This document shows, piece after piece, positions 1 through 59,611 of a stretch of DNA of 59,611 nucleotides. The translations under genes and the position numbers were made by a program. Source of the DNA: a virus (Duplodnaviria; Caudoviricetes); IMG/VR virus record IMGVR_UViG_3300049434_000096, positions 1 to 59,611 of that record. One strand, 5' to 3'. Numbering within the stretch: the stretch's first letter is position 1; each line of letters begins with the position of its first letter. Below the pieces are notes generated by a model, which was not told the origin of the DNA, searched no databases, and saw nothing but the letters and a program-made list of their open reading frames with translations.

Positions 1-114
1 ATGACCAAGGCCCTCTGCCTCCTCGCTCTGATCGCCACCGGCGTCGCCGTCGTGGTGATCGAGACGCGCGGGTTTTTGCCGGTCGAGCGGCGGCCTTGGG
101 TGGATCGGCGCTGA
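1..114 (+). CDS. Small membrane peptide (37 aa)
   Basis: MTKALCLLALIATGVAVVVIETRG...; hydrophobic N-terminus; stop abuts the methylase ATG. Confidence 0.45.
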   Translation: MTKALCLLALIATGVAVVVIETRGFLPVERRPWVDRR

Positions 115-115
115 C

Positions 116-1972
116 ATGGCCTATTTCCCCGATTGGGCGACGACCGCCGTTGCCGCCACCATCGCCGCGGCTGTGCCGGGCCTGGTGGTGGACAATTTCG
201 CCGGGGGCGGCGGCACCTCGACCGGGATCGAACAGGCCCTTGGGCGGGCGGTCGATATTGCGATCAATCACGACGCCGAAGCGCTCGCGATGCACGAGAT
301 CAACCACCCCGGCACGACCCACATCAAGAACAACATCTGGCGCGTCGATCCCAAGGAAGCGACGCAGGGCCGCAAGGTCGGCCTCGCCTGGTTCAGCCCA
401 GATTGCACCCACCACTCGAAGGCCCGCGGCGGCAAGCCGCGCCTGAAGAGCATCCGCGATCTCTCGTGGGTGGTGGTGCTGTGGGCGCAGCAGGTGCGGC
501 CCGACGTGATTTTCATGGAGAACGTCGAGGAAATCCGCTCGTGGGGTCCGCTCGACGACGACGGCCTGCCGATCAAGGAGCGCGCCGGCGAGACCTGGAC
601 GAAGTGGCTCACCGCGCTGCGCAAGGCGGGCTATCGCATCCAGTTCAAGGAGCTTCGCGCCTGCGACTATGGCGCGCCCACGATCCGCAAGCGGCTCTTC
701 CTGATCGCGCGGTGCGACGGCAAGGCGATCCGCTGGCCGAAGCCGACCCATGGGAAGCCGGGCACGCGCGGCGTGATCTCGGGCAAGCTGCTGCCCTACC
801 GCACCGCCGCCGACTCGGTGATCGACTTCTCGATCAAGTGCCCGTCGATCTTCACCCGCAAGAAGGCGCTGGCCGACAACACGCTGCGCCGGATCGCGCA
901 CGGCATCATGAAGTTCGTCGTCAACTGCGACGACCCCTTCATCATCCCACTGACGCACGCTGGCGGGCCGGGCCGGGCCTATCCGTCTACTGAGCCAGTG
1001 CCGACTATCACCGGCGCGAACCGAGGCGAGCTTGCGGTGATCGCGCCGCACATCACCAAGTTCCGCACCGGCGCGATCGGCCACGACGCCCGCGAACCTC
1101 TAGCCACGGTCACCGCCAACAGCTTCGTAAAGCGGCCCGGCGGCGCGCCTCCGCTCGGGCTTGTTGGCGCCACTCTGATCAATACCCGCAATGGCGAGCG
1201 CGAAGGGCAGGCCCCGCGGGCGCGCAGCATGAAAGAGCCCGCGCCGACGGTGACGGCGATCGGCAGTCAGGGCGCCGTCGCTGAGGCGACGTTGGAGCGC
1301 CTGGCAATCCACGGCCTCGACTGCCTCACCACTGCCCATGTGGTGCAGCACAGCGAGACCCGCCCAGGCCGGAAGCCGAACGCCGGACACGACGCCAGGG
1401 AGCCGGTCTCAACGATCGTTCAGAGGGGGCCGCTTCAGGCGCTCGCCACCTCGAACATCGTCAAGCTGAAGGGCACCTGCCGCCACGGCCATCCGAGCGA
1501 CGAACCGCTCGCCACGGTCGGCGCCCAAGGCACGCATCTCGCAGAGGTCGAGACCGAGCTTGAGCCGCTCCCGCTATCCGAAGAGGCGCTGGTCGGCGCC
1601 AACAAGGTCTATGCCTTTCTCCTCAAATACTACGGGAATGAAGAGACCGGGCACGGACTGAGCGGGCCGCTCGGGACGGTCACGACGCTCGATCGCTTCG
1701 CCCTGGTCACCGTCACGATCAACGGCGAGCAGTACGCGATCGTGGACATCGGCATGCGGATGCTCACCCCGCGCGAGCTTTACAACGCGCAGGGCTTCCC
1801 GCCCGATTACATCATTGAGTTCGAGTATAACGGGAAGCCGCTTACCAAGAGCGCGCAGATCGAGAAGTGCGGCAACAGCGTCTGCCCGCCGATGTCGAGG
1901 GCGTTGGTCGCGGCCAACTTCCCGCTGAGCGTGCCCGAAGCGCGAGCCGAAGACGAGAAGGTGGCCGCATGA
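116..1972 (+). CDS. DNA (cytosine-5)-methyltransferase, phage type
   Basis: Motif I DNFAGGGG, catalytic SPDC, ENV, RKRLF, C-terminal CGNSV; repeated PxxT(V/I) units in the long variable region. Confidence 0.93.
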   Translation: MAYFPDWATTAVAATIAAAVPGLVVDNFAGGGGTSTGIEQALGRAVDIAINHDAEALAMHEINHPGTTHIKNNIWRVDPKEATQGRKVGLAWFSPDCTHHSKARGGKPRLKSIRDLSWVVVLWAQQVRPDVIFMENVEEIRSWGPLDDDGLPIKERAGETWTKWLTALRKAGYRIQFKELRACDYGAPTIRKRLFLIARCDGKAIRWPKPTHGKPGTRGVISGKLLPYRTAADSVIDFSIKCPSIFTRKKALADNTLRRIAHGIMKFVVNCDDPFIIPLTHAGGPGRAYPSTEPVPTITGANRGELAVIAPHITKFRTGAIGHDAREPLATVTANSFVKRPGGAPPLGLVGATLINTRNGEREGQAPRARSMKEPAPTVTAIGSQGAVAEATLERLAIHGLDCLTTAHVVQHSETRPGRKPNAGHDAREPVSTIVQRGPLQALATSNIVKLKGTCRHGHPSDEPLATVGAQGTHLAEVETELEPLPLSEEALVGANKVYAFLLKYYGNEETGHGLSGPLGTVTTLDRFALVTVTINGEQYAIVDIGMRMLTPRELYNAQGFPPDYIIEFEYNGKPLTKSAQIEKCGNSVCPPMSRALVAANFPLSVPEARAEDEKVAA

Positions 1973-2023
1973 TGCGCCGTCTGCCCTTGCCCTCCGCCCT
2001 GCCCCTCGTCCATCCCCACCCGC

Positions 2024-2326
2024 ATGGGCAACAGCGGCCGGATCCAGACTCGTCAGAACATGCCGGCCTGGGTCCAGACCGTCGGCGCGATGCTGGCCGA
2101 GGGGTGCGAGGTCCGGGCGATGTGCCAGGTCTGCCGGCGGTGGGAGCCCGTCGACCTCGCCAAGATCGCGGCGGCCAAGGGCCCGGACTATTCCCTGATC
2201 GACCGGCGCTCGAGATGCCGGTTCACGCCGGGATGCAAGGGCTGGGTGCGGTTCGCCTATCTGCTCGGCGTGTTCCGGCCGCTTTGGACGACCGCGGCGG
2301 CGGAGAGGTGGATGCGAGGGTCGTAG
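2024..2326 (+). CDS. Hypothetical protein with CxxC/CxxxxxC putative Zn ligands
   Basis: CQVC...CRFTPGC; GC-rich codon usage. Confidence 0.65.
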   Translation: MGNSGRIQTRQNMPAWVQTVGAMLAEGCEVRAMCQVCRRWEPVDLAKIAAAKGPDYSLIDRRSRCRFTPGCKGWVRFAYLLGVFRPLWTTAAAERWMRGS

Positions 2327-2387
2327 CTGGCGGGCGGGCCGAGTCGACGTCCCCGGCCTGCCCTGCGCGACGGGACGGGCGGCCGTA

Positions 2388-2588
2388 ATGGGCTGGGATT
2401 GGCTTATCGAGGGGGATACGCGCTGGCGTGTCCAGCGCGCGCAGCGGAAGAAGCCAGGCCCGCGCATGACGCCGGAACGCGCCGACGCGCTCAGAGCAGC
2501 CGTGCGGACAGACGCGACCGATGAGGAGATCGCCGCCAGCTTCGACATAGGGCTCGACATGCTGCAGCGGTATCGGGGGCGGGGATGA
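2388..2588 (+). CDS. Small HTH-like hypothetical protein
   Basis: ATDEEIAASFDIGLDMLQRYR resembles an HTH; ATGA overlap with next gene. Confidence 0.55.
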   Translation: MGWDWLIEGDTRWRVQRAQRKKPGPRMTPERADALRAAVRTDATDEEIAASFDIGLDMLQRYRGRG

Positions 2589-3166
2589 CCCAGCTCGTCT
2601 TCCCAGTCATCGACCCATTCGCCAGCGGCTACATCGAGCGGAGCGCGCGCTTCATAGGCGGCAACCGGATCGAGCTGCGGCGCCGTTGGGCCCACAAGGG
2701 CCGGACCGCGGCGGTGATCGGCCACAATCCGAGCGACGCGGGCGAGGACCGGGACGATCCGACGTCGGGATGGTGGATCAAGTGGTTCCGAGAGAATGGC
2801 TTTGCCGAGTATCGTGCCGCCAACCTCTACCCGTTCGTCACCTCGTCGCCGGCCGAATGCCGCAAGCGGGCCGACTGGCAGAACAGCGGGCCGGATTGGT
2901 ACGCGCGCGACGCGATCTGCGACAACTTGGCCGAGCTATGCAAGATCACCGCCGCAGTCGATCAGGTCTTCGTCTGCTGGGGCGCGATCGCCTCCGACGG
3001 CGACTGGACCGAGCAGGTGATCGAGGAAATCGCCTGCAACGGCGGCAATCCCGCGCTTTGGTGCTGGGGCTTCAACGCCGACGGCAGTCCGAAGCATCCC
3101 ATGGCGCGCGGTCGGCACCGGATTCCGTCTGGGCAGAAGGCGCTGCTCTGGCGCGCGCCGCTATGA
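2585..3166 (+). CDS. DUF1643 domain protein
   Basis: IGHNPSDA..DDPT, ANLYP, VCWG, GSPKHP motifs typical of DUF1643. Confidence 0.85.
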   Translation: MTQLVFPVIDPFASGYIERSARFIGGNRIELRRRWAHKGRTAAVIGHNPSDAGEDRDDPTSGWWIKWFRENGFAEYRAANLYPFVTSSPAECRKRADWQNSGPDWYARDAICDNLAELCKITAAVDQVFVCWGAIASDGDWTEQVIEEIACNGGNPALWCWGFNADGSPKHPMARGRHRIPSGQKALLWRAPL

Positions 3167-3390
3167 CCAGCCCGCCCAAATCGCGCTGGGGAAGCCAGCC
3201 AGGCAAGGAGCGGGGCGGGATGTCGCACGGCGAGCTGGCCTACATCCGCAAGGTCAATCTGGCCCGCAGCGCCGGGACGCAGTCGGCCAAGGACCCGCGA
3301 CGCGCGGAGACGCATTGCCCGGCCAGCTATGACGAAGACCAACGGAGCTATTGGCTGGCGGCGTTTCGGCGGGAGAGGCGGAGGGGATGA
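3163..3390 (+). CDS. Hypothetical protein
   Basis: ATGA overlaps on both sides. Confidence 0.55.
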   Translation: MTSPPKSRWGSQPGKERGGMSHGELAYIRKVNLARSAGTQSAKDPRRAETHCPASYDEDQRSYWLAAFRRERRRG

Positions 3391-3608
3391 GCGCCGATCC
3401 GCTGCCGATGCTGCCGCGCGAGTTCCTGATTATGAACTGCCGCGGCCTCGCCTTGGCGGCCTTCGGGTCCATCGAAACAATTCAGCGCCTCCTTGGATGC
3501 GACGCGTGGGAGGCGGCGGCCTTTCAGGGAGATGCAGCCGCTCGGTTCTATTGCCTGCTGGCCGACGTCGCGACTGACCGCGAGCGTCTCCAGCTGCCCG
3601 ATGAGTAG
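3387..3608 (+). CDS. Hypothetical protein
   Basis: GGAGGGG SD, ATGA overlap with upstream gene. Confidence 0.55.
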   Translation: MSADPLPMLPREFLIMNCRGLALAAFGSIETIQRLLGCDAWEAAAFQGDAAARFYCLLADVATDRERLQLPDE

Positions 3609-3868
3609 CGCACCAGCTCTGTGCCGCTGCTGGGTCTGCCTCGCGCTCGATCGCGAGTTTCCCGACGAGGGTCAGCAACTCGCGATGTTCTCCAGCAAGC
3701 GAGACGCGCGCGACAGAACGCCGGGTCTCAATTCTGTGAACCTGCGGCAGCACTTTGTGAGTAGGAACAGGAACAAGTGACATACGCAAAGTATAACTAC
3801 AGTGACAGGTGTTTAAAATGCGGTCCCTAACCGCTCCATCCAGCCACTTATTCGTTCCAAGGACCCGC

Positions 3869-3913
3869 AATAATGCATTATTTACTTGACGCTAACTTGC
3901 TCGCCGCTATTTT
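3869..3913 (+). promoter_or_regulatory. Putative sigma70 promoter (TTGACG 3886-3891, TATTTT 3908-3913) preceded by the 14-bp palindrome AATAATGCATTATT (3869-3882)
   Basis: AT-rich intergenic island upstream of the small-ORF/ribozyme operon. Confidence 0.6.
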
Positions 3914-4003
3914 CAGTGGCGCCGGCCCCGGGCGAGTTCCGCCCGAGTCGGCATCGAAAGGAATGGGCGAGCTGGGCGGCCCGAATGCCTGGCAGGGAAA
4001 GGA

Positions 4004-4270
4004 ATGGACATGACGCAGGACGAGATGAACCAGGTGCGGCGGGGCGATGGCCTCATTGTTAGCTTCGGCGCCAAGATCGGGACGCAGGTCGCCATGGCCC
4101 TCGGGCGCAATCGCACCGGCGCTTTGATGATCACGAAATACCGCAAGCGGTCCAAGAGCTGGACGAAGCCGCTGAAGGTGGCGCCGGCCGAGATCGTCGG
4201 CCGGTCGCGTGAGTATCAGCACCAGGGCCTGCCCTCGATCCCGACGGAGACCTTGTACTCCTACAAGTAG
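4004..4270 (+). CDS. Hypothetical protein; its TAG stop is part of hammerhead 1
   Basis: GAAAGGAA SD; ATG at 4004 or 4010. Confidence 0.7.
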   Translation: MDMTQDEMNQVRRGDGLIVSFGAKIGTQVAMALGRNRTGALMITKYRKRSKSWTKPLKVAPAEIVGRSREYQHQGLPSIPTETLYSYK

Positions 4271-4344
4271 GCGAAACGCGGGCGCCTCCCCCAAGGGCGC
4301 CCGCGTCGGCAGGATCTGGCCTCCCTGCCCTGATGAGCCGGCCA
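4270..4344 (+). ncRNA. Type II hammerhead ribozyme 1, predicted cleavage after GUC at 4307
   Basis: GGC-GAAA-C[stem III GCGGGCGCC/GGCGCCCGC]GUC-[stem I GGCAGG/CCUGCC]-CUGAUGA-GCC; loop I UGGCC (4317-4321) pairs with 3' GGCCA (4340-4344). Confidence 0.92.
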
Positions 4345-4353
4345 TGGAAGGGA

Positions 4354-4629
4354 ATGATGATGTCGAAGCCTATCGCCTATGTCGCCTCGCTCGATTGCGG
4401 CAACTGCACGCTCTCCGGCCACGGTGCTACCAAGCGCTCGGCCATGGCTGCCTTGGACGCGGCGATCTTCGAGCATGGCGAGGCCCGCGGTTATCTCGAC
4501 AATTGGTACGTCCCGCTGGCCGGATCGGTGACGCTGCAGCCTATCATCCTCGGCTCGGCGTGGTGCGACCGCAAGCAGCTCGAGGGCATCAGCGAGAAAG
4601 ACGAGATACGCGCCCGCGACCCCGACTAG
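4354..4629 (+). CDS. Hypothetical protein
   Basis: GGAAGGGA SD just after hammerhead 1; ATG run 4354-4362. Confidence 0.7.
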   Translation: MMMSKPIAYVASLDCGNCTLSGHGATKRSAMAALDAAIFEHGEARGYLDNWYVPLAGSVTLQPIILGSAWCDRKQLEGISEKDEIRARDPD

Positions 4630-4669
4630 CGCTGGGCCCCAAGTCTCCCCCACCACACGGAAAGGAACG

Positions 4670-4900
4670 ATGATGAGCAAGCAGTGGACTCCCGCCGACG
4701 ACGCAGCCGCAGCCCGTGAGGGGTGGGGAGTGTTCGAGGTTGGCGGAGAGGTCGATCTCGATGGTCAGTTCGAGATACAGCGTGACGACGAGGCAGGCAC
4801 GTTCGGCGACGACGAGGCAGCCTTGGCCCATGTGCGCGAGAGAGCGAAGCAAGGCAGCGGCCTGCACCGGCGAGCCCTCGTTCGCACCGTCACCGTCTAG
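4670..4900 (+). CDS. Hypothetical protein; its TAG stop is part of hammerhead 2
   Basis: GAAAGGAA SD; EGWGVF..IQRDD..F.DD.AA. Confidence 0.75.
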   Translation: MMSKQWTPADDAAAAREGWGVFEVGGEVDLDGQFEIQRDDEAGTFGDDEAALAHVRERAKQGSGLHRRALVRTVTV

Positions 4901-4971
4901 GCGAAACCGGACGAGCCCCACGGCTCCCCGGTCTGGGCGAGATGAGCGCCGCCCACTGATGAGCCTGCTCA
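4899..4971 (+). ncRNA. Type II hammerhead ribozyme 2, predicted cleavage after GUC at 4933
   Basis: AGGC-GAAA-[stem III CCGG..GAGCC/GGCUC..CCGG]UC-[stem I UGGGCG/CGCCCA]-CUGAUGA-GCCU; loop I UGAGC (4943-4947) pairs with 3' GCUCA (4967-4971). Confidence 0.92.
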
Positions 4972-4988
4972 ACGAAAGGACTGAGACT

Positions 4989-5099
4989 ATGGATACCGTG
5001 TTGGGCTCCGCGCCCGCTGCCATCGTGATCCTGATCGCCTTCGTGACGCTGATAGGCGCCGCCGCGGCCCTCATCCCCTCCGACCGCAAAGGAAGATAG
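4989..5099 (+). CDS. Small single-TM peptide (36 aa)
   Basis: GAAAGGA SD; MDTVLGSAPAAIVILIAFVTLIGAAAALIPSDRKGR. Confidence 0.65.
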   Translation: MDTVLGSAPAAIVILIAFVTLIGAAAALIPSDRKGR

Positions 5100-5103
5100 G
5101 GTC

Positions 5104-5313
5104 ATGTTGGACATTATCGCCGCCACCTTCCCGCGCCTGGTCGTGGCCCTGCGCCGTACCGGGTGCAGCCGATCGGACGCGGCCCGCCTGATCCTCGCCG
5201 CCCGCTTCGGCGAGCGCGCCACGGCATGGTGCAGCGAGGATTGCGCCCGGGCTCGCCGGATCATCGGGGCCGCGGTCCGCCAGCGCCGGGCTCGGCTGCA
5301 GGGAGGGTGTTGA
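5104..5313 (+). CDS. Hypothetical Arg-rich protein
   Basis: SD-like AGGAAG upstream; tightly packed in operon. Confidence 0.55.
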   Translation: MLDIIAATFPRLVVALRRTGCSRSDAARLILAARFGERATAWCSEDCARARRIIGAAVRQRRARLQGGC

Positions 5314-5314
5314 G

Positions 5315-5641
5315 ATGGCACGCATCCGATGCCCGAACGAGCCCGATCCTCTAGGAGGAGATCTCGTCGGCTGCGGCAAGACGTTCGACGGCGCCTTGGT
5401 CGCCGCCGTGTTCGAGGGCGCGGGCCGCGTGGCCGTTCTCGACGCTGGCTTGGCGCTGGAGAGCGTGGAATTCTCGGTCAATAGCTGGCGGGGCGACGAT
5501 TTCGAGCCGGCCCTGCGCGCGGCGATCGCCATCTACGAAGAGGGCCGAGACGCCGAATGGCGCGCCCAGCAGCAAAAGCGTGGCGTCGCGGCGCGCTACA
5601 TTCGGCCGGCTCTGCGCCTCGTCGCGGGTGGCCGGCGATGA
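5315..5641 (+). CDS. Hypothetical protein
   Basis: GGAGGG SD; packed in operon. Confidence 0.6.
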   Translation: MARIRCPNEPDPLGGDLVGCGKTFDGALVAAVFEGAGRVAVLDAGLALESVEFSVNSWRGDDFEPALRAAIAIYEEGRDAEWRAQQQKRGVAARYIRPALRLVAGGRR

Positions 5642-6006
5642 GCGCGCCGCGAGCCGATTTAAGCCCCGCTGAGCATAGCCCGAGCGCGGCGGCTGTAACC
5701 GGAGGCTCGGCCCTCGCGCCACAGCGTAGCGCCAGCGAGGCGGGCGGGAAGACGGCAAAGCCGGCCCGAGGGTCGATGGGCCCAGCCTTTGGCAAGCTTG
5801 GGCCCGCTGATCGCGCTTTGCTGACCTCGTCCGCCACCCTTGGGCGCCGAATCAACGTCCAGCGACTCGCGCGCGGCAAGATCGGTGTTGGCATCGACGG
5901 CATGCGCTACCCGCTCAGCTTGGCGCGATCGCGAGCGCGGCGCGAGCTTCCCCCTTCGATGGAAAGACAGCCTGACCCCCGTTCGATGGAAAGGCCCGGA
6001 CTGTGA
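5638..6006 (+). CDS. Hypothetical protein
   Basis: ATGA/GTGA overlaps with both neighbours; low-complexity N-terminus. Confidence 0.4.
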   Translation: MSAPRADLSPAEHSPSAAAVTGGSALAPQRSASEAGGKTAKPARGSMGPAFGKLGPADRALLTSSATLGRRINVQRLARGKIGVGIDGMRYPLSLARSRARRELPPSMERQPDPRSMERPGL

Positions 6007-6482
6007 ACGCGCCAGCTCGCGAGCGCCTGTTGCGCCGTTACCTCGCTATGCGTCACCAGCGCCAAGTTGACCGCCTCGCCCTCGATGCGGCCGGCGATTA
6101 CGTCCGCCAGGCCGATGCGGAGCGGGACGCGGCGAAGGCGGACGCTCGGGCCGCGGGGCCGCCCTTCGCGATCTTCGATCATCTCCAGTACGGCCACCAG
6201 GGCACCGGCCCTGACCGGAAGCGGGCGTGGGACAATCCGGGGCTGGGCTTGGTGGAACTGCTGCATCAAGAGCGTGACGCGCGCACCGTTCGGCTCGCCA
6301 CGGCGGATCAGACGATTGCAACCATGGAGCGGGCCAACGAGCGACTCGCTGACGAGGTGATCCGACTGAGCGGCCGGGCCATCCGGGCCGAACAGGAGCT
6401 GCGGCGCCTTCGCGCCCCGCCTCCGCTGGCGATCGCCGACATGCGTGCGCCCCGCGCGATGGAAAGCGATGTGTGCCAATGA
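6003..6482 (+). CDS. Hypothetical coiled-coil protein
   Basis: GTG start overlapping upstream stop; helical heptad-like C-half. Confidence 0.6.
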   Translation: MNAPARERLLRRYLAMRHQRQVDRLALDAAGDYVRQADAERDAAKADARAAGPPFAIFDHLQYGHQGTGPDRKRAWDNPGLGLVELLHQERDARTVRLATADQTIATMERANERLADEVIRLSGRAIRAEQELRRLRAPPPLAIADMRAPRAMESDVCQ

Positions 6483-7357
6483 ACGCGCTCGGCCCGCACC
6501 CCGCCCTCCTTCGGCGGAATGACCCCGGCCCGGAACTGTGTCAGCTCGTCGGAGATTGGCGGGGCAAGATGCCCGCCGGCGGCGCGATCGTGGAGCCCAA
6601 GCTCGACGGCATCCGTGCCTTGTGGATCGATGGCGAGCTCGTCACCCGCGAAGGCACGCCCATCGCTGGCGCCGAGCATATCGACGCGCGGCTGCGCTGG
6701 CTCGAGCGCGAGGCGTGCGTGCCGCTCTTCTTCGACGGCGAATTCCTCGTCGGCGGCACGTTCGCCGAAACGCTGGCCCATTTCCAGGCCCGGGGCGGCA
6801 ACGGCGTCGCCGGCACGTTGCACCTCTTCGAGGGAATAACGATGCGGACGTGGCGCGGCGAGGATCCGTGCGAGACGCTGGAGGCGCGCCGGATCAAGCT
6901 CGACGCGATGCTGGCGGGGAAAGCGGATGCCGCGGTTCGGCCGATGCCCTGGTCGTGGGCCAACGACGCCGATGAGGTCGCGGCCAAGGCGCGCGAGTTC
7001 ATCGCCGCCGGCGGGGAGGGCGTCGTCGTCAAAGACCCGCTCGGCACGTACCAGCGGCGCCGGTCGACGGAATGGCAGCGGATCAAGAAGGCGATGACGC
7101 TGGACCTGGTCATTGTCGACGCCGTGCCGCAAGCCGATCGGGCATGGATGCTCGGCGCGCTGGTGCTCGACTATCGCGGCCGCCGGGTCCGGGTCTCGGC
7201 CGGCTTCTCCGACGCCGAGCGGATGGCGCTGTGGCGCGACAGGGCTCAGCTCGTCGGGACTGTGGCGGAGATTTCTGCTATGGAGGTGACTGAGGCTGGC
7301 TCGTTGAGGCAGGCGAGATTCGTCCGGCTGAGGCCCGACAAAGGAGGCGTCCGATGA
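6479..7357 (+). CDS. ATP-dependent DNA ligase, minimal phage type
   Basis: Motif I EPKLDGIR, III FDGEF, IV EGVVVK, V WQRIK; OB fold with SAGFSD and SLRQARF. Confidence 0.9.
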   Translation: MNALGPHPALLRRNDPGPELCQLVGDWRGKMPAGGAIVEPKLDGIRALWIDGELVTREGTPIAGAEHIDARLRWLEREACVPLFFDGEFLVGGTFAETLAHFQARGGNGVAGTLHLFEGITMRTWRGEDPCETLEARRIKLDAMLAGKADAAVRPMPWSWANDADEVAAKAREFIAAGGEGVVVKDPLGTYQRRRSTEWQRIKKAMTLDLVIVDAVPQADRAWMLGALVLDYRGRRVRVSAGFSDAERMALWRDRAQLVGTVAEISAMEVTEAGSLRQARFVRLRPDKGGVR

Positions 7358-7548
7358 TCGCAAGAATTCTGGCCTCGCGGCCTTTGCGCAGTCTGCTGCT
7401 TATTGCGGTGGCGCTGGTCGGTTGCGCGCCCTCCACGTTCCTTCTCGGCCCCCTCATTCCGCCATCCCATCGGCAGGTGATTCTGGTCGAACTCGGCATG
7501 CTCCAAGGCGTGCTCGCCGTCTGGGCATGGATAATCTACGATGACTGA
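7354..7548 (+). CDS. Small membrane protein
   Basis: AGGAGG SD; two hydrophobic segments. Confidence 0.5.
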   Translation: MIARILASRPLRSLLLIAVALVGCAPSTFLLGPLIPPSHRQVILVELGMLQGVLAVWAWIIYDD

Positions 7549-7600
7549 GGCGCTTAGGCAGGCCCGGTTTGTGAGGCTGCGGCCGGATAAGAGGGCGTGA
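7541..7600 (+). pseudogene. Diverged duplicate of the DNA ligase 3' end
   Basis: Translates MTEALRQARFVRLRPDKRA versus ligase end VTEAGSLRQARFVRLRPDKGGVR. Confidence 0.8.
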
Positions 7601-7755
7601 TGGATTGGTGGCTTGGCCTCGGCCTGTATGTGATCGGGATGCTGGCGGGCATCGCCGCCATGACCGCGCGGGTGGTAGACCGCAAGGGCGCAGCACAATC
7701 AATCTTGCTGGCTGGGCTCCTTGTCGCCGTCGCCGTGATCCGATTGAGCCGCTGA
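7600..7755 (+). CDS. Small two-TM membrane protein (51 aa)
   Basis: MDWWLGLGLYVIGMLAGIAAM...ILLAGLLVAVAVIRLSR; GAGGG SD. Confidence 0.55.
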   Translation: MDWWLGLGLYVIGMLAGIAAMTARVVDRKGAAQSILLAGLLVAVAVIRLSR

Positions 7756-7777
7756 GCGGCAGGGAAAGGAAGGGAAG

Positions 7778-7999
7778 ATGGGCGAGGGCAAAACTGCTGC
7801 GCGCGACCGAATGATAATCGACGCGCTGCTTGCAGGCGCGACGGTCAAGGATGTGGGAGCTACGCTGTCGATCGGAGAAGCTCGCGTCCGGCAAATTTGG
7901 AACCGCTATTGTCGGAAGGAACGCAGCGCCGGACGCCCGGGCCCCGTTGCGCCCGGCCTGAAGCGATATGTCGCCGCGAGGGGGGTTGCGCAAATATGA
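7778..7999 (+). CDS. Small HTH DNA-binding protein
   Basis: RDRMIIDALLAGATVKDVGATLSIGEARVRQI; purine-rich SD. Confidence 0.7.
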   Translation: MGEGKTAARDRMIIDALLAGATVKDVGATLSIGEARVRQIWNRYCRKERSAGRPGPVAPGLKRYVAARGVAQI

Positions 8000-8391
8000 C
8001 CGCCACCTTCACCCCCACCCGCCTCGCCTGCTCCCACGGCCCCGACCTGTGGTTCGATGGAAAGCTGATCGGGCAATACTCGACGCAGCGAAAGGACGGC
8101 GGGAAGGACCGCTGGACAGAGCTGCGCCTGTGGGAAACCCCGGCCGGCAACTGGGTCGCCGAATCGGTTGGCTGCTCCACGCGGGAGAATGAGGGGGTGA
8201 TCAGGGAGGCGCGGGTGATTGAGCGGCCTGTTTCCGTCCGGCTCGTTAGGCCAGATCGTCAGGGGGAAACGGTTCGCATTCTGACGAGTCCTGCAGAAGT
8301 CGACGCCGCCATGGACGCTTGGAACTGGACCACCGCCGCCAAGGCCTTCGCGCGCGAACTGGGGTGGGATGTGGTCAGGAGGGTGGAATGA
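7996..8391 (+). CDS. Hypothetical phage protein
   Basis: ATGA overlap; RWTELRLWETPAGNWV. Confidence 0.7.
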   Translation: MTATFTPTRLACSHGPDLWFDGKLIGQYSTQRKDGGKDRWTELRLWETPAGNWVAESVGCSTRENEGVIREARVIERPVSVRLVRPDRQGETVRILTSPAEVDAAMDAWNWTTAAKAFARELGWDVVRRVE

Positions 8392-8573
8392 GGCCGGAGC
8401 CGACCGAGGCGGACCTACAGGAGGCCGTGAGACGTGCTGAGGCCGCCGGGCTAAGCGTGAACGCGGCCAACCCCTATTCCCATGTCACGGGGCCAACGGT
8501 GCAGGCTGGCGGGCTCTTGTTCGGCTCATTCGCTTTCGTCGACTTTGCCGCGGCGCTTGAGACGCTCGCCTGA
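8388..8573 (+). CDS. Hypothetical protein
   Basis: GGAGGG SD, ATGA overlap. Confidence 0.5.
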   Translation: MRPEPTEADLQEAVRRAEAAGLSVNAANPYSHVTGPTVQAGGLLFGSFAFVDFAAALETLA

Positions 8574-8730
8574 TGCCCTTCCGATGGAAAACGCCGACTC
8601 GCCGCGGACGCTGGCTGCCGACGCGCAAGGAGGCCGGCGACGCGGCCGTCAGGGCGGGCGTCGCGAGCCGAGACGAGTTCAGCGGGCAGCCATATCTTCA
8701 TGTGCTGAGCGAGATTGAGGAGAAGATTTG

Positions 8731-8979
8731 ATGCCTGAACCGCAGTTTCGCCAATATCTACAGGGTGCCGATTGGGATGGGCGTTCCGCTGGAGTGACCT
8801 TAGGCAGCGACACCGACATCCAGCGTGAAGTGTTCAACTTCGGGCGCGACGGGATTCGCCTTTGGGTCGATGGGCGCGTCGCCCAAATCATGACCCTCAC
8901 TGTCATTCCCGATGGCGGCCTCCAGATCAGCCTTCGTGAAGTGCCGCTCTGGGCGATGGCGCCCCCTTCGAGGGAATGA
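8731..8979 (+). CDS. Hypothetical protein
   Basis: GAGGAG SD upstream. Confidence 0.55.
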   Translation: MPEPQFRQYLQGADWDGRSAGVTLGSDTDIQREVFNFGRDGIRLWVDGRVAQIMTLTVIPDGGLQISLREVPLWAMAPPSRE

Positions 8980-9115
8980 CGGCCCTACCCCCGTTCGATG
9001 GAAAGTGAGGTGCGCTTCCGATATTCGTCCCGCAAATGAGGGAGCAAAACCGGAAGCGGAACGCGAACCGCGCCGTATGACGGGCCGAGCCGGATGATGT
9101 GCAAGCCTAGAAAAG

Positions 9116-9222
9116 TGGGAGGCGGCAGGGATTCGAACCCTGGATTCTCTGGCCAGCCGCACGCGGGCTATCGGCCATAACTTTTCGCGTGCTCACCGTT
9201 CAGCCACTCCGGCACCGCGTCC
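9116..9222 (-). tRNA. Atypical tRNA-Ser(CGA)-like RNA, possibly a pseudo-tRNA
   Basis: D arm TGCCGGAGTGGCTGAACGG, perfect T arm CAGGG-TTCGAAT-CCCTG, long variable hairpin, ends CCA; anticodon stem poorly paired and U33 replaced. Confidence 0.7.
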
Positions 9223-9230
9223 CGCTGCGG

Positions 9231-9259
9231 CATCTACGCCGCCGGGCCGATTCGGTCAA
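9231..9259 (-). promoter_or_regulatory. Sigma70-type promoter for the tRNA-like gene
   Basis: TTGACC-N17-TAGATG on the minus strand, about 8 nt upstream of the tRNA 5' end. Confidence 0.65.
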
Positions 9260-9265
9260 CGCGCC

Positions 9266-10069
9266 TCAGAACATGCTCAATATCTCGAATTCCTTGTCGT
9301 ACCGAATTCCGGCCGGAGTGTCGCGGGCATGGGTCGCGACGAGCGCGTTCCGCATCCGCCCGAAATAGGTCTTGCGCTGGCGATAGACGCCCGACGTCGG
9401 ATCGAAGCACCACAGCACGACGCCGCGCTTGCCGAGCGCCTCCTCCATCGGCCCGAACTTGGTCTCGTAATCGGCCTCGCTGAGCCAGCCGAGCCGGAAC
9501 GACAGAGTGCGCCAGATCAGCCCGTCCTGCTCGTCGGCGATGCCCCAGCGCGTGAAGTCGATCGCGCCAAGATCCTCGGTGCCGCGCGCCCAGCCCGGAT
9601 TGTACCAGTTCGCCGGCGTCAGCTTCTGGCCCATGACCAGCATCGAGGCTTCGAAATCGCCGGTATGGCTGGCGATGTCGATGCGCCACCATTGCTTCGT
9701 CTGGACCGACGGCAGCTCGAGGTGGGAATGATAGAGGCCGTCGGTTCGCGTGATCGAGGGCGAGATGAACGGCAGGACGCCGCTGTCATAGTCGGCCGTC
9801 CCGTCGACCTCGGCCTGGGTGTCGCCGAGCCGGACCCTGATCGTCGTGGCCGCGATCGCGTTGGCCTGCATGACCGAAACGAAGTCGACCGGCTTGGCCG
9901 AGCCGAAATTGCCTCGGACCCACAGGCTCGACGAGCCGCTCGATTTCCACGTCAGCCCGGGTGCCTTGAACTGGCCGAGGAAGCTGGCGGGCTTGGCGGC
10001 GAGCTCGTTGCCCGAGGTGACGGTGCCGAGCGGCGTGGGAATGACGGCGAAGGGGAGCGCGATCGCCAT
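9266..10069 (-). CDS. Putative virion/tail protein
   Basis: Last gene of the late operon; TGATG overlap; beta-rich sequence. Confidence 0.65.
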   Translation of the reverse strand: MAIALPFAVIPTPLGTVTSGNELAAKPASFLGQFKAPGLTWKSSGSSSLWVRGNFGSAKPVDFVSVMQANAIAATTIRVRLGDTQAEVDGTADYDSGVLPFISPSITRTDGLYHSHLELPSVQTKQWWRIDIASHTGDFEASMLVMGQKLTPANWYNPGWARGTEDLGAIDFTRWGIADEQDGLIWRTLSFRLGWLSEADYETKFGPMEEALGKRGVVLWCFDPTSGVYRQRKTYFGRMRNALVATHARDTPAGIRYDKEFEILSMF

Positions 10070-11598
10070 CAGGCGAGCCCGGCCTTTTCGAGTCGCTCCT
10101 CGATCGCGGCGATGCGCCGACGCTGCCACGCCGCCTCGATCGCGAAGCACTCGTCGTAGCGCAGGCCCCAGCGGTCGCCGGCCTCCTGCACGACGCGGGT
10201 TTCGCCGGTGTCGACCCAGGCCGGATATTCCTCCGGCACCTCGACCATCTTCGCCTTGGTCTTGCGGACGCCCTCCTTGTTGGCCCGGCCGTAGGGAACT
10301 TGCATCTCGCGGGCGACCTTGCGGGTTTTCGTGACCTCCTCATAGACCGGCTCGGTCGTCCGCTCCCATTTGTCGTAGCAGAGCAGCCCGATCGCGAGCG
10401 CGTCGAGGCCGCGGCTCTTGAACACATCGCGGACGCGCTGGGCGACGGCGCCGATATGCCAGCGCGCCGCGTCACCCTTTTCCGCCACCGCATCCCTGAA
10501 CTTGAACCGGCACCATTCGACCTCACCCCAGGCGTCGAGCCATTCGTCGGGGATCCGGCCGATCTGCTCCTTCTCGCGCTCGTCGGACGTGTTGATCGTG
10601 CCGGTGCCGGCGTAGAGCGTGCGCGCGCGGAACGAGGCCGATCCGAGGTCCTGCGCATTGTCGGCCGCGGGGAGGATGTGCCCCGAGGCGTTGATCGAAA
10701 CCGACGCCGCGCCCGAGATATAGAAGCTGTGGGACGAAGCGCTGTAGCGGGCCGCGTCATAGGCTCCGGCGTTGCGGTTGTAGAATTGGACAAGGCTCGT
10801 GTTGGCTGTCGTGCCGGGGACGATCTCGACCCCTTCCGCGGCTGCGTTCGAAACGACGAGCTTGGCGAGCGGGTTGGCCGTGCCAACGCCGACGTTGCCG
10901 GACGAGGTGGCGAGGTTCGCGCCGACCGGCACGCTGAGCGACCCGACCAGCGTAAGGGCACCGGCGCCGGTCAGCGTCGCGGCGAGCGTCGTGCCGCCGT
11001 AGAACTTGAACGCCTCGGACGTCGTCGGAACGCCGAACCATGTCGCGTTTGTGTCGACGCCGATGGCATAGTCGGTGTGGCTGCCGTCGATCAGGGGATA
11101 GAGGACGAGTTTCGCGCCGGCGGAGCGGGTCGTGAAGGCCGGCGCCGCGCCGGTCGTGCCGTTGAAATTGATCCAGTTTCGCGCCGAGCCGATCAAAGAG
11201 AGAGACGGGACCGTTGCGCTGCCGGTGCGCGCGATCGTCATCGATCCACCAAAGGCGTTGGTGCCGGTATTGGTAGAGGTCCCGAAGGCTGTATTGCCGG
11301 TCGTCGCCACGTCTCCCGTGACATTGAGGCCGGGCGTGGCAATACCGCCCGCACCGATCGTGACCCAAGCCTGCGTCCCTGCATAATTGCCGAAAGCGAA
11401 AGCGTCGGCCAGGAACGAGCGGCTACCGGCCGGCCCCGTCCCCCACTTCAGCAGCGTGCCGATGTTGAAGTCGCCCGCGCTGTCCTTGTAGGGGATTAAC
11501 GACAGCGGGACGGCACGAAAATTGCCCCCGACCAGCCCGGGCAATCTATCGGCAGACGCGAGCGAGGGTGCCGCAGCTTGGCTGCTGAGTTCGGCCAT
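10069..11598 (-). CDS. Tail fibre/spike with C-terminal intramolecular chaperone (peptidase S74-like)
   Basis: G/T-rich repeats, NVGVGTANP; INTSDEREK, RWHIGAVAQ, GLRYDE chaperone motifs. Confidence 0.85.
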   Translation of the reverse strand: MAELSSQAAAPSLASADRLPGLVGGNFRAVPLSLIPYKDSAGDFNIGTLLKWGTGPAGSRSFLADAFAFGNYAGTQAWVTIGAGGIATPGLNVTGDVATTGNTAFGTSTNTGTNAFGGSMTIARTGSATVPSLSLIGSARNWINFNGTTGAAPAFTTRSAGAKLVLYPLIDGSHTDYAIGVDTNATWFGVPTTSEAFKFYGGTTLAATLTGAGALTLVGSLSVPVGANLATSSGNVGVGTANPLAKLVVSNAAAEGVEIVPGTTANTSLVQFYNRNAGAYDAARYSASSHSFYISGAASVSINASGHILPAADNAQDLGSASFRARTLYAGTGTINTSDEREKEQIGRIPDEWLDAWGEVEWCRFKFRDAVAEKGDAARWHIGAVAQRVRDVFKSRGLDALAIGLLCYDKWERTTEPVYEEVTKTRKVAREMQVPYGRANKEGVRKTKAKMVEVPEEYPAWVDTGETRVVQEAGDRWGLRYDECFAIEAAWQRRRIAAIEERLEKAGLA

Positions 11599-12050
11599 CA
11601 GATCATCTCCACATATTCGGCATTGATGGTGACCAGGTCGAGCGCGATCGAGAGCATGTCGGCGTTCTCGGCGACGCACCACGTCACGAAGCTGGTCCGG
11701 TCCTTGTCATGGTCCTGCGTGATCTCGACGATCGAGCCGACGAGGTTGGCGCCGCGCTCGGAGTCGATCACCGTCGCGGCCGGCGTGACCTGGCTGAAGT
11801 CGAGCGCGCCGGTGAAGTCGACGATCGAGTTGACCGTTGTCCGGAACCGGCGCCGGTCGCGCTTGAGCAGCTTGAAGCGCTGGTCGCACATGATCTGCGC
11901 GTCGGCGATGCTGTCGAAGAACGTCTCGACCGGCTCGGCGCCGGTGTCGCGCGCGTCCTCGCCGTAGCGGGTCTTGATCGCGTCGTCGGATGCGACGACT
12001 TCCCGGAACTGCTGGCGGATGAAGCCGATCCGGTCGGCCGTGGCTGGCAT
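11598..12050 (-). CDS. Putative minor tail protein
   Basis: Position in tail module; TGATG overlap. Confidence 0.6.
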   Translation of the reverse strand: MPATADRIGFIRQQFREVVASDDAIKTRYGEDARDTGAEPVETFFDSIADAQIMCDQRFKLLKRDRRRFRTTVNSIVDFTGALDFSQVTPAATVIDSERGANLVGSIVEITQDHDKDRTSFVTWCVAENADMLSIALDLVTINAEYVEMI

Positions 12051-12053
12051 GGA

Positions 12054-12146
12054 TCAGCCGCCAAACGGACCGGCGGCGATGGCGATGAACAGCAGGCTCG
12101 CCAGTACGGCGAGCGCCGCCGCTTTCGCGGTCAGCGAACTGAGCAT
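12054..12146 (-). CDS. Small single-TM peptide (30 aa)
   Basis: GGAGGAG SD; MLSSLTAKAAALAVLASLLFIAIAAGPFGG. Confidence 0.6.
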   Translation of the reverse strand: MLSSLTAKAAALAVLASLLFIAIAAGPFGG

Positions 12147-12175
12147 TTTTCTCCTCCGGTTTCGGTGGTTAGCGC

Positions 12176-12883
12176 TTAGGCCTTAGACTTTGTCTCGGCG
12201 GCGGCGGGACGGTCTGCCAGCGCCTCGGCCATCCCGACGGCGACGGGCGCGATGTGCCGCGTCGCCCAGGAAAGGGTGTGGTCGAGGTGGATCGGGATGC
12301 CGGCCTCGAACAGCCGCCGGCAGAAGAACGTATCCTCGCTCCCGGCCACGTCCAGGTCGTCGGTCAGGGCGAAGTCGAACATCGGGTAGATGCTGCGCCG
12401 GCCCTCTTTCGTCGCCTGCGCCTCGAGCCGCCCGATGATCGACATCCGCATCAGCACCATCGGAAAGCCGATCTGCAGGGCCTGGGCGACCCGCCCTTCC
12501 TCGGCGAACTGTTCCGGCGCGTATATGCGCTCGCCGTCCATCCCTCGCGCTGTAGGCAGATGCGGCCGCGACCTCGTCGGCTGGTTGATCCCGACCACGT
12601 CCCGGTCGACCATGAGAAGCCGGACCAGCGCCCACTCCGGAAAGACATGATCGCTGTCGAGCCAGAGCATGTAGTCTGCGCCCGACGCGATGCCGAGCTG
12701 AAGCAGGCGGTTGCGCACCATCGGCAGCTTGCCAATCTCGACCTTGGTGGTGAGCCGCGGCACGACCCGCTTGCCCGCGATCTCGACGCCGTCGGTCAGG
12801 GTCTTGGCGACCATCGCCGCGAGCGATTGGGCGAACCAGGCTTCGACCGTCCCGTCCGAGGGAATGGCGATGAAGACGTGCAT
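12176..12883 (-). CDS. GT-A fold (GT2-like) glycosyltransferase
   Basis: VFIAIPS, RNRL, YMLWLDSD (DxD), GSEDTFFCRR, IHLDH. Confidence 0.8.
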   Translation of the reverse strand: MHVFIAIPSDGTVEAWFAQSLAAMVAKTLTDGVEIAGKRVVPRLTTKVEIGKLPMVRNRLLQLGIASGADYMLWLDSDHVFPEWALVRLLMVDRDVVGINQPTRSRPHLPTARGMDGERIYAPEQFAEEGRVAQALQIGFPMVLMRMSIIGRLEAQATKEGRRSIYPMFDFALTDDLDVAGSEDTFFCRRLFEAGIPIHLDHTLSWATRHIAPVAVGMAEALADRPAAAETKSKA

Positions 12884-12924
12884 CTCAAGGCCTTAGCGCC
12901 GCGGCGCCCCGGGCGAAAGCCGGA

Positions 12925-13176
12925 TCAATCGCCGCTGGGCGGTTTGTAGCGGCCAGCCTCGCGCGACCGGTCGAACGCGGCGCGCCGCTTGTCGATCGCG
13001 TCCCTCGTCACCGCGTCGAGCTGCGCTTTCTCGGCCGCGAGTTCGGGCACACGGCCGAGGATGGGTGCCAGCGTGCCGGTGATCTTGTCGAACGTCGGCG
13101 AGTTGGCGCCCGCCGCCTTCGCGCCGTCGATCGCGAGGCCAACGAGCTGGCGGACCAGATTGATGTCGAAAGTCAT
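12925..13176 (-). CDS. Hypothetical protein in lysis region
   Basis: ATGA overlap, GGAAGG SD. Confidence 0.6.
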   Translation of the reverse strand: MTFDINLVRQLVGLAIDGAKAAGANSPTFDKITGTLAPILGRVPELAAEKAQLDAVTRDAIDKRRAAFDRSREAGRYKPPSGD

Positions 13177-13652
13177 GGCGTGGGCGTCCTTCCGATGCTG
13201 GCGTTGACCATTGCGGTCAATTGGCCGGTGTAGGTGTCCGCCTTCGCCAGATTGTCGGCGTAGGCGACGGCATCGCGCGCCTCGAACGCGGCCTCGGCCC
13301 GGTCGAGATGATGCTCGATCTTGCAACCCAAGGCCAACGCCCGCCCGCCTTCGTCGGTAATGACCGCGAGGTTGGCGATCACCATCGGGCAGAAGTTCGG
13401 ACGCGCGGTGTCCTGGTCCTGCGACCGCGCGATCTGGCCGGAGGTAAAGGCCATGGTCAGCGAGTCGGCCGCTGAGGCAGCGAGGTTGTTGGCGGCGGCC
13501 AGCTTCGACTGATCGAGCGGCGCGACGGCAGTTGGCGCCGCGCGCTGGCCGAACAGAAGTCCGGCCACGCTCAAGGCCGGAACGCCGACATCACGCAATG
13601 TTGCACAGCCGCTCAGCGACAGCGCGACCAAGGCAGCGAGAATGCGCTTCAT
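13173..13652 (-). CDS. Lipoprotein, possible spanin component
   Basis: MKRILAALVALSLSG-C lipobox. Confidence 0.65.
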   Translation of the reverse strand: MKRILAALVALSLSGCATLRDVGVPALSVAGLLFGQRAAPTAVAPLDQSKLAAANNLAASAADSLTMAFTSGQIARSQDQDTARPNFCPMVIANLAVITDEGGRALALGCKIEHHLDRAEAAFEARDAVAYADNLAKADTYTGQLTAMVNASIGRTPTP

Positions 13653-14266
13653 CGTCTGATCCTTCTCAGGTTGGGGCAATTTTCCCGATCGTCGGCGGTG
13701 CAGCGGACATCGTTCGGGCCGTAGCCAGGGGCCATTGCCGCCCGCTCGGTCACCGCCAGCTCGCGGTCGCTGACGTGGCCGCTGCGCATCGCCCGACTTA
13801 CCATCCGGCAGAAGTCCGACCGCCACTCGCAATAGGCTTGGGCCATGGTGTCGTTCGGATAGTCGGTCTCGGCCGCGACATCGTTCCAATAGGCGTTGTC
13901 GGGCTGAGGCGCGGTTTCGGCCGGGCAGGTATGAACGACGCCGTCGCCATCCGCGTCGACGAAGGCGTCGTAGTCTCCGGTGCAGAAGTCTTCGAGCGTC
14001 ATGACGACGCGATCCGGGCTGGGCGGGTTGTTCTCCTCACCGCAAGGCTCCGTGTCCCGAATGCCGAACGCGCAGCCGATCTGAGACAGGTGGCGCTCGA
14101 TGCGGCGCAGCTCGGCGGGCGTGACAATGCCGTCCGCCCGAGCTCGACGTGTCAGCGGGCAGATTTCCGCCTGGCGCTCGCAATAGAAGCCCTCCCAGTC
14201 GTAGCGGATGCGGGCTTCGTCGGCGGGGAGTGGAGCGCTGACGAGCGCGAGGGCGATCAGAATCAT
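13649..14266 (-). CDS. Secreted Cys-rich protein with internal repeat
   Basis: Hydrophobic N-terminus; two YCExxxxxC...G.V...EL...ER repeats. Confidence 0.65.
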   Translation of the reverse strand: MILIALALVSAPLPADEARIRYDWEGFYCERQAEICPLTRRARADGIVTPAELRRIERHLSQIGCAFGIRDTEPCGEENNPPSPDRVVMTLEDFCTGDYDAFVDADGDGVVHTCPAETAPQPDNAYWNDVAAETDYPNDTMAQAYCEWRSDFCRMVSRAMRSGHVSDRELAVTERAAMAPGYGPNDVRCTADDRENCPNLRRIRR

Positions 14267-14643
14267 GGCTTGGTCTCCTCAGTAATTGTGGCGGCCTCAT
14301 TTGCGGCCGCGTCGGCTACTTGGTCGGCCGCCTCCTTGGCGTCTCGCGGCGCGGGAGTGGCCGGCGGCGGTGGTTCGACCGGAGCAGAGGCGTGAAGCCT
14401 GTCGCTCATCTGGCCAACCTGCTGGTCCTGCCAAGCGGCCCGAATCGCGCCGACGATCTCCCGCGAGAACAGCAGGAGGCCGGTGGCGATCACGTTGAGC
14501 AGCCCTTCGCTGCCCTCGCCGGTCTCGGGCATGCCCCACAGGACGATCGCCGTGCCGAGGCCGATCAGGCCGGCGATGCTGAGGCCGGCAAGGACAAAGA
14601 GGGCGAACTTGTCGAGCCGGTTGTCCTTTAGGCGGTCCATCAT
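14263..14643 (-). CDS. Holin-like membrane protein
   Basis: Two TM segments, charged/Pro-rich tail. Confidence 0.55.
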   Translation of the reverse strand: MMDRLKDNRLDKFALFVLAGLSIAGLIGLGTAIVLWGMPETGEGSEGLLNVIATGLLLFSREIVGAIRAAWQDQQVGQMSDRLHASAPVEPPPPATPAPRDAKEAADQVADAAANEAATITEETKP

Positions 14644-14966
14644 CCGCCCCCGCGGAGCGGCGGCACCCGCTTTAGGTGCCGCCGAGCCTGTCGCACGGCG
14701 AGCCAGTTGTTGAACCGGTGCCGGGACATGCGGCCGACGAAGTAGACGGCGCAGCCGAGCCGGAGCAGGGTGCCGCTCCAGTCTTCGAACGGCGTCGGCG
14801 CCACCGACATGATCGGACCGATGGTAAGGATGCAGCCCGCGCCGACGGCGCCCATGCCGACGCGCTCGACAACGGTGAATCTCTCGGGCTTGCGCGCCAG
14901 CATGTATGCAAGGATGGTCGCGGCGAGCAGGCCGCTTGCCATGTTGATAATCGGCCAGGCCGTCAT
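14640..14966 (-). CDS. Three-TM membrane protein (holin-like)
   Basis: GAGGAG SD; MTAWPIINMASGLL...; basic C-terminus. Confidence 0.6.
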   Translation of the reverse strand: MTAWPIINMASGLLAATILAYMLARKPERFTVVERVGMGAVGAGCILTIGPIMSVAPTPFEDWSGTLLRLGCAVYFVGRMSRHRFNNWLAVRQARRHLKRVPPLRGGG

Positions 14967-15277
14967 TTCGGCTTCTCCTCGTTTTTGACGCCGAAGAAGC
15001 TGCCGAGCCATTTGACCCCGACCGGGATGAGGACGTTGGAACCGGTCGCCATCATATAATAGAGGCCGCCAAGGATACGCGCGTCGACCGGTCCGTCCCC
15101 GAATATCAGCTTCGCCGCCCACGGACCGACGAAGATCGCGAACGACGCGCCGGCTGTGAGGGCAAGGACGATCTCCCACCGCGTCATATCTTTGAACGGA
15201 CGGAATGACAGCGCGGTCAGGGCGCCGCCAAAGCTCGCCAGCAGGGTCCAAACGAAGGGGTGACTGCTATGCGGCAT
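14963..15277 (-). CDS. Holin-like membrane protein
   Basis: GGGGAGG SD; 2-3 TM segments; charged C-terminus. Confidence 0.6.
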   Translation of the reverse strand: MPHSSHPFVWTLLASFGGALTALSFRPFKDMTRWEIVLALTAGASFAIFVGPWAAKLIFGDGPVDARILGGLYYMMATGSNVLIPVGVKWLGSFFGVKNEEKPK

Positions 15278-15602
15278 CGGCCTCCCCTTCCCTTGATGTT
15301 GCCGGGCCGAGCCGCTTCGCGACCAGCTCGGCGATGATCTCGACCACTCCGCCGGGCAGCGACGCAACGAACCGCTCCGCCGCCTTCCGCTCGCGCGCGG
15401 CATGGTCCGCGACCCGCGCGGGATCCTTACGCCAGCGCCGCGCACGCAAGTCGTAATGCTCGGTCGCGAGGCAGCCGTGGCGCGACACCTTGACCTCGCG
15501 AAGGCCGTCCGGGTTCGCTCCGCCCTCGGTCGGCGAGCGGCGGCCGACGGTGCAGACCTGCTCCGCGATCGTGCCGTCGGCGCGGTAGAGGAGCCACTTC
15601 AT
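15267..15602 (-). CDS. Hypothetical protein (tail-associated)
   Basis: MKWLLYRADG...; ATGA overlap with the tail gene. Confidence 0.55.
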   Translation of the reverse strand: MKWLLYRADGTIAEQVCTVGRRSPTEGGANPDGLREVKVSRHGCLATEHYDLRARRWRKDPARVADHAARERKAAERFVASLPGGVVEIIAELVAKRLGPATSREGEADAA

Positions 15603-17734
15603 GCCGCCACCGCCACGCTGCAGGTCGTTCCGTCGAACTCGATGCCCCCGCCGCTGGTTGGCAGCGCGGCCCATAGCTCGACGTCGTAGTCGCCGTTGGC
15701 CGGCGCCGCGGTCTGGTTGCAGCTCACCGACCCGGGCGAGGGATTGTCGACGTCGGCGACCGACGTTGAGCCGGTGACGGGTGAGCCGAAGTCGGTCGGC
15801 GAAGCGAAGTTGGTTCCGGCGACGGCGTAGCGCCACTTCAGCGCGGCCGCCTTGGTCCCGCCGCCGATCACATAATATTGGTAGCCGGGCGCGGCGTAGG
15901 CGCGGATCGTCTCGCCCGTTGCCTTGGTGACAGTGATCCGGGCCCCGATCCTGACGTAGGTCGTGCTGCTGATCTGGTCGGTCGGCCCGAACGAGCCGGA
16001 CTTGTTGCCCGTCCCGCCGCCTGTTCCGGTGCCGCCGGTCGGAGGCTCGGCGTCGGCCCGGGTGAACGGGATGCGCTGGACCGGCTGGGCCACCCCGGCG
16101 ACGGTAACGGCGAGGTCGATCCAGCCCGACACTGCGGACATGGCCGTCACCGTGATCTTGCCCTTGTCGACGCTGCCGCCGGTATTGTTGATCGTGGCGG
16201 TGACGTTGACCGGTGTCCCGATCGAATAGGTCGTGGCGGTGTCGGTCCGGATCGAGACGCCGCCCCGGGTCACGATCGGCGTCAGGACGCGCGGGAACGC
16301 GCTCGAGGGAATGACGCCGAGATAATCGGCGCTGAACGTCTGCGGCGGCGGCGCGACGACGGCGATCTGCGTGTTCGCCGTGACGTCGCCGCCCATGATC
16401 GACCAATAGGCGTTCGACGTCGCGGGCAGGGTCGGCGGGGCATGGCCGCTGGCGCGGGTGTCGAACTGCCACAGCCAATTGACGCCCTGGTCCTGCACGA
16501 AATTGCCGTCGGTGTAGATCTCGGTCGCGCTGTAGGCGCCGCGGTCGCGCAGCGGGCCGAACGTCGCGATCTCGTCGGCGCTATGGACGCGCCACGATCG
16601 GGCCCCGCCCATGGCGATGCGCCAATACGGCGTCGAGACGTCGGCCTCGACGTTCTGGGTCACCAGCGGCAGGGCATGACCTTGCGCGTCGAGCGTGATC
16701 GCGGGCGCGCCGGCCGCAACCTGCACCACGAACAGCTTGCCGAGCCAGGAGATGCCGGCCTGGGCGTTGCAGGGCCGAGCAAGGCGGCGCGCCACGTCGA
16801 GCACGCTGGCCTGCTCGGTCAGGTAGAGGTTGATGTAGCCGTGACCCGGCAGCAGCACGTAGAGAGCGTTATCCAGCGCGGCGAGGCTCGTCGTGTCGAT
16901 CAGCGCCGCATCGACTCCGGCGTGGAGCGCGATGCGGGTGACGATGTCGCCCGTCATCCTGAGCCAATTGCCGCTTTCGACGTGGCCGTCGACGTCGGCC
17001 GTGATCAGGCCGTAGGCCGGTGCGCCGAGCCGGATCAGACCTTCGGCGATGCAGGTGCCCCAGCCGCCGCCCGGGATCGTGGCGGCGAGCAAAGCGGCAT
17101 AGCTGGCATAATTGCCGGTCGAGGCGCCGAAGTCCTCGCCGCGCTCGAACAGGGCGACGACGGCCTGGATCGGGCCATAGGCCGAGACCTGGTAGACGTT
17201 GTCGACCGCATTGATGAGCACCGGCTCGACGTTGAGGCAGCGGCCGAACAGCCACGGCTTCGCCTTGCCCTTGAGGTTGGCGTCGCCCTCCGCGCCGCCT
17301 GTTCCGGCATAGGTCGCGGTCAGAGCGTCCGCCTCGAACGGCTCGGTATTGACCGCGGCGGTGAGCTTGAGCGCCGTGCCGTCCGCTTCCCAGCGCTGGA
17401 CCTTGCCGACGAACCAAGTGCCCCACGGCCACGCCGCGCCCGGTTCGCCGCGGTAGAGGGTGACCGGGGCGCCGGCCCAGAGGTAGCGGCCGACATTGGC
17501 ATCGAGGACGCCGCCGAGCTGGAGCGTGAACGCGACTTGCCCCGGCTCGACGTCCGAGCTGAAGTCGCCGTCGAACAGCTTCATCGTCTGCGTCGGCATG
17601 GCCGACATTGCCGGGAACCAGGTCTGGCCGTTCAGGCCGGTAATGTCCCGGTTCTGCGCCGAGGCGGCGCGGACATAGGGCCGGGTATCGGTCGCGGCGT
17701 CGCGCGGGGTGAGCTGGGCGAGCAGGGCCGCCAT
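15599..17734 (-). CDS. Tail tip/hub-like structural protein
   Basis: Directly follows the tape measure gene; GGAEG..LKGKAKP..FG.CLNVEP motif; beta-rich C-terminus. Confidence 0.75.
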   Translation of the reverse strand: MAALLAQLTPRDAATDTRPYVRAASAQNRDITGLNGQTWFPAMSAMPTQTMKLFDGDFSSDVEPGQVAFTLQLGGVLDANVGRYLWAGAPVTLYRGEPGAAWPWGTWFVGKVQRWEADGTALKLTAAVNTEPFEADALTATYAGTGGAEGDANLKGKAKPWLFGRCLNVEPVLINAVDNVYQVSAYGPIQAVVALFERGEDFGASTGNYASYAALLAATIPGGGWGTCIAEGLIRLGAPAYGLITADVDGHVESGNWLRMTGDIVTRIALHAGVDAALIDTTSLAALDNALYVLLPGHGYINLYLTEQASVLDVARRLARPCNAQAGISWLGKLFVVQVAAGAPAITLDAQGHALPLVTQNVEADVSTPYWRIAMGGARSWRVHSADEIATFGPLRDRGAYSATEIYTDGNFVQDQGVNWLWQFDTRASGHAPPTLPATSNAYWSIMGGDVTANTQIAVVAPPPQTFSADYLGVIPSSAFPRVLTPIVTRGGVSIRTDTATTYSIGTPVNVTATINNTGGSVDKGKITVTAMSAVSGWIDLAVTVAGVAQPVQRIPFTRADAEPPTGGTGTGGGTGNKSGSFGPTDQISSTTYVRIGARITVTKATGETIRAYAAPGYQYYVIGGGTKAAALKWRYAVAGTNFASPTDFGSPVTGSTSVADVDNPSPGSVSCNQTAAPANGDYDVELWAALPTSGGGIEFDGTTCSVAVAA

Positions 17735-20700
17735 TAGAAGTTCACGATCGCGCCGTAGTCGTGGGACGGCTCGCCGCCGGCCGACGCGCCCTGGCGGACC
17801 AGCGCGCCGACATTGTCATTGAGCGCGTCGAGCCGGCCGCCGAGCTCGGAGACCAGCACGCCGCCGAGCCGGTCGATCGCGGTGACGGTCTGGGTGTCGC
17901 CCGCCGTCACGGTGTCGGCGCCGAGCGGGCCGGGCCGGGCCGTGACGATCGAGATCAAATTCTCCTGCCCGGCCAGCGCGTCGCGGGTCAGGCGCGTCAC
18001 TTCGTCCAGCGCCTGGAAATACGGGTTGGTCGAGCCCGAAATCTGCCGCTGCAATTCAAGGACGAGCCGCGCCGCCTCGGCGAAGGCGTCGTAATCGACG
18101 GTCCGGTCCCCGGCCGCGACGCGCGTCGCGAGCGGGTCATATTTGGCATGGGCGGCGGCGAGGCGCTCCCTAAGCGAGATGGCGTCGTTGTTGACGGTGA
18201 GGTCGTCGAGCAGGGACTTCAGCGCCGACGTCATCCGCTGGCCCGCCTGCGTGATCGCATCGGCTCGTTCCAGCGCGTAGAGCTGCTCGAGCTGGGCATA
18301 TTCCTCGGCGCTGGCCCCGGCATCGGCAAAGACGCGCTTCAGGTTGGCGAATTCCTTGTCGAGGGTGTCGAGCGCGGCACCGACCGGATCGAGCCGGGCC
18401 TTGAGCCGCTCGAACACGCCCTCGAACTTGAGGGCTTTCTCTATTCCGCTATCGATGTCCTTGGCGGCGCGGAGCAGGGTCTGCGTGCCTTGGCGCAGGC
18501 CCTCGATTACGCCATCCTTGATCAGGTCCAGCACGGCGGCGCGGACCGCGGCCTCGGCATCCTCGCCGAAGTCGATCGCGCCCTTCTTGGTCTTGGTAAT
18601 GCCGCGCCCGGTCGGGTCGACCCGGTACTTGCCGTCGCGCATCCCGATGGAAACGGCGCCGGCCGCCGCGTTGACCGAGCCGCCGAACAGCTCGGCGATA
18701 CGCGCCACGGTGGAAAGCACGGAGTCGGCCGCTGTCGTAGTTTGGCCCCGCACGGTGCGCGACCCGGTCGAGCCGGTCACGGCAAGGTTGCCGCCCGCTC
18801 CGGCACCGATCGTCGAGGAGGCGCGCGGCGGGGAGAAGAACAGGGAGCCGAGCGCCGTGCCGGCGACGCCGAATGCGGAGAGCGGATTCTGCCGCAGCCC
18901 CAGCAGGCCTTCGAGCTTGGTCTGGATCGGCTTGAAAAAGGCGTTGTACATCGAGGCGCCTTCCAGCGCGCCGCTGATCAGGTTGCCGATCGTCGCGCCG
19001 AACCGCTCGCCGAACACTTGGGTCGCAAGCTCGGTCGCCATGATCCTGGCGAACTGGCGCGGGCTCATCCGCTCGGTCGGATCGGTGCCGCGCTGGGCCG
19101 TGACGACGATGTCGCCGTTGTCGTTCGCCGCAGCGGCTCGGGCGGCGCTGTCCATCGAGGCGCGGCTCAGCACGTTCGCCAGCGCCTCCCCGGCCCGGGG
19201 AGCGGCATCGCTGAGACTGGCGATGACGGCGTCGAGGTCGTGCAGCCCGGTGCCGAGACGCTCGATCGCCGCCGTGGTCTGAGCCGCCTGCTCAGGGAAC
19301 CGGAACGTCGCCGGGTCGACATCGCGGCCGGCGACCCTGACCCGGTAGTGGAGGTGCGGCCCGGTCGCATGGCCGGTCTCCCCGACGTTTCCGACCACAT
19401 CGCCCGCCGTGACGGTCTGCCCGGCGCGCAGCGAGGATTGGCGGATCAGGTGCGAATAAGACGAAACGATGCCGCCGCCATGGTCGATGACAACGTTGTA
19501 GCCGCTGCGCGCGTCGTAGCCGACCGTGACGACCCGGCCCGAAGCGCGCGACGTGACGGCGGTGCCGAGTGCGGCCGCGATGTCGAGGCCGGCCGAGTTG
19601 CGCGCGAGATGCTGGGCGAAGGTGTTGGTGATGCGGCCCTGAACCGGCAGGCCGGATAGCGAGCGCGATGCGGCGGCGCCGACACCGCTCGCCGCCGCCG
19701 ACGGGACGGCGGACAGCCGGTCCGCCGCGACGTCCACGGCCGAGCCGAACCGTCCGAGCCGGTCGATGACCTGGTCGATCGTGTTGATCTCGGTCCGGTG
19801 CGCCGTGCCGAGATTGGCCATTTCGGCGCGCACCGTTCCGATCGAGCCAGCCATCTCCTCATTGGCCTGCCGGACTCTGTCCCGCCCGGTGATCTGATCC
19901 TCGAGCTGGCGGAACGTGTTGCCGAACAGGCGCTCGACCAAGGCCTCGGCACTAAGCTGTCGGTAGGCTTGCGCGATGCCGGAGATGCTCGACAGGGCGT
20001 GCGCCGGCGCTGCGGCGATGTCGACGAGGCTGGAGCGGACCTGCCCGGCGAAGTTGAGATAGAGCTGCTGTCGGGCGCGAATGATTTCGAGCTGCCGGGC
20101 CTGCTCGCTCAGCGCGACGACGCTGGCGAGGATGACCTGCTTGCGCTCCTCGCCGAGCGGGCCGAGCTGCTCCTCGAGCCGGTGGATGATGCCGAGCGCA
20201 TCGGCCTCCTCCTGCCGGCCCTGCGCGACGAGCTGGCCGACTGCATAGGAGCGGACCTGATCGGCGAGGAACTCGCGATAGGGCCGGACCAGCGCGTCGG
20301 TCACGGTCTGGCCAGCCGCGGCGATGCGGGGCGCAAGGTCGGGGAATTGCTGCGCCGCCGCTTCCAGCTGCTCCAGCGCCAGCGTTGCGCGCTGAACCAG
20401 CTTCGGCGCCTCGCCGAAACCTTCCGTGATCTGCCGGATCAGCCCGTCGCGGATCGAGGCGCGCGCCGTCTCGGCGCCGCGTTGCATCTCGTCGAAGCGG
20501 GGCAGCTTGCGGCGCTGCGCCTCGGCCAGGACCTGGTCGAGCTCGCGCACGGCCTGAACCGCGCGGTCGACGAGCCGGGGCTGGTCGTTCCACGCCTCGT
20601 TGATGCGCGTGATCTGCTCGATCGAGGAGGAGGCCTGCTCGGGGCGGTGGTCTTCGCGCGGGCGGCGCTCATGACCGGTGCGGCGGAGCGAGGGATCGAG

Positions 20701-22044
20701 ACGCCCTTCGTCGAGCGAGCGCGTGGTCAGCTCCGCAATTCGCTGGTTCGCCTGTCCGCGGGCTTGGTCGATGACCGCCTGCCGGAAGTCGTGGGCGGAG
20801 AGGCCGGCCGAGCTACGGGCAAAATCGGGCCGCGCGCTCGCGGCGAGCGCGGCGTTGCGCGCCGCCTCCAGCGCCGTTTCCGCGCTCCGGCGCGCTGCGT
20901 CTCCGCTGGCCGCGTCGAGCCGCTGCTGCGCATTCTCGATGGCCTGCAACAGCTGCCGCTGCTCGCCGGCTGCTCGTTCCAGAGATTCGAGACGCTGGCC
21001 CGGCGTGCTGCCGCGCAACGGAGAGAGGTAGGCGCCGATATTTTCGCCTATCGAGGTCGGCTCGGTGCCCTCGCGGAACAGCCGTCGGGCGTTCTCCTCC
21101 TGCTCCATTCCCTGCAATTGGAGGTTGAGGGCCGTCACCCGGGCATTGAGCCGCATCAACTCGATATGCTCGCGCAACGCGCCGGCCTGATCGCGCAGCT
21201 TACCGGTCGTCATGTCGAAAATCTCGCCGAGCGCGCTTTGCGCCTCGCCAAGCCCGTCGGTCGCGTGCTGAGCGTCCTCGGCCGCGCTAGAGGTGCGGTT
21301 GAGGCCTTGGATTAGGTAGCCGAGCGCGGCGACTCCGAGGAAGATCGCGGTGCCCCACGGCCCGGCGATGAACCGGCCGAATGCCGCCGCGCGCCCGGTC
21401 ATCTGCGACATCGCGAATCCAAGTTGCGAGCCTTGCTGAACAAGTATAGTTAAAGCGGATGTTCCCATCTGCGCTTGGATAGCCACATCTTGAAGCTGTT
21501 GCCCAACTTGGACCATAGCAAATCTCGACGCTCTCGCACTATTTGAGTAGGCATCTTGTGAATTGACTAGTTGCCTGTTAGCTCCAATTACTGCGGTGGT
21601 GCGCGACGCGGTCTGGTTCAGCTCGGCCTGGACCCGCTCCATCGAGGTGGCGAATTGATTTTCGGCGGCCGCGTTATCCGCCGCCTGGATCGCCGCGGCC
21701 CGATAGGCCTGAATGAGGACGCGAGTCTGCTCCGACATGTCGCCCGTGGCGCGCGCCGCACGTTCGGCGGCCGTCGCGACCTCACGCAGCGCGATGGCCT
21801 GAGCGTCGGCCGCTTGTGCCGCGGCCCGATATTGTCCGACGCCGAGGTCAAGGGAGCCGCCGGCGTTGCGGGGCATGGTGAGGGCGCGCTGGGCGATGCC
21901 CTGGATTTCGGAGAAGCTGGTCTCAAACTGGCGCCGGGTGCGATCGGCCGAGGCTGCGGCCTGCTGCTCGAACTGCGCAAAGCCGCTCCCCGGCCGGTAC
22001 TCATCGGTGATGAATGCCGGGAAAATCGAGCTGCGGGAGGCCAC
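17734..22044 (-). CDS. Tape measure protein with internal M23 peptidase domain
   Basis: 1436 aa, Ala-rich helical; lambda-type VGQQLQD..VQQGSQL block; AGLDIAA..SSYSHL..TGPHLHY. Confidence 0.9.
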   Translation of the reverse strand: MASRSSIFPAFITDEYRPGSGFAQFEQQAAASADRTRRQFETSFSEIQGIAQRALTMPRNAGGSLDLGVGQYRAAAQAADAQAIALREVATAAERAARATGDMSEQTRVLIQAYRAAAIQAADNAAAENQFATSMERVQAELNQTASRTTAVIGANRQLVNSQDAYSNSARASRFAMVQVGQQLQDVAIQAQMGTSALTILVQQGSQLGFAMSQMTGRAAAFGRFIAGPWGTAIFLGVAALGYLIQGLNRTSSAAEDAQHATDGLGEAQSALGEIFDMTTGKLRDQAGALREHIELMRLNARVTALNLQLQGMEQEENARRLFREGTEPTSIGENIGAYLSPLRGSTPGQRLESLERAAGEQRQLLQAIENAQQRLDAASGDAARRSAETALEAARNAALAASARPDFARSSAGLSAHDFRQAVIDQARGQANQRIAELTTRSLDEGRLDPSLRRTGHERRPREDHRPEQASSSIEQITRINEAWNDQPRLVDRAVQAVRELDQVLAEAQRRKLPRFDEMQRGAETARASIRDGLIRQITEGFGEAPKLVQRATLALEQLEAAAQQFPDLAPRIAAAGQTVTDALVRPYREFLADQVRSYAVGQLVAQGRQEEADALGIIHRLEEQLGPLGEERKQVILASVVALSEQARQLEIIRARQQLYLNFAGQVRSSLVDIAAAPAHALSSISGIAQAYRQLSAEALVERLFGNTFRQLEDQITGRDRVRQANEEMAGSIGTVRAEMANLGTAHRTEINTIDQVIDRLGRFGSAVDVAADRLSAVPSAAASGVGAAASRSLSGLPVQGRITNTFAQHLARNSAGLDIAAALGTAVTSRASGRVVTVGYDARSGYNVVIDHGGGIVSSYSHLIRQSSLRAGQTVTAGDVVGNVGETGHATGPHLHYRVRVAGRDVDPATFRFPEQAAQTTAAIERLGTGLHDLDAVIASLSDAAPRAGEALANVLSRASMDSAARAAAANDNGDIVVTAQRGTDPTERMSPRQFARIMATELATQVFGERFGATIGNLISGALEGASMYNAFFKPIQTKLEGLLGLRQNPLSAFGVAGTALGSLFFSPPRASSTIGAGAGGNLAVTGSTGSRTVRGQTTTAADSVLSTVARIAELFGGSVNAAAGAVSIGMRDGKYRVDPTGRGITKTKKGAIDFGEDAEAAVRAAVLDLIKDGVIEGLRQGTQTLLRAAKDIDSGIEKALKFEGVFERLKARLDPVGAALDTLDKEFANLKRVFADAGASAEEYAQLEQLYALERADAITQAGQRMTSALKSLLDDLTVNNDAISLRERLAAAHAKYDPLATRVAAGDRTVDYDAFAEAARLVLELQRQISGSTNPYFQALDEVTRLTRDALAGQENLISIVTARPGPLGADTVTAGDTQTVTAIDRLGGVLVSELGGRLDALNDNVGALVRQGASAGGEPSHDYGAIVNF

Positions 22045-22047
22045 TTG

Positions 22048-22758
22048 CTACCTTTCGAAGCCGTCGCGGGCCATGGCGGCGATCCGATATTCGGAGAGCC
22101 TGGCCTGCTCGAGCGAGATGATCTGGCGCGCGTCGACGGATGCCGAGCGCGAGGTGTTGCGGATGCCGACGAACGCGACGATGAAATCCCGGCGTTCGCG
22201 GCTGCCGCCGATCGCGCCGCGACGGGGCAGGCGCCGGGCCCGCCCGCGCCGGCCGAACCGATCGACCGTGACGCTGCGCACGATGAGCAGAGCTTCGCCG
22301 CGGTGGCGGCCCGGAATCTGGACCAGCGGCCCGATCCGGTTTTCGAGGCCGGAGCGCCGATACAGCGCCGGCGTCATCCGGTAGCGGCCCGCGCGACGCG
22401 GGATCTCGTCGGTCGCGATCCAGAGGAACGGGCCTTTGATAGGCCTGATCTCGGCCCCCTCGGTCGCCGAGATGACGGCGCCGACGGTGCGCTCGGATTT
22501 GCCGCGAATGGCGACCCAGCCCGATGCCCGATAGCCCTCGGCGCCGCGCCGATGCACTCCTCGCCCCTTGCGAAGATCCGATCCTGAGGTAATCGCCCCA
22601 CCGAGCCGGCCGGGCATCGCCGCCTTGATCTGGGCAGCGGCGGCGCGCGCGGCTTGGTCCGTGGCCTTCAGCGACGCCTGCTCCATCCGCTGGATCGAAT
22701 GGCGCCGAAACTCGGCGAACTGGCCCGGGCGCCCGATCCCGAACCCCCGACCCGCCAT
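22048..22758 (-). CDS. Arg-rich hypothetical protein (tail completion-like)
   Basis: Position between the chaperone and tape measure genes; basic. Confidence 0.55.
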   Translation of the reverse strand: MAGRGFGIGRPGQFAEFRRHSIQRMEQASLKATDQAARAAAAQIKAAMPGRLGGAITSGSDLRKGRGVHRRGAEGYRASGWVAIRGKSERTVGAVISATEGAEIRPIKGPFLWIATDEIPRRAGRYRMTPALYRRSGLENRIGPLVQIPGRHRGEALLIVRSVTVDRFGRRGRARRLPRRGAIGGSRERRDFIVAFVGIRNTSRSASVDARQIISLEQARLSEYRIAAMARDGFER

Positions 22759-22759
22759 C

Positions 22760-23155
22760 TCACCCACCCTTCTTCTGATCGTATTTCTGAAGCGTCGCCC
22801 CGATCACGCCGAACGCCGCGACGAGCTTGACCGGCTGGTCGAGCAGGACGCGGCCGTCGGGCCATTCCGTGCCGGCCAGGCCACCGCTGCAATGGCGATA
22901 CAGCCGGACCAGATGCCAGTCCTGCGGCCCGACCAGCTCGGCGAAGGTCCGCTTGCCGGTCGAGACGGTGCACTCGGCGCCGTTCTCGTCGGTCAGGCTG
23001 TTGCCGAGGGCGTCCTTGAGGACTTGGACAATCTGGCCCGCTTTGATTTGGAACTCGCCGACGTCTTCGACTTGGCAGCCGCCGTTGGCTTCGACGGTGT
23101 CAGCGTCGAACCATTCAGGGCGGGCGTCGAGGGCGGCGGCGAGACGGAGTTTTTT
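22760..23155 (-). CDS. -1 frameshift extension of the tail assembly chaperone (gpGT analogue)
   Basis: In-frame A-AAA-AAC at 23155-23149; the -1 frame stays open to 22760 (KKLRLAAALDARPEWF...LLDQPVKL). Confidence 0.8.
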   Translation of the reverse strand, partial: KKLRLAAALDARPEWFDADTVEANGGCQVEDVGEFQIKAGQIVQVLKDALGNSLTDENGAECTVSTGKRTFAELVGPQDWHLVRLYRHCSGGLAGTEWPDGRVLLDQPVKLVAAFGVIGATLQKYDQKKGG

Positions 23156-23778
23156 CTTTCCGTCTCCGTCAGCAAGAGGCGGAGATAGGCGGCGCTGGCG
23201 ACTTCGGCGAAGGCGGTTCCGGGCTTGCCGACGCCTTCGACCTTGGCCTCGCCGGCCTTTTTCTCCATCCCCGCCAGCTCGGTCTCGACATCGTCGATCC
23301 GCAGCAGGGGGACAGAGCCGGACTCGCGGAGATAAGCCGTCTCCAGCCCGGTCCAGCCCACCACGAACATGCTCGCCGCGATACGGCCGCTTTCGTCGCT
23401 GAAGCGCTGGTTGTCGGCCGCCATGGCGCTGAGAGGGGGCCAGGCCCGCATCAGGCGGCGCGTCAGCTCGGCGACGAACTCGGCTTCGACGACGTCGGGC
23501 TCTCCCTTCTGGTCGCACAGGGTCCAATAGGATACGAGCCGCGCCGCGTTGGCGGGATAATCGTCGACCGACCAGAGCGCCGCCAGCCCCTTCAGCATCT
23601 CGGCGCGGAACGCCTCGGTGCTGTAGAACTGGAGCCCTTCGGCCATGAGCCGATATTCGAACTTCCGCAACTCGCGCCCGTTCGCCGGTCTGAGCAGGAA
23701 GACCGGCGGGACGGGGGCGTTCTTAAGCGAGGGTGGAGTGAATTCCTCCAACTCGTCGGTTGAGGCCGGTACGGCCAT
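22993..23778 (-). CDS. Tail assembly chaperone (gpG analogue)
   Basis: Follows tail tube gene; GAGGG SD; contains slippery site. Confidence 0.75.
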   Translation of the reverse strand: MAVPASTDELEEFTPPSLKNAPVPPVFLLRPANGRELRKFEYRLMAEGLQFYSTEAFRAEMLKGLAALWSVDDYPANAARLVSYWTLCDQKGEPDVVEAEFVAELTRRLMRAWPPLSAMAADNQRFSDESGRIAASMFVVGWTGLETAYLRESGSVPLLRIDDVETELAGMEKKAGEAKVEGVGKPGTAFAEVASAAYLRLLLTETERKNSVSPPPSTPALNGSTLTPSKPTAAAKSKTSASSKSKRARLSKSSRTPSATA

Positions 23779-23798
23779 TTTGTGTCCCCTCAGGTGAA

Positions 23799-24986
23799 TT
23801 AATAGCCGGTCGGGAAGACCAGCCCGATCGTCTTCTCCGCCCCGTCGACATAGGCGTCGCCCTGGGTCGTGAAGAAGTCGCCGCCGGCCTGCGTCTCCGG
23901 AAAGTTGAACCGGGCGTCGGTCGCGACGAAGCCGACATAATTGCCGGCGGCGAGGCCGTAGAGCGCCTGGATCGGATAGCTGGTCTGCGCGGCCGCGGCG
24001 GCGAGGAAGTCGAAATACGACGGGGCCTGCTGGTTGAGCGAAAGCTGAAGCGACCGCCTCGTCTCGGTGAGCTGGGCCGGATCGAAGCCGTTGGTCTTGT
24101 TCGGGTTGGGCGGGAAGCCGGCCTTGATGCCGAGGTCGAGCGAGATCGAGGAGCCGCCCATGGCGAGGCCGGCGATGTGGAGTTTGCCGCCCTTGAATGG
24201 GGGAATAGCGAGGGTCGAGCTGACCACGGGCGCGGCTTCGGCGAGGTTGCTGTAGGCGTCGCCGGTGAACGTGACCGACAACTTGGGATAGTCGGAATTG
24301 CCGGGCGCGCTGGTCGGGAACATGAGCCGCGCGCTGGACGGCGCCATGTCGACGAAATTGTAGCGCCGGCTGCCCTGCCACAGCGCGAGGCTCAGCACCG
24401 GCGGCGTGCCGGTGGAGGCGAGCGTGTAGGCGAGCTGCTTGGGGATCTGGTAATTGCCGGTCGGGGCGCCGGCGAGCGTTTGGGCGAGACCGGCGGCCTT
24501 GGCGGCGCTGTAGGAGCGGATCATCACGAAGCCGGTCGGTGCGGCCCCTTCGCTGGCGAGCAGGAGCGCCAGGCCCTTGTAGAGGTCCAGCGTCCCGACG
24601 GCGGTCGCGCCGAGTGTTGCGACGGTCGTGGTCGAGCCGCCGCCAAGAGCCTCCGGCGCCGCCGGGATGGCGGAGGAAAGGATGTTCTCGGTGAAGCCGA
24701 GCGCCCGCAGGACGCGGCCGGGGATGAACGCGTCGGCGGCGGGCGGTGCCGCACCGCCGGGACCGCGCAGGAGAATGTCGAAGGTGACGTCGTAGGTCGC
24801 GCCGAGGACGATCGGACCGTTGCGGTGTATCGTGCCCGTATATTCCGGATTGTCGGTCTGGATCGCGTTCGGCCGCCAGGAAAGGTTGGCGACGGGAATC
24901 GCGTCCGCGCTGGTCGGCGAGGCATAGGTGGCGGGCGCGCTCTGCGCCTTGATGGCGAGCGCGGAAAGGGCCGTGAGGTCGGTCAT
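23799..24986 (-). CDS. Major tail tube protein
   Basis: AAGGAG SD; position and beta-rich composition. Confidence 0.75.
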   Translation of the reverse strand: MTDLTALSALAIKAQSAPATYASPTSADAIPVANLSWRPNAIQTDNPEYTGTIHRNGPIVLGATYDVTFDILLRGPGGAAPPAADAFIPGRVLRALGFTENILSSAIPAAPEALGGGSTTTVATLGATAVGTLDLYKGLALLLASEGAAPTGFVMIRSYSAAKAAGLAQTLAGAPTGNYQIPKQLAYTLASTGTPPVLSLALWQGSRRYNFVDMAPSSARLMFPTSAPGNSDYPKLSVTFTGDAYSNLAEAAPVVSSTLAIPPFKGGKLHIAGLAMGGSSISLDLGIKAGFPPNPNKTNGFDPAQLTETRRSLQLSLNQQAPSYFDFLAAAAAQTSYPIQALYGLAAGNYVGFVATDARFNFPETQAGGDFFTTQGDAYVDGAEKTIGLVFPTGY

Positions 24987-25010
24987 GGCGGGAAGCTCCT
25001 TGGAGAGGGA

Positions 25011-25385
25011 CTATTCGGCGGGCGCGTCGGGCGAGGCGATCGGCGTGCCGTCGCGCATCGCCTCAATCGCCTCGCGCATGCGGGCGTTGCTCGCTTCGGC
25101 GAAGGGGACGGCGTTGCCGTCGGAGTCCTGCGCCCATTGAACGTTTTCGGCCGCGCTAGCGGCGACCAGCGCGTCCTTGTTCAGGCCGACGAGGCTGGGC
25201 AGGGCGGCGGCGGACTCGGCGGCGCGGGCCTGCGCCTCGTCGGCGGACAAAGCCAGCGTGCCCTCCACGATCGCGGCGTTGCGCGCCTTGTCGGCGGCAT
25301 GACCGGCGGCGAGCGCGTCATTGAGCGCGTTGAAATCGATGCTGGCGGGCGGCAGCGGAACGGCGTCGGCATGGACTTCGGCCAT
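25011..25385 (-). CDS. Hypothetical Ala-rich protein
   Basis: AAGGAG SD. Confidence 0.6.
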   Translation of the reverse strand: MAEVHADAVPLPPASIDFNALNDALAAGHAADKARNAAIVEGTLALSADEAQARAAESAAALPSLVGLNKDALVAASAAENVQWAQDSDGNAVPFAEASNARMREAIEAMRDGTPIASPDAPAE

Positions 25386-25405
25386 GATGGTCTCCTTGGG
25401 TCGGG

Positions 25406-25873
25406 TCAGGGAACAAGCCCCGCCGCGCCGATGATCGTGCGGTGATCGCCGAGCGGGGTCAGGAACAGGATGGTGATCGACAAGGGCCGCGAGCCCTCGT
25501 CGCAAAGCACGTCTTCGCCGCCGCCGGACGAGTCGACATCGATGTCCTGCGCCAAGCCGCCGAGCGTGCGGTCGGCCCAGAGCGCGGCGACTATGTCGGC
25601 CTCCATCTCCCGCAGCCGCGCGCCGTTGGTCGACGCCGCCTCGACCGCAACGATCATGTCGAGGTCGATCTGGGCGCGGTGGAGCACCTCGTTTTGCGAA
25701 TGCTGCTCGAACTGCGTCCGGCGCTGGAGAATGTTGATCGCGCCGGTGGCAAGCTCGGCATTCTCGAACGGATTGTCGTCGGCCCGGTCGGTTTCGATTA
25801 GGCCAGCCGCTCCGTCCAGCGCCGTTTCCAGATTCGCCAGAACCTTCGAGAGCGCGGCGACCGGATCGGGCAT
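25406..25873 (-). CDS. Tail terminator-like protein
   Basis: ALWADRTLGGLA motif; position. Confidence 0.7.
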   Translation of the reverse strand: MPDPVAALSKVLANLETALDGAAGLIETDRADDNPFENAELATGAINILQRRTQFEQHSQNEVLHRAQIDLDMIVAVEAASTNGARLREMEADIVAALWADRTLGGLAQDIDVDSSGGGEDVLCDEGSRPLSITILFLTPLGDHRTIIGAAGLVP

Positions 25874-25874
25874 G

Positions 25875-26207
25875 TCAGGCCGGCTTCGTCTTCAGGCCCA
25901 TGAGCCAGTTCATGCCCGTCTCGTCGAGCATGGCCTTCTTCGGCAGAAAGACCTGGCCCGGCCGGCGCGGCAGCACGATCTCGTCGGTTGCGCTCCAGAC
26001 CGGCACGTCGGCGACCGCGACCTCGACGGCGCAGTCGCCGCCGACGACGCGCGAGCCGGCCAGCGCCTTCTCCTGATCGTCATATTCGACCAGCGCCGCG
26101 ATGGGCAGCGCCGACCCGCCCGCCGGGGTGTAGGTGATCGTGTCGCCCAGAAGCGCGTAGGTCGAGGTGTTGAGGGTCTCGTCCAGCGCTTCCAGGGCGG
26201 TCGGCAT
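25875..26207 (-). CDS. Head-tail joining/closure protein
   Basis: LGDTITYTP motif; size and position as gpFII. Confidence 0.7.
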   Translation of the reverse strand: MPTALEALDETLNTSTYALLGDTITYTPAGGSALPIAALVEYDDQEKALAGSRVVGGDCAVEVAVADVPVWSATDEIVLPRRPGQVFLPKKAMLDETGMNWLMGLKTKPA

Positions 26208-26215
26208 GGGCGGGC

Positions 26216-26632
26216 TCAGTCGACCGGGGCGTCGGCGGCGGGCGCAAGGCCGGCCTGAAGCTCGGCGACGCGGGCCTGCATCTTGGTCTTGCCCTTGACG
26301 ATGATCGCCGCGTCCAGCCCCGGGCCGGTGATCTCATACTTGCCGACCGGGACGGATTTCACGGCGAAGGGGGCCGGGTCGAGCGATCCGGCTTCGGCCA
26401 GCTTCTTCGCTGCGCCCTTCGAGCGCGTTGACGCCGGCCCCTTTTTCGAACCGCCGCGGCCGCCATCGTCGTCATGGTCGAGCTGATCGCGGGCGACGAT
26501 CCCCTCCTCGACCAAGCGGTCGAGGTCGGCCGCCGGGATTTTGGCCGGCTGGCCCTCGTTGATGACGATCATCTGCGTACCGTCGTGATAGACGTGGCCC
26601 TTCAGGCCGGGGCGGGTGACAAAGTGCGTCAT
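26216..26632 (-). CDS. Hypothetical protein after capsid gene
   Basis: GGGAGG SD; DQLDHDDDGGRGGS motif. Confidence 0.6.
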   Translation of the reverse strand: MTHFVTRPGLKGHVYHDGTQMIVINEGQPAKIPAADLDRLVEEGIVARDQLDHDDDGGRGGSKKGPASTRSKGAAKKLAEAGSLDPAPFAVKSVPVGKYEITGPGLDAAIIVKGKTKMQARVAELQAGLAPAADAPVD

Positions 26633-26643
26633 AGCGACCTCCC

Positions 26644-27687
26644 TTAGACCACGGCCGTCAGCACGAGGTCGGGCCTCGTGTTGAGGAACAGCGGATAGGC
26701 GTAGAGCTCGGGCTGGACCCACCAGTTGCGCTGAAGGTCGCGGACGATGCCGGGGTACATTTCCTGACCCTCGCTACCGAGCTCGTCGATCGACTCGCCC
26801 GGCCCCATGATGTGCCGGAACATGCCGGGCAGGCCGACGGGGAAGATCACGGCCTTGTCGGTGTGGACCCCGACCGCGGTGCCGCCCACCGTCGCGCCGC
26901 GGTAATTGTACCAATCGACATTGCCGTAGCTGAACTTGCCGTAGATGTTGGTCTGCTGCAGTTCGTCGGCGCGGGCCTGCTGAGCCAGCCAGATCTTGTG
27001 CACGTCGGCGTGGCTGGTCAGATAATCGTAGAAGTTGTTGCCGGCCAGACCGATCAGGCGGACGTTGGCGTTCTCGCCGTCCTGCAGGGCGTCGACGATC
27101 GGCCGCTGGATCTTCGACTGGATGTCCCGCTTCAGCTTGCCCAACACGGGGGTCGCATTGTCGAGGTCGAGGTCGATGTCGGCCGGCGCCGAAACGTCCC
27201 AAGCGGTCCAGTAATTGTAGACCACCTTGACGCCGTTCGAGTCGTAGACGATTCCCTTCACCGCCCCCATCATGTGGTGCTCGAAGGTCAGCTTCATGTC
27301 CTGCTTCAGCCGCGCCTGCTTGCGCGCCAGTTTGCGGCCGACCACGTCGGCGACGTCCTCGCCGATCGCCGGGCTGACGTTGCGCAGTTCGTGCGCGTAG
27401 ATTTTGTCGGCCTTCGCGAGGCGAGGAATGATGAACGGCCGGATGTTCTCGGGCTCCGGCTCGGCCGCCTCGATCGGCGCGCCGCGCAGAGTCGTGGCGA
27501 TGAGCGCCTGGCGCCCCTGCTCCATCGCGATCGCGACCTTGTCGGTGTCGACCGGCTCCGGCTCGAAAATGTTGAGCGAGGCGAGGAAGCCCGGATTGTA
27601 GGGCATCTTCTTCACGCTCTCGAGCATGGAAACGACGCCGAATTTCTCGGCATCGTCGAAGACGTCGAAGATGTGCTTGTTGGCCAT
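26644..27687 (-). CDS. Major capsid protein, lambda E family
   Basis: TFEHHMMGAVKG, YAYPLFLNTRP; size and position. Confidence 0.9.
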   Translation of the reverse strand: MANKHIFDVFDDAEKFGVVSMLESVKKMPYNPGFLASLNIFEPEPVDTDKVAIAMEQGRQALIATTLRGAPIEAAEPEPENIRPFIIPRLAKADKIYAHELRNVSPAIGEDVADVVGRKLARKQARLKQDMKLTFEHHMMGAVKGIVYDSNGVKVVYNYWTAWDVSAPADIDLDLDNATPVLGKLKRDIQSKIQRPIVDALQDGENANVRLIGLAGNNFYDYLTSHADVHKIWLAQQARADELQQTNIYGKFSYGNVDWYNYRGATVGGTAVGVHTDKAVIFPVGLPGMFRHIMGPGESIDELGSEGQEMYPGIVRDLQRNWWVQPELYAYPLFLNTRPDLVLTAVV

Positions 27688-27710
27688 TGTCTGGTTCCTT
27701 TTCCGGCCGG

Positions 27711-28385
27711 CTACGAGGCGTGCTGCGGGATGACGGCGAGACCCTTGTTGCGAAGAGCCTGAATCGCGGCCGCCTTGTTGGCGTCGGAGATGCCGGACTT
27801 GAACGTCAGGCAGGTGCCGAAGATGGTCGCCGGACCGCGAACGGTGGCAACCGTGGTGACGTCGGCGTCGGTCGCGTCGACGCCGACGCCGAGGATGGCC
27901 GTGGCCGCTTCCCTGCCGTCGACGCCCGCCGCATCGTGGAGAGCGTATTTGTTCGACGTCGCGTAGCTCACCGTCACGGTGAAGCCGTCGCCGGCAACAA
28001 AGTCGGTCGCGTCGGAGATGGTGAAGTTGATTGTGCCGTTGTAGGCGACGCCGACCGTGCCGGTGCCGTCGAGCGAGCCGTCCGGCTTTTCGACGCGAAA
28101 GGTGCCGGCGTTGGCCGCGGGCTCGGTGATCTCGATCTTGTAGGCGCCGGGGTTGGCACCCGCGTCGGCGGTAAGCGAGCCGACCGTGCCGGTCCCGGAA
28201 TTCCCAGCGAAAGCCACGGCGGCCGCGACTGTCTGGGTGCCGCCTTCGGTGATCTGGCCGAGCACGGTGCCCGGACCGAGCTTGCCCGCGCCCGAGACGA
28301 TGATGATCTCCTCGTTGATGATGTTCGCGGCCGCGCTCTCGCCGAGATAGTAGAAGTCGCGCTTGGTGGTGGAAGTGATGACCAT
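27711..28385 (-). CDS. Head decoration protein D-like, with inserted Ig-like segment
   Basis: KLGPGTVLG, DGREAATAIL, DATDAD motifs. Confidence 0.8.
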   Translation of the reverse strand: MVITSTTKRDFYYLGESAAANIINEEIIIVSGAGKLGPGTVLGQITEGGTQTVAAAVAFAGNSGTGTVGSLTADAGANPGAYKIEITEPAANAGTFRVEKPDGSLDGTGTVGVAYNGTINFTISDATDFVAGDGFTVTVSYATSNKYALHDAAGVDGREAATAILGVGVDATDADVTTVATVRGPATIFGTCLTFKSGISDANKAAAIQALRNKGLAVIPQHAS

Positions 28386-28397
28386 GGCGGTCTCTCC

Positions 28398-28898
28398 TTA
28401 TTTGCTCGAGTTGGGGGTGAAGGCTTTCGCGTGGACGCGATCCCAGAAAGCGCCGGCCTCCTGCCGGCTCGTCGGCTCCGTCTCCGCCCCGGCCCCGAGC
28501 GCCGGATTCGGCGCCCGCATCCGGGCCAGCATGTCGTTGGCGCTCGCCGGGGTGAGGCCGGGGAGCTTGGCGATGATGCGGTCGGCCGCCATGTCGGTCT
28601 CGGTCAGCAGCAGCACGGCGGCGGCTTCGCGGCCCTTGACGTCGGGGGAGGCGAATACGTCGGCGACGCGCTGGCGCTCCTCGGCGCGCGCGGTGGCGAC
28701 GGGATCGGGCGCGTCGGCGTCCGGCGCGGGGTCGGGCTTCGGTGCAGGGTCCGGTTCGGGCGCGAGATTCGGCGCCGGCTCGGGATCGGGATCAGGCGCG
28801 GGGGCCGGATCGGGCTGGGGGCCTTGGCCGCCATCATCGCCGAGAAGCACGTCGGCGGCGACGCGCGCCAGTGTGGAGCCCCTTGGAAGGAAGTGCAT
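28398..28898 (-). CDS. Scaffold-like protein with Pro/Asp-rich repeats
   Basis: AAGGAG SD; PDPAPAPDP linker, ARAEERQR. Confidence 0.65.
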   Translation of the reverse strand: MHFLPRGSTLARVAADVLLGDDGGQGPQPDPAPAPDPDPEPAPNLAPEPDPAPKPDPAPDADAPDPVATARAEERQRVADVFASPDVKGREAAAVLLLTETDMAADRIIAKLPGLTPASANDMLARMRAPNPALGAGAETEPTSRQEAGAFWDRVHAKAFTPNSSK

Positions 28899-28924
28899 AA
28901 TCAGTCTCCTTGTTTCGTGGTCGG

Positions 28925-29845
28925 TCAGGCCCGACGGGCCAGTGACCTTTGCAGCTTCGCGAAGGCCTCGACCTCGCTGAGAATTCCGTCGATCAACCCC
29001 CATTCGAGCGCCTGAGGCGCGTCGAACCAGCGCGACCGCATTTCTTTGATCTTGGCGAGCGTCACGGTGCGCCGATTGGCGAAGACGTGCCGGGCGAACA
29101 TATCGACCGTCTGAGCCACAGAGTCCTGCCACTGGCCCCGCCATTCCTCGGCGACGCCCGCGTCTTCCTCTTCAAGGCCGGAACCTCTGGCCTTCAGGTC
29201 GTACTCGCGGAAGAATTCCACCGCGATGCCCTCGTCGGCCAGCGCCTTGGTCCAGTCGACATAGAGCATGTAGGCGCCGATCGAGCCGGAGACGCTGGTC
29301 TGCGTGCCCCACACCTTGTCTGCGGCGCAGGCCAGGGCATAGGCGGCCGAGCAGGCCTCGTCGTTGACCATGGCCCAGACCGGCTTGCCGTTCGAACCGC
29401 GCTGGCTGCCGGCCGCGATCTCGTCGGCCAGGTCGAAACAGCCGTAGACCTCGCCGCCAGGCGAATGAATGTCGAGCCAGATGGCGCGGACCTGATCGTC
29501 GGCGCGCGCCTGGCGCACCTTGGCCGCGATGCCGTCGTATCCGGTCATGCCCGACCAGGGATCGACGCTGCCGAGCTTGTGGACCAGCGTGCCCTCGATC
29601 TCGATCATCGCGACGCCGTCGATCACGTCGTAGTAGCGGCGCTCGGCGCGCGGCTCCGACGTACCATCGGTCGCCATGGCGTTCATCTCGACCACGGTCA
29701 TTGCCGAGCCGTCCATCCGCTCGAGCTTGGCAATGCCGAGACGGTCCGCCAGGGCCGCGACCAGCATCTCGGCCTTTTCGGGGCGGAGCATGAGCGGAGT
29801 GTTGAACAGCCGCGACGCGACGTGGGCGAAGTTCGGGCGGCTCAT
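28925..29845 (-). CDS. S49 family capsid maturation protease
   Basis: IHSPGGEV, CSAAYAL, GSIG motifs. Confidence 0.9.
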   Translation of the reverse strand: MSRPNFAHVASRLFNTPLMLRPEKAEMLVAALADRLGIAKLERMDGSAMTVVEMNAMATDGTSEPRAERRYYDVIDGVAMIEIEGTLVHKLGSVDPWSGMTGYDGIAAKVRQARADDQVRAIWLDIHSPGGEVYGCFDLADEIAAGSQRGSNGKPVWAMVNDEACSAAYALACAADKVWGTQTSVSGSIGAYMLYVDWTKALADEGIAVEFFREYDLKARGSGLEEEDAGVAEEWRGQWQDSVAQTVDMFARHVFANRRTVTLAKIKEMRSRWFDAPQALEWGLIDGILSEVEAFAKLQRSLARRA

Positions 29846-31611
29846 GCGTCTTCTCCACGGGCTTCGCGAGCGTCGGCAACGTCGTTGTCGCCCCAAGGAT
29901 CGCCGCTCGGATCGTATTCGAGCGCCAGCGCGCCAGTCGGTTGCCGGCCGGTTGCGCCGTTGTCCGCGCCGCCCGCCGCGCCATTCTCACCCCCGGCAGC
30001 CGGGTCGGGCGCCGCCGCAGGATCCGGCACCAAGCCGTAACCGATGAGCGCTTCCTGCTCGCGCTTGCGCTGCCAGAGCACCTCGCGCCAATCGAGTCCG
30101 CGCTCGGCGCAATGGGCCTCGAGCGTGCCGACGAAGCCGTCGCGGTCGATCTGGTCGCCCTTGCCCTCCTTGAGCTTGTCGATCGAGCCCGACGGGGGCC
30201 CGAGCCACTCGCAGCGGGTCAGCGCGGCGTAGTGGACGTAGAACATGGCCTGCCCGCCCGGCACGTCGATCATGTCGCGGGCCACGAACTCCTCGAGCGC
30301 GGTGGCGTAGACTGGCGAGCAGAACGCGGTGCAGAAGCTGAAGCGCTCCGAGGTCCAGCCCCGGTTCGCCTCGTTCTTGATCATCCGCGCGTTCGAATAG
30401 TTCACCCCGGCCCAGCGGCCCGTCATCTGCTCGCTGGCAAGACCAAAGGGCGACGAGACGGCGCCGAGCTGGAAATCGGTGAACGCGGTGAAGTTCGTGG
30501 TCGGGTTGGTCGGCGCGACGGTGACGACCTTCTCGCCCGGGACCAGATTGGCGAGCGGCACGCCCGCCATCGAAACATCGGTCGCCTCATGGAAGGCAAG
30601 GCGCAGCGCCTGATAGTCGGAAAGTATCTCGACGCCGTTCTCATTCTCGTCGCCCGCTGGCGCAATCGCTTGGCGGACGAACTCGCTGTCGAATGGGCTC
30701 TCGATGTACATCCCGTAGGCCTGGTTCCGCATCGCGGCCTGGATTTCGTAGCGGTCGTAGGTGTCGAGGTTCTTCATCCGCCCCATCGAGGGAGTCAGCA
30801 CGCCGAGCGAGCGGTGCTGGTGGGCGCGCCGCTTGTTGACGGCGTGGATAAAGATCGGACGGCCGCGCTCGTTCTCGCGCGGTACGAAGGTGTGCTTCTG
30901 GCCTTCGAACGTATTGCCGACATCGCCGGGGTGGCTTCGCCGTACCCAGTAACCGACTGCTGCGCCGGTTTCCGGGTCGGCCGCCACGCCGCCGCGCAAC
31001 TCGTTGCCGAATTCGTCTTTGTCGGCATCCGACTTGCCGACTGGATTGGAAAGCCGATCCGGGTCGAGGACTAGGACGCAAGTCTCGAACGGGCCGCCGC
31101 GGTCCCGCATGTTGATCACGGCACAGGCCTCGCCGTCGAGCAGCCAGTGGATATAGGCGAGCCGGACGAGGCCCCCGAACGTAAGGTGCCGCTCGACGTC
31201 GCACAGGAAGCGCGGGTCGTTGGCCCAGGTCCGCCACAGCGCCTCGACCTTCATCGCCCATTCGTCGGCCCATTCCGCCGTCTGGCCCATGGCGAGGAAG
31301 TCGGGCTTGGCCTTCAGCCGAATGTTCGAGCCGACGATCGCGTCGGCTTTCTTCGTGACCGCGCCGTTGATCCACGGATTGTTGCGGTCGAGGTCGCGGC
31401 TGCGTGCCACCACCTTGTCGCGGCTCGGCAGTATCTCGGCGTCGGAGGAGCGCAGACGCGGGTGCCAGCCGGAGAGCTCCTGGCTGCCGTGCGACCCGGC
31501 CTGATACGCGGTATTGAGGCCGAACGAAACGTAGCCGCGCCGTCCGGGCGGGGCTGCGATGCTGGCCTTGACGGTTCCGGCCGGCGCGCCGCCGGCGACG
31601 ACGCCGGCCAT
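29842..31611 (-). CDS. Portal protein, lambda family
   Basis: ARSRDLDRNN, DGEA, NYSNAR, IDKLKE. Confidence 0.92.
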   Translation of the reverse strand: MAGVVAGGAPAGTVKASIAAPPGRRGYVSFGLNTAYQAGSHGSQELSGWHPRLRSSDAEILPSRDKVVARSRDLDRNNPWINGAVTKKADAIVGSNIRLKAKPDFLAMGQTAEWADEWAMKVEALWRTWANDPRFLCDVERHLTFGGLVRLAYIHWLLDGEACAVINMRDRGGPFETCVLVLDPDRLSNPVGKSDADKDEFGNELRGGVAADPETGAAVGYWVRRSHPGDVGNTFEGQKHTFVPRENERGRPIFIHAVNKRRAHQHRSLGVLTPSMGRMKNLDTYDRYEIQAAMRNQAYGMYIESPFDSEFVRQAIAPAGDENENGVEILSDYQALRLAFHEATDVSMAGVPLANLVPGEKVVTVAPTNPTTNFTAFTDFQLGAVSSPFGLASEQMTGRWAGVNYSNARMIKNEANRGWTSERFSFCTAFCSPVYATALEEFVARDMIDVPGGQAMFYVHYAALTRCEWLGPPSGSIDKLKEGKGDQIDRDGFVGTLEAHCAERGLDWREVLWQRKREQEALIGYGLVPDPAAAPDPAAGGENGAAGGADNGATGRQPTGALALEYDPSGDPWGDNDVADAREARGEDA

Positions 31612-31850
31612 CAGGTGCCGTAGCGCATCGTGAAGGCCCGGCGCCGGCGCGTGCCGAGGCAATTTAGGCGGAGAATTTCGTTGTCGGTCCAGAGCAGAGC
31701 AGCGTCGAGCTGCGCCAGCGTTGGATTGTCCCTGATCAGGGTCCGCCCGGCCCGCGTGACCTGGCGCACCGCTCCCGTCGTGAGAAAGGTCAGGCGCGCG
31801 GCGTAGATCGCGTCGTGGTCGGCCTGCAATTCTTCGACGGTGTGCGCCAA
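31611..31850 (-). CDS. gpW-like head-tail adaptor
   Basis: 79 aa between terminase and portal; ends RRRAFT. Confidence 0.7.
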   Translation of the reverse strand: MAHTVEELQADHDAIYAARLTFLTTGAVRQVTRAGRTLIRDNPTLAQLDAALLWTDNEILRLNCLGTRRRRAFTMRYGT

Positions 31851-31851
31851 G

Positions 31852-33957
31852 TCATGATCTCCGTTTGTTGAGCGCCGCCATCCGTTCGATGGCGCTCAGG
31901 GTTGTCTTTTTCGGTTCCGCCGGCAGTGCTTCGCCCGTTCCCGTCATCGGCACCGGCCGGGCCCAGACCGGCTTCTTAACGTCCCACTTGATGTCTGCCC
32001 GCTCGGGCTGAAGCATCTGGCGCACCGCCTCGTTGTAGCCGGACAGGTCCAGCGATTCGTTCGCGCCGCGCCGCTCGAACTTGCCGTCGATGAAGACCTC
32101 GCCGCAGAGCTCGTCGTAGAGCGAATGCGGCAGGTTGTCGGCGAACCGGACGTAGCCGGGCCCGTCCTCGTCCAGCACCAACCGCTCGATCACCAGCGCC
32201 TTCAATTTGTCGACGTTGAGCGTGAACTCGCGGACCGACGGGACGATTGGCTTGTTCTCGTCGTCCTTGTTGATCTCGCGGGCCGCGCCGACCTCGGGCG
32301 CGTTCTTCGACGTGCCGCCCTTGATCAGCCTGACCCTGTACCCCTTCGCCCCGCTCTCGCCTTCGCGCAGCATCCGCCGACAAAACTCCCGAGCCTTCCA
32401 GGTGACGTGCCCGTCGCCGGTGTCGATCGCCATGCCCGCTATCGGCATAGCGTGCCCGGGATTGTCCTGCAGCGGAACGAGACGCCGCAGCACCTCGTCG
32501 CGCAGCACGATCCAATCCTCCTGCCGCTCGGGCGGCCGCAGATCGACCATCCGGCCATCCGGCAGCCGCCGCTGGGTCAGCGTGAACCGCTCGATCTTCC
32601 AGTTCCGGCTCTCGATGTCCCAGCCTTCGATCTGGACGTCGAACTTGCGGCCGCCGACGTCGACCGCGGCCGTGGCGAAAAGGGCACCGCGCGGGAATGT
32701 CCCGGCGTTGAAAACCTCGTCCTCGTCCTGCGCCTCGGCGCGTTCGCGCAGCTTGGTCGGGTCGAGCGAGCCGGCACCCTTGCCGCCGCCCTCATAGACC
32801 TCGCCGATGACCTTCGCGGTCACTTCGCGCAGCCGGTCCGACTTCCTTGTCCGCTCGAACACGAGCAGCGCCGCGACGTAGCGGCGCGCCATGTCGCCGA
32901 AGCCGACCCAGGGCGACATCGAGCCGTGAATCCACGCCCCCGATATCGCTTTCGAGCGAGGCTCGCCGAGGATCTTGCCGTCGCGGCCGATCAGCTGGCC
33001 TTCGAAGACGTAATCGCCGCCCTCGTTCATCGCCGCCTTATGCACGTCGGCCATCAGCTTGGCGCAGTGCGGGCAGAGCATCCCGGCCGTGTTCTCGACG
33101 ATGTCGAGCAACTCGTCGTCGGACACGCCCGCCGGCCTTTCGTAACTGAGCCGCATGTGCATGCCTTTCGGCGCGGTCGGGCACGGGCTTGAATAGCCGT
33201 TGCAGTTCGAGCAGGGCCAATACCAGATGCCCCGGTTCGACTCTTTCCACGCCGCCGCGATGCCGACGGTCCAGCCCGCGTCCATGTGGCTGCACAAATA
33301 GCCCTTGAACCGCGTCCCGGCCGTCGTGCCCCTGATCTTCACCTGGTCGACGAAGCTCGGCATCAGCTTGCGGTTTGCCGCGTCGATCTCGTCGCCGGCG
33401 ATAAAGCCCGCGTCGCGGCCGGTTACGGTCCGGCTGTTGAGCTGGAGCCATTCCAGCAACCGGTCCGCGACTTTTTTGCGCGCCAGCTTGTTGTCGGACC
33501 GGCCGAGGCCGAGCTTGGCCGCGATATCCGGATGCAGCTCGAATATCTTCGAGACGTGCCGGTCGACGTAGCTGTCCCGCTCGGAGTCGCTCGGCAGATA
33601 CCAGAGCACGTCGGGCAGCGGGCCGAACTTCATCAGCTTGAACAGGTAATTCTCGCCCGCGACCGTGCCGCCGGTGCGGCCCGCCTTGGGCACCACGACC
33701 AGCTTGACTTCGGGATCGTCGAGCAGGTCCTGAATCTTGTTGATGTACGGCGTCAGCGTCGGCGACCAGAGCGTCGCGCCGGTCCCGACCTTGTCGGGGA
33801 TCAGCCGATACCGGGCCGCGCAATCGGTCGTCGAAATCCGCTCCGGCGGAGTGAGAAGATCGATTGCCGAGAGCGCGATCGGCGCCGGCCGACAAAGGAA
33901 ATCGCCCCGCGCCAGCCCTTCGAGATCGCGCTCTAGCGTCTCAAGCTCCGCGCGCAT
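31852..33957 (-). CDS. Terminase large subunit, GpA family
   Basis: TPY, KAGRTGGT, DEID, CxxC, AVDV, IDTG, NESLD. Confidence 0.92.
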   Translation of the reverse strand: MRAELETLERDLEGLARGDFLCRPAPIALSAIDLLTPPERISTTDCAARYRLIPDKVGTGATLWSPTLTPYINKIQDLLDDPEVKLVVVPKAGRTGGTVAGENYLFKLMKFGPLPDVLWYLPSDSERDSYVDRHVSKIFELHPDIAAKLGLGRSDNKLARKKVADRLLEWLQLNSRTVTGRDAGFIAGDEIDAANRKLMPSFVDQVKIRGTTAGTRFKGYLCSHMDAGWTVGIAAAWKESNRGIWYWPCSNCNGYSSPCPTAPKGMHMRLSYERPAGVSDDELLDIVENTAGMLCPHCAKLMADVHKAAMNEGGDYVFEGQLIGRDGKILGEPRSKAISGAWIHGSMSPWVGFGDMARRYVAALLVFERTRKSDRLREVTAKVIGEVYEGGGKGAGSLDPTKLRERAEAQDEDEVFNAGTFPRGALFATAAVDVGGRKFDVQIEGWDIESRNWKIERFTLTQRRLPDGRMVDLRPPERQEDWIVLRDEVLRRLVPLQDNPGHAMPIAGMAIDTGDGHVTWKAREFCRRMLREGESGAKGYRVRLIKGGTSKNAPEVGAAREINKDDENKPIVPSVREFTLNVDKLKALVIERLVLDEDGPGYVRFADNLPHSLYDELCGEVFIDGKFERRGANESLDLSGYNEAVRQMLQPERADIKWDVKKPVWARPVPMTGTGEALPAEPKKTTLSAIERMAALNKRRS

Positions 33958-34606
33958 CCCATTCTCCGATCGTGGCTTCAAGCCGAGCCCGCACCCTCAC
34001 CAGCACGTCGGCCAGCGCATCTTCGACCTGCAGGCGGAAAGCCGGTTCCCATTGCCCGGCCTGGTCGATCTTGGACGTGATCCCCATCGTCTCGGCCTGC
34101 ATCGCCGTCATCAGTGCCCAGAGAAGCCCTTCGACTTCCGACCGTTCGAGCAATTCGCCGTTCTTCTGGCGCTCGGCTCGCATCTTGGCGCGGGCGTCGG
34201 CGAAGTCTTTGATCGCCAGCGCGCTTTCGCGCAGCTCCCGGGCAGCGATGCCGGGCCCGACACCGTCCGCGGTCGGCGGGGAATGAGCCGCCGCGTCGCC
34301 GCCAAGCCCGGCCAGATAGGATGCCCTATCCGTCCGCCGCCCGCGATCGGCCTGCACCGCCCGAGCCTGAGCTATCATGTAATCTAGGGTCGCGACGCCG
34401 CTGAAGACGTACTCGACGCCTTCGCTGCCGCGCTTCTCGACCGGAAAATCCGGGTCGGCCGCGACGATCTCGCGCATGTTGCGCCACGTCATCCCGGCGA
34501 CGCGCGCCATATCGGCGCCGTTGAACGTCTCGTCCGGCCCGATCTGCGCCCGCGCCGCCTCGAGCTTCGCCAGCCTAGCGACGGGATCGCTGGGCAGGCG
34601 CGGCAT
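33941..34606 (-). CDS. Terminase small subunit (Nu1-like)
   Basis: N-terminal wHTH-like FPVEKRG..YVF, GELLERSEV; overlaps large subunit. Confidence 0.75.
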   Translation of the reverse strand: MPRLPSDPVARLAKLEAARAQIGPDETFNGADMARVAGMTWRNMREIVAADPDFPVEKRGSEGVEYVFSGVATLDYMIAQARAVQADRGRRTDRASYLAGLGGDAAAHSPPTADGVGPGIAARELRESALAIKDFADARAKMRAERQKNGELLERSEVEGLLWALMTAMQAETMGITSKIDQAGQWEPAFRLQVEDALADVLVRVRARLEATIGEWDARGA

Positions 34607-34653
34607 TTTGGGGCTCCGGTGATTCGCGGCGTTGGCGCCGGGTCCATACGCGC

Positions 34654-34677
34654 AAAAAGCGCGGGTTTCCGCGCTTT
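34654..34677 (-). terminator. Intrinsic terminator in the late leader (tR'-like)
   Basis: Minus strand AAAGCGCGG-AAAC-CCGCGC-TTTTT, downstream of TTGACA (34750-34745). Confidence 0.55.
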
Positions 34678-34763
34678 CTCAGTCCGTTCGATGCGCTCCG
34701 GGCGCAATGGTTCTTGGGCGCTTTTTGGGCTGCTACGGGCCACCTGTCAAGCATGGGGCTAAA

Positions 34764-35972
34764 TCACGCCCCGACCAAATCGCGATACAGAAGCGGCTGA
34801 ACCGTCCCATCGCCATAGACCGAGTCGAGCCAAACATCGGCGCGCGGCTCATCTCCCTCCCACTTTTCAGGGAAAGTTCGCGCCGCGATCAACTCCCGAA
34901 TTCGCGCTTCCTCTTCCTCGTTAATGAGATCGACGCGCGCACGCTTCTGAATGTCGAGTATTCGTTCCAGCGCCTCCGACCTGGCCTCAAGCGTGAGCGG
35001 CCCCATCCGCTGCGGGTTTTTCGCGATCGAGCCATCCTTGAGCCGCTCAACGCCCCGCTTGCGCAACCGCTGCTCGGGTTTCCGCATCCACCGGTAGAGC
35101 GGCTTCAACTCCATCAGCGGAGAGAGGTGCGCCCACGCCGGCATGGCGATCACCGTCTCTAGCGCCGTGTCGCGGGCCGCCAACGGGCAGCCGATGCAAC
35201 CGGTCCGAGCGTTGATCTCCTCGGCCTCGTCGCCGCCATAGGCATCGGCGAGGATGCGCGTCGGCCAGCCGCCGAACTCAGGCTGCGCCGCATAGAATTT
35301 GAGCCAGTCCCAAACGATGCAAACCCGCCAGTGAAGGATCGGTGCCAGAGTCGCTACGCGGCCCTTAATCCCCTTCGCGTTGGGCAGAACCTGCTGATAC
35401 CAGCCTTGACCGCACTCCGCCCCATCCTTGGAGCACGACATCTTGATCCGTCCGTCGCGCACCGCGCTTTCACCCTCACGGACCCCGGTGATCATAAGCG
35501 CCGTGCCGGGCAGCGCCGTGATCGCTTCCTCCAGCGCCGCGGCCATTGGCTCGACCTTGATCTGCCGCGTGCACCATCGCAGAGTGTTATTGTTGGGCGG
35601 CGGCACGCCGCGCCCCAGAATGTAGACCATGAATCGCTTGTCGATCGGTGCGCGCACAACTCGCACCTCGATCCAATTCCGCTCGCGCAGCTTGGCCATG
35701 ATCAGCTCGGCGGCGGCCTGCAGAGGCGGCAACTCCTGGCGAGTATCTGCGTAGAAGACGTACAGCCGCTCGGGCTGAGGAAGTTCGCCGGCATCGATCA
35801 AGTGGATTAGCAGGGTCAGGGTGGCTGTGCTGTCCTTGCCGCCTGACCATGCTACCGCGACGTGATCGTGATGCGGCCAATAAGCGCGGAGAGACTGGAG
35901 CGTCAGGTCCACCGCCTCCTCGTGGACCATGCGGACTCCGCCGGAGAAAAGGTTGTCGGCGGGCCGGTTCAC
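34764..35972 (-). CDS. PAPS-reductase family protein, DndC-like
   Basis: AWSGGKDS PP-loop, LGRGVPPP, RWCT..IK, ARTGCIGC, GPLTLEAR. Confidence 0.85.
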   Translation of the reverse strand: MNRPADNLFSGGVRMVHEEAVDLTLQSLRAYWPHHDHVAVAWSGGKDSTATLTLLIHLIDAGELPQPERLYVFYADTRQELPPLQAAAELIMAKLRERNWIEVRVVRAPIDKRFMVYILGRGVPPPNNNTLRWCTRQIKVEPMAAALEEAITALPGTALMITGVREGESAVRDGRIKMSCSKDGAECGQGWYQQVLPNAKGIKGRVATLAPILHWRVCIVWDWLKFYAAQPEFGGWPTRILADAYGGDEAEEINARTGCIGCPLAARDTALETVIAMPAWAHLSPLMELKPLYRWMRKPEQRLRKRGVERLKDGSIAKNPQRMGPLTLEARSEALERILDIQKRARVDLINEEEEARIRELIAARTFPEKWEGDEPRADVWLDSVYGDGTVQPLLYRDLVGA

Positions 35973-36661
35973 AATATCGCCGCGCGCGCCGCCGCCAGCG
36001 TCGCGTCATCGACCTCTTTCTCGGCCCATTCCATCGCCTTGGGCCATAGGTTGAGCGCGGTCAGCAGCAGCCGCTTCGCCTTGCGCTTGTGCATGCCGTA
36101 GCGGAGCGCGACCGTGCTGTAGGGGGTGGGGTCGCCGACGATCATGTCGAGCACGGCGCGCTTGGGCTGCGGAATCCAGCCGCGCCAATGAGTGTAAGCC
36201 ACCTCGCGCCGGACGCGGCGGATTCCTTCGACGACGGAATTCCTGCCCGACGCGGAGCAATCGATCCTCGGCTCGTAATTGATGATCCCGGGATCAACGT
36301 CGCGCTCGATCGACTCCGCCACCATCGCGATCTCGACGGCCCAGGCCAGCTCGTCGATCGTCAGGCCCCCGGCCATGTAGAGGCGGGCGAGCGGGCCTTG
36401 GCGGGTCCGGGCCGCGTTTTCATGGGTCGCCGCGGTGCCCTCGTTCTTGTGGCGCCAATTGGCACCGACGATGATCCGCGCCCTGGCACGCGCCGTTTCC
36501 AGCATGCCGGCGTCCCGCTGCGACTTCGACCGACGCGCCTCTCGCTCGGCAGGGTCGAGGTGCGACAGGTCGCGTGGGTCCCGATCGAGCCCGCTCGGAT
36601 GCACCGGCCGGCCGGCGACCGTGAACGGGTAGGAGGAGCGCTTGCCGTTGGTGGGGCTCAC
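35969..36661 (-). CDS. Putative late transcription regulator (Q-like position)
   Basis: PLARLY..G.L motif and C-terminal HTH-like segment; upstream of the late leader. Confidence 0.55.
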   Translation of the reverse strand: MSPTNGKRSSYPFTVAGRPVHPSGLDRDPRDLSHLDPAEREARRSKSQRDAGMLETARARARIIVGANWRHKNEGTAATHENAARTRQGPLARLYMAGGLTIDELAWAVEIAMVAESIERDVDPGIINYEPRIDCSASGRNSVVEGIRRVRREVAYTHWRGWIPQPKRAVLDMIVGDPTPYSTVALRYGMHKRKAKRLLLTALNLWPKAMEWAEKEVDDATLAAARAAIL

Positions 36662-36933
36662 GTCGACACGCTCCCGATCATGCTGATCTGGCTGCCCGTC
36701 GGCTCCTCGCCCTCGCCCCGCATCGGGATATTGATCTCGCCGCCGTCGATGGCGAGCGTGGGATGCTTGGGCGTGCAGCCGAACGGCAGTCCTTCACCCT
36801 GAAAGATCATCCGGGCGCCGCAGACGTTGCACTTCGCCTTCAGCTCCAAATAGTGGGTGTTGCTGTCGGCGAGAGAGACATGGTGAAGGTCGAAATGGAG
36901 GTCGGGATGGTGGCACTGGCCGGTCGCGTTCAT
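36658..36933 (-). CDS. Hypothetical Zn-finger-like protein
   Basis: CHH, CNVC; ATGA overlap. Confidence 0.6.
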   Translation of the reverse strand: MNATGQCHHPDLHFDLHHVSLADSNTHYLELKAKCNVCGARMIFQGEGLPFGCTPKHPTLAIDGGEINIPMRGEGEEPTGSQISMIGSVST

Positions 36934-37142
36934 ACCGCCGCCGCCTTCCGCTCGCCATGGACCCGCTCGGCCAGCACGACGAGCTGCTGGCGATCGCCGG
37001 CGCAGGCCAGCCACTCCGGCCGGATCAGGGCGATGCCGTGGTGCTGCCAGGCCGCCTGCGCCGCTCGCCGCGTCTCTTCGGGGTCGAGACGGCGGGTTGG
37101 GCCGATTACGGTGGCGAGGGGTGATCCGAGGCCGCGGCTCAT
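36930..37142 (-). CDS. Hypothetical protein
   Basis: ATGA overlaps on both sides. Confidence 0.55.
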   Translation of the reverse strand: MSRGLGSPLATVIGPTRRLDPEETRRAAQAAWQHHGIALIRPEWLACAGDRQQLVVLAERVHGERKAAAV

Positions 37143-37882
37143 TGCTGCACCGGGGCGAGGCCGGCATATTTTCGGTCGATCGAGGCGAACAGCGCGTCCT
37201 GCTCGCCGCTCCGATTGTTCACCGCCGCCGCCACCCATTCGACCGGATCGGCCTTGTCTCGAGCCTGCTCCAGCAGATCGCCGACGCGCTCGTCGCCGAC
37301 CACCTTGCGCCACTTGCCGACGAGGGAGCGGGCTTGCGGTGCCGGCGTGCCCTTCAGGCCCAGCACCTCGACGCCGAGGTCGAATGCCCTTTTCTGGAAA
37401 TCGACCGGCGTTTCGCCCGATGATTTATCATCGGAACCTTTCTTTGGTGAAGGTGGCGGGCATGCTCGATTATCGGGCATGCTCGAAGCATTGCTCGAAG
37501 CATTGCCTGTGGCATTCCCCCGAGCATTGCCGGAAGCATGCTCGGAGCTTGTCCAGCGCGCCGAAGCGGCCTTCTTCGCCTTGGCCGACCGGCGTTCCTG
37601 ATTATCGCTCGCCTTAGCGAGTTCCTTGTCGGCGCGTCCGTGGATCAGGCGGCCGGCGCGCTCCGTGAAGAAGGCGAGGATGACGGGTTTCATTTTCCGC
37701 CACGACGGTCGAGACAGCCGCGTAATTTGACAGATCACTGCGTCATCAGACGGAGGAGGCCCGTTCCGCCAATAGTCCATCAGCAAAAGGAGATAGGCGC
37801 CATGCTGTTCGGTCGTCAGCCGCTGGGTATCGCCCAGATAGTCGCCAATATAGAGAGGCATCCAGGCGCTCGATCCGCTCAC
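37139..37882 (-). CDS. DUF1376/YdaU replication initiator
   Basis: WMPLYIGDYLGDT..L...QHGAYLLLLM.YW. Confidence 0.88.
   Translation of the reverse strand: MSGSSAWMPLYIGDYLGDTQRLTTEQHGAYLLLLMDYWRNGPPPSDDAVICQITRLSRPSWRKMKPVILAFFTERAGRLIHGRADKELAKASDNQERRSAKAKKAASARWTSSEHASGNARGNATGNASSNASSMPDNRACPPPSPKKGSDDKSSGETPVDFQKRAFDLGVEVLGLKGTPAPQARSLVGKWRKVVGDERVGDLLEQARDKADPVEWVAAAVNNRSGEQDALFASIDRKYAGLAPVQQ
37459..37548. repeat. Iteron-like ~12-bp repeats (GCATTGCTCGAA-like), putative replication origin
   Basis: gcatgctcgaa-gcattgctcgaa-gcattgcctgtg-gcattcccccga-gcattgccggaa-gcatgctcgga inside the initiator gene. Confidence 0.75.
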
Positions 37883-39255
37883 CCGCGCACCGCCTGGAAA
37901 TGATAGAGGAAGTCGCCCACCAGCGCGCCAGTCGGCCCATTGCGGCGCTTCGCGAGGATGAATTCTATCCGCCCCTGGCATGCCTGAAGCCGACGATCCC
38001 ACTCGTCGCGCTTCGGATCACCTTCCAAGGGCTCGGCGGCGCGCAGATAATATTCGTCGCGCAGGAAGAACACTACCGCATCGGCGTCCTGTTCGATCTG
38101 GCCGGACTCGCGCAGGTCCGAAAGCATGGGACGCTTGTCGGCGCGCGCCTCGACTGCGCGGCTGAGCTGGGCCAGTGCCAAGACTGCGACGCCGTGCTCC
38201 TTGGCAATCTCCTTGAGCGTGCGGCTGATCTCGCCGACGGCCTCGAAGCGGTCGACTTGCCGGTCGGGGCGCAGGAGCTGGAGATAGTCGACGATGACGA
38301 GCTCCAGCCTGTCGCCGCGCGCCGCGAACCGCCGCGACCAGCGTCTGACCCGCGATCGGAGCTGCGCCAGCTTCAGCCCGGCCTTGTCCACGATCTGGAG
38401 CGGCATCTCCTCGAGCCGGGCCCGGGCGCGGCAAATCTCGCGCTTCTGGTCGGCGTTGAGGGTCCGGTCGCGGATTTTCTCATAAGGGACGCGCTGGTCG
38501 AGGCAGAGGTCGGCAGCCATTCGCTCGCCAAGCTCCTCCCCGCTCATTTCAAGGCTGACGAACAGGACGCCGTGCCCCCGGCTCGCCGCGCCGAGCGCGT
38601 AGGAAATGGCCGTCGCGGTCTTGCCCATGCCGGGGCGGCCGGCGCCCACCACGAAATGCGATGGCCGCAGCGGTCCGAGGAGTCTGTCGAGCGAGGGAAT
38701 ATTGCCGCATTCGACGCCTGTCACTGGCCGCTCGAAGCCCTGGATCACCGCGTCGAGGCATTGCGCCCCAGACATCTCGGCGGTCGGGCCGTCGCTTTCG
38801 CGCGCCGCGGTGATCGCATTGTCGGCCGCCAGCACCAACGCCTCGACCGGCTGGTCGTAATCGCTGGCCAGCGCGATCGCGTCCCGCAGCCCCTCGACGA
38901 GCCGGCGCCGCTGCGCGAATTCCGCGACCTGGCGGGCGTTGGTCCTGGCGCCGATCAGAGAAAGCGGCTGCGCGCCGAGGTCCGCCAGCCATGATTTGCC
39001 GCCCATCTCGGCGAACGCGGTCTCTGATTCCAGGAAGGGACGGATCGTAATCGGATTGAGCGCGCGGCCGAGCGCGTGCTCGCGCAGGATGGTGCCATAG
39101 ACGAAGCCGAGGAACGGCTCGGCGAAGTCGTCGGGGGACAGGGTATCGGCGAGCTGGTCGATCACCTTGGGCTCGCACAACATCGCCCCGATCACCGCGA
39201 CCTCGGCCTCGACGTTGCCGATCCGGCTTTCGACGATCTGCAGGGCCGCGGTCAT
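37879..39255 (-). CDS. dnaB: Replicative DNA helicase
   Basis: GRPGMGKT, SLEMS, IVDYLQL, LAQLSR, DLRESGQIEQDAD, KRRNGPTG. Confidence 0.95.
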   Translation of the reverse strand: MTAALQIVESRIGNVEAEVAVIGAMLCEPKVIDQLADTLSPDDFAEPFLGFVYGTILREHALGRALNPITIRPFLESETAFAEMGGKSWLADLGAQPLSLIGARTNARQVAEFAQRRRLVEGLRDAIALASDYDQPVEALVLAADNAITAARESDGPTAEMSGAQCLDAVIQGFERPVTGVECGNIPSLDRLLGPLRPSHFVVGAGRPGMGKTATAISYALGAASRGHGVLFVSLEMSGEELGERMAADLCLDQRVPYEKIRDRTLNADQKREICRARARLEEMPLQIVDKAGLKLAQLRSRVRRWSRRFAARGDRLELVIVDYLQLLRPDRQVDRFEAVGEISRTLKEIAKEHGVAVLALAQLSRAVEARADKRPMLSDLRESGQIEQDADAVVFFLRDEYYLRAAEPLEGDPKRDEWDRRLQACQGRIEFILAKRRNGPTGALVGDFLYHFQAVRG

Positions 39256-39452
39256 ACGGCCGCCGCGCGCCGACTGAGCCGGGCGAAGTTGTCGTGCAGA
39301 CGAAGCGCCTCAAGGAGAGCGGCGCGTCGCTGCGTCGGCGTGCTGTCCTGGTCTTGATACAGGCGCACGACTTCCAGCTGGGCCGCGTCGTAGGCCGCCC
39401 AAGCGGTTTCCACCGTGCTCGGCTCGGGCCTGAAGGCGACGATCCTCCCCAT
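39252..39452 (-). CDS. Hypothetical protein
   Basis: Overlapping start/stop with both neighbours. Confidence 0.6.
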   Translation of the reverse strand: MGRIVAFRPEPSTVETAWAAYDAAQLEVVRLYQDQDSTPTQRRAALLEALRLHDNFARLSRRAAAV

Positions 39453-39799
39453 CAGCCTTCCGCCCCAGCGAATAGGTCGCCTTGCCCTTCCTCGACGATC
39501 CTGGGCCCCAGCTCGCCGAGCAGCTCGCGAACGATGCGGTCTGTGGAAGGCTCGGCCGCGCGGCGCTTCTCGACGGCGCGCACGGCGTGCATCACCGTGG
39601 TATGGTCGCGGCCGCCGAAATGCTTACCGATTGTCGGCAACGAGCGCGTCGTGAGGCGCTTGGCGAGGTACATCGCGATCTGGCGCGGGTGTGAGGAGGC
39701 ATAGGCGCGCCGCGCGCTGCGCATTTCGATCAGCGGCATGCCGAACACGTGGGCGACGCGCTCTTGGATCAAGGCGATGGTGGGCTGGTTCTCGATCAC
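39452..39799 (-). CDS. DnaA C-terminal HTH domain protein
   Basis: PRQIAMYLAKRLT.RSLPTIGKHFGGRDHTTVMHA. Confidence 0.9.
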   Translation of the reverse strand: MIENQPTIALIQERVAHVFGMPLIEMRSARRAYASSHPRQIAMYLAKRLTTRSLPTIGKHFGGRDHTTVMHAVRAVEKRRAAEPSTDRIVRELLGELGPRIVEEGQGDLFAGAEG

Positions 39800-40353
39800 C
39801 GCCGCCCTCCCCCAACCAATTGCTCGGTCAGCACATGCTCCATCCGCCAAGGGGGCGTGATCCCGTCGAGGTGGAGGCGATAGTCGAGGATGCCCGCCGC
39901 CTCGGCCGCGTCGTGCTTGCCGGGCAGGATGCCGAGCTGGCGGCACCGCTCGACCGCGAACTCCTTCAGCGACATCGACCTGGTGCCCCGCTTCATCGGG
40001 CCGAGGAAATGTTTCCGCCATGTCGCCTGGTGCGCCGAGCTGCAGCGCAGGATCCGCTTCGCCTCGCAATAGCTGTCGACATGCGCCGCGAGCCCGATCA
40101 GCACGAAGGCCACGTCGAAGCTGCTGTGCCGACCCATCGTCGCCGGATCGAGCGGCTTTTCGTAGATCACGCATTCGAGCGGCGTGACGGAATGGACTTC
40201 GTTGATGCGCTGGTGCAGCCGCAGGAACGCGAGGCCCGCCGACGTCAAGTCGCCGCCGAGCTCCCACGTTCCGCAGGCCGGCACGGCCATGCCGGGCGCC
40301 CAATGCGCCCAGCCTGTCGACCGCTTCGATAAGTCCAGCGCGAGGTAGGACAT
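39796..40353 (-). CDS. RuvC-like Holliday junction resolvase/RNase H fold nuclease
   Basis: LALDLS..TGWA, IYEKP, HDAAEAAGI. Confidence 0.75.
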   Translation of the reverse strand: MSYLALDLSKRSTGWAHWAPGMAVPACGTWELGGDLTSAGLAFLRLHQRINEVHSVTPLECVIYEKPLDPATMGRHSSFDVAFVLIGLAAHVDSYCEAKRILRCSSAHQATWRKHFLGPMKRGTRSMSLKEFAVERCRQLGILPGKHDAAEAAGILDYRLHLDGITPPWRMEHVLTEQLVGGGRR

Positions 40354-41027
40354 TACTGGACCGTGACCAGCTCCGGCGTCTGCCGCTCGGCCAGCGGGAT
40401 GATCGCCGCGCCGGCGTCCTCGCCCTCGGCGCGGGAAACGAGATCGTCGGTGATCCCGATGTTCATCTCGCGGAGCAGCCCCCGGAACGAGCGGAGCACG
40501 TCGTTGCGCTTCTCCTCGGATTCGCCGACGAGCTGAAAGACGAACTTCGCGGCGCGCGTGTTGACGTGGCACTCCTTCTTGATCGCCTTGTAGGCGGTCG
40601 ACGCGGCCTGGGCATGCTCGCCGGACTTCTCGTTGGCCGGCTTGATATCCTGGCGGAAGATTTTGACGGCGCGCTGGAAGTCGGGCGCGACGATCTCTTC
40701 GACTTTCGGCTGGGCTTTTCCACGGGGCATGGCATTCTCTCCTTCGTTGAACGGTGCGCCGGCGTCCGGCGGGGTGATCGCGTCGAGCAGGCGGCTCGGG
40801 GCAGCTGGCGAGGGCTCGGCTTGTGTCGGCACCTTCCCGGCATGCAGAGGAATGACCGCGGCGCCGGGCTGCAATGGCGACGGGGCTCGAAGCTCCCCGC
40901 GCGCCACGGCCTGGTCGATCAGCTTCGCCTCGGCCTCCTCGATCCCCGCCTCGAACGCGGCGTCGGACAGGCTCAGCTTCTCGACGAAGCGGGCGAGGAG
41001 GTATTTTTGCTCCTGGATGCTGCTCAT
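40353..41027 (-). CDS. Hypothetical protein with a GapR/DUF2312-like C-half; internal start at 40730
   Basis: AYKAIKKE..V...AAKFV.QL....EEKR helical pattern; AAGGAG SD before MPRGK. Confidence 0.5.
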   Translation of the reverse strand: MSSIQEQKYLLARFVEKLSLSDAAFEAGIEEAEAKLIDQAVARGELRAPSPLQPGAAVIPLHAGKVPTQAEPSPAAPSRLLDAITPPDAGAPFNEGENAMPRGKAQPKVEEIVAPDFQRAVKIFRQDIKPANEKSGEHAQAASTAYKAIKKECHVNTRAAKFVFQLVGESEEKRNDVLRSFRGLLREMNIGITDDLVSRAEGEDAGAAIIPLAERQTPELVTVQ

Positions 41028-41329
41028 GTCTCAGCCCCGGCCCGCGCATATTCGGCGCGCTTTAGGCGGGCTCGATCGCCCCAGTGACCCGGCCCGTAGA
41101 CGACGCGAAGCTCCGGCTTGGGGGGGGGGCAAAGCACCTCAACGGAGCGGGCCCTGCGCTTCAATCGGCGAATCGCACCACGCTCTTCCAGACCTTTCAG
41201 ATGGTAGGAAATGATCGCTTTGCAGTTTGGCGAATAGCCGAGGGCTCGGCCCATCTCTTCTATCGAAGCGCCTGGGTGGCGCTCGAGATAGTGGAGCAAC
41301 GCCGCCTGCCGGGACGTGAGGCCGATCAT
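41024..41329 (-). CDS. LexA-like N-terminal wHTH protein without peptidase domain
   Basis: LTSRQAALLHYL..ASIEEMGRALG..HLKGLEERGAIRR..RARSVEV. Confidence 0.8.
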   Translation of the reverse strand: MIGLTSRQAALLHYLERHPGASIEEMGRALGYSPNCKAIISYHLKGLEERGAIRRLKRRARSVEVLCPPPKPELRVVYGPGHWGDRARLKRAEYARAGAET

Positions 41330-42696
41330 GCCGCGGCTTCCATCGCGTCGAGCAGCGCGCCCCGGTCCTTGTCGATCCGCTGGCGGGCCATGGCGGAATA
41401 TTCGGGATTGAGTTCGATCAGGATCGCGCGCCGCTGCAGCCGGTCGGCGACGAGACCGGTCGTGCCGGCGCCACCGAAGGGGTCGAGCACGACGCCTCCG
41501 ACCGGGCATCCGGCGAGGATGGCGCGATAGGCCAGCTCGGTCGGGAACGTGGCGAAATGCGCGTCCTTGAACGGCTCGATCCCCATCTCCCAGACCGGCA
41601 ACGCGGCGGGCTCGTAATTGCGGAGGAAGCGGCCCCCGGCACATTGCTCGTCCCGCACCACCTTCTGGCCCTTCTCGCGGCCTCGGCGGTGGTGCGAACC
41701 GTGCCCGCCGGCGCCGGTATCCCAGCCGTCCGGCATCTTGACGCGGCGGCTGCCCTTGACCTTGCGCGGACCAGGCTCGCCGCCGACGTAAGAGCCGCCA
41801 CGAAAGCCGTTGGCATCCTCGTCGCCAGCCCTGCCCTGCAGCACCGCATTCGCGTCGTAATAGGTCCCGATTTTGATCCAGCGCTGACCGAGCTTGTCGG
41901 GCTTGGTGATCAGCGGGCAACGCTCGGTAAGATCGGGCGCGAAGGAAAGCTCGCCGGTGTCGCGCGCGCGCCAGATCGGAGCGTCCTCGGACTTGGCCAG
42001 CCAGAAGATTTTCTCATGCGCGGTCGACGGCCGCTGCGCGCCGGAGCTGTCCGGCATGGGATTGGTCTTGCCCCAGATGATTTCGGAGCGAACCCACCAC
42101 CCGGCAGCTTGAAGCGCGAGTGCCAGCCGGTTCGGCAGCATACATAGGTCTTTGGCCTTAATGCCGCCGCCGACCGTGCTGAACGGCTTGTCGCGGAATG
42201 TGCGGTCGTCGACGCCCTCGGCCTTCGTATCGGCCGCGCTTCGTCCGTTCGGCGCCGTAGCGTAGCAATCGCCATAGTTGAGGAAGAGGCTGCCGGTCGG
42301 CTTGAGGATTCGGCGCACCTCCTCGAAGATTTCGACCATCGCGTCGAGGTGCTCGGCCAGGGTCGGTTCCAGGCCGAGCTGCTGGTCGATCTTGATTGCG
42401 CCGCACCTGCCGCAGGCGGATCGATGCGCGAGCAGAAGCTGGGCTGAGTTCGTCGCGACCGATCCGGCGAGCGCAGTGGAAAGGCTGTCGCGATCTTCGT
42501 TTCGGCCTTCGCGCATCGTCGGGGAGCGATGCTCGCAATTCGGATCGCCGCCCTCCCAGCGCGCCGTCCCGTAATCGCGGAGTCCCCAGTAAGGCGGCGA
42601 CGTCAGGCAGAGGTCCACGCTATCGCTCGGCAGCTTTCTCAGCTCGGTCAGCGCGTCGCCGATGATGATCTCGACGCGGTTGCCCTCCCCCGCCAC
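41326..42696 (-). CDS. N4-cytosine/N6-adenine DNA methyltransferase (beta class)
   Basis: TSPPYW, HFATFP, VLDPFGGAGTT. Confidence 0.92.
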   Translation of the reverse strand: MAGEGNRVEIIIGDALTELRKLPSDSVDLCLTSPPYWGLRDYGTARWEGGDPNCEHRSPTMREGRNEDRDSLSTALAGSVATNSAQLLLAHRSACGRCGAIKIDQQLGLEPTLAEHLDAMVEIFEEVRRILKPTGSLFLNYGDCYATAPNGRSAADTKAEGVDDRTFRDKPFSTVGGGIKAKDLCMLPNRLALALQAAGWWVRSEIIWGKTNPMPDSSGAQRPSTAHEKIFWLAKSEDAPIWRARDTGELSFAPDLTERCPLITKPDKLGQRWIKIGTYYDANAVLQGRAGDEDANGFRGGSYVGGEPGPRKVKGSRRVKMPDGWDTGAGGHGSHHRRGREKGQKVVRDEQCAGGRFLRNYEPAALPVWEMGIEPFKDAHFATFPTELAYRAILAGCPVGGVVLDPFGGAGTTGLVADRLQRRAILIELNPEYSAMARQRIDKDRGALLDAMEAAA

Positions 42697-42698
42697 GC

Positions 42699-43178
42699 CT
42701 ATTCCCCCCGCTTCGACGCGGCGTTGCCGAGCCTGATCTCGTCGGCTTCGTGCACCACGGCGGCGAGCGCCGGCAGCAGCGGGCGGAACAGATCGCCGAG
42801 CGCGAGCGTGTCCTTGTGGCAGCGCTCGTTGTCGCGCATCCGGTCGAAATACTCGGTCGCGGCGTGCAGCATCGCGCTCACGGTCTGGAAGTCGTTCGCG
42901 CCTTCGATGGCAAGCGGGATCAGCAGGCGGCGGAAATGCCGGGCCAGCGCGTCGAGGGCGCGCTCATCCGCGAGCAGCGCGTTCCAGGCGTAGTCGAGCC
43001 GGAGCGTCGTCTCCTTGTCGCGGGCCTTGCGGACCGTCTTCTCGTCGCAGCCGATCCGCAGCGCGACGCGTGTTGGCCCCTCGAGATGGCACGGCTGGAG
43101 CAACCCGGCCGCCAGCAGATGCCGGGCGTCCTGTTCCGTCAGCGGTTCGATTGGCGGGCGGACACGCGCTGCGGTCAT
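42699..43178 (-). CDS. CII-like HTH regulator
   Basis: RVALRIGCDEKTVRKARD; position downstream of cro. Confidence 0.55.
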   Translation of the reverse strand: MTAARVRPPIEPLTEQDARHLLAAGLLQPCHLEGPTRVALRIGCDEKTVRKARDKETTLRLDYAWNALLADERALDALARHFRRLLIPLAIEGANDFQTVSAMLHAATEYFDRMRDNERCHKDTLALGDLFRPLLPALAAVVHEADEIRLGNAASKRGE

Positions 43179-43448
43179 GGCCTACCAGCCCCCCGACCAA
43201 ATGGAGGGACGATCAAAGCGAGCAGGACGAACCGGGAGCGGATCAATGGAGCCTCCCCGTCCAGCCGCGTCCCCAGCGCGTCGTCGCATAGAGCGCCGAG
43301 CCGGCCGACAGGATCGCGATCGCGGTGCAGGTCCAGACCCCGGTCATGCCGCGCCTCCGGCGGAGGAGTGGGCGTCGGACACCCCTCCACCTTTGGGGCG
43401 CGGCGGGCTATGGAGGGCCGGCCGCGAAGGGTTGCTGGAGCGGCGCAT

Positions 43449-43649
43449 CTATGCCGCCACCGCCGTCGATTCGGCTCCATATGTCAGCATGTACCGACGC
43501 ACCTTTTCGACGGTGGCGCGCCGCAATTCGCGGCCATCTCGGAGCTGGCCGATGAGGCGAGTGTCGTTCGCGGCCTTGCGGCCGAACGTGGTCTCCGCGA
43601 TCCCGTGGGCGTCGCGAAAAGCCTCGATCTCGGAAAGGAGGTCGTCCAT
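43449..43649 (-). CDS. Cro-like protein
   Basis: LLSEIEAF...IAETTFGRKAAND..LI..LRDGR; divergent from the repressor. Confidence 0.8.
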   Translation of the reverse strand: MDDLLSEIEAFRDAHGIAETTFGRKAANDTRLIGQLRDGRELRRATVEKVRRYMLTYGAESTAVAA

Positions 43650-43660
43650 CGCGCCGATAT

Positions 43661-43710
43661 GCGACGGATTAATCCGTCGCGTCAAGCGTCTCGTGACGGA
43701 TTTATCCGTA
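43661..43710. promoter_or_regulatory. Operator pair: GCGACGGATTAATCCGTCGC (43661-43680) and GACGGATTTATCCGTA (43695-43710)
   Basis: Palindromes between cro and repressor; the first fills the spacer after the minus-strand TTGACG; TTGATG-N17-CATAAG faces the repressor. Confidence 0.85.
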
Positions 43711-43751
43711 TGTTGATGCCGTCCGTCGCCGCCCCCATAAGCGGGATCGAA

Positions 43752-44198
43752 ATGGCGCGGGCGACTATAGACATCGAACGTGTGAAACAGGTCTTGCGCG
43801 AGGCCACGAAGGACGATGGCTCATTCAGCCAGCGCGGGCTACCGAAAGCCGCAGGGTTAGCTAAAGACGCCGTCTACGACATCATCGCCGGCCGAAACAA
43901 AAATCCTACGATTGCGACTCTTTCGTCCCTAGCGCAGGCGCTTGGAGGGAATCTTTCCATGTTCGGGCTGAGCCAAACCTTTGCACTTAGTGAAGAAGAA
44001 CTGCGCGCCGAACTGGAGGTGGCCCTGCCGCATATGCCGACGGCGGCATCGAGCCCTGCCGAGCAAGCTCAATATCTCGCCGAAGCCGTTGCAGGCGCTC
44101 TTGGGCTTCCGAGAACTGTACAAGCAGATCCTCCGAGACGGCCGGCGCGGCGCGGCAGGCCCGCAGCAGCCGTAGCTCCCTTTCCTCCCAAAGCCTGA
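43752..44198 (+). CDS. XRE-family HTH repressor (cI-like) lacking an S24 peptidase domain
   Basis: SQRGLPKAAGLAKDAVYDIIAGRNKNPTIATLSSLAQAL. Confidence 0.8.
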   Translation: MARATIDIERVKQVLREATKDDGSFSQRGLPKAAGLAKDAVYDIIAGRNKNPTIATLSSLAQALGGNLSMFGLSQTFALSEEELRAELEVALPHMPTAASSPAEQAQYLAEAVAGALGLPRTVQADPPRRPARRGRPAAAVAPFPPKA

Positions 44199-44467
44199 GG
44201 TGGATATTGAGGACTGCGCAATTCCGGTGGCACGGCTCGCACCCCGACTCGCAGCCGGGCTCCTCTAACAACAGGGGTTTCGTACTCGCCATTCCACTTC
44301 TCCAGCCCCATGTTCCTTTTCCGTTCTCCGAAGCTATTTCCAACATTGCAAGGCCAGAATTCAGGCGCCCCCGCCTGGCCGCCGGACACGCATGGGGCCG
44401 GACAGCCTGTCAGCGTACCGTAGTCTCCACAGGGCCGCCAGATACCCAAAAGGGGGTACGTGCGCGC

Positions 44468-44878
44468 GTGAAGACGGCCAATGTGGCCCATTGGGCGCTC
44501 GTAGCCGCAATCGCCTTAGCAGGCTGCGCCCGGCAGCCGTCGCCGGCCGAGCAGAACGCGCAAACCGCCGCGGGCTTGGCCGAGCTCAGGAGGCTCAGCG
44601 ACACTCTGAACCGCCTCGAGGCGGACGAACGAGCAAGGCGGCGGCCGCACGGTCGATCCGATTCGCGACCCAGGAGGGCGCAGCGCGAGGAGCCCGCTGA
44701 CCTGTGCTGGCAGGACTACTGCCCTTGCGAGCAGCCGCAGGGCGGGCCCGATGAGTTTCTATGCCGCCGGCTGCGGGCTGGGTTGCCAGTGGATGACGAG
44801 CAGATGTCGATCGGCGCGGGGATGCGCGATGCACGCCGCCAGATACGGGACTTCGAGGCCACGAACCCAGCCTATTGA
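44468..44878 (+). CDS. Lipoprotein with Cys cluster
   Basis: ALVAAIALAG-C lipobox; CWQDYCPC...LC. Confidence 0.65.
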   Translation: MKTANVAHWALVAAIALAGCARQPSPAEQNAQTAAGLAELRRLSDTLNRLEADERARRRPHGRSDSRPRRAQREEPADLCWQDYCPCEQPQGGPDEFLCRRLRAGLPVDDEQMSIGAGMRDARRQIRDFEATNPAY

Positions 44879-44890
44879 TGATGCTCTGGC

Positions 44891-45484
44891 TCACACAATT
44901 GCAGCCTCCACCGCCAGCCGAATCGCTTCGGCCACGCTTCCGACCCCAAGGCTCTGAAGCATTGCGGCCCGGTGCATTTTCACCGTCTCGACCGCCAGCC
45001 CAAGGCGTTCCGCAATCTGTCTGTTTCGATGGCCAGAGGCGAGCCCCCACAATATCTCGCGCCGACGCGGCGTAAGCTGGGCAACGAGCCGCCGCGCGGT
45101 TTCCCGCCGCCCTTCGGCGGCGACCAAGCCGACATCGACTTGAGAGCCCAGATAGAATGCCAGCTCGCCATCGTCGCCGAATACCGGCGCAACCATCATC
45201 GCGTTGCGAAACGCCGATCCGTCTCGTCGGTAGTTCCATATCTCGGTGATGGCAGGCTGGTGGGCGGCAACGGCGTGGCGGACGACGGCGCGCGCCGCTT
45301 CCTCGCTCATTGGGCCCTGAAGGAAGCGAGGGTTTCGGCCGATCGATTCGCCGGCCTCGTAGCCGGTGAGGTGGCTGAAGGCCTCGTTGACAGCGACCAG
45401 GGGATTATCGGGACGCCTCGGATCGGTGATCGCAAAGGCGATCCCACTGTCGGCTATTCCGCTCAACAATCCGTCCAGGTCCAT
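44891..45484 (-). CDS. EL222-like LOV + LuxR-HTH transcription factor, Cys-to-Pro LOV variant
   Basis: ITDPRRPDNPLVAVNEAF..LTGY, GRNPRFLQ, NYRRDGSAFRN, YLGSQ; LTPRRREIL..RNRQIA..LGLAVETVKMHR. Confidence 0.93.
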   Translation of the reverse strand: MDLDGLLSGIADSGIAFAITDPRRPDNPLVAVNEAFSHLTGYEAGESIGRNPRFLQGPMSEEAARAVVRHAVAAHQPAITEIWNYRRDGSAFRNAMMVAPVFGDDGELAFYLGSQVDVGLVAAEGRRETARRLVAQLTPRRREILWGLASGHRNRQIAERLGLAVETVKMHRAAMLQSLGVGSVAEAIRLAVEAAIV

Positions 45485-45519
45485 GCTCCATATACACATT
45501 TTCCGACCAACCAGTGCTC

Positions 45520-45573
45520 GACGGAGATATCCGTCATTTGATGCTTGACTGACGGATAAATCCGTCACATTAA
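45520..45573. promoter_or_regulatory. Operator pair: GACGGAGATATCCGTC (45520-45535) and TGACGGATAAATCCGTCA (45550-45567), with promoter TTGACT-N17-CATTAA
   Basis: Same GACGGA-N4-TCCGTC consensus as at cro/cI. Confidence 0.85.
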
Positions 45574-45598
45574 CGCTCCCCTGACACGGGGAGTTCGA

Positions 45599-45853
45599 AT
45601 GTTGCACGACCGGAAACATGTGGTGGGCGTGGCGGCCGGCGTGGCAGCCCTGATCGGCTGCGCGGGCCAGCCTGCCGTGGTTTACCGGTGCGTCGATGCC
45701 GGCACGGGCGAAAGCTTTATAGCGGTCAAGCGCAATATCTGGACGCCTCGGCGTTCGAATATCACCATCGTGGATGCGGAGGATGGCAGCAGGAGAATCT
45801 ATTCCGGCTCCTATCACATTACTTGCCGCCCGGCCGAGGGCTTGGCCCGATGA
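45599..45853 (+). CDS. Small lipoprotein-like protein
   Basis: GGGGAG SD; AAGVAALIG-C. Confidence 0.55.
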   Translation: MLHDRKHVVGVAAGVAALIGCAGQPAVVYRCVDAGTGESFIAVKRNIWTPRRSNITIVDAEDGSRRIYSGSYHITCRPAEGLAR

Positions 45854-46170
45854 CCGCCCCCGACCTCTCCGCCCTCACCCACGCCCAAGCCTCGGCGCTG
45901 GAGCAGATCGCCGGCGCTGCGATCCTGCAGATGCTGACGCGCCAGTCCAACGCGCGGGAAGCCATTGCGAACGGTGGAAGCGACCGCTGGGTAATCCAGA
46001 ACCATTTCGACCTTGCCGACGCTCAGCGCCTCGAAGCAGCGGCCCGCCAGTTCGAGCGCGCCGCCCATGACCGGGCGCTGAAGGCCGGGCGCGACGAGTG
46101 CATCGCGGCCCGGGTGATCCATGCCTTCGCGATCGAGGCGATGCGGGCGCCGATGGCGGTGGCGGCGTGA
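45850..46170 (+). CDS. Hypothetical protein
   Basis: ATGA overlap. Confidence 0.6.
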   Translation: MTAPDLSALTHAQASALEQIAGAAILQMLTRQSNAREAIANGGSDRWVIQNHFDLADAQRLEAAARQFERAAHDRALKAGRDECIAARVIHAFAIEAMRAPMAVAA

Positions 46171-46499
46171 TGGCCGAGTCCCTGATCTTCGAGCCCCACA
46201 ACGGCTTTGGCCGCGTCGATCCGTATGGCGAGCCGTGGCCGTTCGGCTACCTCAGCGAGGGGCCGGGCGCGCCGGTGTTCGAGTTGTCCGTGCCGCTGCC
46301 ACCGCACCCGGTCGAGAAGCTGCTCGACATCGCGCTCAAGGCGGCCGCAGCGCCGGAGCTTTACGAGGCGCTGGCTGCGCTCGTCGAGGAGCATGTCAAG
46401 CGCGGCGGCGCCTTCGATGAGCCGCTGGGATCGAGCGAGCAGACGCCGGAAATCAACGCCGGCATGGCCGCCCTCGCGAAGGCCCGGCCAGCGTGCTGA
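46170..46499 (+). CDS. Hypothetical phage protein
   Basis: AAAPELYEAL...AALAKA motif common in phage early genes. Confidence 0.65.
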   Translation: MAESLIFEPHNGFGRVDPYGEPWPFGYLSEGPGAPVFELSVPLPPHPVEKLLDIALKAAAAPELYEALAALVEEHVKRGGAFDEPLGSSEQTPEINAGMAALAKARPAC

Positions 46500-46762
46500 C
46501 CTCCCCCCCAACCCTGCGCGGCCTGCCCGGCATCGTGATCGCGGTGCTGATCTTGGCGATGGTGGTGTCGTGAGCGCGCTGCGGCAGGCTTTGATCGAGA
46601 CGACCGGGCGCGACGAGGCGCCGCGATGATCGCCCGCCTCCTCACCGCCCCCGACGGCAATCCGACTTGGCTCTCGACCGCGCTGGCCGGGCTGACCGTG
46701 TGCTTCGGCGCCGCGGCCGCGCTTTGGATGCAGTTCTGATGCCGCGAGCAGGATCGGGCATC

Positions 46763-47050
46763 ATGAGCGGCGCGCCAGCGGTCGAGGCCCTGCTCGCCCG
46801 GCAGTTCGGCACCCGCGCGTTCACCTACGTCACCACGTTGCGCGGCAAGCATGCCGACGGCGGCCTCGACGCCGACTCCCTCGACCTCGTCCAGCTCGCG
46901 GTGAACATCGAGAATCGGTTCGAGATCAACGTTGCCGATGACGACGTCGAGAAGGTCGAGACCGTTGGGGACGTGATCGCGCTGGTCAATCGGAAGGTTG
47001 CGGCGCGCCCCCAGCCCAACGAAGATGAAAGGAACGCCGCCCGTGGCTAA
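46763..47050 (+). CDS. Acyl carrier protein-like
   Basis: LDADSLDLVQLAVNIENRFEI.V.DDDVEKV.TVGD with the phosphopantetheine Ser. Confidence 0.85.
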   Translation: MSGAPAVEALLARQFGTRAFTYVTTLRGKHADGGLDADSLDLVQLAVNIENRFEINVADDDVEKVETVGDVIALVNRKVAARPQPNEDERNAARG

Positions 47051-48173
47051 GCCCGCCAAGTCCATCGCCGAAGAGCAAGCCGAATCCACCGACCTGGTCG
47101 TGATGGCGACGGTCAATCCGGTCGAGATATTCACCAGCCGCGAGCAATATTCGGCCTTCTACGAGAAGATCAAAGCCGAGGTAGAGAAGCACACGCCCGA
47201 CGTGTCGACGGAAAGGGGCCGGGCCGCCGTTCGCAAGCTCGCCTTCGGCGTGACCAAGGCCAAGACGACGCTCGAAAAGGCCGCGCTCGCGCTGACCGAG
47301 GAGTGGCGCCAGAAGACGGCGCTCGTCAACACCTCCCGCAACGAGATGGTCGCCGAGCTGGGCGCACTCGCCAAGGATGTCCGGCGCCCGCTGACCGAAT
47401 GGGAAGAGGCCGAGGCGGCGCGGATCGAGCGCTGCCGGGCGACGATCGACGGCTTCAAGCAGGCCGCCGTCGTCACCCTAGAAGATACCAGCGCCACGGT
47501 TCGCGAGCGGGGCAAAGCGCTTTGGCTGGTCGAGGTCGGCGACGAGTTCGGCGAAATGGCCGACGAGGCGAGCGAGGCCAAGTCGACCGCGATCGCCACG
47601 CTCCACCGCGCGCTCGAGCGGCTGACGCAAGAGGAGGCCGATCGCGCCGAGCTCGAGCGGCTGCGGGCCGAACAGGCGGAGCGCGAGGAGCGGGAAGCGC
47701 GGGAAAGCGAGGAGCGCGAGCAGGCCGAGCGCGACCGGATTGCCGCCGAGGAAGAGGAGGCCCGCCGCACCGCTGCCGCCGAAGCCGAGGCGCGCAGGAT
47801 CGAAGAGGCGGCCGAAACCGCTGCCGCCAATGCTCGCGAGGCCGCCGCGCGCGAGGCTCGCGAAGCCGAGGAGGCCCGCCAGGCCGAGCATGAAGCCGCC
47901 CTCGCCGAGGAGCGGCGCCAGCGGGAGCAGACCGAGCGCAAGGCCACCGAGGAGCGCGAAGCCAGGGAAGCTGAGGACGCCCGTCGCGCCGCGGCCGAGC
48001 AGCAGGCGCGCGAGGAGCAGGCCCGGCGCGATGCCGACCGCAAGCACCGCGCCGAGGTCATCGCCGCCGCGGCCGAGGCCATCGTCAAGGTCGGCGTCAC
48101 GAAGAAGCTCGCCGAGAATGTCGTGCGGGCCATCATCGCCGGGGAAGTGCCGGCCGTGACGCTGAGGTTCTGA
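47043..48173 (+). CDS. Coiled-coil phage protein with E/A/R-rich stalk
   Basis: DVST.RGR..VRKLA..V.KAKT, VRRPLTEWE, RDADRKHR. Confidence 0.75.
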   Translation: MAKPAKSIAEEQAESTDLVVMATVNPVEIFTSREQYSAFYEKIKAEVEKHTPDVSTERGRAAVRKLAFGVTKAKTTLEKAALALTEEWRQKTALVNTSRNEMVAELGALAKDVRRPLTEWEEAEAARIERCRATIDGFKQAAVVTLEDTSATVRERGKALWLVEVGDEFGEMADEASEAKSTAIATLHRALERLTQEEADRAELERLRAEQAEREEREARESEEREQAERDRIAAEEEEARRTAAAEAEARRIEEAAETAAANAREAAAREAREAEEARQAEHEAALAEERRQREQTERKATEEREAREAEDARRAAAEQQAREEQARRDADRKHRAEVIAAAAEAIVKVGVTKKLAENVVRAIIAGEVPAVTLRF

Positions 48174-48180
48174 GGCGCCG

Positions 48181-49197
48181 GTGAGCGACAATCCCTTCGA
48201 CCTCGCCTTCAAGGGCTTCACGGCGCCGGAAGCCGAGCCGGAGGTGTCGCCGCGACACGTGGAGGCCGAAGAGTTCGAACGGTTCAAGGGCCTGATTACC
48301 GCAGCTGGCGCCTACGAAGACATTCCCAACGGGGCCTATCACGGCGTCGAGCTTTGCCCTGAGCATTCGATCCACGGCTCGGGCCTGTTCAAGATCGAGG
48401 AAGAAAGCTGCGCCGCCTATTGGGAGACCTCGCTCCACAATCCGGGTCGCCAGCCGCAACCGCAGAAGTCACATTTCTCGGTCGGCCACCTGCTGCACGA
48501 CATCCTGCTCTACAAGGGCATGGTCCCAGACGACTACCATATCGTACCCGACGGCTTTGTCAGAGCCCACCGCCACAAGTGGACCGACGAGATCGAAGGC
48601 TATGACGAAGCGATCGCCGCTGGGCGGGACGTGCTGACCAAATCGGAATTCAACCTCGCGTGCGACATGGCGGAGGCGTGCGACAAGAACTCGCTCGCGT
48701 CCGCGCTGATCATGGCGGGCAAGCCCGAGGTCTCCATCGCCGCTCAAGACCCGAAAACTGGGCGGTGGATGCTGACGCGGCCCGACATCCTGCCCGACAC
48801 GATGGAGATTATCCCAGACGTCAAAGGCGTGGTGAGCGCAGCCCCGCCGGCTTACGAAACGGCTGCTACCCGCTGGGGCTATTTTCAGTGGGCAGCCAAT
48901 TGCCTCGACATCCTCGACCTCGTTTTCGGCGAGGCCAAGCGTCAGTTCGTTCACATCGCGATCGAGAAGAAGAGGCCGCACCTTGTCGAGATCTACACGC
49001 TCGACGAGGGCCACATTCACGAAGCCCGGTTGCTCAACCGGCGCGCGCTCGACCTGTTCGACCGCAGCCTGACGACGGGTGAATGGCTGGGCTATTCCAC
49101 GCCCGAAAACCCCATCCTGCCGCTCCCGATGGCGCCATGGAAGATCAAGCAAATCCAGCGCCGCGTCGCGAGCGGCGAACTCTCCTACGACCTCTGA
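48181..49197 (+). CDS. RecE/exonuclease VIII-like PD-(D/E)xK nuclease (DUF3799)
   Basis: GHLLHD, KPEVS, RPD, PDVK, GYFQWAA, IAIEK. Confidence 0.8.
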   Translation: MSDNPFDLAFKGFTAPEAEPEVSPRHVEAEEFERFKGLITAAGAYEDIPNGAYHGVELCPEHSIHGSGLFKIEEESCAAYWETSLHNPGRQPQPQKSHFSVGHLLHDILLYKGMVPDDYHIVPDGFVRAHRHKWTDEIEGYDEAIAAGRDVLTKSEFNLACDMAEACDKNSLASALIMAGKPEVSIAAQDPKTGRWMLTRPDILPDTMEIIPDVKGVVSAAPPAYETAATRWGYFQWAANCLDILDLVFGEAKRQFVHIAIEKKRPHLVEIYTLDEGHIHEARLLNRRALDLFDRSLTTGEWLGYSTPENPILPLPMAPWKIKQIQRRVASGELSYDL

Positions 49198-49208
49198 AGG
49201 GAACGACC

Positions 49209-49331
49209 ATGATCCTCGGCTACGACACGGAAACGACCGGCCTTCCAGCCTGGCACGACCCTTCCGACGCGCCGCACCAGCCGCACGTCATCCAGCTCGC
49301 CATGTTCAAGCCCGCGAAGGTGGCGGCATGA
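49209..49331 (+). pseudogene. Truncated DEDD 3'-5' exonuclease (Exo I motif only)
   Basis: MILGYDTETTGLP...QPHVIQLA then ends after 40 aa. Confidence 0.75.
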
Positions 49332-50443
49332 ACCAGGCGGTCACCAAGGAGGCGATCCACGCCCAGGCCCGCGGCGAGTCCGCCAGCCAGGCCACCGTCA
49401 TCGAGCAGAGCCGGGCGATCGCCGAGGTTCAGGGCGCGCTGGTCGTGGCCCAGCAGCGGCCGCGCGACGAGACCCGGGCGCTCGCGACGGCACTGGAAAG
49501 CTGCCGGACAAAGGAGGTCGCCGAGACCGCGTTCTTCAAGTTCCCGCGCGGCGGCCAGACCGTCTCGGGCGAGACGATCCACCTCGCGGTCGAGCTCGCC
49601 CGCTGCTGGGGCAATGTCGCCTACGGCATAGTCGAGCTGAGCCGCAACGACCGCGCCGCCGAGTCCGAGATGATGGCGTTCGCCTGGGATCTCCAGACCA
49701 ACACCCGCTCGACCATGGGCTTCATCGTGCCACACAAGCGCGACAAGCGCGGCGGCCCCGAGACGCTGACCGACATGCGCGACATCTACGAGAACAACGC
49801 CAACATGGGCGCGCGCCGGCTGCGCGAGTGCATCTTCCGGGTCCTGCCGCCGTACCTTAAGGAGCAGGCAAAGGCGGCGTGCTACAAGACGCTGCAGGGC
49901 GGCTCCGACGAGAAGCCGCTCGCGGTCCGGCTGACCGAAATGGCCGACGCCTTCGCCGCGATCAATGTCTCGCGCGAGCGGATCGAGGCGAAGCTGGGGC
50001 CGATCGCCAAGCTGACGCCGACCGACCTCGCCAACCTCATAGTCAGCTATCGCTCGATCAACCGTAATGAGGTCAGCGCCGACGAAGAATTCCCCCGCGT
50101 CGGGGTCGAGGAAGCGACGGCTGCGGCGCGCAAGCTGGTCGCCCAGCCCAAGCCCGGCGCCGCCGAAACCGTGTCCGACGAAAGCCCCAACGCCGAGGAA
50201 GGCCGGGCCGACGTCGACCGCGGCGAGGGCTTCACCGGCGCCGACGAAAGCGACGAGCATCCCGCCCGCAGGGTCGCCGACGAGATCATCAAAGCCGCGG
50301 GCATCCAGGGCAACGTAATCGACCTCGCCAACCTGAAGGCCGCTCGGTCGGCGGACATGGCGGCCATGCCCGACGAGATGGCAGCCGACGTCAATCGGGC
50401 GTTCGATGCGGCCGAGTTGAAGCTGAGGAAGGGGAAGGAGTGA
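49328..50443 (+). CDS. Putative recombination/ssDNA-annealing partner of the exonuclease
   Basis: RPRDE, FPRGG..VSG.TIHLA.ELARCWGN, ARRLRECI; adjacent to the RecE-like gene. Confidence 0.55.
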   Translation: MNQAVTKEAIHAQARGESASQATVIEQSRAIAEVQGALVVAQQRPRDETRALATALESCRTKEVAETAFFKFPRGGQTVSGETIHLAVELARCWGNVAYGIVELSRNDRAAESEMMAFAWDLQTNTRSTMGFIVPHKRDKRGGPETLTDMRDIYENNANMGARRLRECIFRVLPPYLKEQAKAACYKTLQGGSDEKPLAVRLTEMADAFAAINVSRERIEAKLGPIAKLTPTDLANLIVSYRSINRNEVSADEEFPRVGVEEATAAARKLVAQPKPGAAETVSDESPNAEEGRADVDRGEGFTGADESDEHPARRVADEIIKAAGIQGNVIDLANLKAARSADMAAMPDEMAADVNRAFDAAELKLRKGKE

Positions 50444-50685
50444 TGGCGACGTCCAGAGACCTTAGCGCGGCATCAATGCGGCGAGAGCACATGTACCGCG
50501 TGATAGCGGTGAAGACGACTGATTACGGCGACGGTCCTGCCACTGGCCGGGCGGCCTGGGCCGTGCTGTCGGTGGTTCCAGATGGCTCGCATTGGCAGTC
50601 GCGTCCTACGAATCTGGAAATCTCGGTCCCCGTCGGATCAAGGCCGGGCGGTCTGTGGAAGCTGACGCTCGAGGCGCAAGAATGA
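50443..50685 (+). CDS. Hypothetical protein
   Basis: AAGGAG SD. Confidence 0.5.
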   Translation: MATSRDLSAASMRREHMYRVIAVKTTDYGDGPATGRAAWAVLSVVPDGSHWQSRPTNLEISVPVGSRPGGLWKLTLEAQE

Positions 50686-50885
50686 CCGCCTCCCGCCCCT
50701 TCGCCAGAGCCGACGACCGCCGCCGCAACTACATGCGCCTCGCCGACGGTGCCGAGCCGATCAGGTGGCGCAAGGGGCCGGCGGCGCCCGAGCATGCCGC
50801 TGCCACGATCGGCGCGGCCTTCATGGCGGCGGGCATCGACGAACGGCCGGCGGTGATCATCTGGGAGGGTACAAGAAATGTCTGA
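50682..50885 (+). CDS. Hypothetical protein
   Basis: ATGA overlap. Confidence 0.5.
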   Translation: MTASRPFARADDRRRNYMRLADGAEPIRWRKGPAAPEHAAATIGAAFMAAGIDERPAVIIWEGTRNV

Positions 50886-51246
50886 CGAGCAAGCAACTGT
50901 GCACGAGGCCGAAGCCGTCGCTGCGCCGGAGTTGCCGGATGGCAACTATGCGATCGTCGAGGTGCTGGGACACCGGACCTATGTCGGCCGCGTCGCCGAG
51001 GTCGAGCGGTTCGGCTCGAAGATGCTGCAGGTCGAGGCGCTGTTCAAAGGCCAGCTTCTTGACCCGCTGCTGATCGGCGGCGGGTCGATCTATCAGTTCA
51101 CGCCCTGCTCGAAAGAGGTCGCGGCGAAACGGGGGCCGACGCGGAACTGGGATTTGCCGGCGAGCGCGTTGGCGATTGTTCCGCCAGCTTTGCTGCCCGA
51201 GCCTGAGCCCTCGTTCGCGCCCGAATTCGACGACGAGCCGTACTGA
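50878..51246 (+). CDS. Hypothetical phage protein
   Basis: AIVEVLGHR..GRV.EVERFG..IY..TP motif. Confidence 0.75.
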   Translation: MSDEQATVHEAEAVAAPELPDGNYAIVEVLGHRTYVGRVAEVERFGSKMLQVEALFKGQLLDPLLIGGGSIYQFTPCSKEVAAKRGPTRNWDLPASALAIVPPALLPEPEPSFAPEFDDEPY

Positions 51247-52280
51247 TGGCTGACGGCACGAAGATCGAATGGACCGACGCGACCGTCAACTATGTGAACG
51301 GCTGCTCGGTCGTCTCGCCGGGATGCACGAATTGCTATGCGATGCGGCTCGCGGGAACGCGGCTGCGCCATCACCCTTCGCGCGCCGGCCTGACCATGCC
51401 GACGAAGGCGGGGCCGGTGTGGACCGGCGAGGTGCGGGCGAACGAGACGGCACTACTGCAGCCGCTGCGCTGGCGCCGGCCTCGGATGATTTTCTGGAAC
51501 GCGCACGGCGACCTGTTCCATCCCAACGTGCCGGAGGCGTGGATCGATCGGCAGTTCGCGGTGATGGCGATGTCGCCGCAGCATACGCACCAGGTGCTGA
51601 CCAAGCGGCCGGACCGGATGCGTGCCTATTTCGATCGGATGCAGGAACCGCACAAGCATCTCAGCTGGGTGAATGATGACGATTGGGATGGTGCGTGGAC
51701 CGTTCTCGCCCATGCGCTCGAAGACATGGATATCGATCATCGCGGTATGCAGCTTGACTGGCCCCTTCCCAACGTCTGGCTCGGCGTCTCGGTCGAGGAC
51801 CAGAAGCGCGCCGACGAACGGATCCCTGACCTGCTGGCGACGCCGGCGGCGGTGCGGTTCCTGTCGTGCGAGCCGCTGCTTGGGCCGCTCGATCTCCGCA
51901 CCATCGACGTTTCGGGAGACGAGGAAATTGCGCCGCTTGGCTGGCGCTGGCTCGACCGCCTTGAGGATGGGGAGCCTGAGTGGCCCCGCGTCGATTGGGT
52001 CATCTGCGGCGGCGAGAGCGGGCCGAAGGCGCGACCGATGCACCCGGGCTGGGCGCGATCGTTGCGCGACCAGTGCGCCGCGGCGGGGGTGCCGTTCTTC
52101 TTCAAGCAATTCGGGGAGTGGGCGCCTGACTGCTTCTGCGACGGCCCGCGCCCGCACCGCGAAATTCGACGTCCAGAGCCAGGCAAGCCGGGCTGCATGT
52201 TCAGGTGCGGCAAGAAAGCTGCCGGCCGCCTCCTCGACGGCGTGCAGCACGACGGGATGCCGGAGATGTTCCGTGGCTAA
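51246..52280 (+). CDS. DUF5131 (Gp37/Gp68-like) protein
   Basis: TKIEWTD, GC..VSPGCTNCYA, LTKRP, NVWLGVSVE, GGESG, FFFKQ. Confidence 0.92.
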   Translation: MADGTKIEWTDATVNYVNGCSVVSPGCTNCYAMRLAGTRLRHHPSRAGLTMPTKAGPVWTGEVRANETALLQPLRWRRPRMIFWNAHGDLFHPNVPEAWIDRQFAVMAMSPQHTHQVLTKRPDRMRAYFDRMQEPHKHLSWVNDDDWDGAWTVLAHALEDMDIDHRGMQLDWPLPNVWLGVSVEDQKRADERIPDLLATPAAVRFLSCEPLLGPLDLRTIDVSGDEEIAPLGWRWLDRLEDGEPEWPRVDWVICGGESGPKARPMHPGWARSLRDQCAAAGVPFFFKQFGEWAPDCFCDGPRPHREIRRPEPGKPGCMFRCGKKAAGRLLDGVQHDGMPEMFRG

Positions 52281-52557
52281 CCAAGACCTGATCGAGTTCT
52301 GCGCGAAGGCGATGTTCCTTGTGGACATGCCGGGCCGCAACCCGGACGATTTGAACATCTTCGGCGCCGCAAAGGGTGAGCCGGGGTGGTCGATCTACAT
52401 CAACAAAGTCCGCGCCGTCCTCGAAGCCCTCCGCGAGCCGAATGAGGCGATGATCGAAGCAGCGATCAGCCGACCGGTCAATGAGGCTGCGAACGATTAC
52501 AGGAGCGTCTGGCAGGCCATGCTCGACGCCGCTCTCAGGACCAATCCCCATGAGTAG
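52273..52557 (+). CDS. Hypothetical protein
   Basis: REPNEAMIEAA...WQAMLDAAL phage motif. Confidence 0.7.
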   Translation: MANQDLIEFCAKAMFLVDMPGRNPDDLNIFGAAKGEPGWSIYINKVRAVLEALREPNEAMIEAAISRPVNEAANDYRSVWQAMLDAALRTNPHE

Positions 52558-52816
52558 CGCGGCTGAAATCGCGAAGAGGCTGACCGAGGCGCAGCGAAAA
52601 GCCCTGAGGCCCGGCCTAGCGTTGGCCGCGGGTCACTGGTTTCATGCGGCCTGGTTCGGCGGGAAACGGCCGGGCAACGTCTACAGCGTCCTTGCCGACA
52701 AAGGCTTTTTCGAGCGGCGCAGCGACCCGGACGTTTGGGGCCGATCGCAATATCGGATCACTCCTCTCGGCCTCGCTGTCCGCGCCGAACTCAAGAGGCT
52801 CGAATCCCATGACTGA
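52550..52816 (+). CDS. Hypothetical wHTH-like protein
   Basis: LTEAQRKAL...ITPLGLAVRA. Confidence 0.65.
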   Translation: MSSAAEIAKRLTEAQRKALRPGLALAAGHWFHAAWFGGKRPGNVYSVLADKGFFERRSDPDVWGRSQYRITPLGLAVRAELKRLESHD

Positions 52817-53258
52817 CCTTCTGGCATTGGCCGAAACCATCGAGGCGGCGACGGGGCCAGATCGTCGGCTCGACACGCTGGTCGAGATCGCGCGTAATCC
52901 TGATAAGCCATGGGTCATCGGCGAGAAGCCGGGGCGCTGGCCGCGCGAGGCGATCTTCGGCACGCTCGCTGACATGCTCGATTGGGCGATGGACGAAACG
53001 AAAGTGCCGCCGGAGATTGGCGCGCCAGCCTACACCTCCTCTCTCGACGCCGCGATGACGCTGGTGCCAGATGGGTATCGGGTTTCGCAGCTCAATGAAG
53101 AAACCGATAGTCCGGATCGCCCGTGGGTGGTGTCTCTGAGCGTGAGGATCGGGGCGCCTGGTCGAATGTTGGTCTACGCGTCGGCAGCCACCCCCGCGCT
53201 CGCCCTCACCGCCGCTTCCCTCCGAGCCCGCCATGCGATGGAGAAGGGCAGTGGGTGA
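52809..53258 (+). CDS. Hypothetical phage protein
   Basis: ATGPDRRLD, YTSSLDAAMTLVP, ATPALALTAA. Confidence 0.75.
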   Translation: MTDLLALAETIEAATGPDRRLDTLVEIARNPDKPWVIGEKPGRWPREAIFGTLADMLDWAMDETKVPPEIGAPAYTSSLDAAMTLVPDGYRVSQLNEETDSPDRPWVVSLSVRIGAPGRMLVYASAATPALALTAASLRARHAMEKGSG

Positions 53259-53442
53259 GATCGTGCAGGAGATCAGGGACGTGCGCTACGAAACGCTGAA
53301 GAGCGGCCCGGGCGCATTCCTGACGCTGGCCTGTGGTCATCAACGCTGGATCGGCGGCTTCCCGCGCCCGGTCGCTGGCAAGGCCGTCACCATCCCCTCC
53401 CGGCACCGCTGCCTCACATGCGAGGACTCGCCCCATGCCTGA
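53251..53442 (+). CDS. Small Zn-binding hypothetical protein
   Basis: LACGH...RCLTC. Confidence 0.55.
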   Translation: MGEIVQEIRDVRYETLKSGPGAFLTLACGHQRWIGGFPRPVAGKAVTIPSRHRCLTCEDSPHA

Positions 53443-53896
53443 CCCTGTAAACCTGGACGCCCTGCGCGGGCTGTTGGCGAAGGCCCCAGCATTGCCGTGG
53501 AAGGTCAACGAAAGCCACGAGGTCTATTCCTACGACGCCGCCAAAAATCAAACACAGTGGTTCAGTTCGCTCTCCGACGACGATGCCAATGCGCTTGCCG
53601 TCGCCGCCGTCAACGCCCTCCCCTCCCTGATTTCCGAGATCGAGCGGCTGCGGGAGAAGCAAAATCCCTGCGCCAAGATATTCGATCACAAATGGCTGAG
53701 CCCGGAATGTGTCGAAACCGGCTGTCGCTCGCTTATTCTCGAACACGCGCTCGCGGCGTATCTCAAAGCGCAATGCCGAATGCTCGAGCGCTGGTCCGAG
53801 GGCGGCAAGGCCGTGCAGCAAGAGCTTTGGCGCAACCTCCATGCCTGTGAAGCTGCTGCCCGCAACGCCCTCCACCCCGAACCGGAGACGAGATGA
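53435..53896 (+). CDS. Hypothetical (ead/Ea22-like) protein
   Basis: LPW...ANA..VAAVNALPSLISEIERLR. Confidence 0.6.
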   Translation: MPDPVNLDALRGLLAKAPALPWKVNESHEVYSYDAAKNQTQWFSSLSDDDANALAVAAVNALPSLISEIERLREKQNPCAKIFDHKWLSPECVETGCRSLILEHALAAYLKAQCRMLERWSEGGKAVQQELWRNLHACEAAARNALHPEPETR

Positions 53897-54645
53897 TGGG
53901 CGGGCGGGTTGTCTGCTGGTTTTCGTGCGGCGCCGCCAGCGCGGTTGCTGCGCGGATAACGCTTTCGGAGAATCCGGGGGCGGTAATTGCCTATTGCGAG
54001 ACCGGCTCAGAGCATCCCGACAACGAGAGGTTTCTAGCAGATTGCGTCCGCTGGTTCAACGTTCCGGTGCAGCGATTGAAGACGCCCAACTATGCCGACA
54101 CATGGGAAATGTGGACAAAGCGCCGCTTCCTGTCCGGCCCACATGGCGCGGGCTGCACGGGCGAGTTCAAGGTCGCTCCCCGGCTCGATTTCCAGTTGCC
54201 GAGCGACACACACGTCTTTGGCTACACCGCCGACAAGGCCGACCGCAAGCGCGCTGACAACTTCCGCGAGACCTATCCGCTGCTCAAGGTCTCAATGCCA
54301 CTGATCGACGCGGGCCTGACCAAAGCTAACGTGCTGGCGCTGATCGGAGGCGCCGGGATCAAGTTGCCGGTGATGTACGGGCTCGGCTTCCACAACAACA
54401 ACTGCATTCCCTGCGTGAAGGCTACCAGCCCCGATTATTGGTCGCTAGTCCGCCGCTCCTTCCCAGCTGAATTCGAGCGCATGGCCAAGCTGTCGCGCGA
54501 GCTTGGGGTGCGCCTGACCAGGATTAAAGACGTTCGGGTCTTCATCGACGAAATTCCCGCAGACTGGCCCTGCACCAATCCAATCGCGCCGGCATGTGAT
54601 TTTCTATGCCAATTCGCCGCTCCCGACTTCGGACAGGCGGCATGA
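53893..54645 (+). CDS. Phage PAPS-reductase-like (adenine nucleotide alpha hydrolase fold) protein
   Basis: WFSCGAASAVA, EHPDN.RF, CT..K, GFHNNNCIPCVK, CDFLC. Confidence 0.8.
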   Translation: MMGGRVVCWFSCGAASAVAARITLSENPGAVIAYCETGSEHPDNERFLADCVRWFNVPVQRLKTPNYADTWEMWTKRRFLSGPHGAGCTGEFKVAPRLDFQLPSDTHVFGYTADKADRKRADNFRETYPLLKVSMPLIDAGLTKANVLALIGGAGIKLPVMYGLGFHNNNCIPCVKATSPDYWSLVRRSFPAEFERMAKLSRELGVRLTRIKDVRVFIDEIPADWPCTNPIAPACDFLCQFAAPDFGQAA

Positions 54646-54660
54646 TCCCGGAGACGAAAC

Positions 54661-55434
54661 ATGGGTAAGGAACTGAAGGCGTGTGTCCTGTGCTGCGCGC
54701 CGATGCAGATAGTTAGCGATGGCGAGGCGACGCCGTTCTACTCAGTGGACTGCTCGAATTGCCCGCTGAGCTTCTCGGACTGTTTCGCCTCGGCTGAAGC
54801 CGCGACCGTCGAATGGAACACCCGCGCCCAAACCGATCGCTGTCGCGCCACCGGAGATGGACCGCTCCCAAAAAACACGGTCGTTGCGCTCGCCAACAAA
54901 TACGAGGGCTGCGATCCGAACGGCATGGTCGAGATCAGCATTAGCGACTTGCGCGCCGCGCGCCAAATGACGGCGGCAATGGAGTTGTTGGCAGATCACC
55001 TGGGGTGGGCTGATCGCGCCGAGTGTTTGAGATGGATTGAGGCGGCAACCCGCCGACGCCGCTTCAACGAGGCGGGCTGCAAGGTAAGTATCGCAGCCGC
55101 CCTCGGCGCAATCGAAACGGCGTTGATCCTCTCCGCCGCTCCCCAACCGGTCGGAGATGGGGATGGACTGCCAGCTGGGATGCAAATGCTCATCGACAAC
55201 TACACGATCGAACAACTCGCCGCCCGCATTACCCGAGACGGTAGTAGAATGGCTGTGCTGGAAGGGGCGCTGGAGGCTCTTACCCACGCCGTTGAAGCCG
55301 ACTTTTGCGACGCGACTACCGATGCGGAAGCGCCGGACGAAGACTCGGTCCATGCCTTCGATGGCAAGCTAAGCCCGATCACATTCGGCATTATTCGTCG
55401 CGCCCGCCAAGCTCTTGAGGGTGGCCGGGGATGA
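54661..55434 (+). CDS. Hypothetical protein with Lar-like N-terminal Zn finger
   Basis: ELKACVLC...CSNC...EWNTRA. Confidence 0.6.
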   Translation: MGKELKACVLCCAPMQIVSDGEATPFYSVDCSNCPLSFSDCFASAEAATVEWNTRAQTDRCRATGDGPLPKNTVVALANKYEGCDPNGMVEISISDLRAARQMTAAMELLADHLGWADRAECLRWIEAATRRRRFNEAGCKVSIAAALGAIETALILSAAPQPVGDGDGLPAGMQMLIDNYTIEQLAARITRDGSRMAVLEGALEALTHAVEADFCDATTDAEAPDEDSVHAFDGKLSPITFGIIRRARQALEGGRG

Positions 55435-55655
55435 AGGCCGGCACCAAGCCCGCCCCGGTGGCCAGCCTCGACGAGGCCAGGCTGCTGCAGGGCATGGCGG
55501 CTCTCGCGACGGCCAGGCGTCGGGTCGTCGAGATCGAGGCCCTGCTGCGCGCCGACTGCGCCCGCTGGTCCGCGGCCAACGGCTATTGCGTCGTGCTGAC
55601 GCCGGAACAGGTCGCGCGAGAGATCGCGGCGAGAGAGGGGCGCGAGAATGGCTGA
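55431..55655 (+). CDS. Hypothetical protein
   Basis: GTGG SD; ATGA overlap. Confidence 0.55.
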   Translation: MKAGTKPAPVASLDEARLLQGMAALATARRRVVEIEALLRADCARWSAANGYCVVLTPEQVAREIAAREGRENG

Positions 55656-57372
55656 TTATCCGATCCCAACGGTCGCGCTCGACGATCGGCTCGGCTGGCT
55701 GGGCACGTCCGGCTCGGGCAAGACCTACAACGCCGGCGGAGGTGTCGAGCGGCTGTTACAAAGCGGGGCGCGGGTCGTCATCGTCGATCCGCTCGGCGTT
55801 TGGTGGGGCCTGCGCCTCCTCGCCGATGGAAAGACCTCTTCGCCCTACAAGGTGGCGATCTTCGGCGGCCCCAATGGCGACCTCCCGCTCAACGAGCACG
55901 TCGGCGCTCTGATCGGCGAGACGGCCGCGACGATGGCGGAGAGCTGCATCGTCGACCTCGGCGAGTTCACGTCCAAGACGGCGGACAGACGGTTCATGGC
56001 GGCCTTCCTCGAAACGCTCTACCGCAAGGCGGGCGGCGAACCGTTCCACTTGGTCGTCGACGAGGCCGATCTCTTCGCGCCGCAGAAGCCGGGTAAGGGC
56101 GACGAAGTGCTGCTCGGTCACATGGAGAACATCGTTCGCCGCGGGCGGGTGAAGGGCTTCATTCCCTGGCTCATTTCCCAGCGGCCCGCCGTGCTGAACA
56201 AGAACGTGCTCAGCCAGGTCGACGGACTCATCGCTTTCATGCTGACCGCCTCGCACGACCGCAACGCGCTGGATGCGTGGATTGAGGGCCAGGCCGATCC
56301 TGGGCAGGGCAAGCAAATCAAGGACTCGCTCCCGACCCTTCCGGTGGGCACGGGCGTCGTCTGGCTGCCTCGACGGCAAATCCTCGAGACGGTCGGCTTT
56401 CCAGCGAAATTGACATTCGACAGCTCCCGCACGCCAAAGCGCGGCGAACGTCGGGAACGGCGCGACCTAAAGCCGCTCGATCTTGGCGCGCTCGAGCAGA
56501 AGCTCGCCACCGTCGCCGAGGAGGCCAAGGCCAACGACCCCAAGCTCCTGCGCGCCGAGGTCGGGGATCTGAAGCGTCGGCTCGCGGCGGCGGAAAAGGG
56601 CGGGGCGGTAGAGGTTTACCAGCGAGAGAATGAGCGCCTCCTCGGCACGATCGAGACGCTGAAGGCCGACGTCCAAAGGCGCGCCTTCATTGCCAACCAA
56701 CTCGAGATGCGGGTCAGCGCAGCGAGGAAGGCGCTGGAACCCGCCGCTGATACAGAAATCCCCGCCCCGTGCGGAGGAGCCCCGGCCCCCGATCCCCGCC
56801 GGGAACCAAGTCGCAGGCCGGAGCCGAGCACACCTCCCCGTGTCGCTCGGCATGCCCCCGGCTTTCGCGGGGGTGAGGCGTCGTCGCCTGACGGTGGCGG
56901 CGCCTCACTTACCGGGCCGCAGGCGCATCTGCTGGGCGGCCTCGCGTGGTGGACCGCGATGGGGCACAGCGAGCCGACGCGCACCCAGCTTGCCGCCAAG
57001 ATCGGCTGGAAACCGGGCGGCAGCAACATCCGCGGCCGGCTCTCGGAACTCTCGACCGCCGGCCTGATCGAATATCCGAACCAAGGCCGCGTCCGCCTGA
57101 CCGCATCCGGCGCCTCGGCCGCGCCCGCGCCGGATATGAACAGCACCCTGCTCGACAGCATCCGCCAAGAGCTGACCGGGCCGCAGCGTCTGCTGTTCGA
57201 AGTATTGCTCGAACGTGTCGAGACGATGGAGCGCAAGGAATTGGCCGAGGCCGTGGGCTGGGAGCCGGGCGGATCGAACATTCGCGGCCGCCTGTCGGAG
57301 ATGAGTTCGCTCGAGCTGATCGAATACCCCAGCCGCGGCGAGGTCCGGCTTCAGGATTGGGTGACGGGATGA
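55648..57372 (+). CDS. HerA/FtsK-like P-loop ATPase with two C-terminal wHTH repeats
   Basis: GTSGSGKT, VDPLG, VVDEAD, RRGRVKG, SQRPA; duplicated LTGPQ...GWxPGGSNIRGRLSE...LIEYP. Confidence 0.85.
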   Translation: MADYPIPTVALDDRLGWLGTSGSGKTYNAGGGVERLLQSGARVVIVDPLGVWWGLRLLADGKTSSPYKVAIFGGPNGDLPLNEHVGALIGETAATMAESCIVDLGEFTSKTADRRFMAAFLETLYRKAGGEPFHLVVDEADLFAPQKPGKGDEVLLGHMENIVRRGRVKGFIPWLISQRPAVLNKNVLSQVDGLIAFMLTASHDRNALDAWIEGQADPGQGKQIKDSLPTLPVGTGVVWLPRRQILETVGFPAKLTFDSSRTPKRGERRERRDLKPLDLGALEQKLATVAEEAKANDPKLLRAEVGDLKRRLAAAEKGGAVEVYQRENERLLGTIETLKADVQRRAFIANQLEMRVSAARKALEPAADTEIPAPCGGAPAPDPRREPSRRPEPSTPPRVARHAPGFRGGEASSPDGGGASLTGPQAHLLGGLAWWTAMGHSEPTRTQLAAKIGWKPGGSNIRGRLSELSTAGLIEYPNQGRVRLTASGASAAPAPDMNSTLLDSIRQELTGPQRLLFEVLLERVETMERKELAEAVGWEPGGSNIRGRLSEMSSLELIEYPSRGEVRLQDWVTG

Positions 57373-57869
57373 GCGGCCGCCCCATCATTTTCAGCGCCGC
57401 CATGGTCCGCGCCCTGCTCGACGGGCGGAAAACGCAGACCAGACGGTTAGCGACTTCCCCGCTGCGGCGGTGCGAGGTTGGGGATCGGCTTTGGGTGCGG
57501 GAGAGCTTCTTCGTCATGTCGGACGACTATGGCTGGGAGGATTATGTCTTGCGGCAGTGCAGTCAGCCCGACCGCACGCTCGGCTACTGCGCCGACCAGA
57601 GCGACGGCCCGATGGTCGATGATCAAGATTGGGAGCCGCCGCGCAACACCAAGCGCGAGGTCCACGGCTTAAAGGGCGACGACGACACCGAAGCCTGGAC
57701 GCTGATCGGCGACATGCCAAGCATCTACATGCCCCGCTGGGCCTCGCGGCTGACGCTGATCGTCGAGGCGGTGCGGGTGGAGGCGTTGCAGGCGATCACT
57801 GAGGCGGATGCGATCCGCGAAGGCGTAACGCTGGTCGAGGAATCGTGCGCGCATTCACGTCCCTCCTGA
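57369..57869 (+). CDS. ASCH-like phage protein, C-terminus possibly truncated
   Basis: RPIIFS..MVRALLDGRKTQTRR, GDRLWVRE, PSIYMPRWASR, ADAIREG. Confidence 0.75.
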   Translation: MSGRPIIFSAAMVRALLDGRKTQTRRLATSPLRRCEVGDRLWVRESFFVMSDDYGWEDYVLRQCSQPDRTLGYCADQSDGPMVDDQDWEPPRNTKREVHGLKGDDDTEAWTLIGDMPSIYMPRWASRLTLIVEAVRVEALQAITEADAIREGVTLVEESCAHSRPS

Positions 57870-58028
57870 CCTTCGCCGAAGCTGGACTCGTCGGCGAGGC
57901 GCTGCACGACCATTGGGAGAAGATGGCGGGCCAAGCGCCGCTGACGCGCGAGGACATGGCTTGGGGCGACATGGTCCAGTTCGTGCTGCGCAAGGCTCGG
58001 GATGCGGTGGATGCGCGGGAGGGTGGCG

Positions 58029-58427
58029 GTGGCTGAGCCCCTCATCGCCGAGATCACCAGGCGCATCCGCCGCTCGGTCAAGAACGGCGGCCGCCTGCAC
58101 CTAGAACCGGCCCACGCCCGGACCTTGATGCAACCGAGAATTTATGCGCTCCTAGCGACAATCGAAGCCGAGGAAATGGAAGCGATATGCCAGACCGACC
58201 CGGATCCAGCACCGCAACAGGGCGGCGCGCCGCCAAGCCCATCTCCTCTGCCACCACTCCGGCGCAGGCCGGCCAACGATTCGAGCTCGGGCGGTTCTGG
58301 CTCTGGTACAGGCCCGACCGGGACGATTGGAACATCTGCTGGCTCGACAGTCGAGTCGTCCGCCGCAAGGCGACAGGTGTTGGCGGTGGTGGAGACTATC
58401 CGCCAGAGGGCGCGCGGGAAGCGCTAG
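58029..58427 (+). CDS. Hypothetical protein overlapping the integrase 5' end
   Basis: GGAGGG SD, GTG start; folded-looking N-half, low-complexity overlapped C-half. Confidence 0.5.
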   Translation: MAEPLIAEITRRIRRSVKNGGRLHLEPAHARTLMQPRIYALLATIEAEEMEAICQTDPDPAPQQGGAPPSPSPLPPLRRRPANDSSSGGSGSGTGPTGTIGTSAGSTVESSAARRQVLAVVETIRQRARGKR

Positions 58428-59611
58428 CCGACCATTGGGCCGCGGACCGGGCCGAGGCGCTCAAGGTCGCGCCGGCCGTCGCCCTGCCGCCCGGCGAGGT
58501 ACTGGTGCCCGATCTGGTCGCGCTCTGGCTCGAGCAGCACGTCGCTGGCCTCGACGCGCCGGAGCGCTATCTCGACTCGGTCGCGGTCTGGGAGCGGTTC
58601 TGGTCGATGCTCGCGGCCGACGGCCTGCTGCCCGATCCGCTGACCGTATCGGCGATTACCGGGCCGCTCGTCGACCGATTCATCGCGTTCCGCGGTGCCG
58701 AGGGCGCCGCGCCACCGACCATTTCGCGCGACATCGCGGCGCTGCGCGGCCCGATCCGCTGGGGCCTCGACAACAACCGCCTCGCCGCGGCGCCGAAGAT
58801 CAAGGACGTGAAGGGGCGCAAGAGGATCAAGGCGCTGGAATGGAGCCCGGAGCAGGTCGCGGCGCTGCTCGAGGCGGCCGCTGCGACGCCGGATCGGGCC
58901 CATGTTCACCTCTACGCGATGATAATGCTGAGCACCCATGCCAGGAGCGAGGCGGTGCTCGAGCTGAACGCAGAGACCCAGATCGGGCGCGGGCAGATCG
59001 ACTTCCTGCGGCCCGGCGAGGAGCAGACGCGGAAGCGGCGCGCCATCGTGCCGATCTGTCCGACCCTGGCGCCGTGGCTGGCCGGCGTCCGGGGCAAGGT
59101 CATTCGCTACCGGGTGCCGACGTCGGCACGGACGCGGGCCGACGGCGGCGAGGAATGGTTCGAGCGGCCGACCAGCGACATCGGCAACGCTTTCGCCGGC
59201 GTCCTGCTCGCGGCCCACGAGCTGCGGCCCGACCTCGGCTTTGCGCGGCAGATGTCCGATGAGAGCGGACAACTGGAATGGCTGCCGCCGCGGCCCAAGC
59301 TCGGCGAGACGACGCGCCGCGCCAAGCTGCGCCCGATCGGCACGCCGAACACGCTCAGGCATACGATCCACACCTGGCACAAGCGCCAAGGCGTTCCCGA
59401 CGCTCAGATCGACGCGGCCGCGGGCCATAGCGAGGAAGGGACCGGCGCCAGCTACACCCACCTTCGGCCCGAATATCTGCGCGAGTTCATCGCGTCGACC
59501 GAGGCTTTCTGGGAAGCGGTCGGGGAATTTACCGACGCGCATCTGCGATACCCGCGCGATACCAAGGTCGTCGCCATCGGGGCGGGCCGGTCCAGAGGAA
59601 ATGGAGAATAA
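58187..59611 (+). CDS. int: Tyrosine recombinase (phage integrase)
   Basis: THARSEAVL (R), PNTLRHT, AAGH, SY; TISRD core-binding segment. Confidence 0.9.
   Translation: MPDRPGSSTATGRRAAKPISSATTPAQAGQRFELGRFWLWYRPDRDDWNICWLDSRVVRRKATGVGGGGDYPPEGAREALADHWAADRAEALKVAPAVALPPGEVLVPDLVALWLEQHVAGLDAPERYLDSVAVWERFWSMLAADGLLPDPLTVSAITGPLVDRFIAFRGAEGAAPPTISRDIAALRGPIRWGLDNNRLAAAPKIKDVKGRKRIKALEWSPEQVAALLEAAAATPDRAHVHLYAMIMLSTHARSEAVLELNAETQIGRGQIDFLRPGEEQTRKRRAIVPICPTLAPWLAGVRGKVIRYRVPTSARTRADGGEEWFERPTSDIGNAFAGVLLAAHELRPDLGFARQMSDESGQLEWLPPRPKLGETTRRAKLRPIGTPNTLRHTIHTWHKRQGVPDAQIDAAAGHSEEGTGASYTHLRPEYLREFIASTEAFWEAVGEFTDAHLRYPRDTKVVAIGAGRSRGNGE

Follow-up and report, generated by a model that had tools for sequence, protein, structure and literature searches.

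Two type II hammerhead ribozymes, HH1 and HH2, lie 626 nt apart on the coding strand of a provirus and flank a block of two small genes. Judging from their sequence and predicted structure, both are probably functional and belong to the sense-strand transcript of a prophage operon of the early or accessory type, which they would cut into separate messages. Their identification as complete type II hammerheads, each with a pseudoknot between loop I and the 3' tail, is supported by their anatomy, by full-length matches to the Rfam Hammerhead_II model (RF02276) and by a structural descriptor, in agreement with the type II identity given in a preliminary description of the locus. The stretch of DNA analysed, referred to here as the window, is the whole IMG/VR provirus record of a tailed phage (59,611 bases), with a completeness estimate of 96%.

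Anatomy of the two hammerheads

[quoted passage not shown] The hammerhead core, as set out in the main text of Perreault et al. (2011; PMC3088659), comprises C3 U4 G5 A6 N7 G8 A9, G12 A13 A14, an A15.1-U16.1 pair and H17. HH1 and HH2 carry every one of these elements, as CUGAUGA, GAA, an A-U pair closing stem III, and C17, so that direct reading of the sequence confirms the perfect core previously claimed for both.

In HH1, the open stem II consists of three base pairs (4270-4272, GGC, with 4337-4339, GCC), and its outermost base is the G of the TAG stop codon (4268-4270) of the upstream gene, gene 1. The core elements are GAA at 4273-4275, C17 at 4307 and CUGAUGA at 4330-4336. Stem III has 12 bp (4276-4287 with 4295-4306), and stem I has 6 bp (4308-4313 with 4324-4329) closed by a 10-nt loop I (4314-4323). 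Within that loop, UGGCC (4317-4321, +) is complementary to GGCCA (4340-4344, +), which stands immediately after stem II, and the duplex has a computed energy of -7.5 kcal/mol. The pairs adjoining the core (1.1-2.1, 10.1-11.1 and 15.1-16.1) are G-C, G-C and A-U, with no mispair. Given where GUC stands with respect to stems III and I, self-cleavage is predicted after C17, between 4307 and 4308 (+).

Stem II of HH2 likewise has 3 bp (4900-4902 with 4963-4965), with the G of the gene 3 TAG stop codon (4898-4900) as its outermost base, and stem III (4906-4932) has 5 + 5 bp with a small bulge. C17 stands at 4933, stem I has 6 bp (4934-4939 with 4950-4955), loop I has 10 nt (4940-4949) and CUGAUGA occupies 4956-4962; the pairs adjoining the core are U-A, G-C and A-U, again with no mispair. 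The loop I strand UGAGC (4943-4947, +) is complementary to GCUCA in the 3' tail (4967-4971, +; duplex -5.4 kcal/mol), and cleavage after C17 is predicted from the sequence between 4933 and 4934 (+). The 6-bp stem I, the 10-nt loop I and both predicted cleavage positions (4307/4308 and 4933/4934) are the same as those in the preliminary description.

According to the main text of Perreault et al. (PMC3088659), in the majority of type II members loop I forms a pseudoknot of at least 4 pairs with the nucleotides that directly follow stem II. Both pseudoknots described here have 5 bp and, as had been noted, arise from the same place in the loop, positions 4-8; their sequences differ (UGGCC/GGCCA versus UGAGC/GCUCA) and their complementarity is kept. 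This is compensatory change of the kind that was earlier read as selection on structure, and that reading stands: over aligned columns HH1 and HH2 are only 51% identical, and every helix is retained. A perfect core, together with helices preserved by compensatory change in both copies, argues that the catalytic structure is under selection. The nearest hammerheads of other contigs share 59-65% identity with HH1 and HH2, which are thus closer to these than to each other and therefore do not represent a recent duplication.

The minimum-energy fold of HH2 is the hammerhead three-way junction. That of HH1 keeps stem III and replaces stem I, with 4307-4310 (C17 and the first three bases of stem I) pairing with 4337-4340 (GCCG, in stem II and the tail). 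This competing conformer, a rival to stem I and to the first pseudoknot pair, would be inactive. The hammerhead fold of HH1 lies 2.1 kcal/mol above its minimum, a difference in which the -7.5 kcal/mol of the pseudoknot is not yet counted. Folding z-scores alone do not set the two elements apart from shuffles (z about -1.9; -1.88 for HH1 and -1.85 for HH2), and 8 and 11 of 200 shuffles fold equally well.

Model matches and chance expectation

Against RF02276, HH1 scores 35.7 bits (E 0.0014) and HH2 scores 29.7 bits (E 0.052), each over model positions 1-66 of 66, and no other match at E <= 1 arises when the whole window is compared with all 4227 Rfam families. The Rfam hammerhead search, which the preliminary description had proposed as a check, returned full-length Hammerhead_II matches, both of them under the gathering score of 37 bits. 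At that threshold, which is an operational cut-off rather than a structural feature, the window contains no match. The alignment indicates that the scores fall below 37 because stem III is long and because the distal stem I pairs of the model correspond to loop in HH1 and HH2. For six hammerheads built in the same way, from five other viral loci, the scores range over 30.8-43.6 bits, with only two of the six at 37 or above; the shortfall is therefore typical of the build.

The core pattern occurs twice in the window against 0.15 expected occurrences, and none of 100 shuffles reaches two, whereas the heptamer CTGATGA alone shows no enrichment in the window (5 found versus 5.9 expected). When the core is combined with a stem II of at least 2 bp, a stem III of at least 4 bp and a stem I of at least 5 bp, the resulting structural descriptor finds exactly HH1 and HH2 on the two strands of the window and gives no hits in 300 dinucleotide shuffles.

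A hammerhead family in phage DNA

At least 119 stretches of viral contigs match a pattern written for this form of stem II. Among the matches listed, a loop I/tail helix of 5 bp or more is present in 64 of the 160 unique hammerheads that have a 12-nt tail, compared with 14% when the tails are shuffled. We also built a phage covariance model seeded with 16 hammerheads, HH1 and HH2 included, which gave 241 matches in 1.04 Mb from 100 sources and scores HH1, itself one of the seeds, at 67.9 bits. In the best 150 of these 241 matches (136 distinct), 98.6% of cells pair in an alignment that is fitted to the model and favors pairing, the corresponding figures being 70.8% for shuffles and 25-43% once partners are slid; in the same best 150 of 241, 10 of the 13 pairs vary on both sides. 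The number of descriptor copies per viral locus of 1.1-15 kb ranges, among the matches listed, from one (64 of 103 loci) to 12 (2 loci), and loci L050, L070, L051 and L017 are examples of many hammerheads within 15 kb.

Type II hammerheads with this pseudoknot are described in the main text of Perreault et al. (2011; PMC3088659) as clustering in prophages, where they flank single genes or short blocks that are not conserved. Cleavage was shown there in vitro for three clusters and in Escherichia coli for the Agrobacterium tumefaciens cluster, and processing into single-gene or operon-length mRNAs was proposed. Later reviews, in their treatment of the hundreds of phage hammerheads, still call the biological role open (PMC6765202, PMC6155905).

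Compared with the prophage clusters of RF02276, such as the triple hammerhead around ardA in A. tumefaciens (main text of PMC3088659), the elements described here agree in core, type II topology and pseudoknot and in having a stem II that is short and open. They also share the sense-strand intergenic placement, the presence of several copies around one or two small genes and the proposed cutting of a polycistronic RNA. The window differs from the clusters in that publication (PMC3088659, main text) by its Sphingomonadales host, a different set of flanked genes without ardA, the presence of only two copies and Rfam scores just below the cut-off, and its cleavage is predicted. Hammerhead-rich phage operons on other viral contigs have the same layout, in which a stop codon is followed within 0-5 nt by the ribozyme and then by its tail, a ribosome-binding site and a start codon. 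Whereas such loci contain up to 12 descriptor hits among the matches listed, the window is a modest two-copy version, with its stop codons at the overlapping end of the range.

The provirus and its small-gene operon

The same provirus DNA is present within a Sphingomonadales metagenome-assembled genome (MAG) scaffold, which places the host, a soil bacterium, in that order. The only sequencing run listed as containing this DNA is a DNA run, which may come from the source sample. The genes of the provirus include a gpA-type large terminase, a tape-measure protein and, at the right end, an integrase; the tape-measure protein (17734-22044, -; 1436 aa) carries an M23 peptidase domain. Structural genes lie on the minus strand. 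Around the ribozyme block, the + strand carries a module of the accessory or replication type (116-1972, 2585-3166 and 6473-7357) that encodes a C5 DNA methylase (618 aa), a DUF1643 protein and a small ATP-dependent DNA ligase.

Upstream of the ribozymes, a gap of about 400 nt (3609-4003) holds no convincing gene and is a possible control region for the early operon; promoter-like sites are found there in both directions (3886-3913, +; 3817-3790, -). The + strand site (TTGACG, 16 nt, TATTTT) was picked up by a consensus scan with 9 of 12 matches, which is not evidence of function, and is a candidate for the start of the ribozyme-bearing transcription unit. G+C drops to 0.46 at 3750-3899, compared with about 0.65-0.7 in the surroundings, marking an A+T-rich gap roughly 400 nt upstream of the ribozymes. 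We rejected the idea of a repressor gene on the minus strand within 3430-3870, given its third-position G+C of 0.54, its lack of a Pfam match and its implausible Arg-rich translation. On the + strand, no terminator-like sites were found before 6706.

HH1 and HH2 lie in gaps between small + strand ORFs whose third-position G+C is of the coding type (0.75-0.91), compared with 0.54-0.78 for ORFs that overlap them on the minus strand or in other + frames. Gene 1 (4004-4270, start at 4004 or 4010; third-position G+C 0.91) encodes a small protein and ends immediately at HH1. Between the ribozymes are gene 2 (4354-4629, start at 4354, 4357 or 4360; third-position G+C 0.84), which encodes a small Cys-containing protein and has a ribosome-binding site at 4346-4353, and gene 3 (4670-4900), which encodes a 76-aa protein. 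Gene 4 (4989-5099; third-position G+C 0.84), preceded by a ribosome-binding site at 4975-4980, encodes a 36-aa hydrophobic peptide. All four genes end in TAG (4268-4270, 4627-4629, 4898-4900 and 5097-5099), although contact with a ribozyme is confined to two of these stops; among 32 likely genes picked out crudely in the window, the stops are TGA in 19, TAA in 7 and TAG in 6.

Searches of genes 1-4 in Pfam, PHROG, PADLOC and NCBIfam gave no match except PHROG 38215 (unknown function; E 5.8e-12) for gene 3, and in the ESM Atlas the flanked proteins reached scores of 0.83 or less with a low-confidence model, gene 2 being without a useful match. A protein search with gene 3 returned four hits including itself, that is, three distant homologues. 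For this 76-aa protein, no relatives were confirmed in viral contigs, and genome contigs yielded only the same provirus inside the Sphingomonadales MAG. No match to 3900-5300 was found by blastn in 50,697 phage records. Among the hammerhead matches listed, only one of 119 viral loci (L044) contains a homologue of any of genes 1-4: a 53%-identical gene 3 homologue (L044:1932-2111, -), with a hammerhead (L044:310-383, -) about 1.5 kb downstream on the same strand and not adjacent to it. A search for Hammerhead_II in 151 genomes of the order of the host matched only the host genome, a result that says little given that 31 candidates were scored per genome, and we found no close relative of the operon in which to test conservation of the two ribozyme slots.

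Placement between stop codons and ribosome-binding sites

The preliminary description had both ribozymes beginning within the TAG stop of the upstream gene and ending shortly before the next SD sequence. Both observations hold, since the G of each TAG forms the outermost base of stem II and the ribosome-binding sites of genes 2 and 4 follow the two 3' tails. To place this arrangement, we surveyed 159 unique hammerheads with enough upstream sequence, 141 of which follow, within 60 nt, the end of an upstream open frame of 40 codons or more (among the matches listed). Within the same listed matches, the stop ends -1 to +5 nt from stem II in 107 of the 141; these 107 include 14 with a one-base TAG overlap, the two in the window among them, and 27 in which stop and stem are flush. 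Setting HH1 and HH2 aside, the one-base overlap of stop and stem II is also found in 12 of 139 surveyed cases among the matches listed. At the downstream edge, a ribosome-binding site and start lie within 60 nt in 132 of the 159 hammerheads (among the matches listed).

The survey was repeated without fixing stem II and with the stop permitted anywhere up to the end of the ribozyme, which gave 186 cases among the matches listed. The distribution again peaks at the edge of the ribozyme, with 23 stops flush and 17 overlapping by one base, and 94 of the 186 listed cases fall between 0-6 nt before the ribozyme and one base inside it. We suspect that another 44 of the 186, whose stops lie deeper inside the ribozyme, are wrong-frame picks in GC-rich DNA. 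These stop-distance distributions suggest that the arrangement of HH1 and HH2 is a habit of the family, seen at its tight end. Flush stop placement across the family was not found in the papers searched, and the term 'stop codon' is absent from the main texts of PMC3088659 and PMC6765202, which is not proof of novelty.

Proposed processing of the transcript

Self-processing of an operon into mRNA units, as proposed in the preliminary description, is the standard hypothesis for such clusters and, by analogy with them, is plausible here. Each module of 75-78 nt would fold while the + strand transcript is being made, and self-cutting after C4307 and after C4933 would yield three RNAs. The first would be the gene 1 message, which would retain its stop codon and have a 2',3'-cyclic phosphate after the 12-bp stem III hairpin at its 3' end. 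The second (4308-4933, +; 626 nt) would carry genes 2 and 3, with a 5'-OH and a stem I hairpin at one end and a stem III hairpin and 2',3'-cyclic phosphate at the other, and the third would be the downstream message. Both the second and the third RNA would begin with a 5'-OH and a stem I hairpin, 16-26 nt before a ribosome-binding site. These end groups follow from the known hammerhead mechanism. In the upstream RNA, the distance from the stop codon to the new 3' end is 37 nt for HH1 and 33 nt for HH2, and computed hairpin energies are -25.3 (HH1) and -15.1 (HH2) kcal/mol for stem III and about -9 kcal/mol for stem I (-9.2 on the 626-nt RNA).

As a consequence, neighboring genes of one transcript would probably gain separate lifetimes and yields without a host RNase. 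We infer such separate stabilities of the RNA pieces by analogy with T7 RNase III processing and with ribozyme insulators. In phage T7 early RNA, RNase III sites lie between genes, the long transcript is cut and 3' hairpins protect the upstream messages. The intergenic cutting is similar; in T7, however, a protein enzyme of the host does the cutting, while the RNA here would act on itself and leave ends of a different chemistry, and the locus is not a member of that system. The RiboJ insulator was engineered from a type III satellite-RNA hammerhead. Like the arrangement described here, it places a self-cleaving hammerhead before a ribosome-binding site and gives a defined 5'-OH end with a hairpin, a likeness that is an analogy only. 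It would likewise be expected, rather than observed, that the operon is transcribed from the promoter-like site, that its RNA is cleaved in the cell and that stability or translation is affected.

Alternative explanations

A different role for the stop-codon contact, raised in the preliminary description and in our view unlikely, is that translation gates the cut. A terminating ribosome on the stop of gene 1 or gene 3 would cover the stem II strand, GAA and the foot of stem III, so that cleavage could occur only without upstream translation or after release. The footprint of a terminating ribosome extends roughly 10 nt beyond the stop, and in both copies stem II has the G of the TAG as its outermost base. 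The placement surveys are in keeping with the idea, both in the 107 of 141 cases with a stop -1 to +5 nt from stem II (14 of them with a one-base overlap) and in the peak of flush (23) or overlapping (17) stops among 186, all among the matches listed. If gating were true, mRNA cutting would be coupled to translation, and a stop within stem II would let terminating ribosomes time the cut. However, phage genomes are expected to be tightly packed in any case, the ribozymes are as closely followed downstream as they are preceded upstream (132 of 159 among the matches listed) and hammerheads can cleave during transcription, ahead of any ribosome. The contact with the stop codon is real, but it is one end of a family-wide tight packing, and genome compaction would explain it equally well.

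It is also quite improbable, in our view, that HH1 and HH2 are mobile passengers, that is, that hammerheads spread among phage operons as small cassettes of a stop-proximal ribozyme and a leader and bring little benefit here. The greater similarity of both copies to hammerheads of unrelated contigs (59-65%) than to each other (51%) would fit such spread, as would the range of copy number from one to 12 per locus among the matches listed. The flanked genes, moreover, are not conserved, either here or in the clusters covered by the main text of PMC3088659. Against this stand the perfect core and the full set of helices kept by compensatory change in both copies, which point to selection on the catalytic structure.

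Very improbable is a scenario in which the cut ends are rejoined. Because HH1 and HH2 share stem II (GGC/GCC) and the core, the ends of the 626-nt RNA can rebuild a complete hybrid hammerhead; ligation by the ribozyme or by an RtcB-type ligase would then make a circular two-gene RNA, or the outer pieces would be joined and the block spliced out. In silico, 5'/3' hybrids of HH1 and HH2 do fold like the native elements (-31.1 and -40.3 kcal/mol), but such interchangeability of modules follows from family conservation and is not specific evidence. The possibility was raised by Perreault et al., whose main text states, with data not shown, that they detected no spliced or circular products from their clusters (PMC3088659). 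If ligation did occur, the product could be a circular, exonuclease-resistant two-gene mRNA translated from internal ribosome-binding sites.

Finally, although both copies score under the Rfam gathering threshold, HH1 has a competing fold and some inactive candidates are listed in the main text of Perreault et al. (PMC3088659), it is highly unlikely that HH1 and HH2 are decayed or chance look-alikes whose GC-rich hairpins merely stabilize RNA or act as pause sites, given that no core position deviates, the pairs adjoining the core are intact, the descriptor has no hits in 300 shuffles and same-build hammerheads in five other viral loci (30.8-43.6 bits, two of six at 37 or above) make the shortfall usual for variants with a long stem III and an unpaired loop I.

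Implications

Self-cleavage of one operon transcript into separate messages is thus the reading that we favor. The arrangement has been known in prophages since it was published in 2011, and the locus leaves existing knowledge unchanged. It provides a clean, small example, in which two diverged ribozymes enclose a single two-gene block and a likely promoter lies 400 nt upstream. We envision it as a compact system in which to test whether neighboring phage genes acquire separate lifetimes through self-cleavage.

What the first reader, a model, noticed from the sequence alone, without database searches (positions are those of the whole stretch)
43449..45600. Prophage immunity region encodes a LOV-HTH (EL222-like) sensor wired to the repressor operators
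Seen: a complete LOV + LuxR-HTH one-component regulator lies between the cI-like gene and the early rightward promoter. Its upstream region carries two copies of the same GACGGA-N4-TCCGTC palindrome found at cro/cI. The geometry is mirrored. At each end one operator fills the spacer of the outward lytic promoter, and the other lies roughly 44-50 nt upstream of the start of an inward-facing gene (cI or LOV-HTH), as in lambda PRM. Known: EL222 is a blue-light-activated LOV-HTH transcription factor of Erythrobacter. Inference: the LOV-HTH is expressed in the lysogen under cI control and feeds light or redox state into phage or host gene expression, possibly lysis/lysogeny. I do not know of a characterised phage system like this.
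Basis: partly seen in the sequence, partly recalled or inferred. Interest (0 to 1): 0.92.

Follow-up and report, generated by a model that had tools for sequence, protein, structure and literature searches.

The report
Cysteine-less LOV regulator in a prophage
A prophage of a soil Sphingomonadales bacterium carries, inside its repressor control region, a one-off sensor-regulator gene of the light/redox (LOV) type that lacks the usual light-reactive cysteine; the DNA sites beside it belong to the phage's own repressor system, so a link between light or redox and the phage life cycle is possible but unproven.

Summary
A complete EL222-type LOV + LuxR-HTH gene (44891-45499, minus strand) lies in the immunity region of a 96%-complete provirus. 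Four GACGGA-N4-TCCGTC palindromes lie in two pairs, against 0.47 expected.

The "wiring" reading is only partly supported. The 2+2 operator layout, with a cro-like and a cI-like gene, is the conserved backbone of a phage family. I found it in 12 further complete cassettes plus one reduced one, and none of them has a LOV-HTH. A more distant relative has diverged cI/cro and a changed half-site (GCGGGA-N4-TCCCGC) in the same layout. The operators therefore track cI/Cro, not the LOV protein.

The LOV-HTH sits in a variable cargo slot that holds other genes in relatives. It is unusual in facing inward, with its start 20 or 35 nt from the inner operator, so repressor occupancy must affect its promoter.

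The adduct cysteine is replaced by Pro57, while nine other LOV signature residues are kept. Its only close relative (58% identity) also lacks the cysteine (Leu).

No RNA data exist, and no phage-borne LOV-HTH appeared in GenBank phages or in my paper searches. I rate it a new variant of known kinds, of moderate interest.

The parts
43449..43649 (-). cro-like small regulator, 66 aa from ATG 43649 (MDDLL...)
   Evidence: Homologues at 45-69% identity lie beside cI homologues in 7 loci (6 viral contigs and L021) and 8 metagenome loci. The TTG start at 43685 would place O1 and the promoter inside the gene. PHROG hit is weak only.
43657..43685 (-). leftward early promoter (PL-like): -35 TTGACG 43680-43685, 17-nt spacer holding O1, -10 GCATAT 43657-43662. 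The ATG follows 7 nt after the -10, so the mRNA is probably leaderless.
   Evidence: Read by eye. The same CTTGAC / operator / GCATAT string is conserved in 7 of 7 aligned loci. Not reported by the consensus scan.
43663..43678 (.). operator O1, GACGGATTAATCCGTC
43695..43710 (.). operator O2, GACGGATTTATCCGTA (1 mismatch), 2 nt upstream of the candidate -35 of the cI promoter
43713..43741 (+). candidate cI promoter: TTGATG-17-CATAAG, with the ATG 10 nt downstream
   Evidence: By eye. Relatives have ATTGTG/ATTGTC at the same place after O2. Inferred only.
43752..44198 (+). cI-like repressor, 148 aa, XRE-type HTH, no S24 peptidase domain
   Evidence: HTH_3 (E 5e-4) and HTH_31 (E 7e-4) are both below Pfam cut-offs. 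PHROG transcriptional regulator/repressor families score 3e-5 to 4e-3. Homologues at 39-54% identity occur in 20 fetched loci.
43987..44292 (-). conserved Cys-rich ORF (101 aa from ATG 44292; C-x3-C-x2-C-x3-C, then W.(R)EE.(R)LLR), convergent with cI and overlapping its last 212 nt
   Evidence: An ORF with the same motif is seen in the 6 viral relatives, L020 and 3 of the 4 cassettes listed. tblastn hits occur in 10 metagenome loci. The Cys motif lies outside cI coding sequence. No Pfam family. Atlas best score is 0.78.
44468..44878 (+). cargo ORF, 136 aa, with a lipoprotein-type signal (..LAGC) as read by eye
   Evidence: No Pfam or PHROG hit. No homologue in any relative locus.
44891..45499 (-). 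LOV + LuxR-HTH regulator (202 aa, or 197 aa from ATG 45484)
45329..45331 (-). codon CCT = Pro57 at the position of the flavin-adduct cysteine (GRNPRFLQ)
   Evidence: Alignment to EL222 and to 18 homologues. 56 of the 58 proteins returned have Cys here; the other two are this protein and P0002.
45490..45518 (-). candidate LOV-HTH promoter: weak -35 AGCACT (45513-45518), 17 nt, -10 GTATAT (45490-45495). The ATG 45484 follows 5 nt after the -10, so it may be leaderless.
   Evidence: By eye, by analogy with the family's GCATAT -10. Inferred, untested.
45520..45535 (.). operator O3, GACGGAGATATCCGTC (inner distal)
   Evidence: An inner distal operator is present in all 6 aligned relatives.
45545..45573 (+). 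rightward early promoter (PR-like): TTGACT, 17-nt spacer holding O4, CATTAA
   Evidence: By eye. TTGAC(T)/TTGAG(T) followed by the operator is conserved in 7 of 7 aligned loci.
45551..45566 (.). operator O4, GACGGATAAATCCGTC (outer distal)
45599..45853 (+). first gene of the rightward early operon, 84 aa, lipoprotein-like signal, GGGGAG ribosome site 5 nt upstream
   Evidence: No family hit.

Best explanation
The four palindromes are the operators of the phage's own cI-like/Cro-like switch, in a layout conserved across a family of Sphingomonadales temperate phages. One pair sits between cro and cI. The second pair sits 0.76-3.2 kb away, at the promoter of the other early operon. Between cI (with its overlapping Cys-rich ORF) and the distal pair lies a variable cargo slot.

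In this phage the slot holds a lipoprotein-like ORF and a LOV-HTH captured from a Sphingomonadales-type host lineage. The LOV-HTH is inverted relative to most cargo, so its start lies 20 or 35 nt from the inner operator O3. Its promoter must therefore overlap or abut O3/O4 and be set by repressor occupancy. The most likely form is a weak -35, cI-assisted promoter, with O3 centred about 43 nt upstream of a leaderless start at 45484, as at lambda PRM. That would make it a lysogen-expressed moron.

The protein keeps the flavin pocket but cannot form the cysteinyl adduct. It would signal, if at all, through flavin reduction or photoreduction, as shown for other Cys-less LOV proteins. Its LuxR-type HTH has a recognition helix identical to that of host homologues. 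It therefore most likely binds EL222-type sites, not the phage operators.

Shown here: the architecture, the family conservation, the absence of LOV from relatives, the Cys-to-Pro change and the fold.

Inferred: the promoters, cI control, expression in the lysogen, flavin binding, the signal sensed and the targets.
For: Operators:
- 4 found against 0.47 expected, and exact copies are prophage-specific in the host MAG.
- The same 2+2 layout with cro and cI homologues occurs in 6 of the 16 viral contigs hit by the pattern. It also occurs in 6 metagenome contigs with both operator regions in view.
- L020 was found by cI homology, not by the pattern. It has three operators with at most 1 mismatch, a cI 45% identical, no cro hit and no LOV.
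- L021 has more diverged cI/cro and a changed half-site in the same layout.
- The promoter-plus-operator strings are conserved in 7 of 7 aligned loci.

Cargo slot:
- SocA_Panacea in L028 and P63C in L033.
- Other unrelated ORFs, or nothing, in the remaining cassettes.

LOV-HTH:
- establish the domains, the EL222 match and the fold.
- Pro replaces the adduct Cys, while G54, N56, R58, F59, L60, Q61, N89, N99 and Q120 are kept. These correspond to the residue list of Yee et al. 2015 (PMC4682037, passages read).
- Its sister P0002 is also Cys-less (Leu) and groups with it at 99/89 support.
- TVKMHR in the recognition helix is invariant across the 19 aligned sequences.
- The operators do not contain the EL222 consensus RGNCYWWRGNCY (PMC10521638 passage; by inspection).
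Against: - No transcription data exist, so cI control and lysogen expression are inference.
- The consensus promoter scan reports none of my promoters.
- The proposed LOV promoter has a poor -35 (2 of 6), and its leaderless start is only one of two candidate ATGs.
- Which protein binds the operators was not tested. The cI HTH hits are below Pfam cut-offs.
- The relatives found by the DNA pattern are biased towards having the operators. Only L020 and L021 are independent of it.
- The context of P0002 could not be fetched, so a second phage-borne Cys-less copy is not excluded.
- Long branches for P0001 and P0002 (0.73 and 1.33) could mean relaxed selection rather than new function. Their pairing could also be long-branch attraction.
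Confidence: 0.55

Rival explanations
1. The LOV-HTH is a phage decision sensor of the VqmA-phage type. Flavin reduction or light switches its DNA binding, and it activates a phage gene that counteracts cI (for example the conserved Cys-rich ORF or an early gene). This would couple induction to light or redox state.
For: - The domain logic is the same as VqmA-phage, a PAS-type sensor plus a DNA-binding domain encoded by a temperate phage next to its repressor (abstracts only; layout partly recalled).
- The gene lies inside the immunity region, and a small conserved ORF of unknown function lies downstream on the same strand.
- EL222 can activate or repress depending on site position in synthetic promoters (PMC5001607 passages).
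Against: - No EL222-type box lies near any candidate target. Exact RGNCYWWRGNCY gives 3 hits against 1.95 expected, none in 43000-46500.
- One-mismatch hits number 58 against 40 expected, with 2 of 100 shuffles as high. The nearest lies over the gene's own ATG at 45478-45489.
- The Cys-rich ORF is conserved in relatives that have no LOV-HTH, so it does not depend on it.
- The gene occurs in 1 of 14 cassettes (this one plus 13 relatives).
Confidence: 0.12
2. The LOV-HTH itself binds the GACGGA-N4-TCCGTC palindromes and acts as a light/redox-gated second repressor or co-regulator at both early promoters. This would be a natural version of the synthetic EL222 designs, with a site in the -35/-10 spacer giving repression and a site at the -35 giving activation.
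For: - The positions of the palindromes match the two synthetic EL222 promoter designs (PMC5001607 passages).
- LuxR-type HTH dimers commonly bind inverted repeats (general knowledge).
Against: - The palindromes occur with cI/cro homologues in 13 cassettes that lack any LOV-HTH.
- The half-site changes where cI/cro diverge.
- The recognition helix is the same as in host homologues.
- The reported EL222 site is a direct RGNCY repeat that is absent from the operators.
Confidence: 0.06
3. It is a passenger without a role. The host gene was picked up by illegitimate recombination, lost its photochemistry, and is silent or decaying.
For: - It is a single occurrence among the family's cassettes.
- The defining cysteine is lost.
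- The branch is long.
- It converges head-on with the lipoprotein-like ORF with only 12 nt between the stop codons and no terminator found.
Against: - The 202-codon frame is intact.
- All 42 columns invariant in the 19-sequence alignment are kept, including the flavin-pocket residues and the HTH.
- The model is confident and superposes on EL222.
- The sister protein has a different substitution at the same site and is also intact, which fits a maintained Cys-less lineage.
- Natural Cys-less LOV proteins can signal (PMC4682037 abstract and passages).
Confidence: 0.15

Closest known systems
EL222 (Erythrobacter litoralis LOV-HTH; PDB 3P7N, 8A5R)
   Same: - Same architecture and length.
- Sequence match E 4e-50 over residues 13-201.
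- Model TM 0.90 and rmsd 1.9 A to the dark-state structure.
- Recognition-helix string TVKMHR is identical.
   Different: - The adduct Cys is replaced by Pro, so no canonical photocycle is possible.
- It is encoded by a prophage inside the immunity region.
- Targets are unknown.
- The EL222 consensus is not enriched in the phage.
Natural cysteine-less LOV-like proteins (Yee et al. 2015, PMC4682037)
   Same: It keeps the nine other conserved LOV residues listed there and lacks only the Cys. Pro is one of the replacements they report (passages read).
   Different: Their tested example is an archaeal BAT-type regulator. No LOV-HTH or phage example appears in the passages I read. Flavin binding is untested here.
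Lambda-type immunity region (cI/Cro, OL/OR, PRM, rexAB cargo)
   Same: - Divergent cro and cI genes share palindromic operators.
- A second operator set lies at the other early promoter.
- Operators sit inside promoter spacers.
- One operator lies about 44-50 nt upstream of an inward gene.
- Accessory genes lie in the repressor cassette.
   Different: - The cI-like protein has no S24 peptidase domain.
- There are two operators per site, with a third in some relatives.
- A conserved Cys-rich ORF lies antisense to the cI 3' end.
- There is no sequence relation to lambda proteins.
VqmA-phage of vibriophage VP882
   Same: A temperate phage encodes a PAS-type one-component transcription factor that feeds an environmental cue into lysis-lysogeny (abstracts).
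   Different: - No homology was tested.
- VqmA-phage senses an autoinducer and drives the antirepressor Qtip.
- Here no ligand other than flavin is implied, and no target is known.

Membership tests
LOV domain (flavin-binding PAS photosensor) | PAS fold | tested here: met
   PAS_9 E 1.6e-12. Model pLDDT 89, matching LOV structures with rmsd about 1 A.
LOV domain (flavin-binding PAS photosensor) | Conserved flavin-pocket residues (YtvA G59, N61, R63, F64, L65, Q66, N94, N104, Q123, as listed in PMC4682037) | tested here: met
   G54, N56, R58, F59, L60, Q61, N89, N99 and Q120 are all present, read from the alignments.
LOV domain (flavin-binding PAS photosensor) | Adduct-forming cysteine in GXNCRFLQ | tested here: not met
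   The sequence is GRNPRFLQ, with Pro57. 56 of 58 homologues have Cys.
LOV domain (flavin-binding PAS photosensor) | Binds FMN/FAD and shows a blue-light photocycle | not testable with these tools
   Needs purified protein and spectroscopy.
EL222-type LOV-HTH transcription factor | LOV core, linker helix and C-terminal LuxR-type four-helix HTH in one roughly 200-aa chain | tested here: met
   GerE at residues 141-196 and PAS_9 at 30-123. Full-length alignment to EL222. TM 0.90.
EL222-type LOV-HTH transcription factor | Signal-induced dimerisation and binding to RGNCYWWRGNCY-type sites | tested here: inconclusive
   The motif is taken from a PMC10521638 passage. Exact matches are 3 against 1.95 expected. 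One-mismatch matches are 58 against 40. None is informative, and binding itself is not testable here.
Lambda-like cI/Cro genetic switch | Divergent repressor and cro genes with shared repeated palindromic operators overlapping the promoters | tested here: met
   Conserved in relatives.
Lambda-like cI/Cro genetic switch | Repressor with an N-terminal HTH | tested here: inconclusive
   HTH_3 (20.5 bits, cut-off 23) and HTH_31 (20.2 bits, cut-off 27) fall below their cut-offs. PHROG regulator families score 3e-5 to 4e-3.
Lambda-like cI/Cro genetic switch | Repressor C-terminal S24 (LexA-like) self-cleavage domain | tested here: not met
   No Peptidase_S24 hit at E<=0.01. It works like a cI but is not a member of the lambda cI family.
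VqmA-phage-type phage sensor | Sequence homology to VqmA and an adjacent antirepressor target | not tested
   No VqmA sequence was compared. It is considered only as a functional analogue.

The most novel reading that the evidence does not exclude
A temperate phage has placed a cysteine-less flavin LOV-HTH under its own repressor's operators. In the lysogen it would then read cellular redox state or light through flavin (photo)reduction, and use that to tune host genes or its own lysis-lysogeny decision. That would be a natural counterpart of the synthetic EL222 promoter designs.
Probability: 0.15. Interest if true: 0.85.

Novelty: new variant of a known kind. Interest (0 to 1): 0.5.

Why it matters
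Phage-encoded sensors that feed environmental cues into lysogeny are known for quorum signals. My searches of the paper library and of 50,697 GenBank phage records turned up none for a flavin, light or redox cue.

If this gene is expressed from the repressor-controlled promoter and is functional, it would be a first natural case. It would also be a natural Cys-less EL222 relative, of use to optogenetics and redox sensing.

Independently of the LOV gene, the comparison defines a family of Sphingomonadales temperate phages. The family has a fixed four-operator switch, probably leaderless regulators, a conserved Cys-rich ORF antisense to cI, and a hot spot for cargo genes. That makes it a tractable system for studying how morons are plugged into an immunity circuit.

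Tried and rejected
- Recurrence in phages. The single protein against viral contigs found nothing. The 19-sequence alignment found 3 loci. L004 is a full LOV-HTH with Cys, lying between two near-identical ~305-aa ORFs that I read from memory as transposases, untested. L005 is a 484-aa LOV protein that reads by eye like a histidine kinase, not an HTH protein. L006 is a weak PAS-only match.
- GenBank phages. 4 records matched, all Listeria fragments covering 57% of the query. 0 covered at least 80%.
- cI-like protein. No match in viral contigs by peptide patterns or in GenBank phages. Relatives were reached through the genome search (3 of 401 Sphingomonadales-order genomes, including the host) and through the operator-pair DNA pattern.
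- Pattern hits that were not relatives. 10 of the 16 viral hits lacked both a cro and a cI homologue (L026 had one weak cI match). 109 of the 120 metagenome hits had no cI homologue. I treated all of these as chance or unrelated matches. L055 and L033 come from contigs of the same length, and L124 and L156 give identical hit statistics, so each pair may be one phage filed twice. I did not count L055 or L124 among complete cassettes.
The metagenome scan with P0002 found nothing. The genome-contig scan did not return it. Cluster look-up gave no accession. Its context remains unknown.
- Expression. No RNA holder was listed for this stretch, only one DNA run that may be the source.
The shared AGGCCTTAG lies at gene junctions (stop codon plus ribosome-site region) flanking the minus-strand ORF 12176-12883. 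Exact consensus matches are not enriched. I did not take them as targets.
- Host paralogue. No second full-length LOV-HTH was found in the 3.4-Mb MAG, only HTH-only or PAS-only partial matches. The MAG's completeness is not given.
- Cys-rich ORF. No Pfam family, and the Atlas best score of 0.78 is uninformative.
- GC3. The LOV gene (0.72) lies between the immunity genes (0.58-0.79) and the core genes (0.81-0.88). This says nothing decisive about recency.
- Papers. The original EL222 site-selection paper was not read. The consensus is quoted from a passage of PMC10521638. Supplements were closed and not consulted; they may hold the exact operator sequences of PMC5001607.


Full report
**What the window is.** The window is a whole IMG/VR provirus record of 59,611 bases, which CheckV rates 96% complete. 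It lies in a 310-kb contig of a Sphingomonadales MAG (L007).
- Minus strand: large terminase, portal, tape-measure, DnaB-type helicase and a DNA methyltransferase.
- Plus strand to the right: an exonuclease VIII-like gene and other early genes.
- The region 43449-45853 sits between the two divergent early operons and is the immunity region.

**Checking the observation.** GACGGA-N4-TCCGTC occurs four times with at most one mismatch, at 43663, 43695, 45520 and 45551. The expectation is 0.47, and 0 of 100 shuffles reach four. In the 3.4-Mb host MAG the three exact copies are the only exact ones. The six one-mismatch sites elsewhere equal the reversed-pattern control of 5.

The ORF 44891-45499 (-) carries PAS_9 and GerE domains. 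It aligns with EL222 from residue 13 to 201 at E 4e-50. A model built from a 19-sequence alignment has pLDDT 89 and pTM 0.86. It superposes on the EL222 structure 8A5R with TM 0.90 and rmsd 1.9 A over 197 columns.

The distances also hold. The O2 centre is 49.5 nt from the cI ATG. The O3 centre is 43.5 nt from the second in-frame ATG (45484). That is the start used by the public gene call, since P0001 is 197 aa.

**Gene map.**
- cro-like, 43449-43649 (-). The longer TTG-initiated frame would contain O1.
- O1 and O2.
- cI-like XRE-type protein, 43752-44198 (+). The HTH hits fall below Pfam cut-offs, and there is no S24 domain.
- Cys-rich ORF, 43987-44292 (-), overlapping the last 212 nt of cI.
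- Lipoprotein-like ORF, 44468-44878 (+).
- LOV-HTH, 44891-45499 (-).
- O3 and O4.
- An 84-aa lipoprotein-like first gene of the rightward operon, 45599-45853 (+).

**Who owns the operators.** This is the main result.

A protein search of 401 Sphingomonadales-order genomes found cI-like homologues in three, including the host.
- In G251 (L020) the cI homologue is 45% identical over 143 residues (E 6e-31). Three palindromes of the same family (at most 1 mismatch) accompany it. One fills the spacer of a rightward TTGAAT-17-TATATT promoter 1.45 kb from cI.
- L020 has no cro hit and no LOV-HTH.

A scan of viral contigs for two ACGGA-N4-TCCGT sites 12-22 nt apart returned 16 loci.
- Six of them (L022, L025, L028, L033, L035, L036) encode both a cro-like (51-61% identity) and a cI-like (43-51%) homologue. 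Each shows the same two-plus-two operator layout, with the pairs 0.79-1.9 kb apart.
- The same scan of metagenome contigs stopped at 120 rows. It gave 11 loci with cI homologues, of which six show both operator regions: L043, L062, L091, L105, L120 and L156.

None of these 13 cassettes has a LOV-HTH by tblastn at E<=1e-3.

In G271 (L021) the cI N-terminal region is 47% identical and cro 45% identical. The same layout is present, but the half-site is GCGGGA/GAGGGA-N4-TCCCGC/TCCCTA. So operator sequence changes where cI/cro change. The operators therefore belong to the cI/Cro pair. I cannot say which of the two binds, or whether both do.

**Promoters.** I aligned the seven loci on the operators.
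- A conserved leftward string, CTTGAC / operator / GCATAT, is followed after 7-11 nt by the cro ATG.
- A conserved rightward string, TTGAC(T)/TTGAG(T) followed by the operator, sits at the distal site.
- After O2 all seven have a TTG-type hexamer at the same offset.

These are by-eye readings. The consensus scanner, tuned to TTGACA/TATAAT, reports none of them. That alphaproteobacterial -10 boxes resemble CTATAT is recalled, not tested. The short distances to the ATGs suggest leaderless cro, cI and possibly LOV-HTH messages. This is inferred.

**The cargo slot.** Between the Cys-rich ORF and the distal pair, relatives carry varied content.
- Nothing beyond small ORFs: L025, L036, L043, L105.
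- A SocA/Panacea-domain gene with a small partner: L028.
- A P63C-domain gene: L033.
- Other unrelated ORFs.

In L022, L033 and L035 the cargo runs in the cI direction. It ends in a GC-rich hairpin followed by a T-run just before the inner operator (by eye).

The window is different. The LOV-HTH points inward from the distal pair, and its first ATG is 20 nt from O3. There is no room for an independent promoter. Any leftward promoter must overlap O3/O4 or be the weak -35 / GTATAT arrangement I propose. That arrangement places O3 near -43 of a leaderless start at 45484.

The gene is not what the operators are for. But its insertion point makes repressor control, positive or negative, hard to avoid.

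**The protein.** The alignment with EL222 and 18 homologues shows GRNPRFLQ where the family has GRNCRF.
- Of the 58 proteins returned at E<=1e-10, 56 have the Cys. The two exceptions are this protein (Pro) and its nearest relative P0002 (58% identity, Leu).
- In a maximum-likelihood tree of 57 of these (P0058, a 330-aa partial match, was left out), the two are sisters with 99/89 support. Both have long branches, so the pairing carries the tool's long-branch warning.
- The nine other residues that Yee et al. 2015 use to define LOV-like proteins are all present. That paper reports about 70 natural Cys-less entries, including Pro variants, and shows signalling through the neutral semiquinone (PMC4682037, abstract and passages).
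- The HTH recognition string TVKMHR is invariant in the 19-sequence alignment.

**Targets.** The EL222 consensus RGNCYWWRGNCY is quoted in PMC10521638. It is absent from the operators.
- It is not enriched in the phage: 3 exact matches against 1.95 expected, with 35 of 100 shuffles as high.
- With one mismatch there are 58 matches against 40 expected, with 2 of 100 shuffles as high.

I therefore think the protein acts on sites other than O1-O4. The host MAG has no other full-length LOV-HTH. Two host homologues that I fetched (L008 at 48% and L009 at 42% identity) sit next to ORFs that read by eye like a rhodopsin and a beta-carotene-cleaving Blh. This fits a light-linked role for the host family. 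It was not tested with family searches.

**What is known.** My two paper searches for a natural LOV domain or photoreceptor in a prophage found nothing relevant.
- 'LOV domain' plus 'prophage' gave 8 papers, none with both terms in title or abstract.
- 'photoreceptor / phage-encoded / blue light / lysogen' listed 10 of 113 papers, none on this.

GenBank phages hold no full-length homologue. The closest concept is VqmA-phage of VP882 (abstracts).

Jayaraman et al. 2016 built the two promoter geometries seen here with EL222 sites: a site in the spacer represses, and a site at the -35 activates (PMC5001607 passages). That is a striking resemblance, but the comparative data assign the natural sites to cI/Cro.

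**Verdict.** The finding is a single-instance cargo gene in a conserved immunity cassette. It is a new Cys-less variant of the EL222 family in a new (phage) setting. Expression, cofactor, signal and targets are all open. Interest is 0.5. The bold reading, a repressor-controlled flavin sensor feeding light or redox into phage or host regulation, has a probability of about 0.15.

Noticed in passing
window 43987-44292 (-); also L022 1879-2178, L028 5625-5930, L020 10164-10541, L062 5205-5492: A conserved ~100-aa ORF with C-x3-C-x2-C-x3-C followed by W.(R)EE.(R)LLR lies convergent with cI and overlaps its 3' end by about 200 nt in relatives of the family. The Cys motif lies outside cI coding sequence. 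It has no Pfam family, and the Atlas best score is 0.78. It may be a metal- or redox-linked partner of the switch.
   Followed up: partly
L021 2440-2520 (G271): A more distant cro/cI pair has the same three-operator layout but with the half-site GCGGGA/GAGGGA-N4-TCCCGC/TCCCTA. This is a natural specificity variant of the switch.
   Followed up: partly
L008 4653-7204 and L009 7980-10720: Host LOV-HTH genes (with the Cys) in two Sphingomonadales genomes lie next to ORFs that look by eye like a proteorhodopsin/xanthorhodopsin and a Blh-type carotenoid oxygenase. This suggests LOV-HTH control of a rhodopsin operon.
   Followed up: no
L004 3782-10562: The only other viral contig with a full LOV-HTH (51% identity, Cys present) has the gene between two near-identical ~305-aa ORFs that I take, from memory, for IS-type transposases. 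This hints at a composite-transposon-like route by which such genes reach phages.
   Followed up: no
L062 2144-2605 (-): In one relative the first gene of the operon leaving the distal operator pair is a 153-aa LuxR-type HTH protein without a sensor domain (by eye).
   Followed up: no
It overlaps the stop-codon and ribosome-site region. It looks like the flanks of an inserted gene rather than regulator boxes.
   Followed up: partly
window 44876-44893: The lipoprotein-like ORF and the LOV-HTH converge with only 12 nt between their stop codons. No terminator-like hairpin was found in 43300-46000, so their transcripts should collide or overlap.
   Followed up: no

Follow-up and report, generated by a model that had tools for sequence, protein, structure and literature searches.

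The window analysed here is a stretch of 59,611 nucleotides that makes up a provirus record of IMG/VR, 96% complete according to CheckV, which sits in a 310-kb contig of a soil Sphingomonadales MAG. Its phage genes encode a large terminase, portal, protease, tape measure, DnaB, exonuclease VIII and a PAPS-reductase-like protein, together with two DNA methylases, a ligase and a tail-fibre chaperone domain. The gene under study, whose product is called P0001 here, sits centrally within the regulatory region of the provirus rather than at an edge (Table 1). Its open reading frame (ORF) is intact, with zero internal stops in 197 codons, and shows a GC3 of 0.72 compared to 0.81 to 0.89 in core phage genes. 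A 21-kb contig of the Logan assembly covers positions 43400 to 46200 with 0 differences and is probably from the same soil sample, hence non-independent.

Table 1. Features of the provirus window and of corresponding regions in related records; rows that name an L record use the numbering of that record
Feature	Position	Strand	Remarks
Tape-measure-like protein	17734..22044	-	1436 aa; metallo-endopeptidase/endolysin-like domain at residues ~800-950
PAPS-reductase-like gene	34764..35972	-	phrog_12882, 1.7e-221; between terminase and replication genes
Cro-like small protein	43449..43649	-	Divergent from cI-like gene; no Pfam or PHROG match
First palindrome pair	43663..43710	.	43663-43678 perfect, 43695-43710 one mismatch; between Cro-like and cI-like genes
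cI-like HTH regulator	43752..44198	+	HTH_3, 5e-4 (weak, below cutoff); phrog_1373/4268; true end uncertain, overlaps antisense ORF
Small antisense ORF	43987..44346	-	C-x3-C-x2-C-x3-C-A...I.L.WW motif; convergent to and overlapping the cI-like 3' end
Putative lipoprotein	44468..44878	+	Lipobox L-A-G-C by eye; convergent with LOV-HTH gene; GC3 0.79; no family match
LOV-HTH gene (P0001)	44891..45484	-	197 aa; EL222-type one-component regulator without adduct Cys
LuxR/GerE-type HTH	44912..45079	-	Residues 136-191; TVKMHR recognition-helix motif, family-invariant
LOV-like PAS core	45131..45412	-	Residues 25-118; N84, N94, Q115 kept
GRNPRFLQ motif	45317..45340	-	Within 45315-45345 of the preliminary description
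Pro52 codon CCT	45329..45331	-	Occupies the adduct-forming Cys position
Second palindrome pair	45520..45566	.	45520-45535 and 45551-45566, both perfect; LOV-HTH start 35 bp away, early operon on the other side
Putative small lipoprotein	45599..45853	+	Lipobox L-I-G-C by eye; first gene of rightward early operon; divergent from LOV-HTH gene; no family match
Acyl-carrier-protein-like gene	46763..47050	+	Rightward early operon; Pfam PP-binding, 1.3e-6; phrog_5934, 5.7e-12
Integrase	58187..59611	+	Right provirus end; ORF reaches window end; Pfam Phage_integrase, 5.9e-7
L075 slot genes	4477..5233	-	Pair of 181 aa and 93 aa
L076 slot gene	1044..2042	-	332-aa protein
L077 slot gene	706..1626	-	306-aa protein, low GC3
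L074 small Cys-motif ORF	506..1003		C-x3-C-x2-C-x3-C
L075 small Cys-motif ORF	5625..5930		C-x3-C-x2-C-x3-C
L076 small Cys-motif ORF	2230..2619		C-x3-C-x2-C-x3-C
L078 small Cys-motif ORF	6000..6299		C-x3-C-x2-C-x3-C

The EL222-type architecture consists of an N-terminal LOV domain, a J-alpha linker and a C-terminal LuxR/GerE HTH in ∼190 to 230 residues. P0001 shows homology to this type over its full length and is nested within the family tree. Pfam assigns residues 25 to 118 to PAS_9 (1.5e-12) and residues 136 to 191 to GerE (2.1e-14), and HMMER aligns query residues 9 to 196 with EL222 from Erythrobacter litoralis HTCC2594 (8a5r, E 4e-50; 3p7n, E 1.2e-49). The two proteins have the two-domain architecture and the length class in common, as well as the pocket Asn residues, the signalling Gln and the TVKMHR recognition helix. 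The blocks NY(R/K)KDG, F..N and GSQ all line up, and Pro52 stands opposite the Cys of the EL222 motif GRNCRFL (C78 in UniProt numbering), followed by RFLQ in P0001 in contrast to RFLA in EL222. The preliminary description of this DNA had read GRNPRFLQ in place of GRNCRFLQ and had considered the flavin-pocket residues and the signalling Gln to be retained. The alignment agrees on both points: N84, F92, N94 and Q115 are all present, with NYRRDG at residues 84 to 89 and the signalling Gln115 at the end of YLGSQ (residues 111 to 115). A Trp occupies residue 83, just before the flavin-contacting Asn84; the six commonest residues of this column among 184 Cys-bearing family members are Leu, Val, Ile, Thr, Arg and Ser, so that Trp is not one of them. 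The side chain of Trp83 may point to the face of the β-sheet against which the HTH of EL222 docks.

P0001 shows the PAS fold and the Asn/Asn/Gln pocket of canonical LOV photoreceptors but not their adduct Cys, which is replaced by Pro52, and is thus kept out of that class. In the available part of their paper, Yee et al. 2015 define LOV* proteins by the lack of the Cys together with at least 9 other conserved LOV residues, in YtvA numbering G59, N61, R63, F64, L65, Q66, N94, N104 and Q123 (PMC4682037). With the mapping to YtvA made by motif equivalence, P0001 contains 9 of these 9 equivalents; its flavin-motif residues are G49, N51, R53, F54, L55, Q56, N84, N94 and Q115.

The AF2 model of P0001 obtained with a 149-sequence alignment reaches a pLDDT of 94.9 and a pTM of 0.90, values that belong to a model which may partly echo known structure and is silent on the cofactor. 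Foldseek places it on full-length EL222 (3p7n and 8a5r) with a TM of 0.88 to 0.91 and an rmsd of ∼2 Å over 191 to 194 columns at 45 to 46% identity, and on LOV-domain-only structures with a target-normalised TM of up to 0.97. A short helix of residues 52 to 55 begins with Pro52. A model from 20 sequences was poor (pLDDT 73.6, with residues 22 to 56 below 50) and was replaced; since the deeper alignment cured this weakness, the low confidence came from alignment depth.

Loss of the adduct Cys is rare in the family. Among 295 LOV-HTH-like proteins gathered from several protein searches, 290 carry Cys at this position, 287 by the Cys motif and 3, identified by eye, in a variant motif. The five Cys-less members contain Pro (two), Leu (two) or Ala (one). 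The first search with P0001 returned 58 proteins, namely, 56 with Cys, the query itself and its nearest relative P0002 (58 to 59% identity), which carries Leu. An exhaustive representative search added P0073, a protein of 194 residues with 53% identity to P0001 and the motif GRNPRFLQGP. Both P0002 and P0073 keep all other LOV and HTH hallmarks. An IQ-TREE analysis of a set of 189 proteins reduced to 40 representatives at 62% identity, with a bootstrap that had not fully converged, groups the three proteins in the topology (P0073 Pro,(P0001 Pro,P0002 Leu)) with an ultrafast bootstrap of 98 and an SH-aLRT of 96, and supports the inner pair of P0001 and P0002 with 99/89. The proteins stay one clade when the Cys column is deleted (SH-aLRT of 94 in a quick tree). 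The Pro codons (CCN) are one base apart from the Leu codons (CTN). CCT is at least two substitutions away from either Cys codon (TGY), so that a single base error cannot yield Pro52. The preliminary description had named, as an outcome that would speak against its reading, a singleton Pro mutation in a decaying gene; the Cys is also missing from the two nearest relatives of P0001, and all three proteins group in a supported clade.

A neutral or decaying gene, captured from a host and on its way to a pseudogene after loss of its photochemistry, is quite unlikely in view of the intact ORF and of a terminal branch that is short, with a length of 0.45 compared to a median of 0.65. P0001, like the other two members of the Cys-less clade, forms a singleton cluster, as would suit such decay, and its GC3 is below that of core phage genes. 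Of 65 columns conserved at 90% or more, P0001 matches 58, which places it at the 5th percentile of the reference proteins (58; median 64). The departures are mostly conservative, and on the alignment a partly relaxed constraint is conceivable. Against decay, the Cys loss is common to two relatives at 53 to 59% identity in which the other hallmarks are kept, and it is accompanied by a substitution to Gln56. Further changes common to P0001 and P0002 are T60S, F111Y and K155R. Taken by their sequences, these proteins indicate a Cys loss that is probably old, after which the flavin pocket appears to have been kept under constraint and partly remodelled.

The Gln of the RFLQ motif occurs in 4 of 5 Cys-less proteins compared to 4 of 184 Cys-bearing proteins, in which Ala is dominant, as in EL222. 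Three of the four Gln-bearing Cys-less proteins share one clade, so that the count corresponds to ∼2 independent events and not to 4. The gain of this Gln points to continuing selection on the flavin site rather than to its abandonment. Tyr111 is found in 2 of 5 Cys-less and 14 of 184 Cys-bearing proteins. Outside this family, five multi-PAS proteins of 1060 to 2049 residues (P0076, P0081, P0092, P0105 and P0119) contain LOV-like domains with GRNPRF(L/M) or GRNPRLL, which means that the Cys-to-Pro state recurs outside the LOV-HTH family. A metagenome scan with an alignment of P0001 and P0002 gave 52 loci. The LOV motifs in the 72 loci gathered by then all contain Cys except for three Pro matches, which are the P0001 gene itself.

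Natural Cys-less LOV domains are known from BAT-LOV, amb2291 and HsuLOV, as listed in the accessible portion of a preprint (bioRxiv 10.64898/2026.07.30.741865), and the chemistry class is therefore not new. According to the part of Yee et al. 2015 that was available, GenBank holds ∼70 natural Cys-less LOV-like entries, Pro variants included, and an EL222-type protein might be among them (PMC4682037). The same text describes signalling of Cys-free VVD and YF1 via the neutral semiquinone (PMC4682037). In EL222-C78A, light leads directly to a reduced non-adduct state, "lit2," and shifts the protein toward a 2:1 DNA complex, to ∼75% compared to 100% for the wild type, in the available text of the corresponding study (PMC11928941). 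The preliminary description stated that LOV domains without the Cys occur in nature, also with Pro, and can use flavin reduction for signalling; these sources bear this out as far as their available text goes (PMC4682037, PMC11928941).

Each of these systems resembles P0001 in part. EL222-C78A belongs to the same family, has likewise lost the Cys and favours the DNA-bound dimer after photoswitching (PMC11928941, available text), but its Ala is engineered and lacks the RFLA-to-RFLQ change, whereas the Pro of P0001 is natural and comes with RFLQ. BAT-LOV* carries Pro at the same position, and by analogy signalling of P0001 through the semiquinone or hydroquinone would be expected (PMC4682037, in the part available). 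P0001 is a short LOV domain joined to a LuxR-HTH, in contrast to BAT, the large halobacterial bacterio-opsin activator with its receiver, GAF and HTH domains; it is also phage-borne and from Sphingomonadales, whereas the LOV* proteins compared here come from halophilic archaea and Magnetospirillum. BAT-LOV* changes conformation upon flavin reduction, although its photoreduction is described as slow and inefficient in the accessible text, and a Pro variant may therefore be a poor light sensor (PMC4682037).

This poor photoreduction of a Pro-bearing domain, together with the missing adduct Cys, leaves some room for a light-blind regulator, in which the folded LOV-like domain, flavin-bound or not, would serve only for dimerisation or autoinhibition. 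Activity would then be set by the amount of P0001 through a repressor-controlled promoter, as in an ordinary LuxR-type phage or lysogenic-conversion regulator. Transcriptional control of this kind by the phage switch is plausible, since the gene begins 35 bp away from an operator pair whose sequence aligns with the operator region on the cI side. All family-conserved flavin-pocket positions are kept in P0001, including N84, N94 and Q115, and the canonical RFLQ Gln has been gained; both features argue against light-blindness, which is considered doubtful but is to be taken seriously.

The operators in question are copies of the 16-bp palindrome GACGGA-N4-TCCGTC, of which the window contains three perfect copies and one with a single mismatch, only in two divergent intergenic regions. 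The copies are spaced by 32 bp in the first pair and 31 bp in the second. A perfect 12-base palindrome would be expected ∼0.004 times in 59.6 kb by hand arithmetic; at up to two mismatches, 9 palindromes were found compared to 6.04 expected from shuffles. The two operator regions align over the pair and the spacer, with the cI-like gene and the LOV-HTH gene on the same side. A scan of the collection found the paired palindrome in six other IMG/VR records. In 6 of 6, one pair is flanked by homologues of the Cro-like protein (51 to 61% identity) and of the cI-like protein (43 to 51%), and a further operator or pair lies 0.8 to 1.9 kb off on the cI side. None of these six whole records, three of which are 100% complete, contains a LOV-HTH gene in a search whose query detects the gene of the window. 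This assigns the operators to the cI-like/Cro-like switch, with the cI-like protein as the probable binder of the palindromes, and makes the LOV-HTH gene accessory cargo.

The six LOV-HTH-free records also disfavour P0001 as the owner of the palindromes. Its own binding to them as the core of the lysis-lysogeny switch is highly improbable, even with one pair directly upstream of its gene. LuxR-type HTH dimers bind inverted repeats of roughly the size of this 16-bp palindrome, which counts for such binding. The palindrome, however, does not fit the EL222 site RGNCYWWRGNCY given in the available part of the literature (PMC10521638, PMC4428443). At this site, EL222 activates or represses transcription according to the site position, as stated in the accessible text of a further study (PMC5001607). 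The window contains three matches to RGNCYWWRGNCY compared to 1.95 expected, none of them near the LOV-HTH gene, and with one mismatch tolerated, matches around the gene are as frequent as expected. A consensus scan of positions 43000 to 46200 yielded one promoter-like site, located inside the LOV-HTH gene, and zero terminators; no consensus promoter was found in the intergenic region 45485 to 45598.

From the cI-like gene up to the second operator set, each related record contains different genes. Judged by this gene content, the segment is a variable cargo slot, and the LOV-HTH gene occupies the location of an immunity-region moron, a setting that the preliminary description had not noted. 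In lambda, morons of the rexAB/sieB type lie beside cI, between OL and OR. The LOV-HTH gene resembles these lambdoid accessory genes in its position between two operator sets, in a variable slot adjoining the repressor gene. In the window, the slot holds a putative lipoprotein gene that is read in the direction of the cI-like gene, and the LOV-HTH gene, which is read against it. The largest slot ORFs of the four long-slot relatives (L073, L075, L076 and L077) are co-oriented with the cI-like gene, in contrast to the LOV-HTH gene, which starts at the second pair, on the side equivalent to that of cI. The lambdoid accessory genes also differ in function, as they encode exclusion or defence proteins, whereas the LOV-HTH product is a sensor-regulator. 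The slot genes of L075, L076 and L077 are unrelated and look like defence or accessory cargo. The lipoproteins that flank the LOV-HTH gene are possible superinfection-exclusion proteins. A small ORF with the conserved motif C-x3-C-x2-C-x3-C-A...I.L.WW, as in the antisense ORF of the window, occurs in 4 of the 6 relatives, where it likewise converges on the cI-like gene and covers its 3' end. Two arrangements would account for this: a genuine Cys-rich protein next to a shorter cI-like gene, or an overlap between both genes.

LOV-HTH proteins are common in the order of the host, as 105 of 401 sampled Sphingomonadales genomes match at an E value of ≤1e-30, with a best identity of 56%. Of 29 fetched Sphingomonadales loci, 27 carry the LOV motif, and all 27 have Cys. 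This abundance and the family-invariant TVKMHR motif, which makes common DNA sites conceivable, would suit a dominant modulator that heterodimerises or competes with a light-activated LOV-HTH protein of the host and thereby rewires its light regulon. The host MAG (3.4 Mb and possibly incomplete, so that absence is not proven) shows no second LOV-HTH gene, only HTH-only matches and PAS matches at E values of ∼7e-6, whereas the same P0001 query recovers the phage copy within it at 3e-126. The modulation of a host EL222 by heterodimerisation proposed in the preliminary description thus lacks support, and a dominant modulator is very unlikely.

Searches for phage relatives were negative within the collections covered. 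A tblastn search of 50,697 phage records gave 7 partial matches and no full-length homologue, IMG/VR scans with P0001, P0002 and P0073 gave no phage homologue, and PHROGs contained no family matching P0001, with weak matches only. A scan of IMG/VR with the family alignment returned five records, which contain only LOV-histidine kinases, all with Cys. In these five virus or provirus records (L002 to L006), which may include host flank, the LOV-histidine-kinase-type ORFs span 401 to 680 codons from stop to stop and contain the canonical Cys. The loci of P0002 and P0073 were not found in the viral, metagenome or genome collections searched. In the literature searched, no report of natural phage-encoded LOV regulators was found. 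EL222 is chromosomal and P0001 prophage-encoded. Two aspects appear to be new: the maintained Cys-less clade inside the EL222 family and the phage carriage of a Cys-less EL222-type protein, the latter known for P0001.

The explanation favoured here, held with somewhat better than even confidence, is that P0001 is an intact EL222-type LOV-HTH protein from a small, old Cys-less Sphingomonadales clade, which has lost the adduct Cys, is carried as phage immunity-region cargo and works as a flavin-reduction switch. The gene is divergent from the early lytic operon across a duplicated repressor operator pair. The analysis establishes what the protein is, that its gene is complete, its fold, its clade, its place in the phage and the ownership of the operators, whereas flavin binding, the redox/light switch, expression in the lysogen and the targets are inferences. 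By analogy with the Cys-less proteins described above, the LOV-like domain would still bind FMN but would not form the Cys-C4a adduct. The switch would consist of flavin reduction and N5 protonation, driven either photochemically by blue light or chemically when oxygen is low. Gln115 would sense the change in the flavin, the HTH would be freed from the LOV β-sheet, and P0001 would dimerise and bind DNA. Tyr111 might donate electrons internally; its position presumably corresponds to the pocket Phe of plant LOV2. The targets of P0001 would be other than the 16-bp operators of the phage, which serve the cI-like/Cro-like switch.

A wider reading is speculative and rather unlikely: an adduct-free LOV-HTH protein gated by flavin reduction would have been taken over by a temperate phage to feed sensory information into the life cycle of the phage itself. 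If this reading is true, transcription from the cI-equivalent side of the duplicated operators would provide P0001 in the lysogen, where the protein would sense blue light together with the redox or oxygen status of the cell and thereby influence how the prophage is maintained or induced, or a host regulon. The Cys-less flavoprotein might also act as a photosensitiser, with reactive oxygen species feeding the induction pathway. P0001 would then be the first natural phage-encoded transcription factor of the photoreceptor or redox-sensor type. The place of the gene among the immunity genes of a prophage suggests that sensors of light or redox state may travel with temperate phages, a possibility on which no report was found in the literature searched.

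For the family, the finding touches on a workhorse of optogenetics, EL222, and on the active question of how Cys-less LOV domains signal. The Cys-less lineage, with its changes from RFLA to RFLQ and from Phe to Tyr at position 111, would be a natural test of the transition from adduct chemistry to flavin-reduction chemistry and may supply oxygen- or redox-gated optogenetic parts.
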